DNA of 64,000 bases, taken from NCBI GenBank assembly GCA_050950765.1, contig JBMNIF010000003.1:32001-96000 (forward strand), in the 5' to 3' direction. Of this stretch, positions 1-64,000 are shown in pieces. Each line of letters begins with the position of its first letter. The first letter of the stretch is position 1. This stretch comes from Bdellovibrionota bacterium (lineage in GTDB: Bacteria > Bdellovibrionota_C > UBA2361 > JAAYZI01). Below the pieces are notes generated by a model. The model searched no databases, had not been told where the DNA came from, and worked only from the letters and a program-made list of their open reading frames with translations. Made by a program: the position numbers and the translations under genes.

Positions 1-513
1 TTTTGATTAATGTTTTTTAAAATACCTTTATTTACAGGCAACCACCGCACGGAGATGTGACGCATCACAGAATCTAGACGCTTATTAGGCGAACGACACG
101 CTATGCTTTTAATTTTTCTATCACTTTCAGGTGGTTGGTATAGAAAAGTTGTCACAAAAAATCTCCCTGAAGCTATTTCTCATAAAAAATGAGAAAAAAT
201 ACCCACTTAGTATCTTTCGATACGATCTCTCTCTTTTCTTTCTCCTGATCTTTACAGGAAAGAGAGGGTAAGTTACTTATTCACCACAATATGTTATTTC
301 TATCGACTCTTTTCTGAAATTACATAACGGTTTCAGTGATTGCTTCGAAAAGAAGTGGCACAACTGGCAGGATTCACATATTATCTTTGCTATTAGATTG
401 TAAATGTACTGTAAAATCAGCTTGTTAGCAGTGTTAGTAGAGGAGCTTACTCAATTAATATCGTTAGACGGGACTGAAATTAGAGGAAGGTACTGGATTT
501 TAAAAGGTAAAAA

Positions 514-1746
514 ATGACAGAAAAAGAATTAACGTTTCCCAAAAATAAAATTAATATCTTATTACTAGAGAATGTACATCAAGCAGCAGCCGACCGCCTT
601 AAAGAAGCTGGCTACAATGTAGAGCAATCAAGTAGCTCCTTGACTGAAGATGAATTGATGGAAAAGATTCAGGACGTTCATGTCTTAGGAATCCGTTCAA
701 AAACTAAAGTTAATGCCAACCACTTTAGCGTTGCTAAAAAATTATTAAGTGTCGGATGTTTCGGTATCGGAACGAATCAAGTTGATCTTAATGCGGCTGC
801 GATACATGCCGTGCCTGTTTTTAACGCTCCATACGGTAGCACTCGCAGCGTTGCCGAGCTTGCTATTGCACACGCCCTATGTTTGGCGCGTAGGATCGGA
901 GATGCTAATCAAAATCTGCATAATAGTTTCTGGGATAAATCTGCTAAGGGATCTCATGAAGTGCGTGGTAAAACGTTCGGCATTATCGGTTATGGACATA
1001 TCGGTCAACAGGTCGGGCTTTTAGCTGAATCAATGGGGATGAAAGTTATCTTTTATGATCAGACTAAAAGGCTTGCCTTAGGAAATGCTGAAGTTAAAGA
1101 GACGATGGCAGATCTGTTAAAGGAAGCCGATTATGTTTCTTTACACGTTCCAGCACAACCTAATAATGCAGCCTTGATCGGTGCTAAGGAGTTGGCGTTA
1201 ATGAAGGATAGCGCCGTTCTGATTAATCTTGGGCGTGGAACATTGGTCGACTTTGCCGCTTTAAAGAACGCTATTCAAAATAAGGCGTTGGCAGGAGCTG
1301 GAATTGATGTTTATCCAAGTGAGCCTAAAGGTAATAAGGAAGAGTTTAAGTGTGAATTAGCAGGGGTTGAGAACGTTATGTTAACACCGCACCTCGGCGG
1401 TAGCACGGAAGAGGCGCAATATAGCATCGGAATTGAAGTGGCAACCTCCTTTATTAAGTTTATTGATAGTGGGTGTACGGTGGGAGCAGTTAATTTCCCG
1501 CAGGTTGACCTTCCGTTTTGTCCGAATTCACACCGCATTTTAAATATACATAAGAACGTTCCAGGTGTGTTAACTGAAGTGAATAAGATTATCTCTGACT
1601 TAGGAGCTAATATAAACTCTCAGTACTTGGGGACTTATAAAGATATCGGATATCTAGTGATGGATATAGCAGAAGGTCTCTCGGGAGAGGTTAAAGACCA
1701 TATCGCTGCGCTTCCAAACAATATCAAAACCAGAATGTTGTATTAG
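514..1746 (+). CDS. serA: D-3-phosphoglycerate dehydrogenase with C-terminal ACT domain
   Basis: GIRSKT, GTNQVDL, NAD-binding GIIGYGHIG, TPHLGGSTEEAQ, ACT motif HKNVPGVL; directly upstream of serC. Confidence 0.95.
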   Translation: MTEKELTFPKNKINILLLENVHQAAADRLKEAGYNVEQSSSSLTEDELMEKIQDVHVLGIRSKTKVNANHFSVAKKLLSVGCFGIGTNQVDLNAAAIHAVPVFNAPYGSTRSVAELAIAHALCLARRIGDANQNLHNSFWDKSAKGSHEVRGKTFGIIGYGHIGQQVGLLAESMGMKVIFYDQTKRLALGNAEVKETMADLLKEADYVSLHVPAQPNNAALIGAKELALMKDSAVLINLGRGTLVDFAALKNAIQNKALAGAGIDVYPSEPKGNKEEFKCELAGVENVMLTPHLGGSTEEAQYSIGIEVATSFIKFIDSGCTVGAVNFPQVDLPFCPNSHRILNIHKNVPGVLTEVNKIISDLGANINSQYLGTYKDIGYLVMDIAEGLSGEVKDHIAALPNNIKTRMLY

Positions 1747-1784
1747 TTTATAGATTTTATAAAAAATAACAGAGGTGATTTAAG

Positions 1785-2876
1785 ATGAAAGATCGTGCCT
1801 ATAATTTTAATCCAGGACCAGCGGTACTACCGTTAGAAGCTTTAGATGAGGTTGTAAATAACGTCATAAACTATAAAGAATCTGGGATCGGACTCTTTGA
1901 GATGAGTCATAGAGGGAAAGACTTTGAGCAGGTTCTTGATGAGACAACGGCGTCTTTTAAAGAGTTGTTGGATCTTAGAGATGACTATGAGGTGTTGTAC
2001 ACTACGGGTGGCGCAACTAATCAATTCTCGATGGTGCCTATCAATCTATTACCATCAGATCAAACTGCTAACTATATTTTATCTGGAGTTTGGGCGAAGA
2101 AAGCAGCTGAGGAGGCGCGTAAGTTCGGTAAGGTGCACGTTGCTGCAACTTCTGCTGATGATAACTTCAAGACTATTCCGCAACAACTTAACCTTACAGA
2201 AGATGCCGCTTATTGCCACTTCACCAGTAATAACACGATTTACGGAACGCAGTATAAATCAGAGCCTGCGGTAGGGGATATCCCGTTAATCTGCGATGCT
2301 TCTTCTGATTTTTTGCATAAGCCGTTGGATATTAGAAAATATGCTTTGATTTATGCGGGAGCACAAAAGAATTTAGGTCCAGCGGGGGTCACGATCGTTA
2401 TTATTCGTAAAGATCTATTGGAGCGTGCACGGGTAACGGCACCTGAGACAACGCCCATTATGTTAAATTATCAAACGTATGCAGACTCTAAGTCGCTTTA
2501 TAATACGCCACCTGTTTTTGCTATTTATGTTGTCCACGAAGTTTTGAAGTGGATTAAGAATAGTGGTGGTTTGGAGAAGATCGCTGCGAATAATCAAGCT
2601 AAGGCAAAGCTTATTTATGATGTAATCGATAGTGGTTCTTTTTATAGTGGACACGCCGATCCTGCGTATCGTTCTGTTATGAACATTACTTTCAGACTTC
2701 CTACGGAAGATCTTGAGAAGAAGTTCGTACAGGAATCTAGCGCAGCCGGTCTGATCGGACTAAAAGGACACCGTAGTGTCGGTGGACTCCGTGCCAGTAT
2801 CTATAACGCATTCCCAACCTCAGGAGCCGAAACGTTAGCTAACTTTATGAAGGACTTTGAAGCTAAAAACGGGTAG
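1785..2876 (+). CDS. serC: Phosphoserine aminotransferase
   Basis: NFNPGPA, EMSHRG, PLP lysine motif AGAQKNLGPAG, YNTPP, GHRSVGGLRASIYNA. Confidence 0.96.
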   Translation: MKDRAYNFNPGPAVLPLEALDEVVNNVINYKESGIGLFEMSHRGKDFEQVLDETTASFKELLDLRDDYEVLYTTGGATNQFSMVPINLLPSDQTANYILSGVWAKKAAEEARKFGKVHVAATSADDNFKTIPQQLNLTEDAAYCHFTSNNTIYGTQYKSEPAVGDIPLICDASSDFLHKPLDIRKYALIYAGAQKNLGPAGVTIVIIRKDLLERARVTAPETTPIMLNYQTYADSKSLYNTPPVFAIYVVHEVLKWIKNSGGLEKIAANNQAKAKLIYDVIDSGSFYSGHADPAYRSVMNITFRLPTEDLEKKFVQESSAAGLIGLKGHRSVGGLRASIYNAFPTSGAETLANFMKDFEAKNG

Positions 2877-2929
2877 TAATCTTATTTAGAGGCGGTTTTT
2901 AGTAAGAGGGCAGTTCTAGGGCGCTTCTA

Positions 2930-2965
2930 ATTATTGCCCGATAAGTAAAGTTATCGGGCAATAAT
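2930..2965. terminator. Perfect 15-bp inverted repeat downstream of serC, probable terminator hairpin
   Basis: ATTATTGCCCGATAA-gtaaag-TTATCGGGCAATAAT; no clear U-tract. Confidence 0.6.
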
Positions 2966-3101
2966 CGCAAATTTGAGAGATACTCCTCTGGCTGGGGTAA
3001 TAAGTTTTATTTTGGGGGTATTTTGCGGTAAATATTAGGTATTATGCTTTTAATCTTGTGCTGCAAGATCTCTTTGTTAACACAATTAGGAGAAAGATCT
3101 T

Positions 3102-3914
3102 ATGAAAAAAATATTACTTCTCTTGCTGATGACTTTCGTAGCGTGCGGTGGTGGTAGCGATGACGGAGGAAATGAAGGCAATTCGTGTGGTGTTCTTAAT
3201 TTAAAAAGTGTTACTACAAAGGTCTATAATGGAGAATCTTGCAGTAGCGCTGGTCCAGTTATGAAGCTTCTTATCACCTCCAGAAACCTTATTACGGGTG
3301 AAGTATCAACGTCTAACTGCTCAGGTGTGGCAGTATCTCTAACCACTATCTTAACTGCGGCACACTGCGTTGAACCATTTTTTAACAATACTACGCAGCC
3401 TTTAGAGCTTACCGTTGAATCTGATGCAGCCCTTTATTCGATTACAGGTGGCGGAATAAGCGATATTGCAGCGGTTCCCGAGTATTTCCGTACAAGACGA
3501 GCCTATGATTTCGGATTTATCCGCCTCTCAACTCCACTGCGAGGTGTAGCGCCTGTTCCAATTTTAGTTTCTGTTCCGCTTCAAGTTGGTGATATTGTTA
3601 CACAATTTGGCTATGGCGCAGATGAATACGGCTTTTTCGGTAATTTAAAGGCAGGAGAATCAACTATAACCGCTATTTCAAATGAATTGATAGAAACAAC
3701 TATAAATAGCTCCAATCAAGTTATCTGCGGTGGTGATTCTGGTGGACCTATTATTAAAGTATTTAACGGTGTCAGTTACCTTGTTGGAATTACATCTTTT
3801 GGTGGTAATGATCTTTCACAGTACTGCGGGAGTATAAACTATTTTGGAAATATGCAGAATCCGATTGCTGTGCAGATCTTACGAGGATACGCACCTGATG
3901 CGTCGTTTAGATAG
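3102..3914 (+). CDS. Trypsin-like (S1) serine protease lipoprotein
   Basis: Signal peptide with lipobox FVAC; catalytic motifs LTAAHC, YDFG, CGGDSGGP; RBS AGGAG. Confidence 0.9.
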   Translation: MKKILLLLLMTFVACGGGSDDGGNEGNSCGVLNLKSVTTKVYNGESCSSAGPVMKLLITSRNLITGEVSTSNCSGVAVSLTTILTAAHCVEPFFNNTTQPLELTVESDAALYSITGGGISDIAAVPEYFRTRRAYDFGFIRLSTPLRGVAPVPILVSVPLQVGDIVTQFGYGADEYGFFGNLKAGESTITAISNELIETTINSSNQVICGGDSGGPIIKVFNGVSYLVGITSFGGNDLSQYCGSINYFGNMQNPIAVQILRGYAPDASFR

Positions 3915-3980
3915 GGAAAAATAGAGCGCCATGTTAAAATAGCGTGGCGTTCTCCCTTCTATCCTCTAAATTCTTCAATC

Positions 3981-4250
3981 AATTTTTACCGATAAGATCA
4001 GGATATCTTCTAGGTGGGGTAATTTTTTACCGATAAGATCGGAGTGTCTTCATATAGAGGGTAAAAAATCTCACTTAACTCTTTTTTATCCCCAAATTAT
4101 TTTTATCAATAAGATCTGGATATCTTCTAGCTAGAGGGTAAAATTTCTTCTTTTAACTCTATTTTTATCTCCAAATTATTTTTGCCAATAAGATCAGAAT
4201 GCCTTCATAATATAAGGTAAAAAACCCTTCTTAAATCTTTTACCCTCAAA
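3981..4250. repeat. Degenerate tandem repeat (four ATAAGATC-cored copies; spacings 41, 76, 79 bp)
   Basis: ATAAGATC at 3992, 4033, 4109 and 4188, each preceded by a T-tract and followed by a CTTC...GGTAA block. Confidence 0.7.
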
Positions 4251-4442
4251 AATAATATATTTACTGATCTCATTTATAGTTGGATAGTTTGATGGCTAGG
4301 GGGCTTTTTTTGAATCAAAAAGTTCCGAATGTCTATTTTTCTAACAGTCGATTTTGTTTGCTGGGATATTATTAATAATTTAATAATCAGCAGATATTTT
4401 TTAGTTTTAATCTTTTAGGTTTTAATAATTAAGACACAGGTT

Positions 4443-5174
4443 ATGAAAGATAAAAGAAGATATATTGTTTTTTCTAAGGTGTTGCTCCTAAGTTTGATCG
4501 GATGTTCCGGTGTCTCTAATTTTACCGAGAGTTATGATCATAAGAACTTTATCTATCTCCTTTCAACACCCCGTAATCACCCTGTGACGCAGCCACGTTT
4601 TCGCATCCCGAACTTAGAAGAAGCTCTGAATGAGTCAAATCCTGTTGTAAGGAACAATGCTTTAATGGATTTAACTGCTCTGGCTAAAACAGACCCCAAA
4701 GCAGCAGAAGCTCTTTTTAGGACTTTAGAAAATAGGGATCCGTTAGTACGACGTACGGCAGCTTGTACTTTAGGTAAGATCGGTGCGTCCCCTACTCCCC
4801 TTCTGATTGAAGTTTTAGCAGAGGTGGCAGAACGTGGCACTTACGATCAACGAGTTTCGGCGCTTAATTCACTTTCAAATTATGGAGATAGATCCAAAGA
4901 AGCTGCTGCGGCTTATGCGCAATACGCCTCTGAAGTTCTCCGCCTTGATGATGGTGTAAGTTGGCGACGCCAACATTTAAAACACCGCCAAGTGCAACAC
5001 CCGAAACGTGTTTCTACCCAAGAAGAAGAGACACTTGAAGAGTACAATGCAAGGTTGGCGCAGCAGAAAAAAGAGGCGTCTGAAGTTTCTGCAAAAGTTC
5101 AAGCTGACATTATCAAGCGATATGGCAGCATTGAAAAATACGAAGCTGTCAGGTCTGCAAAACAACCTGACTAA
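4443..5174 (+). CDS. HEAT-repeat lipoprotein
   Basis: Lipobox SLIGC; HEAT-like repeats (NPVVRNNALMDL, DPLVRRTAACTLGKI, YDQRVSALNSL). Confidence 0.7.
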   Translation: MKDKRRYIVFSKVLLLSLIGCSGVSNFTESYDHKNFIYLLSTPRNHPVTQPRFRIPNLEEALNESNPVVRNNALMDLTALAKTDPKAAEALFRTLENRDPLVRRTAACTLGKIGASPTPLLIEVLAEVAERGTYDQRVSALNSLSNYGDRSKEAAAAYAQYASEVLRLDDGVSWRRQHLKHRQVQHPKRVSTQEEETLEEYNARLAQQKKEASEVSAKVQADIIKRYGSIEKYEAVRSAKQPD

Positions 5175-5269
5175 TTTTTTATATTACTTTTGACATACAC
5201 ATACAGTTTTTTATTCATTCAATATGATTGATCTCCTGTATCGTATATTTAAAAGGACTTGGAAATAAG

Positions 5270-6502
5270 ATGAATAAATATGCAAATTTTGAGAATTATC
5301 TAAAAGAGTATCCAACAAAAGATGGTAGGTTTGGTGAATACGGTGGTGTTTATTTACCACCAGAGTTAGTCACTCCTTTTGATGAGATAGATAAAGCTTA
5401 TAAGACGATCTGTCACAGTGCGCAGTTTATCAATGAGTTGCGCCGCATTAGGAAGGAGTTTCAAGGTCGCCCTACCCCTGTCTACCACTGCGAAAGGCTT
5501 TCAAGAAAACTCGGTAGTTGTCAGATCTACCTTAAGCGTGAGGACTTAAACCATACCGGTGCACATAAATTAAACCACTGTATGGGAGAAGGACTTTTAG
5601 CTAAATACATGGGGAAGAAAAAGTTGATCGCTGAAACAGGCGCAGGGCAACACGGTGTGGCTTTGGCTACGGCTGCAGCCTTTTTCGGATTAGAGTGTGA
5701 AATCCATATGGGAGAGGTTGATATCGCTAAACAGGCTCCTAACGTTGCTAGGATGAAAATTCTTGGAGCGGAGATCGTCCCTGTTTCTTTTGGTTTAAAA
5801 ACTCTTAAGGAGGCAGTTGATTCAGCTTTTGAATCTTATTTAAAACAGTACGAGACAGCTATCTATTGTATCGGCTCTGCAGTGGGACCACATCCGTTTC
5901 CTTTAATTGTTCGTGACTTTCAGATGGTTGTTGGCATTGAAGCTAGAGAGCAGTTCCTCGATATGACCGGTCTCTTTCCAGATGCGATAGCGGCTTGTGT
6001 TGGTGGTGGATCTAATTCCATAGGGATGTTTGTTCCCTTCTTAAGTGATCCTGTTGAGATATACGGGGTTGAGCCGTTAGGTAGAGGAAGTAATCCAGGA
6101 GACCATGCGGCATCTATGACTTACGGTAAAAAGGGTGTTTTACACGGCTTTGAGAGTTACCTTCTACAAGATGAGAAGGGAGATCCTCTGCCTGTACACT
6201 CAATCGCTAGCGGTCTTGATTACCCAGCGGTAGGACCTGAGCACGCCAACCTACACGATCTGAATAGGATTAACTACGTAGGTGTTACAGACTTGGAAGC
6301 TATTGAGGCATTCTTCCTTTTAAGCCGTTATGAAGGGATCATTCCAGCAGTTGAAAGCGCTCACGCTCTTGCTTATGCGCTTAAGGTTGCCAGAGAAGGT
6401 AAACACGATTCAATCCTAGTCAATCTTTCGGGGCGTGGAGATAAGGACATGGATTATGTTATTGAACATTACGGTTATGGTGAAGAGTATATACTTCCAT
6501 AA
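5270..6502 (+). CDS. trpB: Tryptophan synthase beta chain (no adjacent trpA); ATG at 5270 preferred over TTG at 5228
   Basis: [12 protein letters not shown] (PLP lysine), [34 protein letters not shown]. Confidence 0.93.
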
Positions 6503-6526
6503 GTTTAAGATTCTGAAGTGATTTTC

Positions 6527-6555
6527 TGCCCCTTTGTAATATTTATAAAGGGGCA
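6527..6555. terminator. Hairpin between convergent trpB and fliD
   Basis: TGCCCCTTT...AAAGGGGCA inverted repeat with T-rich flank. Confidence 0.6.
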
Positions 6556-6624
6556 TTTTAGCATAAATCATCAATGCTCTTACCTCTCTTCTGATTTTTT
6601 AAAAAAAGAAAAACTTTCTAAAGA

Positions 6625-8034
6625 TTAGTCCTTTATCTTTAAGAGTGATGTTAAAGAAGAGGAGGTCGATTGTAGTTCTGACATAGTTGCTTCAAGTCGT
6701 GCAAAACGTGCCCTCATATTTTCTTCTGTTTTAAGAATCAGCTCTTCAGCTCTAGCAATACGATCATTTAAGTCTGATATCTGGGTGTTGTTACTGTTAA
6801 TACTAACATCAATCATGCCGTTAAGACGTGTATAGGAGTAGATCGTTCCACCAGTTAACCCCATTGAGTCGCCTAATGAGATAGTAATTTCATTAACAGC
6901 GTTAGCATCTTGATCGAGAGCTGCCTCTAAAGTTTCACTTTTAAAAGCTAAGGTTCCATCACGTTCTGTGGTAATACCGAGATCAGCAAAAATTCTTACT
7001 GAATTTTCAGCAGTAGCTTTTGCGGTAGAGATATCAGATCGGAGTGCGCTTAGAAGGTTCTCGTCAGTGTTGGTTTTAGCTAAAGATCCGTAGATATTTC
7101 TCACTTCAGATCCGTTTTCTTCACGGGTAACTTCATCATTTTTTGAGATATACTCTACAATCTCATTATAAAGATCTACAAACTCTTTTAAGTTTGCAAC
7201 GGTTTGTTCCTTATCTGTATCAACGGTTACAGTAGCAGTTCCGATGCTACTTAAAGAAAATGTCAGCCCATCAATAACATCATTAATAGTATTAGATTTT
7301 CGTGTAACATCGACACCATTGATAGAGAAAACAGCGTCAGAACCGGCAACGGATACACACCCCGTATCCCAAACTCTACTTCCACCACCACCTGCTTTTA
7401 ATTCTTCTGGAATATTTACCGTAGCAATTCCATTTTCGGAGCCGGAAGAGTTTGAAACAACCATTACGACATAGTCGGGATTTGAATTTGTACCTCTATT
7501 GATTAAAGATGCCGTAGCGTGATCGCTTTTAGAATTAAACTCTGAAACAAAATCTGCCAATGTTGTAGAGGCAGTGACATCAATTGAAACGGTCTCCAGA
7601 GGTGTGGGTGATCCTATCGTAAAATCGACTGTTTGAGTGTCTGCTATAGTGTCATTGATCTTCGCTGTTGGGCTGGTATAGGGAGTATCTGAGATTAAAG
7701 TGTACGAACTGTTTTTAGCTAAGCTACTAACTTCGACGTTATAAGAACCTTTTTTACCATATTTATTGGCACTTGCGGCTACTACGGTTTCATCTGTTGA
7801 TGTTGCGGAACGGGCAACGGCACCACCATTTAATGTTGAAAATCCATCTACAACCGTCTTTAGATTATTCAACATCTCTTTCAATTCTTCTAAGGCAGAG
7901 TTTTCAGATTTCATCTCTGAAATCTTTTCTTCCTTAGGGGTTACTTTAGCAGCACGTGTGGCATCGCTTGTTGCATTAATTAAAGATTCGGTATCAATTC
8001 CGGAAACCATACCTGAAAATGTTACTGTTGCCAT
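6625..8034 (-). CDS. fliD: Flagellar filament cap protein FliD (copy 1)
   Basis: FSGMVSGIDT N-terminus, SNTINDVIDGLTF, LGITTERDGTL, C-terminal coiled coil RFARLE. Confidence 0.9.
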   Translation of the reverse strand: MATVTFSGMVSGIDTESLINATSDATRAAKVTPKEEKISEMKSENSALEELKEMLNNLKTVVDGFSTLNGGAVARSATSTDETVVAASANKYGKKGSYNVEVSSLAKNSSYTLISDTPYTSPTAKINDTIADTQTVDFTIGSPTPLETVSIDVTASTTLADFVSEFNSKSDHATASLINRGTNSNPDYVVMVVSNSSGSENGIATVNIPEELKAGGGGSRVWDTGCVSVAGSDAVFSINGVDVTRKSNTINDVIDGLTFSLSSIGTATVTVDTDKEQTVANLKEFVDLYNEIVEYISKNDEVTREENGSEVRNIYGSLAKTNTDENLLSALRSDISTAKATAENSVRIFADLGITTERDGTLAFKSETLEAALDQDANAVNEITISLGDSMGLTGGTIYSYTRLNGMIDVSINSNNTQISDLNDRIARAEELILKTEENMRARFARLEATMSELQSTSSSLTSLLKIKD

Positions 8035-8255
8035 AAGTACGTATCCTTCTTAGAAGATATTCATCGAGGGAGGTGTATAATTTTTGCCGAATGCGATAAA
8101 AATTTTTCTGATACAGAGCTCCTCAACCTTATCTGTGCAAGGATTAAGCCATGATTAACAACTGGAATTTATTATGATTTTTTATAGCAGGCTTATCGAA
8201 AGAGGCAGAAAATGCCCTCTTTTAGAAAGAATAGAATGCTATTTTAAAAAAACCC

Positions 8256-8282
8256 TTAAGTCTTAAATATTTTTGTCGATAT
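8256..8282 (+). promoter_or_regulatory. Putative sigma28 (FliA) promoter for fliD copy 2
   Basis: TTAAGTCT-N11-GTCGATAT compared with the consensus TAAAGTTT-N11-GCCGATAA; lies ~80 bp upstream of a flagellar late gene. Confidence 0.6.
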
Positions 8283-8364
8283 AAATTAGTAATGGATTGT
8301 GAAACCGTTCTCTTTTTAGGGACGGTGTGTGCCACGTCAGATAAGACGCGTAACAGGAGGTTGT

Positions 8365-9768
8365 ATGGCAACGATGACTTTTTCGGGGTTAGCATCAGGT
8401 ATAGATACAGCATCATTGATTGAAGCGACTATTGCACAGAAACGAGCAGTTCGCATTAAACCACTAGAAACGAAGATCTCCCAGTATCAAGAAACAAACT
8501 CTGCTTACACTGAACTAAAAAAACTCCTCCAAAACCTAAAAGATTCAGCAGACAAATTTAGAACGATTAAAGGAAGCGGCGTTGCTATGGAAGTTTATTC
8601 AAGCGACGAAACGGTTTTAACAGCTACGATAGGTGGAAGCGCCACAGCAGGTAATTACGAAATTATAGCGCAGCAATTAGCAAGAAATGGAAACTTTTCT
8701 TTTGCCTCTTCAGGGCGTACTTACACCTCTCTTGATGCTGCAATCAATCCTGATATTTCAAGCGGAGGTTCCGTAGCAGATAGGAGTGTTAATTTTACCA
8801 TAGGAAGTGGCGCCTCTGCTGAAAATATAAATATTGAGGTGACGGGTTCTACCACACTGGCACACTTTGTTTCAGAGTTTAATTCACAAAGTGAGTCTGC
8901 TACTGCTTCAATAATCAACAAAGGAACAACAAGTAATCCTAATTATGTTGTGATGGTCTCCTCTAAAAATGAAGGAATGGAGAAAGGTAGCATTACTGTT
9001 ACTGTCGGAGCTGCTATCTTGAACTCTGGAGAGGGAGCATTTAATGATAATACGGCTTCTGAAGCGCAGGATGCGGTATTTTCACTATCTGGTATCGGAG
9101 GCACTATCACTCGTCAATCAAATACTATTAACGATGTTATTGCAGGAGTGAGTTTTAAACTTCAACAGCAAGGATCTAGCACTATATCAATCGGCATTGA
9201 TAACGATACAACTACTGAATATCTTCAAGATCTGATCGATTCTTACAATGAGATTGTGGAGTATATCACGGAAAATGATCGCGTTTCTGAAGAAGATAAT
9301 AGTATCGTTTACGGGAGCCTTTCAAAAACTTCACTTGATGAGAATATTTTAAGTACATTAAGATCTGCTTTGAGTACACTTTCTGGTTCAGGCTCAATTC
9401 ATATCCTAGCTGATTTAGGAATCACCACTAAAAGAGATGGAACCTTAGCATTCGATAAAGATCTCTTCGTGGATGCAATAGAGAAAGATGGAAGTGGTGT
9501 GGCTACAATTTTACAAAATATGGGAGATACCTTAGCAAACACGGGTGGAATAATTGATCGTTTTACCTCTTTTAACGGATTATTGGATAGCGCAGTGAAC
9601 TCAAACTTATCATCAATTACTAGGTTTAATGAGCGTATCTCTGTCTTAGAAGGACAGCTTTCAAGAGAAGAACAATCTCTTACTAACCGTTTTGCACAAC
9701 TGGAAGCGCTACTAGGCAATTTGCAGCAACAACAAACCTCCCTAAGTGCGCTCTTGCCTATGAAATAA
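8365..9768 (+). CDS. fliD: Flagellar filament cap protein FliD (copy 2); start at ATG 8365 after AGGAGG
   Basis: FSGLASGIDT, SNTINDVIAGVSF, LGITTKRDGTL, RFAQLE; clearly paralogous to copy 1. Confidence 0.9.
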   Translation: MATMTFSGLASGIDTASLIEATIAQKRAVRIKPLETKISQYQETNSAYTELKKLLQNLKDSADKFRTIKGSGVAMEVYSSDETVLTATIGGSATAGNYEIIAQQLARNGNFSFASSGRTYTSLDAAINPDISSGGSVADRSVNFTIGSGASAENINIEVTGSTTLAHFVSEFNSQSESATASIINKGTTSNPNYVVMVSSKNEGMEKGSITVTVGAAILNSGEGAFNDNTASEAQDAVFSLSGIGGTITRQSNTINDVIAGVSFKLQQQGSSTISIGIDNDTTTEYLQDLIDSYNEIVEYITENDRVSEEDNSIVYGSLSKTSLDENILSTLRSALSTLSGSGSIHILADLGITTKRDGTLAFDKDLFVDAIEKDGSGVATILQNMGDTLANTGGIIDRFTSFNGLLDSAVNSNLSSITRFNERISVLEGQLSREEQSLTNRFAQLEALLGNLQQQQTSLSALLPMK

Positions 9769-9820
9769 TTTAAGCTTATTTAAGATCTTGTAGGGATCTT
9801 AACGGTAAAACTTTTTTATA

Positions 9821-10621
9821 TTACTGTAATGGCTTAAATGAGGTCAGCTTTGTTTTTACACTACCGATAAAGACTTCACTTCTAATCAGTAAGATATCTC
9901 TAGCCGTATCCGTAGTTAGGTAGATAGAAGCGTCTCTTAATTTATTTTTTTCGTTTTCAAACCCTAGCTTTTTCACACGAGGTTTAATTACCCATGTCTC
10001 ATAAAGTTTACCGTTATGTTTTATTTTTTCTTTCCCTGCTGCAGAGAGCGCTACTAGATAACGGTTTTGTCCTTCATAAGCGTCAAAATATTTAGTATCT
10101 CCCACACTCCAATCAAGGCTACGTGCGATAAAAGCGGCTGAAAACGGATCTAAGGTAAAGTTGTGTGGGTTAAATTTAAATTTTTCAATATTTCCGTTTT
10201 TGTTACGGATAACCGAGATCTCACCATCAGGGTGAAAACTAAGATCCATATTTCTGATCCGTGATTTCTCATTTTTATTAAAGAATGAATGTTTGGGTGT
10301 CATTTTTGATGCCGATAATACCGCTTCGGCGTGGTAACGTAATTTATAAAAGATATCGATAGCTTTTAAAGTTCTAACTCTGATTATTACCTTTAAGGTA
10401 TCACCCTTTTTTTTTACAACTGCGCTAGCTCTTGCTGCAGGGATCCCTTGCCATGAAACATCATAGGTATATCTGCCGAGTGCTGGGGCAAAGGCATCTG
10501 CTTTATATTCATAGTGTGGTGTTGATAACTCTATCTCTTCAGTTGGGATATCTTCTTCTGCCAAGACAGGAGAGTAAAATAAAAACATAAAGAGTAGTGT
10601 TACACCGTAATAAAATCTCAT
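9821..10621 (-). CDS. Exported protein, DUF3108-like
   Basis: Signal peptide; YDVSWQGIPA, DPFSA and beta-rich pattern typical of DUF3108. Confidence 0.65.
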   Translation of the reverse strand: MRFYYGVTLLFMFLFYSPVLAEEDIPTEEIELSTPHYEYKADAFAPALGRYTYDVSWQGIPAARASAVVKKKGDTLKVIIRVRTLKAIDIFYKLRYHAEAVLSASKMTPKHSFFNKNEKSRIRNMDLSFHPDGEISVIRNKNGNIEKFKFNPHNFTLDPFSAAFIARSLDWSVGDTKYFDAYEGQNRYLVALSAAGKEKIKHNGKLYETWVIKPRVKKLGFENEKNKLRDASIYLTTDTARDILLIRSEVFIGSVKTKLTSFKPLQ

Positions 10622-10724
10622 TATTATCTTATATCCATTATAAATTATCTAGATAAACTTAAAAAAACAGGTGATTTGACTTGACACTTTAATCATAAAA
10701 CCTTACATAATTTACCCACGTTGT

Positions 10725-10811
10725 GCCGAAGTGGCGGAATTGGTAGACGCGTCGGATTCAAAATCCGATAATGGCAACATTGTGTGGGTTCAAGTCCCTC
10801 CTTCGGTACCA
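10725..10811 (+). tRNA. tRNA-Leu (anticodon CAA)
   Basis: Acceptor stem GCCGAAG/CTTCGGT, D-loop GGAATTGGTAGAC, anticodon stem TCGGA/TCCGA around TTCAAAA, long variable arm, GTTCAAGTC, encoded CCA. Confidence 0.96.
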
Positions 10812-10995
10812 TAGCAGATTGTACAGTCTAGCTTTTTAACCCTGTTTCTACAATCCTCACCGTTAATAATTTCTTGTAATTGGCTGCGGTCATCTATTTC
10901 AAAGTAAGGCTTAAAGTAAGGTATTTCTCCCCTACCTCTGCACACCCTTATTTTTGATCATAAATTTTTTTGAACAATACCACCATAAGGATGCG

Positions 10996-11114
10996 GGGTA
11001 AAAACGTCTTACCAAAAGAAGGAATCGTAGCTTTAGAGGTATTTTTTCCTTTAACACTTAATTGTATTATTTGTAGGGTAAAATTGTCGTGTCAAAAGAA
11101 GGAATCGTAGCTTT
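10996..11114. repeat. ~80-bp period duplication with an exact 22-bp core
   Basis: CAAAAGAAGGAATCGTAGCTTT at 11013-11034 and 11093-11114, each preceded by GGGTAAAA. Confidence 0.75.
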
Positions 11115-11132
11115 TAAGATACGATCTCTCCA

Positions 11133-12251
11133 CTAGGCACGATCTAGGATAATGCGCAAGGCACGTCTAAGAGGCTCTGCCGCTCCCCACAGTAATTGAT
11201 CTCCAACTGTAAAGGCGGTTAAATATTTACCCCCCAGATTCATCTTTCTAAGTCGTCCGATAGGAATATTTAGGGTACCAGAAACTGCTGCCGGAGTTAG
11301 ATATTTTAAAGTCTCTTCTTTATTGTTCGGCACAACCTTTACCCATTCATTCCCTGCTTCGATCATGTTTTGAATCTCTTCAAGTGGCAGGTCTTGTTTA
11401 AGTTTTATCGTTAAGCCTTGACTATGACACCTAAGAGACCCGACACGTACGCAAAGCCCATCAAGAGGGATCTGATTATCACTTTTCCCTAAGATCTTAT
11501 TAGTCTCAACCATCCCCTTCCACTCTTCTCGTGTCTGACCATTATCCATACCTTGATCGATCCATGGGATTAAGCTAGCAGCAAGGGGTGCTCCGAAATA
11601 CTTTGTCGGAAAATCGGTGCTCCTTATCTCCGTTGTTACACTCCTATCTAGCTCTAAAGCGGTGCTGGCAGGATCGTCTAATTGCGTTACGGCAGCAGTG
11701 GTAATACTCGCCATCTGTTGGATCAGTTCTCGCATATTAGCAGCTCCTGCGCCTGATGCTGCTTGATACGTCATGGCGGAAACCCACTCTATCAGGTCGT
11801 GCTGAAATAAAGCGCCTATCGCCATTAACATTAAACTAACGGTGCAATTTCCTCCTACAAAGCACTTAGTTCCATCAATTAGTGCTTTATCAAGTACTTT
11901 ACGATTAACGGGATCAAGGACTATCACAGCCTCATCTGCCATTCGAAGTGTTGAAGCAGCATCGATCCAGTAGCCATTCCAACCACTTTTTCTTAGATCA
12001 AAATAGATCCGAGAGGTGTAATCTCCCCCTTGGCAGCTAAGTAAGATATCCATCTTGGAAAGATCTGTGATGGAATAGGCATCTACTAAATTTGGCACTT
12101 CAAATCCAAAATCAGGACCTTTGGCACCAACTTGTGAGGTGGAGAAAAATAACGGCTCAAAACCTAAGGAAAAATCCCCCTCTTCAACCATTCTTGACAT
12201 CAGCACCGAACCGACCATGCCACGCCATCCGATAAAACCGACCTTTTTCAT
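11133..12251 (-). CDS. asd: Aspartate-semialdehyde dehydrogenase (enterobacterial-type)
   Basis: [40 protein letters not shown]. Confidence 0.96.
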
Positions 12252-12443
12252 GTGCTATTTCCGTTTTAATAAATAATAAAAGTAAAATGGATATCTGATA
12301 ATGAAATACATCAAAAACATTAAATATGAAACAGATAAAAAATCGTTTAATTTAAGGTTAATTCTTAATTTACCACCTCTGTTGTTGCTTTTTTCTTAAG
12401 CGTGATAAAATATATTAGAGCAGTTCAGTTAGGAGAAAAAGAG

Positions 12444-13310
12444 ATGGACGGTATTATTGATGTTGGTGGCGGTTTGCGCGGAATATACACTGCTGGGGTT
12501 TACGACTTTCTTTTTGATAATAAGATAGATTTTAAATATTGCTTAGGTGTATCTGCTGGTAGTGCTAACTTAGTTTCTTATATCGCAAAACAGCGGGGGC
12601 GTAGTTTCCGTTTTTATGATCAATACTCTCATCGCAAAGAGTATATGAGCTTCAATAACATACTAAAAGGAAAACCCTACTTAAGCTTGGATTATATCTA
12701 TTCCACCATTAGTAATTCCGATGGAGAAGACCCTCTCGATTATGCGGCTTTTAGTCGTTCAGAAAGTCAACTGATTGTTGTCGCTACAAAAAAAGATGGA
12801 CAACCTAAGTATTTCACAAAATCTGATATGTCGCAGGATAACTACGATATCTTAAAAGCATCATCAGCGCTCCCCGTTTTTACAAAGCCGTGTCTAATAG
12901 ATGGCGTGCCGTATTTTGATGGTGGTATGGGAGATCCACTTCCCTTTAAAAAAGCTTTTTCAGATGGGTGTGACCGTTTAGTGGTGCTGCTGACCCGTCC
13001 CTTAGATCGTCCTCGTGAGCCGCAAGCTCAACTATGGTTGGCAAAGTTAGCGTTGAGAAAGTTTCCCAAAGTCTATGAAGCGTTAGCAACGAGACATCTA
13101 AGGTATAACGCCGCTATTGCAGAGGTAAAAAAACTGATAGAACAGGGGAAAATTCTAGTTATTGCCCCGAAAGATATCGGTAACCTACAAACCTTAACAA
13201 GAGATAAAGTTATCCTTAAGCAGCTTTATTATAAAGGTTATGAAGATGCTGCTAAGATCCCTGATTTTTTGAAGGCTGACACACCTCTCACCTCTCTAGG
13301 GCTTTCTTAA
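12444..13310 (+). CDS. Patatin-like phospholipase (YjjU/DUF6363 type); start at ATG 12444 after AGGAG
   Basis: GGGLRG, GVSAG, DGG motifs. Confidence 0.88.
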   Translation: MDGIIDVGGGLRGIYTAGVYDFLFDNKIDFKYCLGVSAGSANLVSYIAKQRGRSFRFYDQYSHRKEYMSFNNILKGKPYLSLDYIYSTISNSDGEDPLDYAAFSRSESQLIVVATKKDGQPKYFTKSDMSQDNYDILKASSALPVFTKPCLIDGVPYFDGGMGDPLPFKKAFSDGCDRLVVLLTRPLDRPREPQAQLWLAKLALRKFPKVYEALATRHLRYNAAIAEVKKLIEQGKILVIAPKDIGNLQTLTRDKVILKQLYYKGYEDAAKIPDFLKADTPLTSLGLS

Positions 13311-14640
13311 TTTCACTTTGAAGGTAATACTCCTTTAAGGCTGTCATTAACTCCAGATCGGCACTTGTGGTTTCAGGATTGTTTAGGACGCTCTCTATCT
13401 CTGCAAATAAGACCTCAAATGTTGGGTAGAAATTATCTTCAGCTTTTTCGTCAGTTATTATTTTTTTTATCTGTAAAGATCCTCCGTAACGGTAGTGAGC
13501 ATACTTTTGCAACATATTGTGCATCCGTTCATCTTCTCCTATCGTCCAATCATAATTTGCCAAGTGATAACGTAAGAAGAGTATTTTAGCATCTTTAAGG
13601 GGCGCTTCTCTAAGAGGTGTGATATCGTCACTTTGAATAGCTTTGTTTAGAAGGTCTATGCCAGAGATATCTAAACGGTAGATATCCTGCTCAATATCAC
13701 AAGTGCTATCTTCAAAAAAATTCTTTAAGGTAATCCCTTTAAGATCCTCCTGCGCTTTCTTTGCTAGTTCTATATATTCAGGATCTAGAACAAGGTCGTT
13801 ACGACAAAAGAAGGCAGCTTGCCCCTTATTGATCCAAGTGATGGCAGCACGGGTCGGATTTTCTTTAAATTTATCCAGTCTGATCCATAAAGCGTAACGG
13901 TAGTCATTATCAAAGAGTAAGACGGGGTGGCTTACCGTCCTTTCAGAGGTGGTTAGATCGTAATTAGGAACAATTTCAACTCCGAGATCTCCACACTGCC
14001 ATTTAGTAGCTAAATAAGTCTCTTCGGTTCTAACATCACAACAAAAGTGGTGACTAAGGTGGTGTGCTAATTTTATAGTCAACTCAACGTCGGCAAAAGA
14101 GTGGTGTTGCTGATCTCCCTCCAGTAGTTTGAGGCTTTTTGTGATGGTTTGCAAAGATAGAGAGAGGAGATCTGAATCTTCTTTTGCTGAAGTTCGTGGA
14201 AAGGTATCATCAAAACAGAAGACCTTACGCACGGTATGTAAGAGGTCTTTATAAATAATCCGCCCTCCGAAATACGGATTAAAGCCGTTTCTGATTAAAG
14301 ATGTGCGTAAATACGGGATATCAAAACGTGTCGAATTATACCCAATTAAAGTTACTTTTCTATCCTTAGATTCTTCAATAACGGTTGAGATATAATTAGC
14401 GATCTCAAACATAGCATCTTTTTCTGCTAAGGCTTGCGGATTGTCCTGATGCTTTATGACGTTTGTTCTATTAGCAAGGATGGCAGCAGGGTGTGGCAAC
14501 TGCAAGGGTGAGATCTTAATATCTCCACACAAGGAAGAGTGACGTTCCCACTCTTCATCAACGGTAATAAAGCAATAATTGAGGATCTGACCTACAAAGT
14601 TCTCTTCCGTTGTTTCTAAATCAAAAAAAATAGAAAGCAT
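13288..14640 (-). CDS. DEDDh 3'-5' exonuclease, exonuclease I (SbcB)-like N-terminal domain
   Basis: ExoI FFDLETT, ExoII GYNSTRFD, ExoIII HHSFADV; C-terminal half not recognised. Confidence 0.75.
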   Translation of the reverse strand: MLSIFFDLETTEENFVGQILNYCFITVDEEWERHSSLCGDIKISPLQLPHPAAILANRTNVIKHQDNPQALAEKDAMFEIANYISTVIEESKDRKVTLIGYNSTRFDIPYLRTSLIRNGFNPYFGGRIIYKDLLHTVRKVFCFDDTFPRTSAKEDSDLLSLSLQTITKSLKLLEGDQQHHSFADVELTIKLAHHLSHHFCCDVRTEETYLATKWQCGDLGVEIVPNYDLTTSERTVSHPVLLFDNDYRYALWIRLDKFKENPTRAAITWINKGQAAFFCRNDLVLDPEYIELAKKAQEDLKGITLKNFFEDSTCDIEQDIYRLDISGIDLLNKAIQSDDITPLREAPLKDAKILFLRYHLANYDWTIGEDERMHNMLQKYAHYRYGGSLQIKKIITDEKAEDNFYPTFEVLFAEIESVLNNPETTSADLELMTALKEYYLQSEIKKALER

Positions 14641-14740
14641 AAATAACGCTCAATATCTTAGAGGCAAAAGAGAGTAACTTAGCATAACGAACCATCTCTA
14701 ATAAAGAGACGGCCCGTTAAAGTTAAAGAATGCAATAAAG

Positions 14741-15307
14741 TTACTTTAATGTTGCTTTTTTAATGACGATCGCTTCCGTCGGAACATCTTGGTGCATCCC
14801 TCGATTACCGGTTCTTGCTTCAGCGATAGTATCAACAACATCCATCCCTTCAATAACTTCACCAAAAACGGCATAACCAAAATCACGGGCTCCGTGATCA
14901 AGGAAGGTATTGTCCTTTAAATTGATAAAAAACTGTGATGTGGCACTGTTTATCTCTGAGGTGCGTGCCATGGCGATAGTGCCACGTTTGTTCTTCAACC
15001 CGTTTGCTGCCTCATTTTTAATCGGAGATTTCTGCCCTGTTTTCTCCAACATATTTTCAAGAAAACCTCCCCCTTGCACCATAAAATCAGGGATAACACG
15101 GTGAAAAATCGTATTGTCATAATAACCTGACTTAACATAGTTAACGAAGTTTTCCGTACTAATAGGGGCTTTCTCCTGATTCAGTTTAATAACGATATTC
15201 CCCTTATTGGTTTCCAAAACAACGGTAGGTTCCGCTTGTGCTTCAGTGATGGCACAAGAGCACAAGACTGACATCGGGAAAAGTAAACTCATTAAATTAT
15301 ATTTCAT
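14741..15307 (-). CDS. ppiA: Cyclophilin-type peptidyl-prolyl cis-trans isomerase with signal peptide
   Basis: [35 protein letters not shown]. Confidence 0.92.
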
Positions 15308-15471
15308 TGATTGAATCCTCTAAAAATAAAAAACTAAACATAAAAACTTTTTTATCGCTCTGTGTCTTTATTTAAAAACAAAAAAGCTCTCGTTTTAGTA
15401 GCGCACAAGGTATTTGAACGGATTATTGGAAAGAGAGCAAGAGATAATAACTTAACTCCCAAGCATTACAG

Positions 15472-16455
15472 TTATAACCAGCCATTTCTCTTGTACCATT
15501 GATAGATAATATGAACCTCTTCTTCAAAGGTATGCTCTGCTTGGTAGCCCAGATCTCTTTGAGCCTTTGAGCAATCAAAAGCACGTGTTTTTGTAAAGAA
15601 ATCTACACGTCGTCGATATAACGGAGGCTCAATGCTGAGGGGGACGCAAATTTTTTCAAGAATAGTTCCGATTAACTGCAATGGAGGTGCTGGCAACCTA
15701 AAAGGTAAAACTTTAACCCCCGCCTCTTTAGCGATAGCTTGGTACGTTTCACGGATAGTTACAGGTCGTCTACCAGCAATAATATAGACCTGTCCATTTG
15801 CAGCTGGCGTTTCATTCGCTAAACGAAAAGCTCTAGCAAGGTCTGTCACCAATATCCAATGAAAGAGTGTCTTTCCATCTCCGATAATAGGGAGAAGGCG
15901 ACGACTGATCCCTTTAAATAATTTTAGGAGTCTACGATCGGATGGTCCCCAGATCATGGCGGGTCTAATAATCGAACCTTGAATTTTTCCGCTCCGTATA
16001 AATTCAAGGGCAACTTTTTCACCTTCACACTTGGAGAGTTGATAAACATCCGCCGGACGATAAGGCTCCCTTTCATTGGCAGGAGGGTTCGGAATATGGC
16101 TGTGCACACCGCCGGTACTGCAATGAATTACACGCGTAACACCTTTTTCTACGGCAGCTTCAAAAACGTTTTGCACTCCTTTGGTATTAACTTCAAAATA
16201 AACGGAATCTGCATATTTAGCTTCACGAAAAATAGCAGCGATATGAAATACAGACTCTACACCATCCATCGCATTTAAGAGGGATGTCCTATCCGTTATA
16301 TCACCGTGCACGAATTCAACAGGTACTCCCTTTAAAACATCACGTTTACTATCATCTCGGATAAGCGCACGCACAGTATAGCCAGAATTAGTTAACTCTT
16401 TACAAAGGTAAGACCCGACGAAGCCTGTACTGCCCGTCACAAGAACTTTAGCCAT
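15472..16455 (-). CDS. NAD-dependent epimerase/dehydratase (extended SDR); start probably ATG 16455
   Basis: VTGSTGFVG, HIAA, YQLSK (YxxxK). Confidence 0.88.
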   Translation of the reverse strand: MAKVLVTGSTGFVGSYLCKELTNSGYTVRALIRDDSKRDVLKGVPVEFVHGDITDRTSLLNAMDGVESVFHIAAIFREAKYADSVYFEVNTKGVQNVFEAAVEKGVTRVIHCSTGGVHSHIPNPPANEREPYRPADVYQLSKCEGEKVALEFIRSGKIQGSIIRPAMIWGPSDRRLLKLFKGISRRLLPIIGDGKTLFHWILVTDLARAFRLANETPAANGQVYIIAGRRPVTIRETYQAIAKEAGVKVLPFRLPAPPLQLIGTILEKICVPLSIEPPLYRRRVDFFTKTRAFDCSKAQRDLGYQAEHTFEEEVHIIYQWYKRNGWL

Positions 16456-16765
16456 TACACTCCCCTTTACAACACCACAAACAACCCGCCACACCTAAAA
16501 ACAATCTATCTTAAACAGAAGTTTCACGATATTTTTAAGGCACAATACCCTTTTATAAAAAGAGCTCTCTACTTGTAAATAAACTAAATTTATTTACCCC
16601 CTATTTTTATATAGATAATTAAGCCTTACCCCTCTTATAGCCATCCTTACTGAAAAGACAGAACAGTGTTTAAATTTAGAGGGTGCTTAAATTCGCAAAT
16701 TAAACACTTACTTTGAACACTTTTATTCTGCTTCTGCGGCGTGCTGTTATTCAATTCGAGAGGAG

Positions 16766-17659
16766 TTATTCATCTTCCGCTATAAAATCTTCCTGCTCAT
16801 AGTAGTAGGAGTAATCGATGCCTTTCATAAAGATATCTCGGTTATTAATCTGATCAGTAAGAGCATTTTGCAGTAGGGATTTTAATGGCTCTGCATCCGA
16901 TACACTTTGTTGCATAGCGTTTAGGTATCCCCTCTTATCAATCTTACTCCAATCCACACACAAGTGCAGGTTCTTTTTCAAAATCAGATCCAACCAGATG
17001 CGTGTACTTCTGCCATTTCCCTCCATAAAAGGGTGGGCTATGTTCATCTCCACGTATTTACGTAGAATATCATCAAAGGAGTTTTCAGGCAGCGCTTCAA
17101 TCTGTGCTAGAGTATCTTTTAAGTAGAGGGCATTTGCAAAACGAAAGTTGCCCTTTGCTATATTGGTTGTTCTAATCTGTCCAGCGAAATCATAAAGCCC
17201 CCCAAAGAGATAAGCATGAATTTGTTGTAAGCCCTTGACGGTGCCTACCTCAATAGTATCAAGCAGAGTGCTATCAAAAAGCGCATATGCTTTGGATTTG
17301 CTCTGACCATCAATGGTTTCATCACTATAGGTAAACCACTGAATAAATCGATTAGCTTCCTTACTGGGAAAGCTTTTTGCTAATTCCAAAATATCATCAT
17401 AATCAAAGGTATCCGTAGTGTACTTTTTACCATCGGCAGCAGTCAGCTTCAGTTGGTTAGCAGCACTAACCAACTGACTCCCCTCCTTCTTTAATCTGTT
17501 TTTTAAGTACTTCCAATAGTTGCGAATTTTGGTGTAATCGTCCTCATTGCGCAGCACGCCCACAATGTCGAGTGCTGAAAACCACCACTTGTTTTGTTCA
17601 TCATCCCAGACAGCCCGCACCTCTCTGTCGTTAAAAAATCTGATAGAAATCTTGCTCAT
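16766..17659 (-). CDS. fic: Fic-domain protein adenylyltransferase with BRO-like N-terminal region
   Basis: Fic motif [13 protein letters not shown]-terminus VRAVWD...WWFSALDIV...YWKYLK. Confidence 0.9.
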
Positions 17660-17740
17660 AAAATCACCCTGACTTTCTCATTATATAACTAATTATCTAT
17701 TAGATTCCTTTATCTGTTCCAGTCTGGTTTTATTAAATTT

Positions 17741-17845
17741 TTAAAGAATTGCATATTTTGTCCCTCTTCCTGAACCGATCTTTTTAATATATGACTTTTC
17801 AATAAGTCGATTCAATATATAGATAACTTTGTCTTTACCAAATCC
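17741..17845 (-). pseudogene. C-terminal winged-helix remnant
   Basis: Manual translation GFGKDKVIYILNRLIEKSYIKKIGSGRGTKYAIL*; GxGRGTKY wing motif; no start codon or N-terminal part. Confidence 0.6.
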
Positions 17846-17923
17846 TTGTGTCTATAACGGATAAGTTTGTTAAGTAGGTTTTCTCTTTGAATAAGCATAT
17901 CTTACCCATTCCAGTTGCAATAA

Positions 17924-19126
17924 TTAGCTTTCATCACCTAACAGCCACCTAGCTATGTCAAATACTTTTATCCCTTCCATTATTGTCATAGGATGTTTTG
18001 TATTTGCCAATAGTATTTTAGGGTAGGCGTCCTTTATTGAAAATAAGGGAGAGAGCTCTCTTTTTAATGTTTGCTCTCTGCTTATATCGTCTGATACTTG
18101 TATATAGATTTTTTCATTCGCTTTTATAGCAACAAAATCTACTTCTTTCTGATAAAGTTTACCCACATAAACTTCATATCCTCTTCTAAGTAATTCAATG
18201 GCTACAATATTTTCGTAAGCTCTTCCGTAATCCATATTCCTAACGCCTAATATAGAATAGCGGAATGATAAATCAGATAAATAATACTTATCATTTATTT
18301 CTAGGTATTTTTTGCCCTTTATGTCGTATCTTTTGACTTTATAGAACATGAAGGCATTGCATAAATATTTAATGTAGTTGCCTATTGTGACATGGGTAGT
18401 TTTGGCTTTGTTCTTATTTAATATGCTAGCAATATTATTAGCTGTGGTAAGATTTGATATGTTATCCATTAAAAATTCAGTTAATGTATCTAAAAGGGTA
18501 GTTTCTTCTATGTTGTACCTGTCAATTAAATCCCTTTTAATTAAGGATGTATAAACATCTTTAATATAAGTAGCAGCATCTTCTTGGTTATTATATAAAT
18601 ATGCCCCCGCTAGTCCGCCTTTTTTTAAGTAGTCTTGTAGATGACTAGGATAGTCATCCTTTATCTCAAAATAATTACAATACTCTTCAAATGAAAATGG
18701 AAATACAGGAATTTCTATAAATCTTCCAGTAAACAGTGTGGCTAAATCAGAACTTAATAAAAAGGCATTAGAACCAGTTAGGTAGATATCATACTTTTTA
18801 CTATTATGGAGGCTGTTAATGGAAAGTTCAAACTTATCACAAAGCTGCACTTCATCAACTATTAAAACATTTTGAGCATTTGGCTTATAATTTTTTTCAA
18901 CATATTCAAAAAGGCTTTTATATTCTTTTAAGTTCTCATATCTTAGATCGCTATAATCGATCTGGATTAAATTGGTTTTTGGATCTGCCTCTTTAATATT
19001 TTTAGCAAAGGCTCTTATAAGCTCAGATTTGCCCGATCTACGTATGCCGGTAATAATCTTTATATCAGGAGTACCCTTAAGACCTTTTAATCTATTTAAG
19101 TATTGAGAACGCTTTATAAGTTTCAT
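17924..19126 (-). CDS. AAA_14 ATPase with DUF4143 domain; start probably ATG 19126
   Basis: Walker A GIRRSGKS, Walker B IVDEVQ, TGSNA, C-terminal EVDFV...YIQV nuclease-like motif. Confidence 0.9.
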   Translation of the reverse strand: MKLIKRSQYLNRLKGLKGTPDIKIITGIRRSGKSELIRAFAKNIKEADPKTNLIQIDYSDLRYENLKEYKSLFEYVEKNYKPNAQNVLIVDEVQLCDKFELSINSLHNSKKYDIYLTGSNAFLLSSDLATLFTGRFIEIPVFPFSFEEYCNYFEIKDDYPSHLQDYLKKGGLAGAYLYNNQEDAATYIKDVYTSLIKRDLIDRYNIEETTLLDTLTEFLMDNISNLTTANNIASILNKNKAKTTHVTIGNYIKYLCNAFMFYKVKRYDIKGKKYLEINDKYYLSDLSFRYSILGVRNMDYGRAYENIVAIELLRRGYEVYVGKLYQKEVDFVAIKANEKIYIQVSDDISREQTLKRELSPLFSIKDAYPKILLANTKHPMTIMEGIKVFDIARWLLGDES

Positions 19127-19132
19127 AGCCTC

Positions 19133-19218
19133 ACTTTCAAGATTGCAATTTATTCTGTTTCTTGAAAGTATTATAGCGCAGACTTTCAAGACTTGCAATT
19201 TTTTTATTTGTTGAAAGT
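19133..19218 (-). promoter_or_regulatory. Sigma70 promoter overlapped by two 37-bp palindromic operators
   Basis: Minus strand TTGCAA (19198-19193)-N17-TATAAT (19175-19170); ACTTTCAA...TTGAAAGT at 19133-19169 and 19182-19218. Confidence 0.75.
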
Positions 19219-19335
19219 GAGTAAGGATATCTTCAATAAAAAGAGGGAGATAGAGCTCCCCTCAAACCACTCGATATTATTCCTTTGATTATAATTACCC
19301 CACTTCAATTTTTTTCCCCTCCCCCCCTAACACGC

Positions 19336-19376
19336 CTATGCGCAAAACTTACGAAAAATAAAAGTTTTGCGCATAG
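19336..19376. repeat. Perfect 15-bp inverted repeat (operator or hairpin)
   Basis: CTATGCGCAAAACTT-N11-AAGTTTTGCGCATAG. Confidence 0.75.
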
Positions 19377-19601
19377 CCGCAATAATGTTATTCCTTCCTC
19401 AAGTAACGATATGTTCCTGCACTTATCCGTTTTGGTTGTAATTATTGACCGTCACTTTGACTAGCATAATTCAAATTTATTCTTGTTTTTTTTTTGGGGG
19501 GGGTATTCCCACTCTTCATATCCGATCATTCGAAAGGTGCGAAACCATTTAATTTATTGCTTGTTTATAAGTAGCAATCAATACCTAGAATCGATAAAAA
19601 A

Positions 19602-20498
19602 TTAAGCATTTTTACCATCAGTTTTTCTCAGTTGGTTTATCTTAAATTCCTCTTCAGCAATCTCTATCTGTTCTTGAATCTGCTTCGTCGTAGGCAAGTA
19701 CTTTTGAATCTCTTTTATTTTCACATTGTCATAGGTGGCGACTCCCATAGGAGTCGTAATCCCCTGAAATGCAAGTTGCACTTCCGTGCGATTCATATCC
19801 TTGCAAATCAATAGACCGATTGTCGGATTATCACTGTCCTTACGAATAATCTCATTCACAGCGTTCACATAAAAATTCAACTTTCCGGCAAATTCAGGTT
19901 CAAACGCTTTAACTTTCAACTCCATTACAACATAGCATCTTAAATATATGTGATAAAATAACAGATCAATTTTTCTGGCTTTTCCTGAAATAATAATCTC
20001 TTTCTGTCTTCCTACAAATGCCCACCCTTCTCCCAATTCTAAAAGAAACCTTGTCATGCGCTGCTCAATAGCTTCTTCCAATGCTATTTCATCATATTCT
20101 GTTGGAAGGCTGATAAATCCAAGGTCATAATTTTCTTTTAAAAGCTCTTGGGCAAGTTTACCCTGTGGCATTGCTAGGCGCTCATCAAAATTAGTGAGCG
20201 CTCCGCCGGATACATGATACAAATCAGCACGAAGACTGTTGTCAAGAGCATTACGGCTCCAGCCCTCCTCGATTATCCGACGAATGTAAAATAATGCCTC
20301 TTCTATTGTCTTACATCTCTGAATAATAAGTACATGGTGCATCCATGGCACATATGCAAACAATTAAGGGAAAATCATTTCTGAAGCAACTTGCTTCAGT
20401 TTTAAACTCTCCATATTAAGGCACTTCTGCATATCTGAAATAAGCGGAATAGTGTCCACTTTTTCTAATTCTTTTTCCTGCTGTTGCAGATAGAACAA
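19602..20498 (-). pseudogene. YhcG/DUF1016 PD-(D/E)XK nuclease family gene, 5'-truncated with an in-frame stop
   Basis: FLLELGEGWAFVGRQ, IDLLFYH, VVMELK, GKLNFY, PTIGLLICK; the frame continues upstream through TAA at 20364-20366 (...LKQVASEMIFP*LFAYVPW); family N-terminus missing. Confidence 0.8.
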
Positions 20499-20769
20499 GG
20501 TTTTCTAGGTTTTGATCTCGTGCTTTCTGATCATGCACTTGAATCAAAATACGATAATGACTTCACGATAGTATGCGAGATTTTCGACACAGCGTGTCAA
20601 GAATCTATACCTTATACTTCAAATTGCCTTGCTCGGAAATTACGTTTTTACCTTAGTTGCCTGTTGTTTTTTTTATCTTACAAAGTTTTTAGCTTAAATA
20701 TATGACTTTAAGAATAATACGCTGTATTAATCTTTTTTTGCGGCGGAAATAATTTATTCATCCCATATT

Positions 20770-21708
20770 TTATAAGTAACTCTTAAAAGCGTCTCTTATA
20801 ACTATAACTTTGTCTATAATTTTTGACATTAATTCAGGATAATTATCTTGTTTACCAAGACTAAAACCTGAAATATAATATTTAATCCTAGAGGCTTTTT
20901 TATCATCAAGTCTTTCCCATATCATTGGGAAGCCAAGTTTTGATTCTATTTCATCCTTATGAGCAAATAAATCATCAAACAAATCCTTGTTGTCTTTAAT
21001 GTAAACTTCAACACCTATATTGCTATCTTTATTTACTAAGGTGATACTTATGTGAGCCTCACTTGTTCCTAACGCAACATCATACCAGTGATCAGTTGAC
21101 GCTCCTCGAATATTAAAAGGTTTGCCTTTCTCAGAAACAACATGATTAAATTCCGTCCAAAAATTTAATCTTTCAGACTGTGTCTTACTCAATTCATCAC
21201 CTTTAGGGCTTTTTGTGCTTTTAACAAAATCATTCGGCTTTTCAATGACTTCAAATTTAGGTGCAGGTAAAGAGTCACCAATTTTGTAAGCATGAATTTC
21301 CAATAGGAAAAAAGAAATTTCTTTCACCATGTTATTATTTAACCATTCAATGGCACTTTTATGTTCTTCTCTTGCTTCTTTAACAATCCAAATAACAACA
21401 TTGGCATCCAGCCCCGATGCATAAGTAATGACTTTTCCTAAATGATCATGATTTGTTGCATCTAGTTGATTTTCTATTATGATCTTTATCCCTGTAGTCT
21501 CATCAACGGCAACAAGATCGCATCGATAGGAGCCAACGTAAACTTCTTTATCTATATCCGTTAATGTTAAGCCCACCGTCTCATTCAATACCTCTATATT
21601 TTCATCTCTTGCAAGCCAGTTTGAGAAGTCATACTGCTCGTGTGACCATAATTCTCTAATATTTACTTCTTCTAACCGCCCTAACTTTTTTATACTCGTG
21701 TATTCCAC
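20770..21708 (-). CDS. DUF4268-containing protein with N-terminal endonuclease-like (NucS-like) domain
   Basis: W.HE..DFSNWL, DLVA...IIENQL...HDHLGK..TY; C-terminal W.RLDDKKASRI. Confidence 0.8.
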   Translation of the reverse strand: MEYTSIKKLGRLEEVNIRELWSHEQYDFSNWLARDENIEVLNETVGLTLTDIDKEVYVGSYRCDLVAVDETTGIKIIIENQLDATNHDHLGKVITYASGLDANVVIWIVKEAREEHKSAIEWLNNNMVKEISFFLLEIHAYKIGDSLPAPKFEVIEKPNDFVKSTKSPKGDELSKTQSERLNFWTEFNHVVSEKGKPFNIRGASTDHWYDVALGTSEAHISITLVNKDSNIGVEVYIKDNKDLFDDLFAHKDEIESKLGFPMIWERLDDKKASRIKYYISGFSLGKQDNYPELMSKIIDKVIVIRDAFKSYL

Positions 21709-21764
21709 CTATATATTCCCAGATTCATTAGACTAAGCTTTTACTATTTTTAAAATTGTCTCGT

Positions 21765-21959
21765 TTAATATCTCATATTTTCAACTGCACGGACTATCGC
21801 TAGATTATGCGTTTGTTTATCTTCCCATTCACTCCAAAAATTCTTTGTAGCATTTCTTGGCTTCAATATAGGCACCTTCAATCGGATTCTACTTGGCAAC
21901 AAAATTGCATCGTCAACAGCCGTTGCTTCACCCACATCTAGGAACGGTAATTGATCTAA
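21765..21959 (-). pseudogene. Frameshifted C-terminal remnant of a HerA/DUF87-like ATPase
   Basis: Manual translation LDQLPFLDVGEATAVDDAI/(frameshift)/LLPSRIRLKVPILKPRNATKNFWSEWED...AVENMRY*; resemblance recalled, not searched. Confidence 0.5.
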
Positions 21960-22159
21960 AATGCCTTTTCAAGCCCTAAAACGCTTAATTACGAGGTGTT
22001 TTTTCTTAAGCCTACTCCCACTCTTCATTAATAAAAGTTCGATAAGTGAAAAAACTTGGTATTTCAGCCTTTTTACAGTTCATATCCGTTCTATTCGTCT
22101 TATTTCGGATCCTTTTCAGATTATTTTACCCGTTCCAGTCTCGGTTCCAGTTATGGCTA

Positions 22160-22990
22160 TTATTCTAATAAAAGAAGTAATTCTAAAATAGAGTTAAACA
22201 CCTCTTCAAGTTCAAGGTTACCAACATAATTATTTTTCTTCCTGTAAGCAGCCCATCTTTTAATAAAAATAGGACTTGCACTTAATTGATTTATTAAATT
22301 CTTTATTTTTTCTATATCATATTCTGTATTTCTACAATGAAATGTATTATTGATTGCTTCTTTTAAAATCTCTCTATCAATTTTGTTACTTCGAAGTTTC
22401 CAAACTAAGTAAAGGTCAAAATAATCTTTGCTTCGGCTATTTAAAAATCCTCTGGAGTATATAGTCTCTATTTTCTCTGCTATCATAGTTTCAATAGGAT
22501 ATGCTTTTACAGGGATTATTTCTTTATCAAAAATACTTATGTAATCATAATCAACTGGCTTAGGTGTGATAATGTCCCCTGTGGCAATATCTATGGGGAC
22601 ATACTGTCGTAAATTTTCAAACATTGCTAATAGCATGACTCTAAAACCACCATAAAAATCTTGCTCTTTAATGGATTTGATACTATCTATTTTATAAGAA
22701 ATGGTATTCTCCGTATTATCTAAAATTTTATTAAAGATTTGTTCAATATTATCTTCTGAAAGTTTTTCGTTTTTAAGGAGAAAATCCATATCTACAGTAG
22801 CTCTTGAATCTATCCCTACTATATTAGATAACAAGAAGCCGCCTTTAAAAATAAAATTATCCTTGTAGTCAGATTTAGAAATCCTTAAGAGGATATCTTC
22901 CATGAAGTAATAAGCAAGGATAGAATTGTATACGATACCAGTATCTGCACTTACTTTTCTTACTATTGTTTTTAATTTGTCTTTATTCAT
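22160..22990 (-). CDS. abiEii: AbiEii-family nucleotidyltransferase toxin (type IV TA)
   Basis: FKGGFLL, RATVDMD, DIATGD, AEKIET, NSRSKDYFDL; ATG 22990 overlaps the end of abiEi. Confidence 0.9.
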   Translation of the reverse strand: MNKDKLKTIVRKVSADTGIVYNSILAYYFMEDILLRISKSDYKDNFIFKGGFLLSNIVGIDSRATVDMDFLLKNEKLSEDNIEQIFNKILDNTENTISYKIDSIKSIKEQDFYGGFRVMLLAMFENLRQYVPIDIATGDIITPKPVDYDYISIFDKEIIPVKAYPIETMIAEKIETIYSRGFLNSRSKDYFDLYLVWKLRSNKIDREILKEAINNTFHCRNTEYDIEKIKNLINQLSASPIFIKRWAAYRKKNNYVGNLELEEVFNSILELLLLLE

Positions 22991-23576
22991 AAACAAGTTC
23001 CATTATCTCTTGTACTTCTTGAACAATATCCATTTGCCGTGCAATATAAAATAATTTATGAATATCTTTATCTGAATAATTAGGATAAACTTTTACAAAG
23101 TTAACATAAACTTCAGGATCCATATTTGACTTGTTTTTGATAAAATCGCAAAGAGTTCTTTCTGCAGAATAGAGCCTTACAAGATTTCCTATATTAGTCT
23201 TTTTTTCAATAACTCCGAGATTTAGTATATTATTGCTAACATAATAAATATGTGCATTTTCAGGTTTTTGATTAAATTTATATTTATGATTTACAGTTAG
23301 ATGAATTTTATCTGGGATTTTATCAGTTAAATTCATTAGGTAAAGAGCTGTTTCATAAGAAAAAACAGTTTTAGGATATCTTGTTTGAAATATAAACAAT
23401 TCATCGTAAATACCGTCTTTAGAGATGTAAATACCACGTGCAACTCTTTTTAATATTCCTTCTTTAATTAGACGTGTCAGATAAATTGTGGGTATATTAT
23501 TCTCTTTCACAAGAGATGTAGTAAGTATGCCGTTATTTTCATCTGATAGGCTTTTTATTTTTTTAATATAGTTCAT
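22983..23576 (-). CDS. abiEi: AbiEi-family antitoxin (type IV TA)
   Basis: N-terminal wHTH (L.RVARGIY), FSYETALYL, ERTLCD; directly upstream of abiEii. Confidence 0.9.
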   Translation of the reverse strand: MNYIKKIKSLSDENNGILTTSLVKENNIPTIYLTRLIKEGILKRVARGIYISKDGIYDELFIFQTRYPKTVFSYETALYLMNLTDKIPDKIHLTVNHKYKFNQKPENAHIYYVSNNILNLGVIEKKTNIGNLVRLYSAERTLCDFIKNKSNMDPEVYVNFVKVYPNYSDKDIHKLFYIARQMDIVQEVQEIMELVYE

Positions 23577-23595
23577 AAAATCACCCTAATCATTT

Positions 23596-23644
23596 TGTTG
23601 CTTTCACACGTATACTTTATCATTAGTTCCGTGTGAATGTAACA
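23596..23644. promoter_or_regulatory. AbiEi autorepression operator (inverted repeat)
   Basis: TGTTGCTTTCACACG-N19-CGTGTGAATGTAACA (13/15 complementary) just upstream of abiEi; AbiEi proteins are known to bind inverted repeats in their own promoter. Confidence 0.7.
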
Positions 23645-23833
23645 GTTTTTATTGATATAATATTAACAACCAACCTAGAGTTTTCAAAGTAGGGCAATAT
23701 TTTATAGATATTCAGATGGTTTTTCCTTAGGAAAGAGGTTGCTCAAGCGAGGGTGCCATTTCCTGATGCCCCCCCATTCTGAAATGCCTGATGAGTATTG
23801 ACAACAGATATTTTATAAATCCAATAAACGTAA

Positions 23834-23859
23834 AAGCCCTAGTCTTTCGACTAGAGCTT
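23834..23859 (-). terminator. Intrinsic terminator of guaA
   Basis: Minus strand AAGCTCTAGTC-GAAA-GACTAGGGCTT followed by TT. Confidence 0.7.
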
Positions 23860-23890
23860 AAAGAAAAATATTATAAGGATCTACTCAATA

Positions 23891-25438
23891 CTACTCCCAC
23901 TCAATTGTAGCGGGTGGCTTGCTTGAGATATCTAAGACTACCCGATTGATCCCTCTAACTTCATTAATGATTCGATTACTAACTCGACGCAACAACGCTT
24001 CCGGTAGGTAACACCAATCTGCTGTCATACCGTCCTGTGAATAAACAGCTCTAAGCGCAGCAGTCTGCTCATAGGTGCGATTATCACCCATCACGCCAAC
24101 ACTATTAACAGGCAATAAAACTACAAAACTTTGCCAGATAGAATCATACAACCCTTCCGATCTGATCTCTTCCAAGAAGATCGCATCAGCCTCTTTTAAT
24201 ACAGCAAGCCTCTCCTCCGTCACCTCCCCTACTACCCGCACAGCTAAACCTGGACCGGGAAAGGGTTGACGTTTAATGTTCTCTTCAGAGATACCTAACT
24301 CACGTCCGATTAAACGCACCTCATCTTTGAAGAGCTCTCTTAGTGGCTCGATCAATTTAAAATTCATCTTTTCAGGAAGTCCGCCAACATTATGATGAGA
24401 TTTTATCGTAGCTGATGGCCCTCTTACAGAGATACTCTCAATCACATCTGGATAAAGTGTGCCCTGCACAAGGTGTGTTACATCTGAAATTTTTGCCGCC
24501 TCTTCTTCAAAAACTTCTATAAATGTTTTACCGATAATCTTTCGTTTCTCTTCAGGATTACGTACACCAGCCAATCTTTCAAGAAAGCGTTTAGAAGCAT
24601 CAACTAACTTGATGTTTAGTCCCATGCCCTTTCCTAAGGCTTCCATAACTAAGGCTGCTTCATTTTTTCTCAATAAACCGGTATCAACAAAGATGCAGTG
24701 TAAATTACCGCCGATAGCACGATTAACTAAAACAGCAGCTACACTGGAATCCACTCCGCCACTAATCCCGCAAATAACATTACTCCCTTGCGGAACCATT
24801 TTTTGAATTTTTAAAGTGGCGCTTCGAATAAAACTTTCAGGTGTCCACTCCTGTTTGCACCCTACTATTTTCAGCACAAAGTTAGCTAAGATCTCTCCTC
24901 CCCTAGGGGTGTGCACAACCTCAGGATGAAATTGGAGGGCGTAAATCTTTTTTTCTTCATTTCCAAACGCCGCTACTCCTAAAGAATCACTTTTTGCTAA
25001 AACATCAAAACCTTTCGGAGGATTCTTAACGTGGTCGCCGTGACTCATCCAGACAACGGCTTTTTCATCATTTGAAAAGCCCTTAAATAATAAACTCTCT
25101 TTAACGATCTCCAAAGTAGCACGACCGTATTCGCGCTTAGCACCTTTGGTGAGTTCACCTCCCAATAATTGCGCAATAAGTTGCATCCCGTAGCAGATAC
25201 CTAAAACAGGCACCCCTAAGTTTAACCAGCTCTTATCAAAGCGAGGGGCATCAACGTCAGAAACAGTAGCAGGGCCTCCAGAAAGGATAATTCCCTTCAC
25301 TCCATCAAGATTATATTCGGAGGGTGAGATAGTACACGGCTTTATTTCACTAAAGACATTTAATTCTCTAATGCGACGTGCGATCAGTTGTGTATATTGA
25401 GATCCAAAGTCGAGAACTAAGATCGTATCTTGATTCAT
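23891..25438 (-). CDS. guaA: GMP synthase (glutamine-hydrolysing)
   Basis: [43 protein letters not shown]. Confidence 0.98.
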
Positions 25439-25593
25439 GGAAAAATCCTCCTTTCCCCTTTAAAATTTGTGGTGCAATATATCTTTTAGAATGATATGAG
25501 GCAAGAATCGCTGTTTAACTAAATAATAACGGCTTTACTTAATTTTATCCCTTTTATCCATAACTTAGAATAGTAAAAAACGGTAAGGTCTTA

Positions 25594-27246
25594 ATGTATC
25601 AGAGCACTCCTACCCCTCACAAGAAAAGTTTTTTTAAAAAAAATATCTTCGGATATCTCTGTTTCGGTATCGCTGCCCTCGGAATGTTGTCATTTTTTAC
25701 CGTTTCGGCATTGCAACGTTTAATCGCTAAAGATGAAGGGTATTATTTAATGGCCGCCATGCAGGTAATCTCCGGTAAAAACGTCTACTTTGATTTCTTT
25801 TACCCTCAGATGCCCCTTCTACCGTACGTTTATGCCGTTTGGATAAAACTACTAGATTCCATAGTGGCAAATCCTTGGATTAGTGCTAGAGCCCTCTCCG
25901 CTCTTTTAGCAACGGGCACAGGGTTGCTTTTATATGGAGAGGTGCGTAAGCGTTGGGGATCTTTTTTGGCGTTATCTGCCATTATACTTTATACCACTTG
26001 CAATTATGTTTTCCCTTGGAATACTACCGTCACTACTTATGCGCTCTCCTCTTTCTTACTTTTTGCTAGCTATCGACTTTTATCACGTAACCTACACCCA
26101 GTTTCTCTCCTTATAGCAGGAGCTCTTTTTGGGCTTTCTATCGAAACAAGGCTTCTCTTTGCAGGGCTTTTGCCGTTCTTCTTATTCTGGTTAGCCTTAC
26201 AAAAGCAGACCACCTCAAAAAAAATTACGAATTGCACCCTCTTTTGTTTGGGTGGTTTTATCACCTTACTTCCCGCCGTTTTTCTTTTTGTTGAACATTT
26301 CGATATCTTTACCTATAACAATCTCGGTTATCATTTAGAACGATCAACCACTAGTTGGGATAAAAATTGGGAACATCTGAAGCAGGTCTTCCTCGTCCTT
26401 TTTGGGATAAGAGATAGTATTAAATATGATGCCCCACAAATTCAGATCTTATTATATAGCAACCTACTAGGTATTATTTTATCCCTCTTTAAACGACGGG
26501 TTCCAGATCTAGCTTTTTTTATCTCCTGCGGTCTCTTTATTATTAATTTCCTACCGAAGCCGACGTATATTCAATATTTTTCAACTTTAATACCGTTCTT
26601 AATAATCGGAGTCCTCGTCTTTTTCACAACTACTTACGAGATAATACAACGTGCTGGAAAGTTCGGTGCACTTCCATTTTTTATAGCCGTTCTCCTCTTT
26701 TTTGTTGCATATCTTTATCACGTTCCTGCCGATTATCTGCGGTATACGAAAACAGGAGAAGGGGTGATCGGTATTTACAATAAACGTAACGCCGCACTTT
26801 GGAACCTTGAAAGACTTACAATGGTCGCTAATGCTATTGATCGTCACACAAGCCATGCCGAGTACGTTTTCTCTTTTTGGCCAGGTTTTTTAATCAATAC
26901 CCACACCCTTCCTCTTAACGGAATGGAAAATCACTTCGCCATCCCTGCTGCAGAGATGCTTCAAGAGAGAGAGAATAGTTTAATTTTATTCTTACAAAAG
27001 TGTTCGTCTTTGATTAGAGAAGGAAGCTTTACTACTTCCGAGACACAAAAAACCTTAGCGGAAAGACGCCTTAATTATCATATTATTACAACAGAAGAGG
27101 CGCTTAACCACTTCACTGATAAAAATCTAAGAGTTGTAATTTTAGAAACAAAGAGAATGCGGAATAAACACTTAAAAAAAGCTTTAGAAACTGCTAATTT
27201 AAAAAAAGCAGAGGAGATTCCACCGGTAATTATCTACAAAAAATAA
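25594..27246 (+). CDS. GT-C fold membrane glycosyltransferase (ArnT/PMT, GT39-like)
   Basis: DEGYY after the first transmembrane segment, YPQMPL, many hydrophobic helices. Confidence 0.7.
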   Translation: MYQSTPTPHKKSFFKKNIFGYLCFGIAALGMLSFFTVSALQRLIAKDEGYYLMAAMQVISGKNVYFDFFYPQMPLLPYVYAVWIKLLDSIVANPWISARALSALLATGTGLLLYGEVRKRWGSFLALSAIILYTTCNYVFPWNTTVTTYALSSFLLFASYRLLSRNLHPVSLLIAGALFGLSIETRLLFAGLLPFFLFWLALQKQTTSKKITNCTLFCLGGFITLLPAVFLFVEHFDIFTYNNLGYHLERSTTSWDKNWEHLKQVFLVLFGIRDSIKYDAPQIQILLYSNLLGIILSLFKRRVPDLAFFISCGLFIINFLPKPTYIQYFSTLIPFLIIGVLVFFTTTYEIIQRAGKFGALPFFIAVLLFFVAYLYHVPADYLRYTKTGEGVIGIYNKRNAALWNLERLTMVANAIDRHTSHAEYVFSFWPGFLINTHTLPLNGMENHFAIPAAEMLQERENSLILFLQKCSSLIREGSFTTSETQKTLAERRLNYHIITTEEALNHFTDKNLRVVILETKRMRNKHLKKALETANLKKAEEIPPVIIYKK

Positions 27247-27296
27247 AGTTAGGCGTATCTCATTTAATAAGTATAGTGAGTAGCCTTACATAAAAA

Positions 27297-28439
27297 TTAC
27301 TTAATATTTTTTTGCGCAAGATTAAATACGCTCCAAGTTAAGACGATAGAGAAAGGCAACATAGCGGTATACATAATACCGTCAGCACCCACCCCCCCTG
27401 CACACCTTAAGATCGGCATAAACGGTAAAAGGAAGAGTAAAAATGAGAACCATCCGACGAAAAGATACGGTGCTTTCCAGAAACGCACGGAAACAAAATA
27501 AGAGATGGCAAATACAAAAAACATTGCGATCAGATTCAGCCAGATCGGCAAGGTTGTCGTTTTAATAGCATAAGAAGATGTAACGAGAGGTCCCCAGCTA
27601 CGTGCAAAATAGAGTAAGCACCAACCGAAAGTATCTAGAAGATTATAAAAAGTTGATTGTATTTCAATATGTGCTGAATGTCGCCAAGCTAGATCTATCA
27701 GATTAGAAAAAAAGGTAGAGACAACGGAGATAGCAAAAAAAGGAAGTTTTTCTATAAAAAGATCATATATAGATAACCCTTCTAATGGGATCCAACCCCG
27801 CCCCTGATACTTAACTGCACTGACCCCGTGTCGTTTAAAGCGCGAAAGGGGCCAGATGTCGATTAAGATCAATATAAATGGGAGTACAACAAAAGCGGCA
27901 CTCGCCATCAATGTCACAATAAAGAGGATTAACATCATAAGATATTTTGTTACGCTATTTTTTTTAGTGGCTGCTTGATAGATAAGCATAGTTAGAAGAG
28001 CAAGTGGTGCCCCCACCAAAACACCTCTTAAGGTAGGATCGATTAAAGTTTCTAACTGTATGGGATGCAAAGCAAAAACAGTAGTAGCAACAAGTGCACG
28101 CATTCCATCAGATGTTACTTTGATTAGAAAAATAAAGAAGATCGTTGCAGTCAGTAGGTGTAAGATCACTCCCGATACCCTGTGCAGGGCTAAGTCTTCG
28201 CCAAAAACAGTAAAATCAATGGCGTGAGAGATCCACGCCAGTGGTTGCCACTGCCCATAATATCCCGAACGAAAAGACCACTTGATAGTGTCGAAAGAGA
28301 TCCCTTTAACTAAAACAGTATTATTCAGATATTGAGTATTAAAAGAGGAAACGGGCATAAGTAGCGTTATGCTAAGTGTTATGAAAGCACAGATCAGAAG
28401 TAATCCGAGATAGTATTTTAAAATCCTCTTTTCCAGCAT
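27297..28439 (-). CDS. Membrane protein resembling the transmembrane part of TMTC-type O-mannosyltransferases (no TPR tail)
   Basis: WQPLAWISHAID, LHLL, FALHPIQLE, LILIDIWPL.RF, EKLPFF. Confidence 0.65.
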   Translation of the reverse strand: MLEKRILKYYLGLLLICAFITLSITLLMPVSSFNTQYLNNTVLVKGISFDTIKWSFRSGYYGQWQPLAWISHAIDFTVFGEDLALHRVSGVILHLLTATIFFIFLIKVTSDGMRALVATTVFALHPIQLETLIDPTLRGVLVGAPLALLTMLIYQAATKKNSVTKYLMMLILFIVTLMASAAFVVLPFILILIDIWPLSRFKRHGVSAVKYQGRGWIPLEGLSIYDLFIEKLPFFAISVVSTFFSNLIDLAWRHSAHIEIQSTFYNLLDTFGWCLLYFARSWGPLVTSSYAIKTTTLPIWLNLIAMFFVFAISYFVSVRFWKAPYLFVGWFSFLLFLLPFMPILRCAGGVGADGIMYTAMLPFSIVLTWSVFNLAQKNIK

Positions 28440-28544
28440 TTTAGAGCTGCACCTCTCCTCTAGATCTTGGGTAATAAGTAATGCACCGAGTTTACTACAT
28501 AAAGAGGGGAGCTAGAAAGTATGGAACTTTTAATAGTAGCGGGA

Positions 28545-29453
28545 TTATTTCGATTTCCCATCCGTTAACCAAGATCTAATCCTATTTAGATTATCGTTTA
28601 GCTCATCCCTCTTTTCAATTTTTAGTTTCTCATTATTTAAGAGAAAGAGAACATTATAGACATCGCCTAATTTTGATTGGTCTAAAATCTGCTCTAAAGT
28701 TATGCCTGCCCCACTTCTTTCATTGTATCTTTTAAGGACACCGTTAAGTATTTCAATATATCCTGGCCAATGTAATGAAATAAACTCGTAAGCTCGACTT
28801 CCGATGCAGGAGCTCCCGAAATCAAAGACACCTATCAACCTATGCTTATCATCTACCAAAGTGTTGCCATAAAAAAAATCTCGGTGTAGTAAAACTGGAT
28901 CCGTAGCCTCATTTAAAACACGTCTGACAACAGTGTAAATTTCCGTTATTTCATCCCTTGAAAAATACTCGATAAACTTCTTTTCAAGAGTTTCTCGAAT
29001 GATATCACCCTGTTCTAATGTTTTAAGTGGAAGAGCTGCATCAAGTTTTTTCAGATCAACTTTGTGTATCTCTGTAAAAAAAGATGCGATATCATCGCAA
29101 AAAGCATCTTTTGCAACACTTGATAAAGCGTTGTAAGTATTGCAATCCCACTTTAAACCACAAATCATAACGTGTATTGCGTACTTTATTTTTTCAGTTT
29201 TACAAACTTTAGTGTGGGGGATCGGAACTGAAATCTTCCCTTTTAAAAAATCTAACAATTTAGCTTCTCTTTCATACTGTGCAGTATCACCAGATCGAGG
29301 AACTCTAATAATCTGCGGAGGTTCGTCCCCTCTCGATAGGGAAAAAGCGATGCTACTCCAACCATCCCCTTCTAGCTTCACCTCACTATTAGGGAAGATC
29401 TCTTCTATAATCTTTTGGAGTCGTAACTCTTCTACTTTTTTTGCGTCTGACAT
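28545..29453 (-). CDS. Aminoglycoside-phosphotransferase-like (APH/choline kinase fold) protein
   Basis: GDGWSS loop, IIRVP, EAKLL, HRDF..GN, GVFDFG. Confidence 0.8.
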   Translation of the reverse strand: MSDAKKVEELRLQKIIEEIFPNSEVKLEGDGWSSIAFSLSRGDEPPQIIRVPRSGDTAQYEREAKLLDFLKGKISVPIPHTKVCKTEKIKYAIHVMICGLKWDCNTYNALSSVAKDAFCDDIASFFTEIHKVDLKKLDAALPLKTLEQGDIIRETLEKKFIEYFSRDEITEIYTVVRRVLNEATDPVLLHRDFFYGNTLVDDKHRLIGVFDFGSSCIGSRAYEFISLHWPGYIEILNGVLKRYNERSGAGITLEQILDQSKLGDVYNVLFLLNNEKLKIEKRDELNDNLNRIRSWLTDGKSK

Positions 29454-29525
29454 GACATCATTGATTTATAAGAACACGCTAAACAATTTTTAATTTTAAT
29501 GTTTAAGTATTTAAGGCTCCCTTAA

Positions 29526-29858
29526 TTAAGCACCGTGCACATTCTTAGGAGAACGTAAACCTCTTAGGAGATTAGGATCGAACTCATGTAAAGACGACGC
29601 TGGGCGTGGTTTTAATTGTAATTCAGGGTCTAAATTATTTTCTTGTTTCCTATCAAGTTGGCAGTTTTTACAGAGATATTCCCAAAAAGCATCCAGATCT
29701 ATATCTCCATCCAGATCTATATTTTCTTGATTTTTAGCTTCGTTATTTTTAGGAGTAAAATCTGCATAAAATACATTTGACCTTTTAGGCAGATGTGCTT
29801 GAGCAAGGGGATCAGGATTACTTTCGGGTCCTTTGTTCTTTATTCTTTTAACTTCCAT
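29526..29858 (-). CDS. Hypothetical protein
   Basis: 110-aa ORF with RBS GAGG; no recognised motif. Confidence 0.55.
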   Translation of the reverse strand: MEVKRIKNKGPESNPDPLAQAHLPKRSNVFYADFTPKNNEAKNQENIDLDGDIDLDAFWEYLCKNCQLDRKQENNLDPELQLKPRPASSLHEFDPNLLRGLRSPKNVHGA

Positions 29859-29991
29859 AAAAACCTCATACCTTAAAAAAAGCTAAGAGAACTCCTTTTC
29901 TTTTGGCTGTGTTTTACAGAATATCATAAAGAAAAACCTTAAGCGCGCAATTATTTTAAAAAATATAAGTAATTGATTTAACTATTATAAA

Positions 29992-31443
29992 TCACTGTTG
30001 TCTAATCTTTTTAATTACATTTTGTAGGGTAGCCTCTATCACTTGCTGCGGAAGCTCTTTAATCACCCCCTCTTTCATAAAGAGATTAAGCGCTTTTCTA
30101 ACACTATCGATATCGCTTTTTGTCTTTTGATAGACCTCATCATAGGTAATATCTCTGCGGGCAACGCCATCTTTAACAGCCTGCAGCGCCACCTCTGCTG
30201 CTTCTACTGGAAAGACCTCCGTTTCATCCATTGCTGGAACTATATTATCCGGTGAGATTCCACGTTTCTCGGCAAACTCAGCGATAGCATAAGCAGATCT
30301 GATAGCCATGTTATCCGTTATCTTTGAGGCGTGTGCTAATAACGCACCCTTAAGAATTCCGGGAAAGCAGACAGAGTTATTAACTTGATTAGGAAAGTCC
30401 CCTCTCCCTGTTGCCACGATAAAAGCTCCTGCCTCTTTGGCTTTATGCGGATAGATCTCAGGAACAGGATTGGCGCAAGCAAAAACGATCGCCTTTTTAG
30501 CCATCTCTTTAATCCATTCCGGCTTAATCGTATCAGGTCCAGGTTTTGAAAGAGCTATCAAAACATCAGCGCCACGCAGCGCCTCTCTTATATCTTTTAT
30601 CTTTTTAGGATTGGTTTTTAAACACAACTCCCACTGCGGATACTCCCTCTTATCAGCAGCGATATCCGATCTATCACTGTGCAAAGAGCCGCTACTATTA
30701 AATACAACGATATTTTCAGGAGGGGTTCCACCTTGCATAATAAAACGCGCTACCGTTGTATTGGATGCTCCTGCCCCTAACAGAACGACTTTTGCATCTT
30801 CAAACTTTTTATCAACTAACTTTAAGGCGTTAATCAACCCTGCTAAGATAACACAAGCCGTGCCTTGCGCATCATCATGCCAGACAGGGATCTGACACTC
30901 TTTACGCAACGTATCTAAGACCTGATAACAGTTCGGTTTTGAAATATCTTCAAGATTAATCGCACCAAAGGAAGGCTCAACCATCTTTACAAAATCAATC
31001 AATTTTTCTGCAGCAGGCTCTCCATTAGGTAGGCGATTGTTAACACACAAAACGGTCGCATCGATCCCTGCCAGATATTTCATTAAAAAGGCTTTCCCTT
31101 CCATCACCCCGAGACCACCACAAACACCACAATCGCCATCACCAAGCACACGGGTGGAGTCCGTTACGATCCCGACAGAGTTGCCTTTATTAGAATATTG
31201 ATAAGACTCTTCGATATTATCTCTAATAGCAGTTGAAACAGCGGAGACCCCAGGTGTGTACCAAACGTTAAACCAAGCGTTCCCCCACAAACCTGCTTTC
31301 GGCATCGTCTGAATTTTTCCGCCGTAAAAACGGTGCGCCTCCAACGACAACGCTTTATAGAACGCCGTCTGCGCACGCGCCTTATCCTCTTCTGAAAAAT
31401 CTTTTGGTAAACTTTCTACTAAATTATTTAAGTCTATTTTCAT
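29992..31443 (-). CDS. NAD(P)-dependent malic enzyme
   Basis: YTPGV, VMEGKA, INLEDI, HDDAQGTA, GAGAS, ANPVPEI, TGRGDFPNQVNN. Confidence 0.92.
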   Translation of the reverse strand: MKIDLNNLVESLPKDFSEEDKARAQTAFYKALSLEAHRFYGGKIQTMPKAGLWGNAWFNVWYTPGVSAVSTAIRDNIEESYQYSNKGNSVGIVTDSTRVLGDGDCGVCGGLGVMEGKAFLMKYLAGIDATVLCVNNRLPNGEPAAEKLIDFVKMVEPSFGAINLEDISKPNCYQVLDTLRKECQIPVWHDDAQGTACVILAGLINALKLVDKKFEDAKVVLLGAGASNTTVARFIMQGGTPPENIVVFNSSGSLHSDRSDIAADKREYPQWELCLKTNPKKIKDIREALRGADVLIALSKPGPDTIKPEWIKEMAKKAIVFACANPVPEIYPHKAKEAGAFIVATGRGDFPNQVNNSVCFPGILKGALLAHASKITDNMAIRSAYAIAEFAEKRGISPDNIVPAMDETEVFPVEAAEVALQAVKDGVARRDITYDEVYQKTKSDIDSVRKALNLFMKEGVIKELPQQVIEATLQNVIKKIRQQ

Positions 31444-31676
31444 AACAATCCCTTTAAAATGAGATCTCCCTAAAAGATATTTGAAACACTAAATAATGTC
31501 GAGTGATTTGTCCGCTAAACTCCCTTCTTTTCAACAACTCTTGTATTTTTTTGTAATGTCAAGATAGAGATTAAGTATATTTTATACAAAAAATTTAAGA
31601 ACGGTTAAGATCTGGCGCTTTTTATGGTTTTATCTGATACTTAGCAAACTCGTTTTTTATTTATAGAGCCGCTCTT

Positions 31677-32237
31677 ATGTCAAAACATACCGTTCTTTCA
31701 CTTTTATTAAGTGTCGTACTCCTAGCCTCTTCAGCTTGCAGCACACAACTTGAAGACAATACCCCTTCTGTTACATACGATTTTGATTCTATCGGACTTT
31801 ACTTAGCTCGCGGATCTCTTACTAAAACAGATTTTGAACAGTATAAGGTGTTTTCCAAAAATCTCTTTTTTGAATGCGGTGAGATAAAAGGTGGAGAAAA
31901 TATCCCAACACAACAAGCCCCCGCTCTCTTAACACCGACACAACAGAAAAAAATTCAAGGCACCGCTACGGCACTTTGTGAAGTTTTAGAGGACTCGAAC
32001 TTTACTTTTGCAAAGCAGGATCCAAAACACGGCATCGCTAATTCTGGTCAACTCATTTTAGATCTCTCCGTTAACGGTAAAGAGTATAAGATTAAAACCT
32101 CCGTCGATAGCATTAGTAACAGCAAATCATTGCAAGAGAAAAAACTTCGTCGCTTAGTAGAAGCTATCAGGGGTTCCACCAAAACACCCCCGTGTGGATT
32201 AAAAGAATTTTATGGCTTGGGAAGTAGTACTAATTAA
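31677..32237 (+). CDS. Hypothetical lipoprotein
   Basis: Signal peptide with lipobox SSAC. Confidence 0.65.
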   Translation: MSKHTVLSLLLSVVLLASSACSTQLEDNTPSVTYDFDSIGLYLARGSLTKTDFEQYKVFSKNLFFECGEIKGGENIPTQQAPALLTPTQQKKIQGTATALCEVLEDSNFTFAKQDPKHGIANSGQLILDLSVNGKEYKIKTSVDSISNSKSLQEKKLRRLVEAIRGSTKTPPCGLKEFYGLGSSTN

Positions 32238-32266
32238 GTTAAACTTAGGTCAATCGGAGGTTTATT

Positions 32267-33118
32267 ATGCGACATAATATATTCACATCACTATTGATTT
32301 TTGTTTTATTAACAACTTCTTCCTGCGCCACAAAAACGGGGCTAAACGCTAGATTAGCAGGACGTGGTCCCCTAGCGCTCAGTAATACAAATCCATACAT
32401 CGCAAGTAATCTCTTATTAGCTGAAAAGTCCCAATCTAGTAACGTCGTTAGTGGATTCTTGCAATATCGTGGACTACCACTAGCGATAGAGGTTAAGCAA
32501 AATACGTTTTCCTTTAATAAAGAGAGCTCCACGATATTATATTATCCGCGAGAAAGAGAAGCTTTTACTATCGAAGAACTAAACGGAGAGATCGTTGTAA
32601 CAGGCCCGACAGAGATAGAACCGGTTCTCCTTACTGAGATAGAGCTTAAGACAAGAAATTTTTTCGGCTCTCCTGCTATGCTAGAGGGCACTCTCTCCTC
32701 TTCTCCTCGTAACAATCTTAATGTCAATACTAGTCTCCCCCCTACCTCCATACAACAAAATATTCCGGAGAGACGTGCTGAAATTGTTAAAACACTCCCG
32801 ACACCACAAGAAGAAGAGTCCCTTGCAAATCTTAAGGGGCTTAGCTTAATTAAAAAATTACAATCTAGAAAAAATATCCCTCCCGCTGAAATTACTCCAA
32901 AAGGAGATCTGGTTCATAACGTAGTTTATGAAGGTGAAACCTTATCCATGATTGTAAGGTGGTACACTCACGATTTAGGAAATATCGGACGTGTTACCCG
33001 TTTAAATAAGTTGGCAAGACCAGATCATTTACGAATTGGGGACTCCATCATTATCCCTAAGTATCTGATAAAATCGAAACTAAGCTTAACACAAGAAGCA
33101 GTTGAGCATCTTAGATAG
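32267..33118 (+). CDS. LysM-domain lipoprotein
   Basis: Lipobox TSSC; C-terminal LysM (HNVVYEGETLSMIVRWY...LNKL..PDHLRIGDSIIIP). Confidence 0.75.
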   Translation: MRHNIFTSLLIFVLLTTSSCATKTGLNARLAGRGPLALSNTNPYIASNLLLAEKSQSSNVVSGFLQYRGLPLAIEVKQNTFSFNKESSTILYYPREREAFTIEELNGEIVVTGPTEIEPVLLTEIELKTRNFFGSPAMLEGTLSSSPRNNLNVNTSLPPTSIQQNIPERRAEIVKTLPTPQEEESLANLKGLSLIKKLQSRKNIPPAEITPKGDLVHNVVYEGETLSMIVRWYTHDLGNIGRVTRLNKLARPDHLRIGDSIIIPKYLIKSKLSLTQEAVEHLR

Positions 33119-33250
33119 GTTCCGTTTTTTATGCCGCATACCCTCTTCTTAGACGTTCCATATAAAAATAGCGCAGCCTATTATTAAAAACACAACAGCT
33201 GCGCTAAATGGAAAGATGCCGCTCTCAATGCGACACCTTAATCACAATAA

Positions 33251-34297
33251 TTACTGTCTCTCTGGACGTAATTTTCTAACCTGTTGACCAGTACGCCAAA
33301 CTTCCAGATTTCCAAGCTCTTCCAACTCTTTTGAGAGTTTCTCACGATAATCAGGTTTACTATTGGCAGCAATTGTAATCCTCGCCTCATTCCCACTACG
33401 CACACTCTCGTATAGTTCTTCAAAGACGGGAGCAACAGCATCTCTAAAACGGTTTTTCCAATCTAAAGCACCACGTTGCGCAGTTGTTGAGCAGTTGGCA
33501 TACATCCAATCCATACCGTTCTCACCAACCAACGGAAGTAGACTTTGAGTGAACTCTTCAACAGTTTCGTTAAAAGCTTCACTGGCAGAGTGTCCGTTCT
33601 TACGGAGTAAATTATACTGCGCTTCAATAATACCTGCTACGGCACCCATCAAAACACCCCGTTCGCCAGTTAAATCACTGTAAACCTCGTGCTGCATATC
33701 TGTCTTAAAAAGATAGCCAGATCCGATCCCAACACCTATCGCAAAAACTCTTTCTTGAGCTTTACCTGTGGCATCTTGGTAGATAGCAAAACTGGAGTTG
33801 ATACCCCTACCAGCTACAAAGAGTGTTCTAACAGTACGACCTGAACCTTTCGGAGCAACTAAACCAACATCTATATCAGCAGGTGGAATAACACCCGTTT
33901 GATCTTTATATGTGATAGCAAAGCCGTGCGCAAAGATTAAAGCCTTTCCTGCCGTCAAACCTGCCTTTACAGTCGGCCACTGATCAATCTGACCAGCATC
34001 AGAAAGGAGATTGATAATAATAGTCCCCTTTTTAACGGCTTCCGCTACTGGAAATAAGGTCTCACCAGGTTTCCAGCCATCGTTAATGGCTTGTTGCCAC
34101 GATTTTCCACCTTCTCTCTGACCTACAATTACATTAAAGCCGTTATCTCTTAAATTTAAAGACTGCGCAGGTCCCTGTACTCCGTAACCAATAACAGCAA
34201 TAACATCATCTTTTAGAACGGAACGTGCTTTATCTAAAGAAAATTCTTTGCGAGTGACAACTTCCTCTTCCATGTCACCAAAAGTCATTTTAGCCAT
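33251..34297 (-). CDS. ilvC: Ketol-acid reductoisomerase; start probably ATG 34297
   Basis: IGYGVQG, VAPKGSG, SDLTGERGVLMG, NCSTTAQRGALDW. Confidence 0.95.
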   Translation of the reverse strand: MAKMTFGDMEEEVVTRKEFSLDKARSVLKDDVIAVIGYGVQGPAQSLNLRDNGFNVIVGQREGGKSWQQAINDGWKPGETLFPVAEAVKKGTIIINLLSDAGQIDQWPTVKAGLTAGKALIFAHGFAITYKDQTGVIPPADIDVGLVAPKGSGRTVRTLFVAGRGINSSFAIYQDATGKAQERVFAIGVGIGSGYLFKTDMQHEVYSDLTGERGVLMGAVAGIIEAQYNLLRKNGHSASEAFNETVEEFTQSLLPLVGENGMDWMYANCSTTAQRGALDWKNRFRDAVAPVFEELYESVRSGNEARITIAANSKPDYREKLSKELEELGNLEVWRTGQQVRKLRPERQ

Positions 34298-34476
34298 AAT
34301 ATCTCCTCTCACTTACTGAGGGTTTACTATTCTTAAGGCAGTAAGCCCAACACAATAATTAAGTAACCTCCATGCCCCTCATAGTCATGAACATTACCCT
34401 TAAAAACACACAGAATCGTACTTTGAAAAGTACGTTTTAGCAAGTAAGGAGCAGATCCTTAAATAAACCCTTTTTA

Positions 34477-34657
34477 CCTCACCAATTCTTGGCGCATTCA
34501 CATCACACAAGAACCTTTTTCCTCACCAATTCTTAGTGCATTCACAAAATATAAAGGCTCTTTTTCCTCACCAATTCTTGGCTCATTCACAAAATACCAA
34601 GCCCCTTTTTCCTCACTACTTTTTACCGCATCCACATCACACAAGCCCCTTTTACCT
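34477..34657. repeat. 44-45-bp tandem repeat, left part (4 units)
   Basis: Units beginning CCTCACCAATTCTT at 34477, 34521, 34566, plus a degenerate unit at 34611. Confidence 0.9.
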
Positions 34658-36485
34658 CCTGAATTCCCGCGAAATTATACCATACAAACGTGTTTTTAAA
34701 GGTAGCTTTCGAGCGGTATAATCTTACTTTTTCTTAAAAATACTTTTTAGAAAGTCATCTTCTTCAATATTGAAAATTTTCAAAATATCCTTTTGTTTTT
34801 TTGTTAACGGAACCATTAATTTACTGCCATTTTTAGTTTCTATAACTTTAATTTTTTGAAGCTCTTTAATGACATCAGGTATATTAAACTTTTTTTGCCT
34901 TGTATCATTTTTAAGTAAATTAAGAATATAACTTCTAAGTATAAGAGCTAAAAATCCAACAAAAAGTTTTCCTTCTGTGGTTTGAAGATTATGTGTTTTA
35001 AGTCTTCTAAAATCAATTTCATTTTTTAGCTGGAAAAATTGTTTTTCAATTACATCTTTTTGACGATAACGAAAAAGTGCTTCACTCGGATTTGAATCAC
35101 AACCAATACCAATCAAAATTAAGAAGCCACAATTTCTCAAGTATTCATCTATAGCTTCTGATTTTTTTTCATAAGTGAAACCATCTTCATTTATTTTAAT
35201 ATCAAAATATTTCCTATATTTTTTACGATCCAGCAAAGAGTATTTTAATTTTTTCAGTTCTTCTAACTCTTCTTCCATTCTAGAAATTTTCTCGTAAAAT
35301 TGAACTATCTCATATGGCGCCTTTCCCATATTGTAATAAACATAAATCTTTACAGGTTGTCCCATAACAGTATCTATTACAGAACAACCAAAAGTAGAGG
35401 TTCCTTTTATATAATTAGCATCTTGCTTAATAAGTGCAGTGTGATTTTCTAATATTCTTTTAGCGTCATTCCAATATAGTGGCAAAGGACAAAGTAGTCC
35501 AAACTTTTGCCCTTCTTCATTTGCTACTTCCGCTAAATTATCTTGCGTCACAAAACCTTGATCCGTAACAAGGTTAATACGATTATTAAGACTAATAAAT
35601 GGAAAGTCTCTTAAAAGAAAACTAAAATATGTCTTATCTGTAATGCTGCCATTATAAACTTGATAGAATAAAGGAAGCTTCGTTGTAGAGCCGTAGCACA
35701 TACCTATATTTATTTGCGGCAATTTATCCATATCCCTATTATAGCCAAACTCCAATATGCTTATTTTTTTACTATAAGAAGATATGGAAGTTACGTCATA
35801 ATACCAACATTCTTGAGCTAAATATCGCTTCGTCCATTTCTTAAAAAAATTAAGTCTTTTCTCGTAGTCAATACGTTCAAAAAGACGACTTATTTTTTGA
35901 CTTGTTAATTCAGAAATTTCATATGGTAAGACACTATCATCTATCCAACTTGAAGCATGTGATACTACATTTCCATTTGCTAGAATATAAAACGCTAAAG
36001 TTAAAATCTCGTATGTGTCATTTCCAAAAATTGAAAGCAATGTCTTGTCTAACCTTAAATCTTTTACAATCTTATTTAAAACATAAGTAAGACCAAAAGA
36101 TTTATTGCTAATAACATATCTATTAGAATCATCTGGAAACAAATCATAGTAATTTCTATTAGGAATTAATTTCTTACCGCTTTCATCTAGCTTCCCTATA
36201 CCTATTTCATCAAACGTAGGCTCTCCATTTTCACGACGAAAGTTCATCCTGTAATAGATATAAGTAGTCCCATTTTTGTTTTTCTTACGAGCAATTTGCC
36301 TATCTGGTAAGTCAACTTTTTTAGTTATTTTTTTCATAAAAAACCTCCCTAATATGTATAGGGCAATCATACCATACAAACAGGAAATGTCAATATAGAA
36401 AAATATATAACTAACTAAAATATCAATAAAAAATACGGTGGCTTATTTCTGGAATGGAGAAAAGATAAAAATTGCGGAATTTAGG
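34658..36485 (-). mobile_element. IS1634-family insertion sequence (1828 bp)
   Basis: Imperfect terminal IRs CCTGAATTCCCGC (34658) and GCGGAATTTAGG (ending 36485); 6-bp target duplication TTACCT at 34652-34657 and 36486-36491; single DDE transposase. Confidence 0.9.
34724..36337 (-). CDS. IS1634-family DDE transposase; start probably ATG 36337 after GGAGG
   Basis: YYDVTSISSYS, FGYNRD..LPQIN, TDQGF, YRQKDVIEKQF..LK. Confidence 0.9.
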   Translation of the reverse strand: MKKITKKVDLPDRQIARKKNKNGTTYIYYRMNFRRENGEPTFDEIGIGKLDESGKKLIPNRNYYDLFPDDSNRYVISNKSFGLTYVLNKIVKDLRLDKTLLSIFGNDTYEILTLAFYILANGNVVSHASSWIDDSVLPYEISELTSQKISRLFERIDYEKRLNFFKKWTKRYLAQECWYYDVTSISSYSKKISILEFGYNRDMDKLPQINIGMCYGSTTKLPLFYQVYNGSITDKTYFSFLLRDFPFISLNNRINLVTDQGFVTQDNLAEVANEEGQKFGLLCPLPLYWNDAKRILENHTALIKQDANYIKGTSTFGCSVIDTVMGQPVKIYVYYNMGKAPYEIVQFYEKISRMEEELEELKKLKYSLLDRKKYRKYFDIKINEDGFTYEKKSEAIDEYLRNCGFLILIGIGCDSNPSEALFRYRQKDVIEKQFFQLKNEIDFRRLKTHNLQTTEGKLFVGFLALILRSYILNLLKNDTRQKKFNIPDVIKELQKIKVIETKNGSKLMVPLTKKQKDILKIFNIEEDDFLKSIFKKK

Positions 36486-36488
36486 TTA

Positions 36489-36610
36489 CCTCACCAATTC
36501 TTAGTGCATTCACAAAATATAAAGGCTCTTTTTCCTCACCAATTCTTGGCTCATTCACAAAATACCAAGAACCTTTTTCCTCACCAATTCTTAGTGCATT
36601 CGCAAAATAT
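36489..36610. repeat. 45-bp tandem repeat, right part (3 units)
   Basis: CCTCACCAATTCTT at 36489, 36534, 36579. Confidence 0.9.
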
Positions 36611-36747
36611 ACCAGTAAAGATAGTATTAAAGTGCTAAAAAGATAGTGTTTAATCTCTTAAGGAAAATAGAAAAAACCTTCTTAGCGATCCCCCCCTTAG
36701 CGTACTATAAAGATGCTCCCTATATAATTTATTAACCACAGGTAAAA

Positions 36748-37242
36748 TTACTTTCTAATAGCAATTCGTCCTGATTGAATAAACTCCGTCACCCCATACT
36801 GCTCCATAATACAGTAAAAAGAACGGATCTCACTTGAAGAGCCGGTCACCTCTAAAACCATCGATTCCTGCTCTACGTATACAACGTGCGCCCCGTACCG
36901 CTTGGCGTGTTTTTCAACTTTAAAACGTTCAGCGCTCGACTCGGTCTTGACTCGGATAAATGAGATCTCTTTATAGATCAACTCTTCATCAAGGGAAGCA
37001 TAGGCATCTTTTACCTCAACGATTCTCAAGATCTGTTTTATAATAGTCTGAATCAGGTCTTCATCAACAATTACAACAATGGTAAATCTTGAAATTCCAC
37101 GTTGCTCGGTTTCTGAAACAGTTAGACTCTCTATATTTAATTTGCGTTTTGTGAATGTTGTAACTAAGCGGTGTAATACACCAGGACTATTCTCTGTAAA
37201 CGCTGAAATAGTGTATGTTTTCTGATCTTTCATAGCTTTCAC
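36748..37242 (-). CDS. ilvN: Acetolactate synthase small (regulatory) subunit
   Basis: ACT motif ENSPGVL...RKLNIESLTV, SGRIAI; directly downstream of ilvB. Confidence 0.92.
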   Translation of the reverse strand: MKAMKDQKTYTISAFTENSPGVLHRLVTTFTKRKLNIESLTVSETEQRGISRFTIVVIVDEDLIQTIIKQILRIVEVKDAYASLDEELIYKEISFIRVKTESSAERFKVEKHAKRYGAHVVYVEQESMVLEVTGSSSEIRSFYCIMEQYGVTEFIQSGRIAIRK

Positions 37243-37244
37243 CC

Positions 37245-38957
37245 CTACTCCAATCTGATATCAGTAACACCGGCTCCGGCGGGAATCATCGGGAAAACCG
37301 AATCTTCATTAGCGACTACAACATCGAGTAGATAGGGGGCGTTAGAGTTTAACATCCTATCTAAAGCCTGATCCAAATCTTGGCGTTGATCTATACGCTC
37401 CGCTTTTAAACCGAAACCCTCTGCAATTTTCACAAAGTCAGGATTAACGAGGTTTACAGCCGAATAACGTTTTTCATAAAAGAGATCCTGCCACTGCCTA
37501 ACCATACCGAGAAAGCTATTATTCAAAAGGAGAATTTTTATAGGTAATTTCTCCTGAGCGATCGTTGCTAGCTCTTGAATCGTCATCTGAATGCCGCCAT
37601 CTCCAACGATAACAACAACACTCCTTTCAGGAGCCCCGATCTTAGCACCTACCGCCGCTGGTAAGGCAAACCCCATCGTCCCTAACCCCCCCGAGCTGAT
37701 AAAGCTGTTGTTCTTTGTAAAACAATAATAGTGCGTAGCACACATCTGATGCTGCCCAACGTCCGCTACAATTAAAGCTTCACCATTAGTTTTTTCTGAA
37801 AGTCTGTTAATAACCTCCATCATGCGCATCTCATCGCAATGCGGATGAATAGCTTCAGCCGTGACCTTCTCATATTCAACTTGGTCTAATTTTTTAAACT
37901 CCTCCAACCACTCTTTATGTTCCCTTTTTTGCACAAACGGGAGTAACCCTTCTAAGGCATCTCCAGCGTCTGCTACAATCGGGATAGAAGCTTTAACGAT
38001 CTTATCAATCTCTGCTGGATCGATATCAATATGCACCACCTTAGCTTTAGGAAGGTATCCGGAGAGGTTCATCGTAACTCGATCATCAAAACGCATTCCG
38101 ACAGCAATCACTAAATCAGATTTATTGCACAACATATTCACGGAATAATTCCCGTGCATCCCTAACATTCCAACATTTAACGGGTGATCGTATGCCAAAG
38201 AGGAGAGTCCGTGAAAGGTAAAAGCTACGGGAATTCCCGTTTTTTCAACGAATTTTTTCAAAATATCTTCAGCTTTGGAGATGCGCACCCCCTGCCCTGC
38301 AAAAAGCATAGGTTTTTTCGCAGTATTTACCAAAGCAGCCACCTCTTTTAAGACCTCATCCTGCAGATCAGATTTAAGTTGCGTGTTAACAATTTTTACA
38401 AGGTGACACTCCGCCTTAGCTACCTGTGCATCCTTAGTAATATCAACTAAAACTGGTCCAGGACGACCTGAGGTCGCAATATGAAAAGCCTTAGCAATCG
38501 TTGACGGTATCTCTGAAGGACGTGAGACTTGAAAATTCCATTTTGTGATCGGAATCGTAGCACTGATAATATCAGTTTCCTGAAAAGCATCACTCCCGAG
38601 TAGCGAACTCCCTACCTGCCCCGTAATACACACGATAGGAACTGAATCCATCATGGCATCAGCGATCCCTGTAATTAAATTCGCTGCACCAGGACCGGAA
38701 GTGGCAAAGCAAACGCCAACCTTGCCTGCAGCACGAGCGTACCCTTCAGCAGCATGCGCAGCCCCTTGCTCATGTCGAACTAGGATATGACGTAGTTTGT
38801 CACTGTAATCGTACAAGGCATCGTAAATAGGGATAACACTACCACCAGGATAACCGAAAATAGTATCGACACCTTCTGCAATTAGTGCCTGCATCAGAGC
38901 ATGAGAACCTGAAAGTTCACCCAAGCTTTCTCCTATCTGTTTTTCTATCAATGTCAT
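37245..38957 (-). CDS. ilvB: Acetolactate synthase large subunit
   Basis: FGYPGG, RHEQGA, TSGPGA, GMHG, RFDDRV, TPP motif GDGG...NN. Confidence 0.96.
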   Translation of the reverse strand: MTLIEKQIGESLGELSGSHALMQALIAEGVDTIFGYPGGSVIPIYDALYDYSDKLRHILVRHEQGAAHAAEGYARAAGKVGVCFATSGPGAANLITGIADAMMDSVPIVCITGQVGSSLLGSDAFQETDIISATIPITKWNFQVSRPSEIPSTIAKAFHIATSGRPGPVLVDITKDAQVAKAECHLVKIVNTQLKSDLQDEVLKEVAALVNTAKKPMLFAGQGVRISKAEDILKKFVEKTGIPVAFTFHGLSSLAYDHPLNVGMLGMHGNYSVNMLCNKSDLVIAVGMRFDDRVTMNLSGYLPKAKVVHIDIDPAEIDKIVKASIPIVADAGDALEGLLPFVQKREHKEWLEEFKKLDQVEYEKVTAEAIHPHCDEMRMMEVINRLSEKTNGEALIVADVGQHQMCATHYYCFTKNNSFISSGGLGTMGFALPAAVGAKIGAPERSVVVIVGDGGIQMTIQELATIAQEKLPIKILLLNNSFLGMVRQWQDLFYEKRYSAVNLVNPDFVKIAEGFGLKAERIDQRQDLDQALDRMLNSNAPYLLDVVVANEDSVFPMIPAGAGVTDIRLE

Positions 38958-38976
38958 TTAGTAATTACCTTAAAAA

Positions 38977-39660
38977 TTAAAAACCAAAAAAAGTTTCAAA
39001 AAGCTTTAAAATCGGATTGATTAGAAAAAAAATCACACGATCTAAAATGCCGAAATATAACAACGCTATCACAATAAATATCCCTATCCGCTCCAGTCTC
39101 ATGAAATGCTTCGCCATCTGCCACGGTAGGATCCCTGATACAATTCTACCGCCATCAAGGGGAGGTATCGGGGTAAGATTAACAATAGCTAAAACTAGAT
39201 TTATTAAAACACTATTTTTTAGTAGTAACAAGAAGAACGTAGCTGTAATTAGTAAGATCTTATCAAGTGTCGTATCAGGTTGTGCTACAAAATAGTGTAA
39301 GCAGAACATAAGCAAGGCAAAGAGTAAAAAAGAGATTATTGCTAAAATAATATTCGTAGCGGGCCCTGCTAAAGCTGTCCACATCATGCCCCGCCTCGGG
39401 TACTTAAAATAGCGTGGATCAACAGGTACAGGCTTAGCACCGCCAAAAACAATAGGGGATCCAGAAGAGATTAAAAGAGCAGGTAAAAGGATCGTCCAAA
39501 ACGGATCGATATGTTTGATCGGGTTGAGTGTCAGCCTACCAGCATCGCTAGCAGTTGGATCGCCCAAACGCTTTGCAACATAACCGTGAGCTATCTCGTG
39601 CAAGACAACCGCAAATAGTAGCGGTATAACTGTAAGTGAAATTTTTAAAAAAGTATCCAC
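38977..39660 (-). CDS. Site-2 protease family (M50) metalloprotease
   Basis: HEIAH, GDPTA..GRLTLNP, AGPATN, NLTPIPPLDGG. Confidence 0.92.
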   Translation of the reverse strand: MDTFLKISLTVIPLLFAVVLHEIAHGYVAKRLGDPTASDAGRLTLNPIKHIDPFWTILLPALLISSGSPIVFGGAKPVPVDPRYFKYPRRGMMWTALAGPATNIILAIISFLLFALLMFCLHYFVAQPDTTLDKILLITATFFLLLLKNSVLINLVLAIVNLTPIPPLDGGRIVSGILPWQMAKHFMRLERIGIFIVIALLYFGILDRVIFFLINPILKLFETFFGF

Positions 39661-39789
39661 AGTAGTAATAAAGTAAGGTAAGAAATAGTTATAAAGAACT
39701 CCCTGAAAGAGCTTTTAGCCCTTCAGTTTAAGCATTTTTTAGAGCAAATGTGAATACGTTTCCGCCGGAAGAGGAATGTTCAGTACGGA

Positions 39790-41106
39790 TTAGTTTTTCA
39801 TCCTCGCCGGTTGACCTGTAATATCCAGCACTGATTGCCACATTTCATTATTAGTATCAACGACCTTACGTTCTTTGACCATCACTTTAATCGGAACATT
39901 AACGAAGTGATCTTTCCACTTAGAGACACAAACTCCAGTGTGTCCCGCCATTCCGGAATGAACGGCAAAAAGTCCAAGTAATAAACAATATTCGGCATCA
40001 ATGGTATCTGCTGGTGCGCTACGGATGATGTAACTCGGATCAATATATTTTAGAGTAAAGGTCATGCCTCGTTCGGTAAGGTATTGAGTGATCTTATCCT
40101 TCAAAAAGAGCCCAATGTCTTTATATTTTACATTGCCGGAAGCATCTTTATCAGTAGCAGCGTTATCTGAAGCGACCAGATCCTGTCCAGCACCTTCAGA
40201 AACGACCACCACGGCGTGGTGTCTGTTATTAAGCCTTCTCTCAAGAGCCGATAAGAAACCGCCATCACCATAAAGATCAAATGGCGATTCCGGAATTAAG
40301 CAAAAATTAGCAACGCCACTAGCACGCACAGCGTGTGTGGCAATAAATCCAGAATCTCGTCCCATCAGTTTTACCAAGCCGATGCCGTTTTCAGCTCCTT
40401 TTGCTTCAGCATGAGCAGCGTGTACGGCGTTTTTTGCCTGTTCTACCGCAGTATAAAAACCGAAGCTGGATGAGGTCCAACAGATATCGTTATCAATAGT
40501 TTTAGGGATACCGATCACTGCTATCTCTAAATTTCTCCTTAAAGCAGTTTCTGCAATTTTATCTGCCCCCCGCAAAGTACCGTCACCACCAAGTGCGAAG
40601 AGGATATTAACGCCGTATTCTAAAAGGACATCCACCATCTCTTCAGGATCTTGCGGACCTCTGGAAGACCCAAGGAACGTTCCTGCCACCTCTTGAATAC
40701 CCTCAACTACATTTTCTGTTAATTCGATAGGACGTTGCCCTCTGCGGCTTAGCCCTTTGTATCCATAACGAAACCCTAAAACCCTACGTACGCCATAATT
40801 ATTTAATGCGCTTAAGGTTATAGATCTAATCACATCATTTAATCCAGGGCATAAACCGCCGCAGGTAACAATTCCACAAGTGGTATCTTTTGGATTAAAA
40901 AATATCTGTCGTCTCGGACCAGCTTTTTCAAAAGTTGAAAGCTTTCCATTCTTAGCAAGCATCTCTTCATTGAGTTTAGAACTTGCCGTAACTAAAATTC
41001 TATCATCACCGTTAACGAAGCCACGTTCCCTTAATAGAAACGGAGAATTAAATCTTGGCTCTCCTAAAGTTTGTACAATTAGCTCCTCAGGATGTGGGAT
41101 CTCCAT
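39790..41106 (-). CDS. pfkA: 6-phosphofructokinase (probably ATP-dependent, long 'clade X' type)
   Basis: TCGGLCPGLN, GGDG, PKTIDND, KLMGRDSGFIA, YIDPSYIIRS. Confidence 0.9.
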   Translation of the reverse strand: MEIPHPEELIVQTLGEPRFNSPFLLRERGFVNGDDRILVTASSKLNEEMLAKNGKLSTFEKAGPRRQIFFNPKDTTCGIVTCGGLCPGLNDVIRSITLSALNNYGVRRVLGFRYGYKGLSRRGQRPIELTENVVEGIQEVAGTFLGSSRGPQDPEEMVDVLLEYGVNILFALGGDGTLRGADKIAETALRRNLEIAVIGIPKTIDNDICWTSSSFGFYTAVEQAKNAVHAAHAEAKGAENGIGLVKLMGRDSGFIATHAVRASGVANFCLIPESPFDLYGDGGFLSALERRLNNRHHAVVVVSEGAGQDLVASDNAATDKDASGNVKYKDIGLFLKDKITQYLTERGMTFTLKYIDPSYIIRSAPADTIDAEYCLLLGLFAVHSGMAGHTGVCVSKWKDHFVNVPIKVMVKERKVVDTNNEMWQSVLDITGQPARMKN

Positions 41107-41392
41107 TTTGAAAAACTCCGCATAAAACGTAAAATAACTAAAAAAACACCACTTAAATCTAAAATTACAGATACACTAATCGGCATTCAGATGCCAATTT
41201 TTTGAAAGAAGATTCAAATTAATTTGAAAAGTTAATCTTATACATTTAACTTAACTTATACCAGTCTAGGATGGAATAAAAACTGTGTTTTACTATTTAT
41301 TTAAGATATAGTGCTTTCCCTCTTGATCATATTATTTTTTATAGCATTTAATTAAAACACACTTTTTACACATAAAATAATGGAACAATTCG

Positions 41393-42616
41393 ATGGTACA
41401 GATTAAATCCTTTAAAGCGCTTCGTCCTGCTCAACCTTATGCTGCCGCCGTTTCAGCACTCCCCTACGATGTTATGAATCGAGCAGAAGCTAAACAGTTA
41501 GCAGATGGCAATCCACGTAGCTTTCTTAGGATAACGCGCAGTGAGATTGAGTTGGCAGAAGATATAAACCCTTACGATCCCCAAGTGTATCAACACGCCA
41601 AAGAGAACCTTGATCTTTTTTTAAGTAACGGTACGTTATTACAAGATGAGACCCCCCAGATCTACATCTACCGTTTAATAAGAAATGGACGCTCTCAAAG
41701 TGGTGTCGTAGCACTTTCTGCTGTTGATGATTATCAAAGTGGTGTTATTAAAATCCATGAAAAAACAAGAACAGAAAAGGTACAAGATAGAACGCAACAT
41801 ATCTTAAGCACGTCAGCTCAAACTGGACCTGTCTTCTTAACATTTAGAGATACTTCAGGTGTTACAACTTTAATAGAAGAAGGGATGAGAAGTGAGCCCC
41901 TCTATGATTTTGTTGCTTCAGATGGTGTGCAACATACAATTTGGAGATCGCAAAAAACAACTGAGATTATAGCGGCTTTTTCTAAAATTCCTAATACGTA
42001 TATCGCCGACGGGCACCATCGCGCTGCCAGCTCTGCCAACTGTCGAGAGGTTTTAAAAGGAAAAAATCCGCACCACCGCGGAGATGAAGAGTATAACTTT
42101 TTTCTTTCAGTATTATTCCCTGAAGATCAGTTAGAAATTTTACCGTACAATCGAATAATCAAAACCTCTTCCCTCTCTGCAGAGGAAGCTCTTAATAAGA
42201 TAGGAGAGGTGTTGCTTGTAGATCCTAATGCCAATCCCCACCCATCTAGCAAGCGTCATATCAGTATGTACCTTGCTGGGAAGTGGTACGGCTTAAGCCT
42301 TCCTCAAGATTTTGAGATTCCGCAAGATATTGTTGAAGCTTTAGATGTAAGTATCCTCTACTCCCTAGTTCTTAATCCGATTTTTAAGATCGGTGATTTA
42401 AGGAGTGATAATAATATTGATTTTATCGGTGGTGTTCGAGGAACAGAAGAGTTGGAGCGACTTGTTAATTGCGGTGAGGCTTTTTGTGCCTTTTCGATGT
42501 ATCCTGTCACCATCTCCGATCTTTTAACGGTAGCAGATCAGGGCAAAACTATGGCACCCAAATCAACTTGGTTCGAACCGAAGCTACGCTCCGGACTTCT
42601 AGTACATCTTATCTAG
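41393..42616 (+). CDS. DUF1015 family protein
   Basis: LPYDV, IKIHEKT, YIADGHHR, MAPKSTWFEPKLRSGL. Confidence 0.9.
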   Translation: MVQIKSFKALRPAQPYAAAVSALPYDVMNRAEAKQLADGNPRSFLRITRSEIELAEDINPYDPQVYQHAKENLDLFLSNGTLLQDETPQIYIYRLIRNGRSQSGVVALSAVDDYQSGVIKIHEKTRTEKVQDRTQHILSTSAQTGPVFLTFRDTSGVTTLIEEGMRSEPLYDFVASDGVQHTIWRSQKTTEIIAAFSKIPNTYIADGHHRAASSANCREVLKGKNPHHRGDEEYNFFLSVLFPEDQLEILPYNRIIKTSSLSAEEALNKIGEVLLVDPNANPHPSSKRHISMYLAGKWYGLSLPQDFEIPQDIVEALDVSILYSLVLNPIFKIGDLRSDNNIDFIGGVRGTEELERLVNCGEAFCAFSMYPVTISDLLTVADQGKTMAPKSTWFEPKLRSGLLVHLI

Positions 42617-42673
42617 TGCAGCTAGATTTCAAGCTCTCTAAAAAGGAAGAGATAGGGGTGGACACATTAAAAA

Positions 42674-42704
42674 AGCGGTTTCTGTTATACTGACAGAAAC
42701 CGCT
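42674..42704. terminator. Bidirectional intrinsic terminator between the DUF1015 gene and pgk
   Basis: AGCGGTTTCTGT-N7-ACAGAAACCGCT with an A-tract before and a T-tract after. Confidence 0.8.
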
Positions 42705-42802
42705 ACTTTTTTCTTGGCTTCCTCTATCCGAGACACCTCTTTTAAAAAAGGTTCTAGCTAAAGGGTAGCACTCGAAAGTTAGGAAGACTAACTTAAAAGT
42801 TT

Positions 42803-44017
42803 TTACTTATCGGTCAAAGCAACAACACCTGGAAGCGCCTTTCCTTCTAAGCATTCAAGGCTAGCACCACCACCCGTTGAGATATGAGACATCTTAGGTG
42901 CTAAACCTGATTGATTTACAGCTGCTGCAGAATCGCCACCACCGATAATTGTAATAGCAGAGCTATCAGCGAGGATCTGTGCAATGGCAAACGTCCCCGT
43001 AGCAAAAGCTTTCTTTTCAAAAACTCCCATTGGACCGTTCCAAACAACGGTCTTAGCAGTAGTTAAAACGGTCTTAAACTCGGCAATAGTTTTTGGTCCG
43101 ATATCAAGCCCCATCTGATCTTCAGCGATCTTATCAACAGTTGCTTCAGCCTCTTCAACATCAAAGCTCTTAGCTACCACATGATCGATCGGCAGTAGTA
43201 ATTTAACTCCTTTCCCTGCTGCCTTTGCCAAGATCTCTTTAGCAAGATCTACCTTATCCTCTTCTACACGGCTAATACCGACGCTCTCACCCTTTGCCTT
43301 TAAAAAGGTGTACGCCATAGCACCACCGATAATTAAAGCATCGACCTTCGTTAAGAGATTGGTAATGACTTCAATCTTATCCGAAACTTTAGCACCCCCT
43401 AAAATTGCAACAAAGGGACGCTCTGGTGCTTCAAGTACCTTACCGAAATATTCGATCTCTTTTTGCATTAAAAAGCCGCAAGCGTTTTGAGAGAAATGTT
43501 TCGTTAAACCTTGCGTTGAAACGTGTGCACGGTGTGCCGTTCCAAAAGCATCATTGACATACATATCACCGAGGGCTGCAACCTCTTTGGTAAAGTTATC
43601 GATCTTTTGCTTTGTGGCATCATCTTGCTTAGCGTATTTATCAAGTAATTCCTCTTCAGGGTGAAAACGCATATTCTCAAGTAAAACCACATCCCCATCT
43701 TTCATCTCGTCAACGATCTTTTTTGTTGCAGAACCGATACAGTCGGGTGCCATTGTAACCTCTTTACCGAGCAATTCAGAGAGACGTTCCGCTGTTGGTT
43801 TTAAGGTAAACTCAGGAGCAACACCTTTAGGACGTCCAAGGTGACTCATTAAAATCAATTTACCGCCACGCTCAATGACAGATTTAATACTCGGCAAAGC
43901 AGCAACAATTCTAGTGTCATCACTTACCTTACCGTCCTTAATGGGGACATTAAAATCCACCCGCATTAAAACTTTTTTGCCACAAACATCGAGATCCGCT
44001 ACTGATAATTTATTCAT
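42803..44017 (-). CDS. pgk: Phosphoglycerate kinase
   Basis: [48 protein letters not shown]. Confidence 0.98.
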
Positions 44018-44443
44018 CTTTACCTTTTTTCTCTTTCAATAATTAAATATAACTTTAAAACAGATAGAACTGAGGTTGTCTTTTCCCCAATCTATCGTTT
44101 TTTATTAGCGCTTACCAGCCGTCAAGACACAGAAGCACCTTTACACATACAGTTTCTTTATAAAAGCGACATCTACGGCATAAACTCCTCGTCTATACAC
44201 CATCATACCGCTACACTTAATAGTTAAGTTATATTCAAAGTGTGGACAATTAACAATCACCTTTAAAGATTAAGCTACACCCCCTAAGATCTTTCAGACT
44301 CGACACTTTAAAGGTTTTTAGATATCCTTCTTAGGATCAGGTAAGCAATCTTAAAACTCTTGCGCTTGATAACTACTAAAGTTTCTATTAAATTTGTCTT
44401 AATAAATTTAATAGGTATAAAACTAAAAATAAGGAGAACACTT

Positions 44444-44980
44444 ATGGACTTTTTTGAAGTTATAGAGAAGAGACACAGTTATCGAGGTAAATTTAAAGAT
44501 ACTCCTGTTAGTAGAGATGACTTAAATAAGATCCTTCAAGCTGGCATCTCTGCCCCCTCCGGTTGTAATGCACAAACAACTACCTTTATCGCCGTAGACG
44601 ATCCGCAAGTGCTTTCAAAGATAAAGGAGGTTGCTGGAGAAAGTACTGCTATAAAAACAGCGCAAGCCGTTATCGCCGTGCTTATAGATACCACACCAAA
44701 AGCAGTATATAACGGGATGTCGTTTCAGGTAGAAGATGCCTCTGCTGCCGTTCAAAATATCTTACTTGCAATTACTGCTTTAGGATATTCTACGGTTTGG
44801 ATTGATGGCTGGTTACGGTGTAATGATAACGGTGCAAAAATCGCTGATATCTTGAAGGTTCCACAAGAAAAAACGGTAAGAGTTCTGCTTCCGATCGGAG
44901 TTGCAGCAGAAACGGTGTCGAGGGCAAAGAAGCGTCCCCTAGCAGAGCGTGTTTCTTATAATGAATATAAGGGCGCTTAA
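44444..44980 (+). CDS. Nitroreductase family protein; start ATG 44444 after AAGGAG
   Basis: RHSYR, APSGCNAQ, QNILLA..ALG. Confidence 0.88.
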   Translation: MDFFEVIEKRHSYRGKFKDTPVSRDDLNKILQAGISAPSGCNAQTTTFIAVDDPQVLSKIKEVAGESTAIKTAQAVIAVLIDTTPKAVYNGMSFQVEDASAAVQNILLAITALGYSTVWIDGWLRCNDNGAKIADILKVPQEKTVRVLLPIGVAAETVSRAKKRPLAERVSYNEYKGA

Positions 44981-45018
44981 ATATCTGTAAGAGAGCCTAA
45001 TAAGAATTAAAAAATGAA

Positions 45019-45065
45019 AGGCACGGAAGTCTTTCAATTGAGAGTTTAAAAAACCTTCCGTGCTT
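45019..45065 (-). terminator. Terminator-like hairpin of array unit 1 (copies at 45808-45854 and 46481-46529)
   Basis: GCACGGAAG...CTTCCGTGC stem followed on the minus strand by TTTCATTTTTT. Confidence 0.7.
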
Positions 45066-45117
45066 GTAATTGCCGAAACCGTTTAGGTTCCGAGAGTAAC
45101 CGCGCGACGTTTACGCA

Positions 45118-45561
45118 TTAGAGCCTTACGAGTGGCAAGACCTCCTCTGGGAAGATTTTGAGGATAGCCTCAATGAAGCTAAGCAGTTCCTGATAACTTG
45201 GTCTCGATTTTGAGTCAGAGTTAGGCAAAGACACACCCTTGATGTGTTTTTTACTCCACACCGCGTCGGGTTCAATGCACTCCTCAATCAGATCCTGATA
45301 AGGCTTCTTCATGGCGTTAATCAAAAACAGCATGAAGTCAGGTTTGTCCCCGTACTCTTTGAGTAACTCCGCTATCGCAGTTGTAAGGTCTTTGTTCATG
45401 AAACATTTACGCAGATCCTCTGCGAGACCATCCGGCAACTCTTCACCAGCTAAAAAGCAACTATGGGCATTCCCAAGACCGTGCTCATTAAGCCATTCGA
45501 AGCAGGCGGGGTTAACAAACACCTCAAGCGGCACCCAAAAGCCTGTTTGAGCAGCACTCAT
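45118..45561 (-). CDS. Hypothetical protein, array paralogue 1 (147 aa)
   Basis: AAGGAG RBS 9 nt before ATG 45561; shares GEELPD.L..LR.CF and IFPEEVLPLVRL motifs with paralogues. Confidence 0.75.
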   Translation of the reverse strand: MSAAQTGFWVPLEVFVNPACFEWLNEHGLGNAHSCFLAGEELPDGLAEDLRKCFMNKDLTTAIAELLKEYGDKPDFMLFLINAMKKPYQDLIEECIEPDAVWSKKHIKGVSLPNSDSKSRPSYQELLSFIEAILKIFPEEVLPLVRL

Positions 45562-45743
45562 CTGGCAATCTCCTTTTCCAACTAAAGCCATCAGACACCA
45601 AAACCTCTCTAAAAAAACAGAGACACAACCGTTATGTCTTGTGAAAGACTTCCTGCCTGAATAAAAAACATTAAAAAATGTTAATTACTCAGGCAAAAAT
45701 TAAATCTTCTACTGTATCAATTGTTAATTAAAGCGATCACCGG

Positions 45744-45772
45744 ATCTTACTGTTTTAAAAAACCTAAAGCAA
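45744..45772 (-). promoter_or_regulatory. Sigma70 promoter, unit 1
   Basis: TTGCTT-N17-TAAGAT on the minus strand. Confidence 0.65.
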
Positions 45773-45906
45773 TTTTAAAGGATCTTTAATAAGAATAAAA
45801 AAAATGAAAGGCACGAAAGTCTTTCAATTGAGAGTTTAAAAACCTCCGTGCCTTGTAATTGCCGAAACCGTTTAGGTTTCGAGAGTGACCGCGCGACGTT
45901 TACGCA

Positions 45907-46239
45907 TTAGAGCTTTACGAGTGGCAAGACCTCGTACGGAAAGATCGCGCGAAAAGTGCATTCAACGTTTAAATCGTACTAGCGCTCTTCGATGACGCGA
46001 GACAAAAACTGCGGAAAGTCACGTTCAGTCGCCTCGGGGAATCTTATGCAGAAAATTTCTGCATAGCAAGCGACTAAAACTTTTAGCTCGGCTTGGAGTT
46101 TTTCGTTTGAGAAACAACCACGCAGTCTTGCTACTAAGTCATCCGGCAACTCTTTGCCATTTGAAAAGTGCTCAAAAGCCAGCCGAAGGTCACTTTCGTG
46201 GAGCCTAAAGCAACCACAAGGATCATTTTTCTTTTCCAT
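45907..46239 (-). pseudogene. Array paralogue 2, interrupted by an in-frame TAG (45979-45981): 86 aa, or 110 aa if read through
   Basis: GGGGAG RBS before ATG 46239; GKELPDDLVARLRGCF; after the TAG the frame reads YDLNVECTFRAIFPYEVLPLVKL*, homologous to the paralogue 1 C-terminus. Confidence 0.7.
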
Positions 46240-46417
46240 TGGGCAAACTCCCCATATGAAGTTATCAGGCACAAAAACCTCTCTAAAAAAACAGAGACAC
46301 AACCGTTATGTCTTGTGAAAGACTTCCTGCCTGAATAAAAAACATTAAAAAATGTTAATTACTCAGGCAAAAATTAAATCTTCTACTGTATCAATTGTTA
46401 ATTAAAGCGATCACCGG

Positions 46418-46446
46418 ATTTTACTGTTTAAAAAAACCTAAAGCAA
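46418..46446 (-). promoter_or_regulatory. Sigma70 promoter, unit 2
   Basis: TTGCTT-N17-TAAAAT on the minus strand. Confidence 0.7.
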
Positions 46447-46555
46447 TTTTAAAGGAGCTTTAATAAAGATTAAAAAATGAAAGGCACGGAAGTCTTTCAA
46501 TTGAGAGTTTAAAAAACCTTCCGTGCCTTGTAATTGCAGAGAGTGGTTGCGTATC

Positions 46556-46978
46556 TTAGTCGCACAATCTCATCTTTTTCCAGACATTCTCTGGGAAACA
46601 TCTTGCGATGATACCAAGAATATCACGCAGTTCTTCAAGCTGAGCATCTTCAAGCGGCGATAGAACCCTCCCGCATTCAACCAGTGTTGAAGGATCCCTT
46701 ATAAGGAGATCGATCTCCTCAATCGGTTCCTTATAAAGCGTCAGTATCGCCGTAATCAGATAGCGTGAAAATTCGTCTGCGGTCGTTTCGGATGAGTCTT
46801 TACAGAATTGCTTAATGAGGCTACTTACCTCATCAGCGTTACTGTTTCTTGCCAAAGAATTAATCAGCTCTCGAGTGGTAGCTTCCGGTAATTCTTTATT
46901 CCTTTTACAGCACTTAAAAGCTTCGCGTAGAATCCTATCTAGATCGTCTTCCATAGAAGCTCTCATAGAAGCTTTCAT
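46556..46978 (-). CDS. Hypothetical protein, array paralogue 3 (140 aa)
   Basis: AAGGAG RBS 9 nt before ATG 46978; KELPE, LITAI..LYKEPIEE and CFPENV align with paralogue 1. Confidence 0.72.
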   Translation of the reverse strand: MKASMRASMEDDLDRILREAFKCCKRNKELPEATTRELINSLARNSNADEVSSLIKQFCKDSSETTADEFSRYLITAILTLYKEPIEEIDLLIRDPSTLVECGRVLSPLEDAQLEELRDILGIIARCFPENVWKKMRLCD

Positions 46979-47158
46979 AGAAGTACTCCTTTTCCAGCTG
47001 AAGTTATCAGACACCAAAACCTCTCTAAAAAAACAGAGACATAACCGTTATGTCTTGTGAAAGACTTCCTGCCTGAATAAAAAACATTAAAAATGTTAAT
47101 TACTCAGGCAAAAATTAAATCTTCTACTGTATCAATTGTTAATTAAAGCGATCACCGG

Positions 47159-47187
47159 ATTTTACTGTTTAAAAAAACCTAAAGCAA
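47159..47187 (-). promoter_or_regulatory. Sigma70 promoter, unit 3
   Basis: TTGCTT-N17-TAAAAT on the minus strand. Confidence 0.7.
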
Positions 47188-47277
47188 TTTTAAAGGATCT
47201 TTAATAAGAATTAAAAGGCACTCGAGGCTCCTTAAGATCTAGTCTTTATTTTTTAAAAAGATAATTAGTTCAATTGG

Positions 47278-48057
47278 TTAATTCTGATTTAGAAGCCAGA
47301 TCTGTAACATCCCCTTTATCGTAATATCAGGGTCGTAGATTATTTTTTCATCAATATCTTGATTTAGACGTTCCGTAATAACACCCCCCAAGCCTCCCGT
47401 TGATATGATATAAGGTATCTCACCGATCTCTCTTTTAAAACGTTCAATCAAGCCTGCAATCAAGCATTCATAACCTATCATAGTACCCGCCTGCATGGCA
47501 GAAACTGTGTTACGACCGATCACACTATCCGGAAAGACCCTCTCAATTCGTGGCAATTTGGCAGTTTTGCTAACTAAAGCATCTAACGCTATCTCTAAAC
47601 CTGGGGCTATCACACCTCCGATATAACTTCCAGCGCTATCAATGTAATCGATAGTTGTGGCGGTTCCAAAATCTACCACCAAAGCAGGAAGCCCATAAAA
47701 ACACTTAGCGGCAACAGCGTTCGCTATCCTATCAGATCCAACAGCCGCTGGATCGTTCTGCTTAATTAAAACTCCTGTCTTTACCCCTGGACCAACTATT
47801 AGCGGCTCGATGGCGAATTCATCAGCAATTAAAGTGCTAAATAATGTAGTTAATGGTGGAACTACGCTGGCAATAACAGCACCAGCACACTTAAAATCAC
47901 CGTTAAAACGTTTCTGCAAAAGAGAAACGAGGGTCACATTGTATTCATCACGAGTTCTGCGCAGATCAGTACAAAGCCGACATTCACAGATCAATTTATC
48001 CCCTTTAAAACAACCAACGATTATATTTGTATTTCCGATATCAACAGTTAATAACAT
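47278..48057 (-). CDS. coaX: Type III pantothenate kinase
   Basis: DIGNTN, ASVVP, VGSDR, DFGTATT, GGVIAPG. Confidence 0.95.
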   Translation of the reverse strand: MLLTVDIGNTNIIVGCFKGDKLICECRLCTDLRRTRDEYNVTLVSLLQKRFNGDFKCAGAVIASVVPPLTTLFSTLIADEFAIEPLIVGPGVKTGVLIKQNDPAAVGSDRIANAVAAKCFYGLPALVVDFGTATTIDYIDSAGSYIGGVIAPGLEIALDALVSKTAKLPRIERVFPDSVIGRNTVSAMQAGTMIGYECLIAGLIERFKREIGEIPYIISTGGLGGVITERLNQDIDEKIIYDPDITIKGMLQIWLLNQN

Positions 48058-48160
48058 CGTTTTTATCCCCTAGTTTTAGCAGGTCTCTTGATCTGAATAT
48101 CAAAACTTATAAAAGCCATTAAAAAATCTAAATCACTTTTAATCTTGTATTTAATTAAAA

Positions 48161-48937
48161 CTAAAACCGTTCCGAAAGTAAATCTCCAGACAAAACTTTT
48201 GTTAACTTACCACCTGTTTTAAGTAGTAATGCCCCCGTCTGATCGACCCCTTCAAAGATTCCGTTAAGAAAGCCGTGTGGTGTTCTTACCCTAATCTCTT
48301 TTTTTAGACAAAAAGCATTTGCAAGCCATTTATCCCTAAATTCTCCAAATCCGACCTCACAAAACTTATGCCATGAATTAGCTAACTCTAGTGAGAGGTT
48401 AGCTGCAACCTCCTCTAATTTAAAATCAAACACACCGAGATCTTCTAAAGAGATAGCTTCCGGTACAGGCGCTGTTTTTAAATCCAACCCTATCCCTACC
48501 ATAATGGCATAGCCGTTCTTTACCCGTTTTGTTTCAATCAGAACACCTGCCAACTTCTTGCCACTCTTTGTCATAACATCATTTGGCCACTTTAATCCGA
48601 TGCCATCAATCCCAAGCACTGCCATAATGCAGTTTCCAACTACAAGTGAAAATCCCCCACAATTTTTCGGCAACTTTTCACACCTAATCACAAGGGTCAG
48701 ATAAAGATTGCCGTCGCCAGAGTTCCACTCTCGACCACTACGACCACGTCCTGCAGTTTGTGTGTCTGCAATAACAACCCCGATCGTATCGTTCTCCAGA
48801 TCTTCTGCTAGGAGCGAAGCTTCATCCATAGTTGAAGCAACACAATCAAACCAGTAGACCCTCCACTTATTAAGTTCGCTACAAGAGTTATCGTTCAATT
48901 TGTTGCGTAAAAGATCTTCTTTTATTGATATTCTCAC
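48161..48937 (-). CDS. birA: Biotin-[acetyl-CoA carboxylase] ligase (no HTH domain)
   Basis: QTAGRGRSGREW, KWPND, KLAGVLIE, GVDQTGALL. Confidence 0.9.
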   Translation of the reverse strand: MRISIKEDLLRNKLNDNSCSELNKWRVYWFDCVASTMDEASLLAEDLENDTIGVVIADTQTAGRGRSGREWNSGDGNLYLTLVIRCEKLPKNCGGFSLVVGNCIMAVLGIDGIGLKWPNDVMTKSGKKLAGVLIETKRVKNGYAIMVGIGLDLKTAPVPEAISLEDLGVFDFKLEEVAANLSLELANSWHKFCEVGFGEFRDKWLANAFCLKKEIRVRTPHGFLNGIFEGVDQTGALLLKTGGKLTKVLSGDLLSERF

Positions 48938-49007
48938 GACTCTAATTATACCTATCTAAAATATATTCAGTTTATCCCTTTTATTTTGTAAATTATGCCA
49001 CCTAAGA

Positions 49008-51242
49008 TCACTTTACAAGAAAAGGCACCTCCCTACTAAAGATACTACCGTCATAACCTGCTATATCAACAACAGCTTGTAAAACATGTTGCCCTTTTTG
49101 CACCTGCCAAAAAAACCTTCCGTTTCTCTTTTTTGAAACACCAACCTCTACACCGTTTAATAACCAGTGTACACTTAAAACACCTTCAAGGGGTGTAATT
49201 TCAAAGATTAAAGCTTCCTCACTATCGGGGATCCTCGGATCCATAGCCACTTTCATATTAGGTAATGGATAAACGATCTCGACCTCGTCCAACGCCGTAG
49301 CCGTTACTGATTTTTTACGATGGTTAGCATGACACTGTTTTGTAGGGATCGTATCTTTTACAAATAATTCAGTAACTTTCGGGCAATTCTGATCTGGTAA
49401 AAGTCCCGTTACGGCACAGACTTTAACGTGATCAAGTGAAGGGTCAATTTGCAACTTTCCAAAATGAGCGATCTTTCCCAACTCTCCAAAAGCAGATCTT
49501 ACAACAGAAACAGGACCAACAGCTCCTGAGAGATCACGCATCGGTTGTCTCGTCAAATTTCCCATCCAGACTCCAACTACAAAACGGTTATTATACCCCA
49601 GCGCCCAAGCATCACGGAAATCGTTAGAGGTGCCCGTTTTTACAGCGACAGGAAACTGAAATTGCAACAAACCATAACGCCCGAACTCTAATCTGCGCGC
49701 TTCAGGATCTGAAAGGATATCGTTAATTATTGAAGTGACCTCACTTGAAAAAACTTGTCGTTTTTTAAGGTTCTGTTTTTTAGGGTCTTCTAGATATGAT
49801 AGATCACTATAAAGCCCCATACGTGCTAACACACCGTACGCCCTAACCAATTCAAAGAGGGTCACCTCCCCATTTCCTAGAGCTAGACCATCTCCATAAA
49901 ACTCAGCACGTTCTTGTAAACTAGCAAAACCTAATTTTCTTAATCTGTTTAAAAGATCCTCCACTCCAACAAAATGAGTTGTTCTAACTACGGGAGTATT
50001 TAATGAATTACCTAACGCTTGGCGCAACCTAATTGGACCGTAATAAACCCTACTGAAGTTCTGATATTGATGCACACCACCATTTATCGCTTCGCTAATA
50101 GGGGCATCATCAATAATAGTTGCAGCGGTCCAACCTTTTTCCAGTGCGAGTGCGTAAACAAACGGTTTTAAGGTAGAACCAGGTTGGCGTAACGTCGTAA
50201 TAGCATCGATCTGACTCCCCTCTTCACTTCCAAATACTCCGCTATTAGCCCAGACTAAGATCTGATTACTTACAATATCAGCGACTAAAATCGCACCATC
50301 GTGCACATCATGCTCTTGTAGCCTCTTAATCTGTTCATCAAGCACTCTTTTCAAACGAGTTTGTAAGTTACTATCTAAAGTTGTTCTTAATTTACCGTCA
50401 CGGATATTTTTTAATGCAGTGCTATTTTGCGTTATCTTTTGCACAAGATGCGAAGCATCAACTCCTAAGCTTGCCTCTCTTAAAAGAAGTTTTTCTGACT
50501 TAAGTAGATCGAGATCTTCCGGTGTTAAGAGCCCTGCCTCCTCCATTTTTAATGCCGTCAGAACAGTTACGGAGTTAAGTTTTTTTAAATTACGTTTCGG
50601 ATCCCACGCACTAGGTGCTCTCACTAATACTGCTAAAGCCAAGATCTCTTTTTTACTTAATGTCGTGAGGCTACGATCAAAGTAATATTTAGCACTTTGT
50701 GCTACACCCCGTAACCTTCTGCCGTAAGGCACCTGATTGAGATAGAAATTTAAGATATCACCTTTACTGAACTTCCTTTCAAGTTGATAGGCTTCGATCC
50801 CTTCCAGCCATTTTGAGCATAAAGTTCTAGGACGTGGATGCAAAAGACGTACAACCTGTTCAGAGATAGTGCTAGCTCCACGAACTATCCTACCAGCAGA
50901 AAGGCTTTGCCACAGGGCGTTAAAACGTGCTAGCCAATCAACTCCGTGGTGTTGGAAAAAACGTTTATCTTCAGAAAAAACGAAAGTATCTCTTAAGAAT
51001 TGAGGCATCTCATGTAGAGGTACCTGTGCAGTAACGTTCCAGCGGCTCTGATATGTTCTAGACAACTCCTTTCCATTACGATCTAGTATCTGAACCTTAT
51101 CAAGGGGATCTGAAGGAACTTCCAAAGAATCAGGAAGTGGTTGTAGATTAAAAAAGGTAAAGATGAACAAAACACTAAGGAGTGTTACGCCAAGAGTAAG
51201 AGAAAAGATAAGAAAATTCTTTTTTGTTAGAGAAGCAAGCAC
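49008..51242 (-). CDS. pbpC: Penicillin-binding protein 1C
   Basis: Transglycosylase EDKRF..H.GVD and GASTISEQ; transpeptidase GSTLK, SLN, KTGT; C-terminal BiPBP-like domain. Confidence 0.85.
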   Translation of the reverse strand: MLASLTKKNFLIFSLTLGVTLLSVLFIFTFFNLQPLPDSLEVPSDPLDKVQILDRNGKELSRTYQSRWNVTAQVPLHEMPQFLRDTFVFSEDKRFFQHHGVDWLARFNALWQSLSAGRIVRGASTISEQVVRLLHPRPRTLCSKWLEGIEAYQLERKFSKGDILNFYLNQVPYGRRLRGVAQSAKYYFDRSLTTLSKKEILALAVLVRAPSAWDPKRNLKKLNSVTVLTALKMEEAGLLTPEDLDLLKSEKLLLREASLGVDASHLVQKITQNSTALKNIRDGKLRTTLDSNLQTRLKRVLDEQIKRLQEHDVHDGAILVADIVSNQILVWANSGVFGSEEGSQIDAITTLRQPGSTLKPFVYALALEKGWTAATIIDDAPISEAINGGVHQYQNFSRVYYGPIRLRQALGNSLNTPVVRTTHFVGVEDLLNRLRKLGFASLQERAEFYGDGLALGNGEVTLFELVRAYGVLARMGLYSDLSYLEDPKKQNLKKRQVFSSEVTSIINDILSDPEARRLEFGRYGLLQFQFPVAVKTGTSNDFRDAWALGYNNRFVVGVWMGNLTRQPMRDLSGAVGPVSVVRSAFGELGKIAHFGKLQIDPSLDHVKVCAVTGLLPDQNCPKVTELFVKDTIPTKQCHANHRKKSVTATALDEVEIVYPLPNMKVAMDPRIPDSEEALIFEITPLEGVLSVHWLLNGVEVGVSKKRNGRFFWQVQKGQHVLQAVVDIAGYDGSIFSREVPFLVK

Positions 51243-51272
51243 ACTTCCTCGCCACCGTAATTAGGGATTATA

Positions 51273-52133
51273 TTAACTATCTTCAAGAGTCTGATCTACC
51301 TCTAGCCGCAACGCAATATCAACCCAAGTCGCAGCTGTGACCATAGCACTCGTTGAAACACACTTTACACCCAACTTTACTAATTTTTGCATCTTATCAG
51401 AATTAACCCGTCCCGAAACCTCAACTTGAAGTGTTGGTGCATTTTTTTCTAACCAGTTCAAAGCATCTCTTAGCGCCACCTCTTCCATATTATCTAGCAT
51501 AACGATTTCAGCGCCACCCTTAACAGCCTCCAACAACTCTTTCATGTTGCGAACTTCTACTTCAACGGGCATATAGATCGGTTTTTTCTCCATTACACGC
51601 TTTAAGATCTTATTAAGATCTCCAGCATTAACATCAATGTGGTTGTTTTTGATCAGAATCATATCAGAGAGGCTTTCACGGTGGCTACGCATTCCGCCAA
51701 TGCGTGCTGCATATTTCTCCAAAATCCTCCAAGCAGGGGTCGTTTTTCTCGTGTCAAGTACAGTCAAACCTTCAGCAGCCTCAACTAATTCTCTTGCCTT
51801 TGTTGCTACACCAGAAAGGTGTTGTAAAAAATTAAGGATAATCCTTTCAGCACTTAAAATATACTGCGCGCACCCCTGTAAGCGCCCAAAAACGGTTCCC
51901 TCTTTAAGATAATCACCATCTGCGAAATCAGATTCAAAGAGCACAGGCCAGCCCAACTCTTCAAAGATCAGATCAACCATAACGGTACCACAAAGAACAC
52001 AATCTTCTTTGACATACAGATATCCCGTCGCATCGATCTCAGGAGGTACTGTCAATTCACTTGTAATATCCCCACTTCCGAGATCCTCCTCTATCGCCAA
52101 TTGAATTAAACGCCTGATCTGGTTTTGCATCAC
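51273..52133 (-). CDS. nadC: Nicotinate-nucleotide pyrophosphorylase (carboxylating)
   Basis: EDLGSGDITS, AERIILNFLQ.LSGVAT, DTRKTTP, EVEV, MLDNM. Confidence 0.93.
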   Translation of the reverse strand: MMQNQIRRLIQLAIEEDLGSGDITSELTVPPEIDATGYLYVKEDCVLCGTVMVDLIFEELGWPVLFESDFADGDYLKEGTVFGRLQGCAQYILSAERIILNFLQHLSGVATKARELVEAAEGLTVLDTRKTTPAWRILEKYAARIGGMRSHRESLSDMILIKNNHIDVNAGDLNKILKRVMEKKPIYMPVEVEVRNMKELLEAVKGGAEIVMLDNMEEVALRDALNWLEKNAPTLQVEVSGRVNSDKMQKLVKLGVKCVSTSAMVTAATWVDIALRLEVDQTLEDS

Positions 52134-52205
52134 ACTCTCTCAGAAAATAAAAACACTCATTATGAAGGTATCAATAGTAATAAACCCACCTTATAAAGGA
52201 GCCGT

Positions 52206-55200
52206 TTATTGAAAAGTTAATACCAACCTCCCAAAAAGTTGCTCGACCTCATCACTTAACTCCTCTGAGGGGATAACTTTAATAAAACCACCTTCACCAT
52301 CTCCTAACTTTAGAGAAACCTCCTCATTTGTGCGAAATTGTACCTTCGCACAGATCGGACACGTTCCCTCATGCTTTTTTAAGATCTTTTTAAGGAGCTC
52401 TAAACGATCATCGAACTCGTCATCGGCTTTAAAAGACAACACTCCCTGCGTGGCTTTACGATCTCTGATATCAATCAAAGACTCCAGTTTTTCAACCACT
52501 AAAGTGCAACGACCTTCCCCCACATCGACCCTACCGGTGGCAACGATCGGATCATCAGCAACTAAGATATGTGAGTACTCGGCATAAACAGAGGGCCAAA
52601 CTATCGTTTCAACAGTCCCAAGCCAGTCTTCCAAGATAAAAGAGGCATAACGATCACCCTTCTTAGTGTTTTTTAAACGTAACGCTGTTACGACACCACC
52701 TACACTAACACTTTTTTGAGCTCCACCCTCTCTTAATTTTTCCGTTGTACACACCCCCAACCCTGCCAGAGCTAGTTTATATTTTTCTAAAGGATGACCC
52801 GAAATATAGAAACCGAGCGCCTCACGTTCAAAAGCTAATTTCTGATTGATCGGCCACTCCGGAGTATTTGTACGACGGCGTTGAATAGAAGTGAATTCGG
52901 CGCTACCAAAAAGTTCAATCTGCAAAGAGTCTTTATTTTTTTGTAGAGATTGCCCTGCCTTTAAAATATCATCAAGTGAATCAAACATCTCATGTCTTGA
53001 AACTTCACTAAAATCAAAAGCTCCACATTTAATAAAATTTTCTAAAACCCTTTTATTGATACTACGGAGATCAACTCTCGTAACAAAGTCCTCTAAATCT
53101 TTAAATGATCCATTAGCTTGACGTTCATCAACAACAGCTTGAGCAGCTTTATCTCCCACACCTTTAATCGCTGAAAGCCCGTAACGAATTTTACCGTCGG
53201 AAACAGAAAAATCAGAAGCACTGAGATTAACATCCGGCGGAAGAACATCAATCTTTCTGTTACGACACTCTGTTAAATTCTTCAGAGTTTTATCACTATC
53301 CTCCATTTCATGGGAAAGAAGCGCAGCCATAAACTCCACAGGATAGTGTGTTTTTAGATACGCTGTCTGATATGTCACCATAGCGTATGCGGCAGAGTGG
53401 CTACGGTTAAAGCCGTAACGGGCGAAGGTCTCCATCTGATCGAATATCTCTGTCGCTATCTCTCGTTTTGTACCGTTTTTTAAGGCTCCTTCAACAAAAT
53501 GCCCACGTTGTTTCGCCATCTCCTCGACCTTTTTCTTACCCATAGCACGTCGTAAGATATCAGCTTCTCCAAGTGAGTATCCTGCTAAAGATTGTACCAA
53601 CTGCATAATCTGCTCTTGATACAAGATAATTCCATAGGTATCTGCAAGTATCGGTTCCATTGATTCATGCAGATAATTGACCTCTTCCCTGCCCTGTTTA
53701 CGTTCAATGTAGCGATCAACCATCCCAGCATCTAACGGTCCAGGGCGGTACAGAGCTAAGATAGCGACTAGGTCATCAAAACAGCTCGGCTTTAAGCGCA
53801 TCGTCATCTCAGTAATACCGGAGCTCTCTAACTGAAAAACACCGATAGTTTCTCCTGAACACAACATCTCATAAGTTAGAGCATCATCAACTGGCAAATT
53901 ATCGATATCAATATCTTTCCCGTGAGTTTCCTTAATATGAGCTAAAGCAGCATAAATAACTGTTAAGGTCTTTAAGCCAAGAAAATCAAACTTTACTAAG
54001 CCCACCTTTTCAACATACTTAGCGGCGAATTGAGTTACGTCATTGCCATCTTTATCAACAAGTAGTGGTAAGGTTTCACTTAGAGGTTTTTCTCCGATCA
54101 CAACACCAGCGGCGTGTGTTGAAGTATGGCGGGTTAGCCCTTCTAATTTTAAAGCCAGATCTATCAGTTGTTTCCCCTCTCCTGCGGCATAATCAGCTAA
54201 CTTCTTCTCCATCTTGATAGCTTCTTCTAAGGGGCAATCTGCACCTTGACGGGGAGCAAGCACCAACTGTGCCACCCGATCTGTTTCTCCATAAGGGATC
54301 CCTAAAACACGCCCAACGTCTTTGATAACTCCCTTAGCTTTTAAGGTACCAAAGGTGCCGATCTGAGAAACACGATCTTTTCCGTAACGATTAGAGACGT
54401 ATTCGATGACACGACTACGTCCTTTAATACAGAAGTCCACGTCTATATCGGGAAGTGAAACACGTTCAGGATTTAAGAAACGTTCAAAGAGGAGTTTATG
54501 ACGAATCGGATCTATTGACGTTATACGCATAGCAAACGCCACTAAAGAACCGGCTGCACTACCACGCCCTGGTCCTACGGGTACGCCGTGATCTTTAGAC
54601 CAGTTGATAAAATCTGCCACTACCAAAAAATAACCGGCAAATCCCATAGTATCAATCAGACCTATCTCTCGTTCTAAGCGCTCTTCATAAACTTTGTGAT
54701 CTACAACAATGCCCTGTTCCTGCATCGTTTTTAATCTCGTCTCCAACCCAGCACGAGCTTTATCTGACATCGATTCAATCAAAGTCTTTCCAGGCTTTAA
54801 ATCATACTTAGGCATGAAGTATTTAGAGAAATCAAAGTGCAACTCACACTTCTCTGCGATGGCGACTGTATTTGAAATGGCACTTTCAACACTTTCTAGA
54901 GGGTAATCAGTACCAAAAGCTTCACGCATCTCATCAGCAGATCTTAAATAAAGCTCACAACCTTCATGCCTCATCCTGTCTGGATCTGTGATAAGTTTTC
55001 CGGTAGCGATACACATCAACACTTCTTGAGCAAAAGCATCTTCTTTTTTCAGATAGTGACAATCGTTTGTAGCAACTAGCTCCACCCCAAACTCTTTTGA
55101 GAGTGCAATGCAAGCTTTATTAATCTTTTTTTGCTCAGGGATCTGATGTGGTTGGATCTCAAGAAAAAAATCTTCTCCGAAAGTTTCTAAATAAAAATTA

Positions 55201-55685
55201 AGAGCTTTGTGTAACCCTTTTTCATCGTCAAGCTTGATATGGTGTGCCAATTCACCAGATAAACAGCCACTTAAAACGATTAGCCCTTCGCGATATTTTT
55301 GCAACAACTCATGATCAATACGGGGTTTAAAATAAAACCCCTCTTTATAGGCTAAAGTCGCTAGACGACATAAATTATGATAGCCGTCATTATTTTTTGC
55401 TAACACTGTTAAGTGATGTGTGGGGGCTCCGCCCTGTAATTTAGTCTTACGTTCGTGACGAGAAAGAGGATTAAGATAAAATTCGCAACCTAAAATAGAT
55501 TTAATTCCAACCGTTTGAGCTATATCGTAGAACTCCAGCACTCCGTGCATATTACCGTGATCGGTAATGGCGATAGCAGGTTGCCCCAGCTTTTTAGCCT
55601 CTTCTAAAACTTCCGGAATCTTATTGGCTCCATCCAGTAAACTATACTGTGTATGCAGATGCAGGTGTACAAATTGTGAACTCAC
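52206..55685 (-). CDS. dnaE: DNA polymerase III alpha subunit; start probably GTG 55685
   Basis: HLHLHTQYSLLDG, GPGRGSAAGS, PDIDVDF, KFDFLGL, YGFNRSH, OB fold. Confidence 0.98.
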   Translation of the reverse strand: MSSQFVHLHLHTQYSLLDGANKIPEVLEEAKKLGQPAIAITDHGNMHGVLEFYDIAQTVGIKSILGCEFYLNPLSRHERKTKLQGGAPTHHLTVLAKNNDGYHNLCRLATLAYKEGFYFKPRIDHELLQKYREGLIVLSGCLSGELAHHIKLDDEKGLHKALNFYLETFGEDFFLEIQPHQIPEQKKINKACIALSKEFGVELVATNDCHYLKKEDAFAQEVLMCIATGKLITDPDRMRHEGCELYLRSADEMREAFGTDYPLESVESAISNTVAIAEKCELHFDFSKYFMPKYDLKPGKTLIESMSDKARAGLETRLKTMQEQGIVVDHKVYEERLEREIGLIDTMGFAGYFLVVADFINWSKDHGVPVGPGRGSAAGSLVAFAMRITSIDPIRHKLLFERFLNPERVSLPDIDVDFCIKGRSRVIEYVSNRYGKDRVSQIGTFGTLKAKGVIKDVGRVLGIPYGETDRVAQLVLAPRQGADCPLEEAIKMEKKLADYAAGEGKQLIDLALKLEGLTRHTSTHAAGVVIGEKPLSETLPLLVDKDGNDVTQFAAKYVEKVGLVKFDFLGLKTLTVIYAALAHIKETHGKDIDIDNLPVDDALTYEMLCSGETIGVFQLESSGITEMTMRLKPSCFDDLVAILALYRPGPLDAGMVDRYIERKQGREEVNYLHESMEPILADTYGIILYQEQIMQLVQSLAGYSLGEADILRRAMGKKKVEEMAKQRGHFVEGALKNGTKREIATEIFDQMETFARYGFNRSHSAAYAMVTYQTAYLKTHYPVEFMAALLSHEMEDSDKTLKNLTECRNRKIDVLPPDVNLSASDFSVSDGKIRYGLSAIKGVGDKAAQAVVDERQANGSFKDLEDFVTRVDLRSINKRVLENFIKCGAFDFSEVSRHEMFDSLDDILKAGQSLQKNKDSLQIELFGSAEFTSIQRRRTNTPEWPINQKLAFEREALGFYISGHPLEKYKLALAGLGVCTTEKLREGGAQKSVSVGGVVTALRLKNTKKGDRYASFILEDWLGTVETIVWPSVYAEYSHILVADDPIVATGRVDVGEGRCTLVVEKLESLIDIRDRKATQGVLSFKADDEFDDRLELLKKILKKHEGTCPICAKVQFRTNEEVSLKLGDGEGGFIKVIPSEELSDEVEQLFGRLVLTFQ

Positions 55686-55882
55686 AAATACTCTCCCCCA
55701 AAAACGATCAGATGATTGCACATCTTCTCACAGGCGACCTTCTCTCTCAATCCCCTTCAAAAAATCAATAAAACTAAGTTATTATAATAGAGGTAATTAT
55801 TGAATTGATTTAAGGCTTTGAAGAGCTTCAATCTTTATTAAGTATGTACTATAAAGCTTAAGAAGATCTATCATAAAAAAAT

Positions 55883-56179
55883 ATGGGACGAAAATTTCAA
55901 AGACGCATTGAAACATTTACCTGCTTACATTGTGGAAGTGAGGTTCACGGTAACGGTTACACTAATCACTGCCCTAACTGTCTCTTTAGTCGACATGTAG
56001 ATATTTTTCCAGGAGATAGAGCCGAAACGTGTGGCGGGCTGATGCAGCCGGTGCGTGCCACCCTTCTTCACGGAGAGTTAATTATTGAGCACCGTTGTAT
56101 CAAGTGCGGTTACACTCGTAAAAATAAAGTTGCAGAAGATGATAATAAAGAGATCTTATATCCGCTTTTAAATTCCTAA
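55883..56179 (+). CDS. RNHCP-domain zinc-binding protein
   Basis: FTCLHCG, TNHCPNCLFSRHVD..PGDRA..CGG.M.P, HRCIKCG. Confidence 0.88.
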   Translation: MGRKFQRRIETFTCLHCGSEVHGNGYTNHCPNCLFSRHVDIFPGDRAETCGGLMQPVRATLLHGELIIEHRCIKCGYTRKNKVAEDDNKEILYPLLNS

Positions 56180-56209
56180 TCTTCCCTAAGCAAGGTTGTA
56201 AAAGAGAGC

Positions 56210-56983
56210 TTATTCTCTAGCAGCAACACTTTTTAATCCGAGAAAACCAGGAGCGCTCATCATCACTTTTGAGTTTCTATTTCCAACTTGCGCTAAGGCG
56301 TTGGCGCTGGAAAAGCTTAAGAGATGAAATTTAATGTGTGGCCACATCTTTTTAAAATATAAAACAGAATCTGAATAATATGAGAGATCGAAAACTCTAA
56401 AACCGTATTTTTCAACGAGATCTGGGATGGCACTTTTTCGATACGGTGTCTTATCCATAGTAGTCGGAATAGCCACAGCACCAACAGCATCGATCTTTGA
56501 GAGCACCTCTTCAAAGGGACGCTCCAGTAAATAATTAGCGTTACCGGCAGCGCTTTCAGGAACTCCTAAATCTCTTAAAAACTCCTCAACTTCTTTACTT
56601 CTAAAACTATCTGGGAAAAGACACAACAAAAGCACATCATTACACCCTGCCATAACACATCTGATAACGACTCCAGGGATAACTGTTACAGGAGTAGTTT
56701 TGGCGGCTTCTCTAACACGGTCGATATAACAACCGGTAAAATAGTCCGTCACTGCAATCACATCGAGCCCCTTAACCTTTGCTAGGCGCACCAAAGCTGG
56801 TGCAGTATCGATCCCTTCAAGCGCCATATACCCGAGTGAGGATGGACTATGGATACGTAGATCCATAACATACCCTTTCTTAGTGCCTTCATGTTCGATC
56901 TTGGCAGACAACTTACTCTTATTCGTATTACTCCCACTCTTTTCGATTTTTATCTGTTCTCTTAATGCACTTTTTTTTGTCAT
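56210..56983 (-). CDS. PHP-fold protein with degenerate metal ligands
   Basis: DLRIHS, AKVKGLDVIAVTDY, VIPGVVI match the PHP fold, but several His/Glu ligands are replaced. Confidence 0.7.
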   Translation of the reverse strand: MTKKSALREQIKIEKSGSNTNKSKLSAKIEHEGTKKGYVMDLRIHSPSSLGYMALEGIDTAPALVRLAKVKGLDVIAVTDYFTGCYIDRVREAAKTTPVTVIPGVVIRCVMAGCNDVLLLCLFPDSFRSKEVEEFLRDLGVPESAAGNANYLLERPFEEVLSKIDAVGAVAIPTTMDKTPYRKSAIPDLVEKYGFRVFDLSYYSDSVLYFKKMWPHIKFHLLSFSSANALAQVGNRNSKVMMSAPGFLGLKSVAARE

Positions 56984-57012
56984 CTCCCCCTTCTCCTTTA
57001 TTATATGAATTT

Positions 57013-57534
57013 TTAACGCATAAATTTTGCTCCAGAGATCGGTCTGTTCGAAACGATCCCCTCTCTTTGCTTTTGTGATCTTTCAGCGTCCTGCGCTGCT
57101 TCTTCGTCGCTAATTCTGTTTTGTGTTGAACGGCTTTCAGAAAGCATCGTTTTGATTGTAGCTAATTGCGATTCAATCCTATCTATATCTGATCCATTGG
57201 GAACTTTCTGAAGAGCATCCTGAATGCCATCTAATTTGACGATGATACTATTAAGTCTTGTTTGGAGGAGATCAAACTTACCTTCAAAGACTCTAAAATC
57301 GGTAACGGTAACCAGCCCTAACATCCTTCCAATTGTAGTGGCACTAATCTCAGCACCAAGTCTACCATCATTATCAGAAAGCACCTTGTTGGTGTTTTTA
57401 TCCAGCTCTTGTGTTGATTCATCTAATTTATTACGAGCTGCCGCAAACTTCTCCAACTTATGATTTAAATCTTCAGACTCATCAATCTTTTTATTTTCAC
57501 CACTTCCGCTATCTTCAGTCACGCCATCCCCCAT
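57013..57534 (-). CDS. Hypothetical coiled-coil protein
   Basis: 173-aa ORF with heptad-like helices. Confidence 0.65.
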   Translation of the reverse strand: MGDGVTEDSGSGENKKIDESEDLNHKLEKFAAARNKLDESTQELDKNTNKVLSDNDGRLGAEISATTIGRMLGLVTVTDFRVFEGKFDLLQTRLNSIIVKLDGIQDALQKVPNGSDIDRIESQLATIKTMLSESRSTQNRISDEEAAQDAERSQKQREGIVSNRPISGAKFMR

Positions 57535-57704
57535 CTGTATAAATTTTTACTGCCGTCTTGATGTACGATGAGGTTGTGTTTAAAGAAGATTCGGAAAAAT
57601 TAAGTGGAGGATTACTTAGGCTTTGAAGATAAAACAGGGGAAAATCCAAATATCTAAAAGATCGCTCTTTAACTCTTTTCTAGTGGGTGTTAGGTTATCA
57701 AGGT

Positions 57705-58829
57705 ATGAGTAAACCTTTTCCTGATATTATTGTTATTGGTGGCGGAGTTATCGGGCTTGCTTCTGCATGGAAGTTAGCACAACGTGGGGTCAGAGTTAAG
57801 CTTTTAGAGCGGAACTTCTGCGGCTGTGGTGCTTCAAATGCTTCAATGGGAGTGTTAGCGCCCCCGACACCACTTTCGCACAACCCTTTACAACTTATTC
57901 ACCGTAAAAGCCTAAGCATCTTCTCAGATTTTGTTGAAGATCTAGAAAACTGTTCTGGGATTAAGGTCAACTTCACTCGGTGCGGTTCTTTAGAAATCAT
58001 TCCCAGCGGAACTCAATATGAAAGAGCAAGAAGGGAAACACTTTTTACAAAAGAGAACACAACCGTAGAAAACTTGCCGAGTGTTCAAGTCCTATCCCCA
58101 AAAGAGGTCTTAGATCTGGAGCCGAGTGTCAATGTTTTAGAATATGGCGCTTTATATACCCCATCTGCAGCGAAGGTTGATGTCGAACCTTTTATTCAAG
58201 CTCTAAAAGCGGCGTGTCTTAATAGCGGAGTTGAGATAATTGAGGGGAAAGCAGTTGAAAAAATTATAGTAGCTAATGGCAGTGTTAACGGAGTGATAGT
58301 TTCAGGAAGTACCCTACCGTGTGCTAAAATATTAGCTGCCGCGGGAGTTTGGATGCCAGACTTAGGATCTCCTGTTAATACCTATACAACTATAACACCT
58401 GTTAGAGGTCAGGGAATTTTAATAAAATTTGCGGGGCTGCGCCGTATTATCAAGTGGCAAAAAGGGTATTTAGTACCGTATCCAAATAATACCGTCGCAC
58501 TAGGTGGTACTACCGAGAAAAAAGCTGGTTTTGATGAGAGCTGCACAGTTGATGGCATCGCAAGCATTTTAGAAAGAGCAAAAACTGTTTTCCCTGCCAT
58601 TACTCCTGCAACTTTTATTAAGCATTGGGCGGGACTACGCCCTGCCCCCGCGGATAGACGTCCTTTTATGGGACGAATACCGAACATAAACGGACTATCT
58701 GTTTCAGGTGGTCATTACAAGATCGGTTTTAGCTTAGTTCCATATTCATCAGAGGTTATAAGCCGCGCTATCTTAGCAGAGGAAGATCCTGCTGAACTTC
58801 TGCCATTTTCGCCACGGGAGGTGCATTGA
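57705..58829 (+). CDS. FAD-dependent oxidoreductase, glycine oxidase ThiO/DAO family; start probably ATG 57705
   Basis: IGGGVIG, GASNASMG, PVRGQ, WAGLRP, GHYKIG. Confidence 0.85.
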   Translation: MSKPFPDIIVIGGGVIGLASAWKLAQRGVRVKLLERNFCGCGASNASMGVLAPPTPLSHNPLQLIHRKSLSIFSDFVEDLENCSGIKVNFTRCGSLEIIPSGTQYERARRETLFTKENTTVENLPSVQVLSPKEVLDLEPSVNVLEYGALYTPSAAKVDVEPFIQALKAACLNSGVEIIEGKAVEKIIVANGSVNGVIVSGSTLPCAKILAAAGVWMPDLGSPVNTYTTITPVRGQGILIKFAGLRRIIKWQKGYLVPYPNNTVALGGTTEKKAGFDESCTVDGIASILERAKTVFPAITPATFIKHWAGLRPAPADRRPFMGRIPNINGLSVSGGHYKIGFSLVPYSSEVISRAILAEEDPAELLPFSPREVH

Positions 58830-58830
58830 G

Positions 58831-59376
58831 GTGGGAGAAAGTGTTCCAGCTAAACAGTGCTTATTTATTTTAGTTGCTTTTAGTCGCTATCAAGAGGCTT
58901 TAGAGTGGGGAGTGAATCAACTTACTTCTAAATTTGGCGCACCCCTACTTCAAAGTGGTGTATTACCTTTTAATGAGACGACTTATTACACCCCTGAGAT
59001 GGGGAGTGATTTACTGATACAACTTACTGCCTTTAATCTGATTGATCCGAGCACACTCTCTGCAATCAAAAATCACACTAACGAACTTGAGGTTATTTAT
59101 AAAGAAAACGTAACAGTGCCGGAGGAACGTCCTCTTAATTTAGATCCAGGTTATCTAAACGCAAATAAGTTTGTTTTGGCGACAACTAAAGATGCTAACC
59201 ACAGGCTTTATTTAGGAGATGGTATTTATGCAGAGAGCACCTTGTATTTTCAAAGTGCTGCTTGGCAAAACTGGTCATGGACATATAGAAACTATCAGCG
59301 GCAAGACCATAAAGATTTTTTATTAACTTGCAGAAAAGCTTTCTTAAAGGAGATCGCCTCCCCAAGCACCTTGTAA
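58831..59376 (+). CDS. DUF4416 family protein
   Basis: TYY.PEMG, RPLNLDPGY, LATTK...HR.YL..GIYAE. Confidence 0.8.
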   Translation: MGESVPAKQCLFILVAFSRYQEALEWGVNQLTSKFGAPLLQSGVLPFNETTYYTPEMGSDLLIQLTAFNLIDPSTLSAIKNHTNELEVIYKENVTVPEERPLNLDPGYLNANKFVLATTKDANHRLYLGDGIYAESTLYFQSAAWQNWSWTYRNYQRQDHKDFLLTCRKAFLKEIASPSTL

Positions 59377-59489
59377 GGATAATCAATAAAAATAGGTGAG
59401 ACTAATTTGACCTTTTAAAACCTTACTTTTCAATTCATACAACTTAGAGTATTAGAGAGATATCAATTTATAATAAACAGGTGATTCCT

Positions 59490-59738
59490 ATGGAGACAAG
59501 AGTAGCTATTATCGGCATAATCGTTAAAGATGGAAGTTCTGTGGAAGCTCTGAATCAACTTCTGCATGAATACAGAGACCATATCATCGGCAGAATGGGG
59601 CTACCCTATAAGGCGAAGGGTATCAATCTGATTAGCGTTGCTATTGATGCTCCGCAAGACACTATCAATAGCCTCTCTGGAAAGATCGGAAAGCTTGCAG
59701 GGGTTAGTTCAAGAACATCGTACGCCGATCCTGACTGA
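59490..59738 (+). CDS. TM1266-family iron-only hydrogenase system putative regulator
   Basis: RVAIIGIIV...LNQLLHEY..IIGRMGLPY...LSGKIG; leads the hydEGF cluster. Confidence 0.88.
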   Translation: METRVAIIGIIVKDGSSVEALNQLLHEYRDHIIGRMGLPYKAKGINLISVAIDAPQDTINSLSGKIGKLAGVSSRTSYADPD

Positions 59739-59762
59739 TATAGTGTAAGAGTTTTTCGCTCC

Positions 59763-60806
59763 ATGATCGGTACTTTAGAAAAAGAGCGTATTCTCAGCCG
59801 TGCTGACTTTAAAGAGTTACTTAGTAGCATCACTCAAAAAGATCGTGAGCTTCTTTTTGAACGTGCTAGAGGTGTACGTCACGCCGTTTACGGCAGAGAT
59901 GTTTTTGTGCGTGGCTTAATCGAGTTTAGTAATTACTGTAAAAATGATTGCTACTATTGCGGGATTAGGCGTAGCAACACCAAAGCTTCCCGTTATAGAC
60001 TTACGACAGAAGAGATCTTGGAGTCGTGTCAGATAGCTTATGAAAATGGCTTTCGTACCTTTGTTTTACAAAGTGGTGAGGACGCTTATTTTACCGATAA
60101 AAAAATCGTTGATTTAGTAAAAGAGATCAGGTCTCTCTTCCCTAGTTGTGCCATTACCCTCTCCATAGGGGAACGTGATAAGAAAGCTTATCAAGATTTT
60201 TTTGATGCAGGTGCTGAACGTTATCTATTAAGGGAAGAGAGCGCTAATCCTGTGCATTATGCCACGTTACACCCTTCTGGACAAAGTTTAGCCTCGAGGA
60301 AACGTGCTTTATTTAATTTAAAAGAGATCGGTTATCAGGTCGGTTGTGGTTTTATGGTTGGGTCTCCTTATCAAACGCTCGACCATATTATTGATGATTT
60401 AATTTTTATCCACGATCTAGATCCTCAGATGGTTGGGATAGGTCCGTTTATCCCACATCAAGATACCCCCTTTGCAAAGGCAGATACGGGAAGTGTTGAT
60501 CTAACTTTAACTCTGTTAGCTATTATCCGTTTAATGATCCCGACTGTTTTACTTCCGACCACAACAGCTCTCGCTACACTCCAAGTAGATGGCAGGATAC
60601 GCGGAATCTTAGCAGGTGCAAACGTTGTTATGCCGAACATAACCCCCCTCTCAGTTCGTAAAAAATACCTGATCTACGATAACAAAGCCTGCACAGACCT
60701 TGAAGCTGCTGAAGGATTTAACGAGATGAAAAAACAACTTGCAGATGTCGGATATCAGGTAGTTATCTCAAGGGGAGATTGCGCTTCTTTCCGTAAAGGC
60801 ATATAA
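59763..60806 (+). CDS. hydE: [FeFe] hydrogenase maturase HydE (radical SAM)
   Basis: RGLIEFSNYCKNDCYYCG, LQSGED, GIGPFIPH.DTP, GANVVMPN, YLIYDNK. Confidence 0.92.
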   Translation: MIGTLEKERILSRADFKELLSSITQKDRELLFERARGVRHAVYGRDVFVRGLIEFSNYCKNDCYYCGIRRSNTKASRYRLTTEEILESCQIAYENGFRTFVLQSGEDAYFTDKKIVDLVKEIRSLFPSCAITLSIGERDKKAYQDFFDAGAERYLLREESANPVHYATLHPSGQSLASRKRALFNLKEIGYQVGCGFMVGSPYQTLDHIIDDLIFIHDLDPQMVGIGPFIPHQDTPFAKADTGSVDLTLTLLAIIRLMIPTVLLPTTTALATLQVDGRIRGILAGANVVMPNITPLSVRKKYLIYDNKACTDLEAAEGFNEMKKQLADVGYQVVISRGDCASFRKGI

Positions 60807-60974
60807 TATTTAGTGTGATATACCGTTTAAAACGCTAGTCACACTGTAACCTAATGAGGAAGATTTTTTAATCGGAGCCACCACTTATATCTATTATTTA
60901 ATTTAGCTATTTAATCTTGGTTAATTCAATGGGGCGACTTCTGATTTCTCTGACTCAAAAGACAAGGAGTTATT

Positions 60975-62393
60975 ATGTACAATCCACATTCACTAAAAGC
61001 AGATGAGTTCATCTGCGATACCGAAGTTCTTGAAACCTTAAATTACGCAGAACAAAATAAAAACAATCTTAAATTAGTATCAGATCTACTAGAAAAAGCG
61101 CGGCTAAAAAAAGGGCTAACCCATAGAGAAGCTACTCTCTTACTTTGTTGTGAAGATAAGGAAAAAGTAGAGGAGATCTACACTCTTGCTAATGAAATTA
61201 AACAGGCTTTTTATGGCAATAGGATTGTAATCTTTGCCCCTCTCTACCTTTCAAATTATTGCATCAATGGGTGTGTTTATTGTCCGTATCATTTAAAAAA
61301 TAAACATATTCCGAGAAAAAAGCTTTCTCAAGAGGAGATTAAAAGAGAAGTTATCGCATTACAGGATATGGGTCATAAACGGCTTGCCATTGAAGCTGGA
61401 GAAGATCCTATCAACAATCCGATTGAGTATATCCTTGAATCTATCAATACAATTTACAGTATAAAACATAAAAACGGTGCGATCAGACGTGTTAATGTTA
61501 ATATCGCTGCCACAACAGTCGAAAATTATACAAAATTAAAAGAGGCTGGGATCGGTACCTATATCCTCTTTCAGGAAACGTATAACAAAAAACGTTACGA
61601 AGAGTACCATCCGACGGGACCAAAACACGACTACGCTTATCATACAGAAGCTATGGATCGAGCTATGCAAGGCGGCATTGATGATGTTGGTCTGGGCGTT
61701 CTCTTTGGACTTGAACAGTACAAATATGAGTTTGCGGCTCTTTTGATGCACGCTGAACACCTTGAAGCAGTTCATGGAGTTGGTCCCCATACTATTAGTG
61801 TGCCGAGAATAAAACGTGCTGACGATATTGATCCCTCTGTTTTTGATAATGGAATAAGTGATGATATCTTTGCTAAGATCTGTGCCTGTATTCGAATTGC
61901 CGTGCCCTACACCGGCATGATTATCTCGACTAGAGAAAGTAAAGAAGTTCGAGAGAAGGTTATCCATCTTGGTGTTTCTCAGATTAGTGGTGCTTCAAGA
62001 ACTAGTGTCGGAGGTTATGCGGAAGTGGAGCCAGAAGATGCCTCTTCAGCGCAATTTAATATCAGTGACACTAGAACCTTAGATGAGGTCATTAAATGGT
62101 TAATAGAGATCGGCTATATTCCTAGCTTCTGCACAGCGTGTTATCGAGAAGGGAGGACAGGTGATAGGTTTATGAGTCTCTGCAAAAGCGGGCAGATCCA
62201 AAATTGTTGTCATCCAAATGCCCTATTAACTCTTAAGGAATACGCCGAAGATTATGCTGCTCCAGATACGAAGGTGTTGGCTGATTCTTTGATAAAAAAG
62301 GAGTTGCAAAAAATCCCGAATGATAAGATCCGTGAAATTGCAACAAGCAATATTCATCAGATTGAAAACAATAAACGAGATTTCAGATTTTAG
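60975..62393 (+). CDS. hydG: [FeFe] hydrogenase maturase HydG (radical SAM)
   Basis: APLYLSNYCINGCVYC, LFQETY, GPHTISVPR, C-terminal SFCTACYR..RTG...CCHPNA. Confidence 0.96.
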   Translation: MYNPHSLKADEFICDTEVLETLNYAEQNKNNLKLVSDLLEKARLKKGLTHREATLLLCCEDKEKVEEIYTLANEIKQAFYGNRIVIFAPLYLSNYCINGCVYCPYHLKNKHIPRKKLSQEEIKREVIALQDMGHKRLAIEAGEDPINNPIEYILESINTIYSIKHKNGAIRRVNVNIAATTVENYTKLKEAGIGTYILFQETYNKKRYEEYHPTGPKHDYAYHTEAMDRAMQGGIDDVGLGVLFGLEQYKYEFAALLMHAEHLEAVHGVGPHTISVPRIKRADDIDPSVFDNGISDDIFAKICACIRIAVPYTGMIISTRESKEVREKVIHLGVSQISGASRTSVGGYAEVEPEDASSAQFNISDTRTLDEVIKWLIEIGYIPSFCTACYREGRTGDRFMSLCKSGQIQNCCHPNALLTLKEYAEDYAAPDTKVLADSLIKKELQKIPNDKIREIATSNIHQIENNKRDFRF

Positions 62394-62399
62394 TTTATT

Positions 62400-63584
62400 A
62401 TGTCACAAGATCTAAACTCTACCCCACGCTCTAATCGCCTCCATATCGCTTTTTATGGTAGGCGTAATAGCGGAAAATCGTCTCTTCTTAATTCTCTCGT
62501 TGGGCAAGAGGTCTCAATAGTCTCTCCCGTTGCCGGTACAACCACAGACCCAGTTCAAAAATCTATTGAGATTAACGGTCTCGGTCCTTGCGTTTTTATA
62601 GATACCGCTGGGTTTGATGACATAGATTCATTAGGTGATCTACGGGTAAAAAAAACAAAGGAGGTTCTGGAAAAAACGGATATCGCCCTTCTCCTCTTTT
62701 CTGAAACAGATATAGAAAAAGAGTTGCTATGGTGGAGAACCTTTAAAGAAAAAAATATTCCGTGCCTAGCAGTTATTAGTAAAGGGGATCTGATTCCAGA
62801 TCTTCCTAAGTTAGTTACCCTTTTAAAGGAAAAGTTATCCGTAGATCCTGTTGTAACTAGTGCAACAAAGAAAACAGGGCTAGAAGAATTAAAGGAAGAG
62901 TTACTTAAAGCACTTCCCGATGAGTATGAAAAAACGAGTATTGTTGGATCGCTAGCAGCTGAAAAAGATCTTGTGTTGTGCGTTATGCCTCAAAATATTC
63001 AAGCCCCTAAAGGGAGGCTGATCTTAGCACAGGTACAAACTATTAGGGATCTACTAGATAAAAAGTGTATTGTAGTTTGCGTTACAACTGATCTTTTAAA
63101 AGATGCTCTTAATTCGCTTAAAGAACCACCACACTTAATTATTACAGACTCTCAAGCTTTTAAAGAGGTCTCTCTCTTAAAACCTAAAGAGAGTATATTA
63201 ACTTCTTTTTCGATCCTCTTTGCTGCCTACAAGGGGGATATCGAATATTACAAAGCAGGTGTAGCGGTTTTAGATTCTCTTACTCAACAAGATAGAGTTT
63301 TAATTGCTGAATGTTGCACGCATGCACCACTCTCAGAAGATATCGGACGAGAAAAGATTCCAGCACTATTAAGAAAAAAAATAGGTGCTGATCTGGCGAT
63401 TGATATTGTTAGTGGTAATGACTATCCGCAAGACCTGACACAATATGCTCTAATTATCCAATGTGGCGGCTGTATGTTTACGCGTAGACATATCCTTGCT
63501 CGGATTGATCGTGCTAAGGATCAACGTGTTCCCATGACAAACTACGGCTTAGCCCTTGCGCATCTGTTAGGCTTACAAAACTAG
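62400..63584 (+). CDS. hydF: [FeFe] hydrogenase maturation GTPase HydF
   Basis: GRRNSGKSS, GTTTDPV, DTAG, APKGRLIL, ECCTH, CGGCM. Confidence 0.95.
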   Translation: MSQDLNSTPRSNRLHIAFYGRRNSGKSSLLNSLVGQEVSIVSPVAGTTTDPVQKSIEINGLGPCVFIDTAGFDDIDSLGDLRVKKTKEVLEKTDIALLLFSETDIEKELLWWRTFKEKNIPCLAVISKGDLIPDLPKLVTLLKEKLSVDPVVTSATKKTGLEELKEELLKALPDEYEKTSIVGSLAAEKDLVLCVMPQNIQAPKGRLILAQVQTIRDLLDKKCIVVCVTTDLLKDALNSLKEPPHLIITDSQAFKEVSLLKPKESILTSFSILFAAYKGDIEYYKAGVAVLDSLTQQDRVLIAECCTHAPLSEDIGREKIPALLRKKIGADLAIDIVSGNDYPQDLTQYALIIQCGGCMFTRRHILARIDRAKDQRVPMTNYGLALAHLLGLQN

Positions 63585-64000
63585 ACTGATACGATAACCG
63601 TATTAAGTTGTGTTACTTGTAATTTCTCGTTTTTCGATAAAACTTGAGAGGCTTTTAATACTTCGGTATCTCCACTTTGGAGGGCGGTATTTAAGATATT
63701 TTCTGCTGTTTCAGGGTTACCGCTCAAGTGTAAGATTATACCAAAGTTCCAAGCAGTTTTTGGATTATCAGGCTCTGCCTCAAAGGCTGCTTGAATCGCC
63801 AAGGTGGCGCTTTGTAAATCAATAAAGGAAGTTTCCGGCTCCCACGGTAGCCTTAACTTAAGGGCTCGCTTGGCAAAATCAGTGAACACTTTGGCTTTAT
63901 CTGCCGCTGATTGTATCTTCCAACCACCTTTTTCATAAAGAGCTAAGATGTTTTGCGGTGTTAAGTATCTATTTTTAACTTCAGCCTGTTCTCTAACGGA
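63581..64000 (-). CDS. 5'-partial protein with a TPR-like motif (runs off the window edge)
   Basis: The minus-strand frame is open to position 64000; EPDNPKTAWNFGIILHLSG resembles a TPR helix pair. Confidence 0.55.
   Translation of the reverse strand, partial: SVREQAEVKNRYLTPQNILALYEKGGWKIQSAADKAKVFTDFAKRALKLRLPWEPETSFIDLQSATLAIQAAFEAEPDNPKTAWNFGIILHLSGNPETAENILNTALQSGDTEVLKASQVLSKNEKLQVTQLNTVIVSV

Follow-up and report, generated by a model that had tools for sequence, protein, structure and literature searches.

How can neighbouring genes keep their non-coding DNA near-invariant while their coding DNA is saturated with change, the reverse of the usual order? This question is raised by an array in a Bdellovibrionota bacterium (GCA_050950765.1, contig JBMNIF010000003.1, 32,001-96,000). 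The whole 64,000-nt stretch is called the window here, and all positions below are counted within it. On the minus strand, three tandem units were located by repeat families and alignment where a first-pass annotation of the window had placed them. Each unit consists of a promoter-like site, a structured leader of ~175 nt, an SD, an ORF and a long-stem terminator, and the non-coding parts together form its frame. The promoter and terminator activity of the units is predicted from the sequence, with transcription expected to begin near 47152 (u3), 46411 (u2) and 45737 (u1). The features are as follows:

46461..47218, minus strand: unit 3 (u3), complete frame and ORF, adjoining coaX (repeat families D1/D2, alignment A1)
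45787..46477, minus strand: unit 2 (u2), complete frame with a decayed ORF inside (repeat families, alignment A1)
44998..45803, minus strand: unit 1 (u1), complete frame and ORF, adjoining the nitroreductase gene (repeat families, alignment A1)
47159..47187, minus strand: putative u3 promoter-like site, TTGCTT (47187-47182), 17-nt spacer, TAAAAT (47164-47159), read from the sequence
46418..46446, minus strand: u2 promoter-like site, TTGCTT-17-TAAAAT (alignment A1, columns 32-60)
45744..45772, minus strand: u1 promoter-like site, TTGCTT-17-TAAGAT (alignment A1)
46979..47157, minus strand: u3 5' leader, ~175 nt, long AU-rich hairpin at ~47061-47124, SD AAGGAG
46240..46416, minus strand: u2 5' leader, hairpin as in u3 at ~46319-46383, SD GGGGAG
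45562..45742, minus strand: u1 5' leader, hairpin at ~45645-45709, SD AAGGAG
46556..46978, minus strand: u3 ORF, 140 aa, predicted all-helical orphan protein
45907..46239, minus strand: u2 ORF, 86 codons, in-frame TAG at 45979-45981, then 23 in-frame codons
45118..45561, minus strand: u1 ORF, 147 aa, predicted five-helix orphan protein
46468..46526, minus strand: u3 terminator-like long-stem hairpin and T-run (97% identity with the u1 copy, repeat family D2)
45794..45853, minus strand: u2 terminator-like hairpin and T-run (repeat family D2)
45005..45063, minus strand: u1 terminator-like hairpin and T-run, stem GCACGGAAGG.../...CCTTCCGTGC, fold z = -3.9
44998..45156, minus strand, paired with 45787-45945: tract common to u1 and u2 only, comprising the last ~14 codons, 3' UTR and terminator, 91% over 161 nt (BLAST)

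The promoter claimed at first pass, TTGCTT-N17-TAA(A/G)AT, was found in all three units, though its -35 element matches at only three of six positions, and for this reason a consensus promoter scan did not flag the u3 site. The u1 hairpin was not flagged by a terminator scan whose loop limit was 8 nt. The repeat is a tandem-duplication unit, and each of the two array ends has no more than a half-frame.

The upstream blocks were compared by BLAST and are 95.6% identical over 275 nt (u1/u2), 96.1% over 232 nt (u1/u3) and 96.8% over 219 nt (u2/u3), whereas nucleotide identity among the ORF pairs is 44.7-58.1%. These values bear out the initial description of a near-identical frame around divergent ORFs. 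The encoded proteins are remote paralogues (blastp E 6e-9 to 1e-3), with 41/99, 32/128 and 24/97 aligned residues identical per pair (25-41%). Among the three copies, variable columns number 2/139 in the leader core, 8/65 in the promoter part, 9/71 in the shared terminator block and 15/32 next to the SD. In the alignment, conservation is unbroken across the terminator, the spacer DNA between terminator and promoter, the promoter and the leader, and it ends sharply, at the SD on one side and close to the stop codons on the other. Compared with the leader core, fourfold sites agree at only 9/15, 6/11 and 4/8 positions per ORF pair, so leader identity lies well above synonymous-site identity, and the refuting condition named for this comparison at first pass does not hold. 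Therefore, the flanks are either far younger than the ORFs or homogenised, and separate histories for flanks and ORFs are supported by the sequence comparison.

The ORFs are real genes, because conservation is lowest at third codon positions in each of the three ORF pairs, alleles keep their length, and confident AF2 models give helical bundles (pLDDT 78.1 and pTM 0.74 for u1; 78.7 and 0.73 for u3). The allelic proteins come from metagenome contigs and are 67% identical to u1 (P0003) or 79% and 73% identical to u3 (P0004 and P0011). The middle copy has decayed. Relative to u1, the u2 alignment lacks ~41 codons, and a six-frame search also reported its single TAG. When the TAG is translated as X, the frame past it stays open to 45907 and ends in EVLPLVKL, as in u1. 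Despite the TAG and the missing codons, the non-coding frame of u2 is as intact as those of u1 and u3.

As the first-pass annotation had indicated, the proteins belong to no recognised family: searches of Pfam, NCBIfam, PADLOC and fold databases gave no convincing match. Pfam, PADLOC, PHROGs and NCBIfam returned nothing meaningful for the three ORFs and P0003, Foldseek gave no match at E <= 0.001 in the PDB or BFVD, and the ESM Atlas gave no usable match. Sequence-profile matches in the PDB were to designed helical repeats only (E 1e-5 to 1e-3) and were taken as composition bias. With VIA-align, the best matches in the wide search (Enp1 for u1, Z 7.1; the KaiA C-terminal domain for u3, Z 6.8) and a Retron-Eco7 chain (Z 6.0-6.2 for u1 and u3) were all rejected as lying under the stated helical-bundle noise. 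By inspection, the N-termini contain no signal peptide, hydrophobic h-region or lipobox. As a weak guess, these may be binding or specificity proteins.

Another possible explanation is an assembly artefact, with a single copy wrongly expanded or strains merged into a chimaera. The assembly is metagenomic and short-read contigs break within the repeats, but we assign this explanation a negligible probability, since each ORF is unique and independent runs link it to frame sequence on either side. Two further DNA runs gave contigs that match the array at 100%, one of them crossing the u2/u1 junction; in other DNA-run contigs, u1 continues into the nitroreductase gene and u3 into coaX. The depth of a repeat piece is 14.6 compared to ~6 for unique pieces. 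The stretch is present in 20 of the 22 runs listed (15 studies), and the four runs compared are 100% identical, with no variant array and no length variation. The bacterium is found in anaerobic digesters and in bioreactors. All three ORFs are also represented in RNA-library contigs, which come from two studies; the u3 contig extends to 47059, which is 81 nt upstream of its ATG, and the u2 contig spans 45858-46321, extending 82 nt upstream of the ATG. The RNA runs cover the ORFs and not the flanking genes (44700-45075 and 47144-47500), which is no measure of differential expression. RNA contigs break off close to the stop codons, at 45122 and 46548, and carry adapter sequence there; contig ends of this kind do not show RNA ends.

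One explanation for the conserved frames is purifying selection alone, in which every frame base would be conserved as regulatory RNA or DNA (a riboswitch-like leader or an operator) without recombination. The leaders do fold well beyond their shuffles, with z = -4.1 for u3, -4.3 for u2 and -4.9 for u1; 0/200 shuffles of u3 and of u1 were as stable. The most uniform part of the frame is the leader core rather than the middle of the conserved block. It differs from the promoter and terminator blocks (2/139 vs 17/136 variable columns; Fisher p = 2e-4, with the partition picked after the data were seen), and one of its two changes sits in the hairpin loop. These column counts suggest a possible additional RNA or regulatory constraint on the leader core, to which selection may contribute. 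However, the spacer DNA between terminator and promoter is conserved too, the decayed u2 retains its frame, and the structure predicted 3' of the long hairpin is inconsistent among the three copies. With three leader sequences, no covariation is obtainable. To our knowledge, ~300 contiguous bases at 95-99% beside saturated synonymous sites exceed the constraint known for any regulatory RNA. In 43000-49000, no Rfam 15 covariance model came close to its gathering score, the best match in the leader being mir-754 (24 bits vs 84), and a leader covariance model run on 90 other genomes of the order recovered no full-length copy. Taken as the whole explanation, selection is very unlikely. The sole small ORF in a leader has 20 codons (45609-45671) and no SD.

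The distribution of the array is narrow. In this genome, copies of the leader, whose count had been proposed as a check at first pass, are confined to the three units, and the protein family likewise has its three copies here. With only three copies, the repeat cannot be classed as a dispersed mobile element. Both were seen in one of 91 genomes of the order, in addition to the three allelic proteins from metagenome contigs. When the leader was compared by BLAST with 40 relatives, the only match was AT-rich, 41 nt long and 84% identical (in G019), and the covariance model gave only a hairpin-sized match in G016; both were rejected as chance matches. A 26-nt leader pattern had 0 matches in metagenome contigs. 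A profile search of 1.84 billion representative proteins returned the three proteins themselves and three repeat proteins (5-6 stretches each), which were discarded as repeat-inflated. The family alignment recovered no related loci from genome or metagenome contigs, nor did P0003 from genome contigs, and P0003 is absent from the sole other genome of the same family (G001, 85% complete).

To explain the contrast, we give an even chance to recurrent homologous recombination (gene conversion), which would homogenise the non-coding frames around old paralogues. No process other than recombination or gene conversion could plausibly keep ~300 contiguous non-coding bases so alike. Three separately transcribed, distantly paralogous genes, one of them decayed, would encode small cytoplasmic all-helical proteins. 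Every gene would be wired to the same cis set: a sigma-70-like promoter, the ~175-nt leader with its AU-rich hairpin of ~25 bp, an SD and an intrinsic terminator with a long stem. On this account the ORFs would be old, and the frames would be kept alike by gene conversion or unequal crossing-over among neighbouring units. Conversion tracts would begin in the identical frames and halt where ORF divergence starts, and the outcome would be divergent proteins under identical regulation.

Two features of the array support gene conversion. The tract common to u1 and u2 stands beside ORF remainders of only ~58% nucleotide identity, which gives it the appearance of a conversion tract, and we read it as the probable trace of one that ended inside the ORF. 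Also, the decayed u2 keeps an intact frame, which is unexpected under selection for its own expression. Three sequences give a conversion test little power. Of the alternatives offered in the first-pass annotation, the difference in history stands, with flanks at ~96-99% and ORF synonymous sites saturated, and conversion is backed by the tract and by u2, while RNA constraint on the leader core is possible only.

The base composition of the ORFs is an objection to gene conversion. They had been described as more GC-rich than the host, which is true at third codon positions: GC3 is 0.544 in u1 and 0.491 and 0.414 in the other two, compared to a genome value of 0.348 +/- 0.045 (1291 long ORFs), placing them 1.5 to 4.4 standard deviations higher. 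The frames, in contrast, are AT-rich to the same degree as host intergenic DNA. High expression was rejected as the source of the high GC3, with EF-Tu at 0.364, GroEL at 0.345 and the ribosomal-protein region at a mean of 0.373 (only 0.32-0.44 among these). After such long divergence in place, the paralogues should have reached host composition; the high GC3 speaks instead for an import, either of the ORFs or of the array as a whole.

The design is found at more than one locus in this genome. At least two other arrays share it, with unrelated frames and unrelated orphan ORFs whose codon composition looks foreign; in two such arrays, all seven ORFs have a GC3 of 0.465-0.571, compared to 0.36-0.38 in housekeeping neighbours. 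Across the genome, 69 of 2080 called ORFs reach a GC3 of at least 0.46; these group into 11 clusters, several of which lie at local-repeat arrays. The ORFs that separate the conserved blocks of the C1 array have no blastp similarity to one another, and conversion among old paralogues does not explain such an array without further assumptions.

These observations would fit a turnover of cassettes, in which the frames were recently duplicated and ORFs were imported or replaced with the frames as homology arms. The donor pool would consist of divergent alleles or paralogues carried by other strains or elements, and the promoter and terminator would be reused. Similar upstream regions before unrelated genes are known from putative mobile promoters (PMC3575422). 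We consider this turnover somewhat unlikely. The u1-u3 ORFs are homologous, so simple tandem duplication suffices; the four runs revealed no variant; no donor was found, with the family found nowhere else among the representative proteins searched; and the u1/u2 tract ends inside the ORF, indicating that recombination is not limited to frame borders. A broader proposal, which is decidedly unlikely, is a recombinase-independent "frame-and-cassette" system of at least three arrays, each with its own fixed frame as homology arms. GC3-rich orphan ORFs, perhaps immunity or anti-phage specificity proteins, would be captured, duplicated, lost and exchanged in a population pool. Such a system would be integron-like or rAID-like in function, but driven by homologous recombination.

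Another possible explanation is a site-specific recombination array (integron, CALIN or rAID-1), with the intergenic blocks as tyrosine recombinase sites. The co-oriented small ORFs, repetitive intergenic DNA and skewed composition would suit it, and rAID-1 is described in like terms (bioRxiv 10.1101/471110). Against it, NCBIfam identified no recombinase and no reverse transcriptase among 29 ORFs at 27300-63889, in agreement with the earlier claim that none is nearby. The genome has no integron integrase over the family cut-off (0/1 genome), the best match to IntI TIGR02249 being 49.8 bits vs 265, and two weak tyrosine-recombinase matches in the genome are not beside such an array. The core motif of an attC site is GTTRRRY. 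In 44998-47218, matches to this motif are found only at 45220, 45960 and 46675, all in ORF bodies, and none within the conserved blocks. Furthermore, each cassette is equipped with a promoter-like site and a terminator, whereas integron cassettes are promoterless. Site-specific recombination is thus extremely unlikely and largely refuted. A MITE-like insertion was rejected by inspection, since the conserved block is without terminal inverted repeats and half-frames lie at the array ends. An IS1634 transposase lies at 34727-36379. The genes upstream of the array are coaX, birA and pbpC. In the loci of seven relatives birA adjoins coaX, and there is no nitroreductase, pgk or array ORF inside the 1.5-kb flanks of coaX, which are too short for downstream content.

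The locus is a clean natural case of separate histories for regulatory modules and genes in a bacterium. If ORFs are swapped between fixed frames, it would represent a route to acquire and wire new genes without a dedicated recombinase. If they are not, it would be a well-documented case of concerted evolution confined to regulatory DNA. In both cases, an abundant digester organism provides a candidate structured leader and an orphan protein fold family, both of them new.

Several known systems were compared with the array. A type I toxin is a small hydrophobic ORF under about 60 aa that follows a long folded leader, and a type I toxin-antitoxin system (ldr/hok-like) was rejected since the array ORFs are 86-147 aa and, by model, soluble helical bundles. 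A diversity-generating retroelement target was also rejected, with no RT by NCBIfam among the 29 neighbouring ORFs and no adenine-specific repeat pair inside the ORFs. Divergent paralogues behind a common upstream region are found in the "upstream homology box" (UHB) ospE/ospF-related genes of Borrelia. Like the vlp genes of Mycoplasma hyorhinis, these encode surface lipoproteins of host-associated bacteria, and the genes lie on plasmids or prophages or switch phase via promoter homopolymer tracts. The vlp ORFs are also divergent paralogues behind a common upstream region, with a transcript each (PMC10502178). In contrast to vlp and UHB genes, the array encodes proteins without signal peptide or lipobox (by inspection), belongs to a digester and bioreactor organism, and has no length variation in the four runs.

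Integrons and CALINs resemble the array in that variable ORFs are parted by a repeated hairpin-forming non-coding element (PMC4889954). The array repeat, unlike theirs, acts like a tandem-duplication unit and leaves a half-frame at either end. The rAID-1 clusters of Bacteroidales hold orphan immunity genes and are defined by a 5' XerD-family recombinase together with homology to immunity genes (bioRxiv 10.1101/471110). They share with the array co-oriented small genes, repetitive intergenic DNA and a GC content skewed against the host; the skew described there is to low GC, while the array ORFs have high GC3. The genes upstream of the array, named above, include no XerD-family recombinase, and the ORFs matched no Pfam, NCBIfam or PADLOC family.

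In the lpl cluster of Staphylococcus aureus, a conserved segment in the middle of the ORF is the site of homologous recombination, as reported by Tsuru & Kobayashi 2008 (PMC2568036). As in the array, there are tandem paralogues with a conserved segment as recombination site, and the unit of evolution is not the ORF. The geometry is inverted: the lpl intergenic DNA co-varies with the variable ORF ends, whereas the array combines a conserved intergenic frame with a variable ORF body. The putative mobile promoters of Nijveen, Matus-Garcia & van Passel 2012 are defined by an identity of at least 80% across at least 50 nt of the -150 to -50 region, and the authors left recent duplication vs selection undecided (PMC3575422). 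The upstream identity of the array, with its nearly uniform leader core and blocks at 95.6-96.8%, is above that threshold, and the coding sequences are dissimilar in nucleotides, though they are remote paralogues. Both cases place similar upstream non-coding DNA before nucleotide-dissimilar genes of one genome (PMC3575422). In contrast to putative mobile promoters, the array copies are in tandem, the terminator block is conserved too and the ORFs are distantly paralogous, not unrelated, and the conserved block is far longer, at ~300 nt including the ~175-nt leader.

The array consists of three head-to-tail units (u1, u2 and u3) set among housekeeping genes, with dnaE, nadC, pbpC, birA and coaX beyond u3 and the nitroreductase, pgk and pfk genes beyond u1.

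44360-44980, plus strand: nitroreductase gene, bordering the array on the u1 side
44998-45803, minus strand: u1
45787-46477, minus strand: u2
46461-47218, minus strand: u3
47278-48057, minus strand: coaX, bordering the array on the u3 side
34727-36379: IS1634-family transposase gene (E 5e-70)

In each unit, TTGCTT, 17 nt and TAA(A/G)AT are followed by a ~175-nt leader and a ribosome-binding site (AAGGAG in u1 and u3, GGGGAG in u2); after the ORF come a short trailer and a long-stem hairpin with a T-run. The promoter-like site, leader and terminator around each ORF are referred to here as the frame. Only half-frames are found at the array ends, the leader half beside coaX and the terminator half beside the nitroreductase gene, and, therefore, the repeat is a unit of tandem duplication rather than an intergenic insertion. 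The first-pass annotation stated that no recombinase or reverse transcriptase gene lies nearby, and NCBIfam detected none among the 29 ORFs between 27300 and 63889. The transposase gene lies between acetolactate synthase ilvB/ilvN (36751-38957) and ilvC (33254-34312). A 257-aa ORF adjoining dnaE (56213-56983) has weak N-terminal similarity to a TrlF-family AAA-like ATPase and to anti-phage Ppl (E 6e-15 and 2e-7, far under the cut-offs). A 302-aa kinase-fold protein (28548-29453) is weakly similar to aminoglycoside and macrolide phosphotransferase families, but its best score, 49 bits against cut-offs of 205-650, does not assign it to a resistance family.

Pairwise identity of the upstream blocks was 95.6% (275 nt), 96.1% (232 nt) and 96.8% (219 nt), while that of the ORFs was 44.7-58.1% at the DNA level and 41/99, 32/128 and 24/97 at the protein level. 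This upheld the earlier claim of near-identical non-coding frames around divergent paralogous ORFs. Fourfold-degenerate sites agreed in only 9/15, 6/11 and 4/8 cases, and every pair showed its lowest conservation at codon position 3 (0.52, 0.39 and 0.34, with 0.46-0.62 at positions 1 and 2). On these figures the ORFs are old coding sequences under selection, and recent duplication followed by fast amino-acid change is excluded.

With very shallow alignments as input, AF2 confidently modelled the products of u1 (147 aa; pLDDT 78.1, pTM 0.74) and u3 (140 aa; pLDDT 78.7, pTM 0.73) as all-helical. The u2 ORF runs for 86 codons to an in-frame TAG, which aligns without gaps to a Tyr codon (TAT) of u1 and u3. 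Past the TAG, the frame stays open for 23 more codons and ends with the same C-terminus as u1; about 41 codons present in u1 are missing. We read u2 as decayed, with a truncated product possible. Pfam, NCBIfam, PADLOC, PHROGs, PDB sequence and fold comparisons returned nothing informative for the array ORFs. Among 1.84 billion representatives, a profile search recovered only the three proteins themselves and three further matches, which were rejected as repeat-inflated. In a six-frame search of 91 genomes of the order, the window's own was the only one to carry the family. Three allelic proteins encoded on short metagenome contigs came from word-indexed searches: P0003 (67% identical to u1), P0004 and P0011 (79% and 73% to u3). 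By these searches, the family is practically an orphan. The P0004 and P0011 contigs (748 bp and 647 bp) are about one unit long, which would fit assembly breaks in repeated frames of those strains too. Both proteins match u3 (46559-46978) exactly in the centre (residues 44-81) and diverge from it towards either end. In the first helix (AFEHFKNGEELP), they are nearer to u2 (AFEHFSNGKELP, 10/12) than to u3 (AFKCCKRNKELP), and they are possibly mosaics between paralogues.

Slow drift cannot explain some 300 contiguous non-coding bases, 95-99% identical, beside saturated synonymous sites. Nor is constraint alone a plausible cause: the spacer separating terminator from promoter is part of the conserved block, which even the decayed u2 retains. 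A tract common to u1 and u2 only, comprising the final ~14 codons and the 3' UTR, is 91% identical over 161 nt; the rest of these ORFs is ~58% identical. Since the block borders are sharp and this tract extends into the ORF, the best explanation, which we hold at about even confidence, is that recurrent homologous recombination between units keeps the frames alike. Its tracts would end where divergence blocks them, and it would leave all three genes under identical cis control.

The stretch was present in 20 of 22 listed sequencing runs (15 studies), all digester or bioreactor metagenomes and six of them RNA libraries. Contigs from two DNA runs and two RNA runs were compared to it, and every piece was 100% identical, with no variants, indels or joints. 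The DNA contigs end within repeats, as expected of short reads, and connect the nitroreductase gene to the u1 terminator and coaX to the u3 frame. In run X7, one contig (45716-46239) passes from the u1 frame through the u2 terminator into the u2 ORF. Depth was 14.6 for one repeat piece versus ~6 for unique pieces. RNA-library contigs contain each ORF and include 81 nt (u3) and 82 nt (u2) of the sequence preceding the start codon, a reach compatible with a long leader, although contigs cannot show strand, ends or level. Some stop at 45122 and 46548, at or just beyond the u1 and u3 stop codons and well short of the terminator hairpins, with adapter letters attached. These might be abundant RNA ends or processing sites, which contigs cannot show.

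All three leaders have predicted folds far more stable than those of shuffled sequence (z = -4.9, -4.3 and -4.1). An AU-rich hairpin of ~25 bp is predicted consistently; further downstream, predictions differ among the copies. Rfam gave no match to the leader, and a leader covariance model found it at full length only at the three own copies across the 91 genomes. Variable columns numbered 8/65 in the promoter part, 9/71 in the shared terminator block and 15/32 beside the ribosome-binding site. The leader core was less variable than the promoter and terminator parts together (2/139 versus 17/136, Fisher p = 2e-4, with the partition chosen post hoc). A 20-codon ORF (MFFIQAGSLSQDITVVSLFF; 45609-45671, same place in u2 and u3) begins within the 3' arm of the leader hairpin and has no ribosome-binding site in front. 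In u3, a single leader-core substitution turns a Val codon of this ORF into a Met codon.

The array ORFs had been described as more GC-rich than the host, and their third-position GC (GC3) is indeed atypical: 0.544, 0.491 and 0.414 versus 0.348 +/- 0.045 for 1291 long ORFs. High expression was rejected as the cause (EF-Tu 0.364, GroEL 0.345, ribosomal-protein region average 0.373). In the whole genome, 69 of 2080 called ORFs have a GC3 of at least 0.46, grouped in 11 clusters. The genome is also very rich in repeats, with 481 local (<5 kb) pairs of at least 120 nt by Megablast, many being tandem arrays whose offsets are multiples of ~79 nt. Among 47 interspersed local direct-repeat pairs, 14, at about six loci, are mostly non-coding with an ORF in between. 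Two of these loci were examined.

G000:C1:346573-351198 (locus L024, ~5500-10200): second array, four to five 500-650-nt non-coding blocks, 80-95% identical
G000:C2:625265-628886 (locus L025, ~5200-8900): third array, upstream blocks 98-99% identical

Both share the design, with conserved upstream blocks stopping just short of start codons, housekeeping genes on the flanks, and orphan ORFs without Pfam families; GC3 is 0.465-0.571 in all seven. One of the seven, searched across the order, was found only in the window's own genome (1/91). The second array, flanked by genes for an hflX-like GTPase and a rubrerythrin, has an ORF after each block (172, 156, 286 and 160 aa; GC3 0.47-0.57) with no blastp similarity to each other, and gave no Rfam match. 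In the third, near aminotransferase class IV and gyrB genes, the upstream blocks stop 20-30 nt ahead of the ORFs (132, 120 and 139 aa; GC3 0.50-0.54; 36% identity between two of them), and a conserved downstream block starts near the stop codons. Further candidates are C1:375691-377645, C2:125757-128118, C2:1206344-1208619, C1:327301-328085 and C1:441909-443523. Another explanation is that the fixed frames serve as homology arms for turnover of foreign-looking ORFs. The atypical GC3, for which high expression does not account, speaks for it, as do the recurrence of the architecture and the mutual dissimilarity of the ORFs in the second array; we nevertheless consider it unlikely. The recurrence of the design and the compositional anomaly are unexplained and deserve follow-up.

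Under their operational definition (PMC3575422), the array counts among putative mobile promoters. Repetitive intergenic DNA and skewed GC are features that it shares with integron arrays and rAID-1 arrays (bioRxiv 10.1101/471110). However, it lacks what defines these: no IntI scored over the cut-off, the blocks contain no attC core, and no XerD-type recombinase adjoins the array. Relative to the S. aureus lpl cluster (PMC2568036), the geometry here is inverted. A limited, keyword-based literature search returned no match to a two-sided tandem arrangement without a nearby recombinase. The array belongs to a kind already known, in which regulatory DNA around divergent genes evolves in concert or is reused, and represents a new variant within it.
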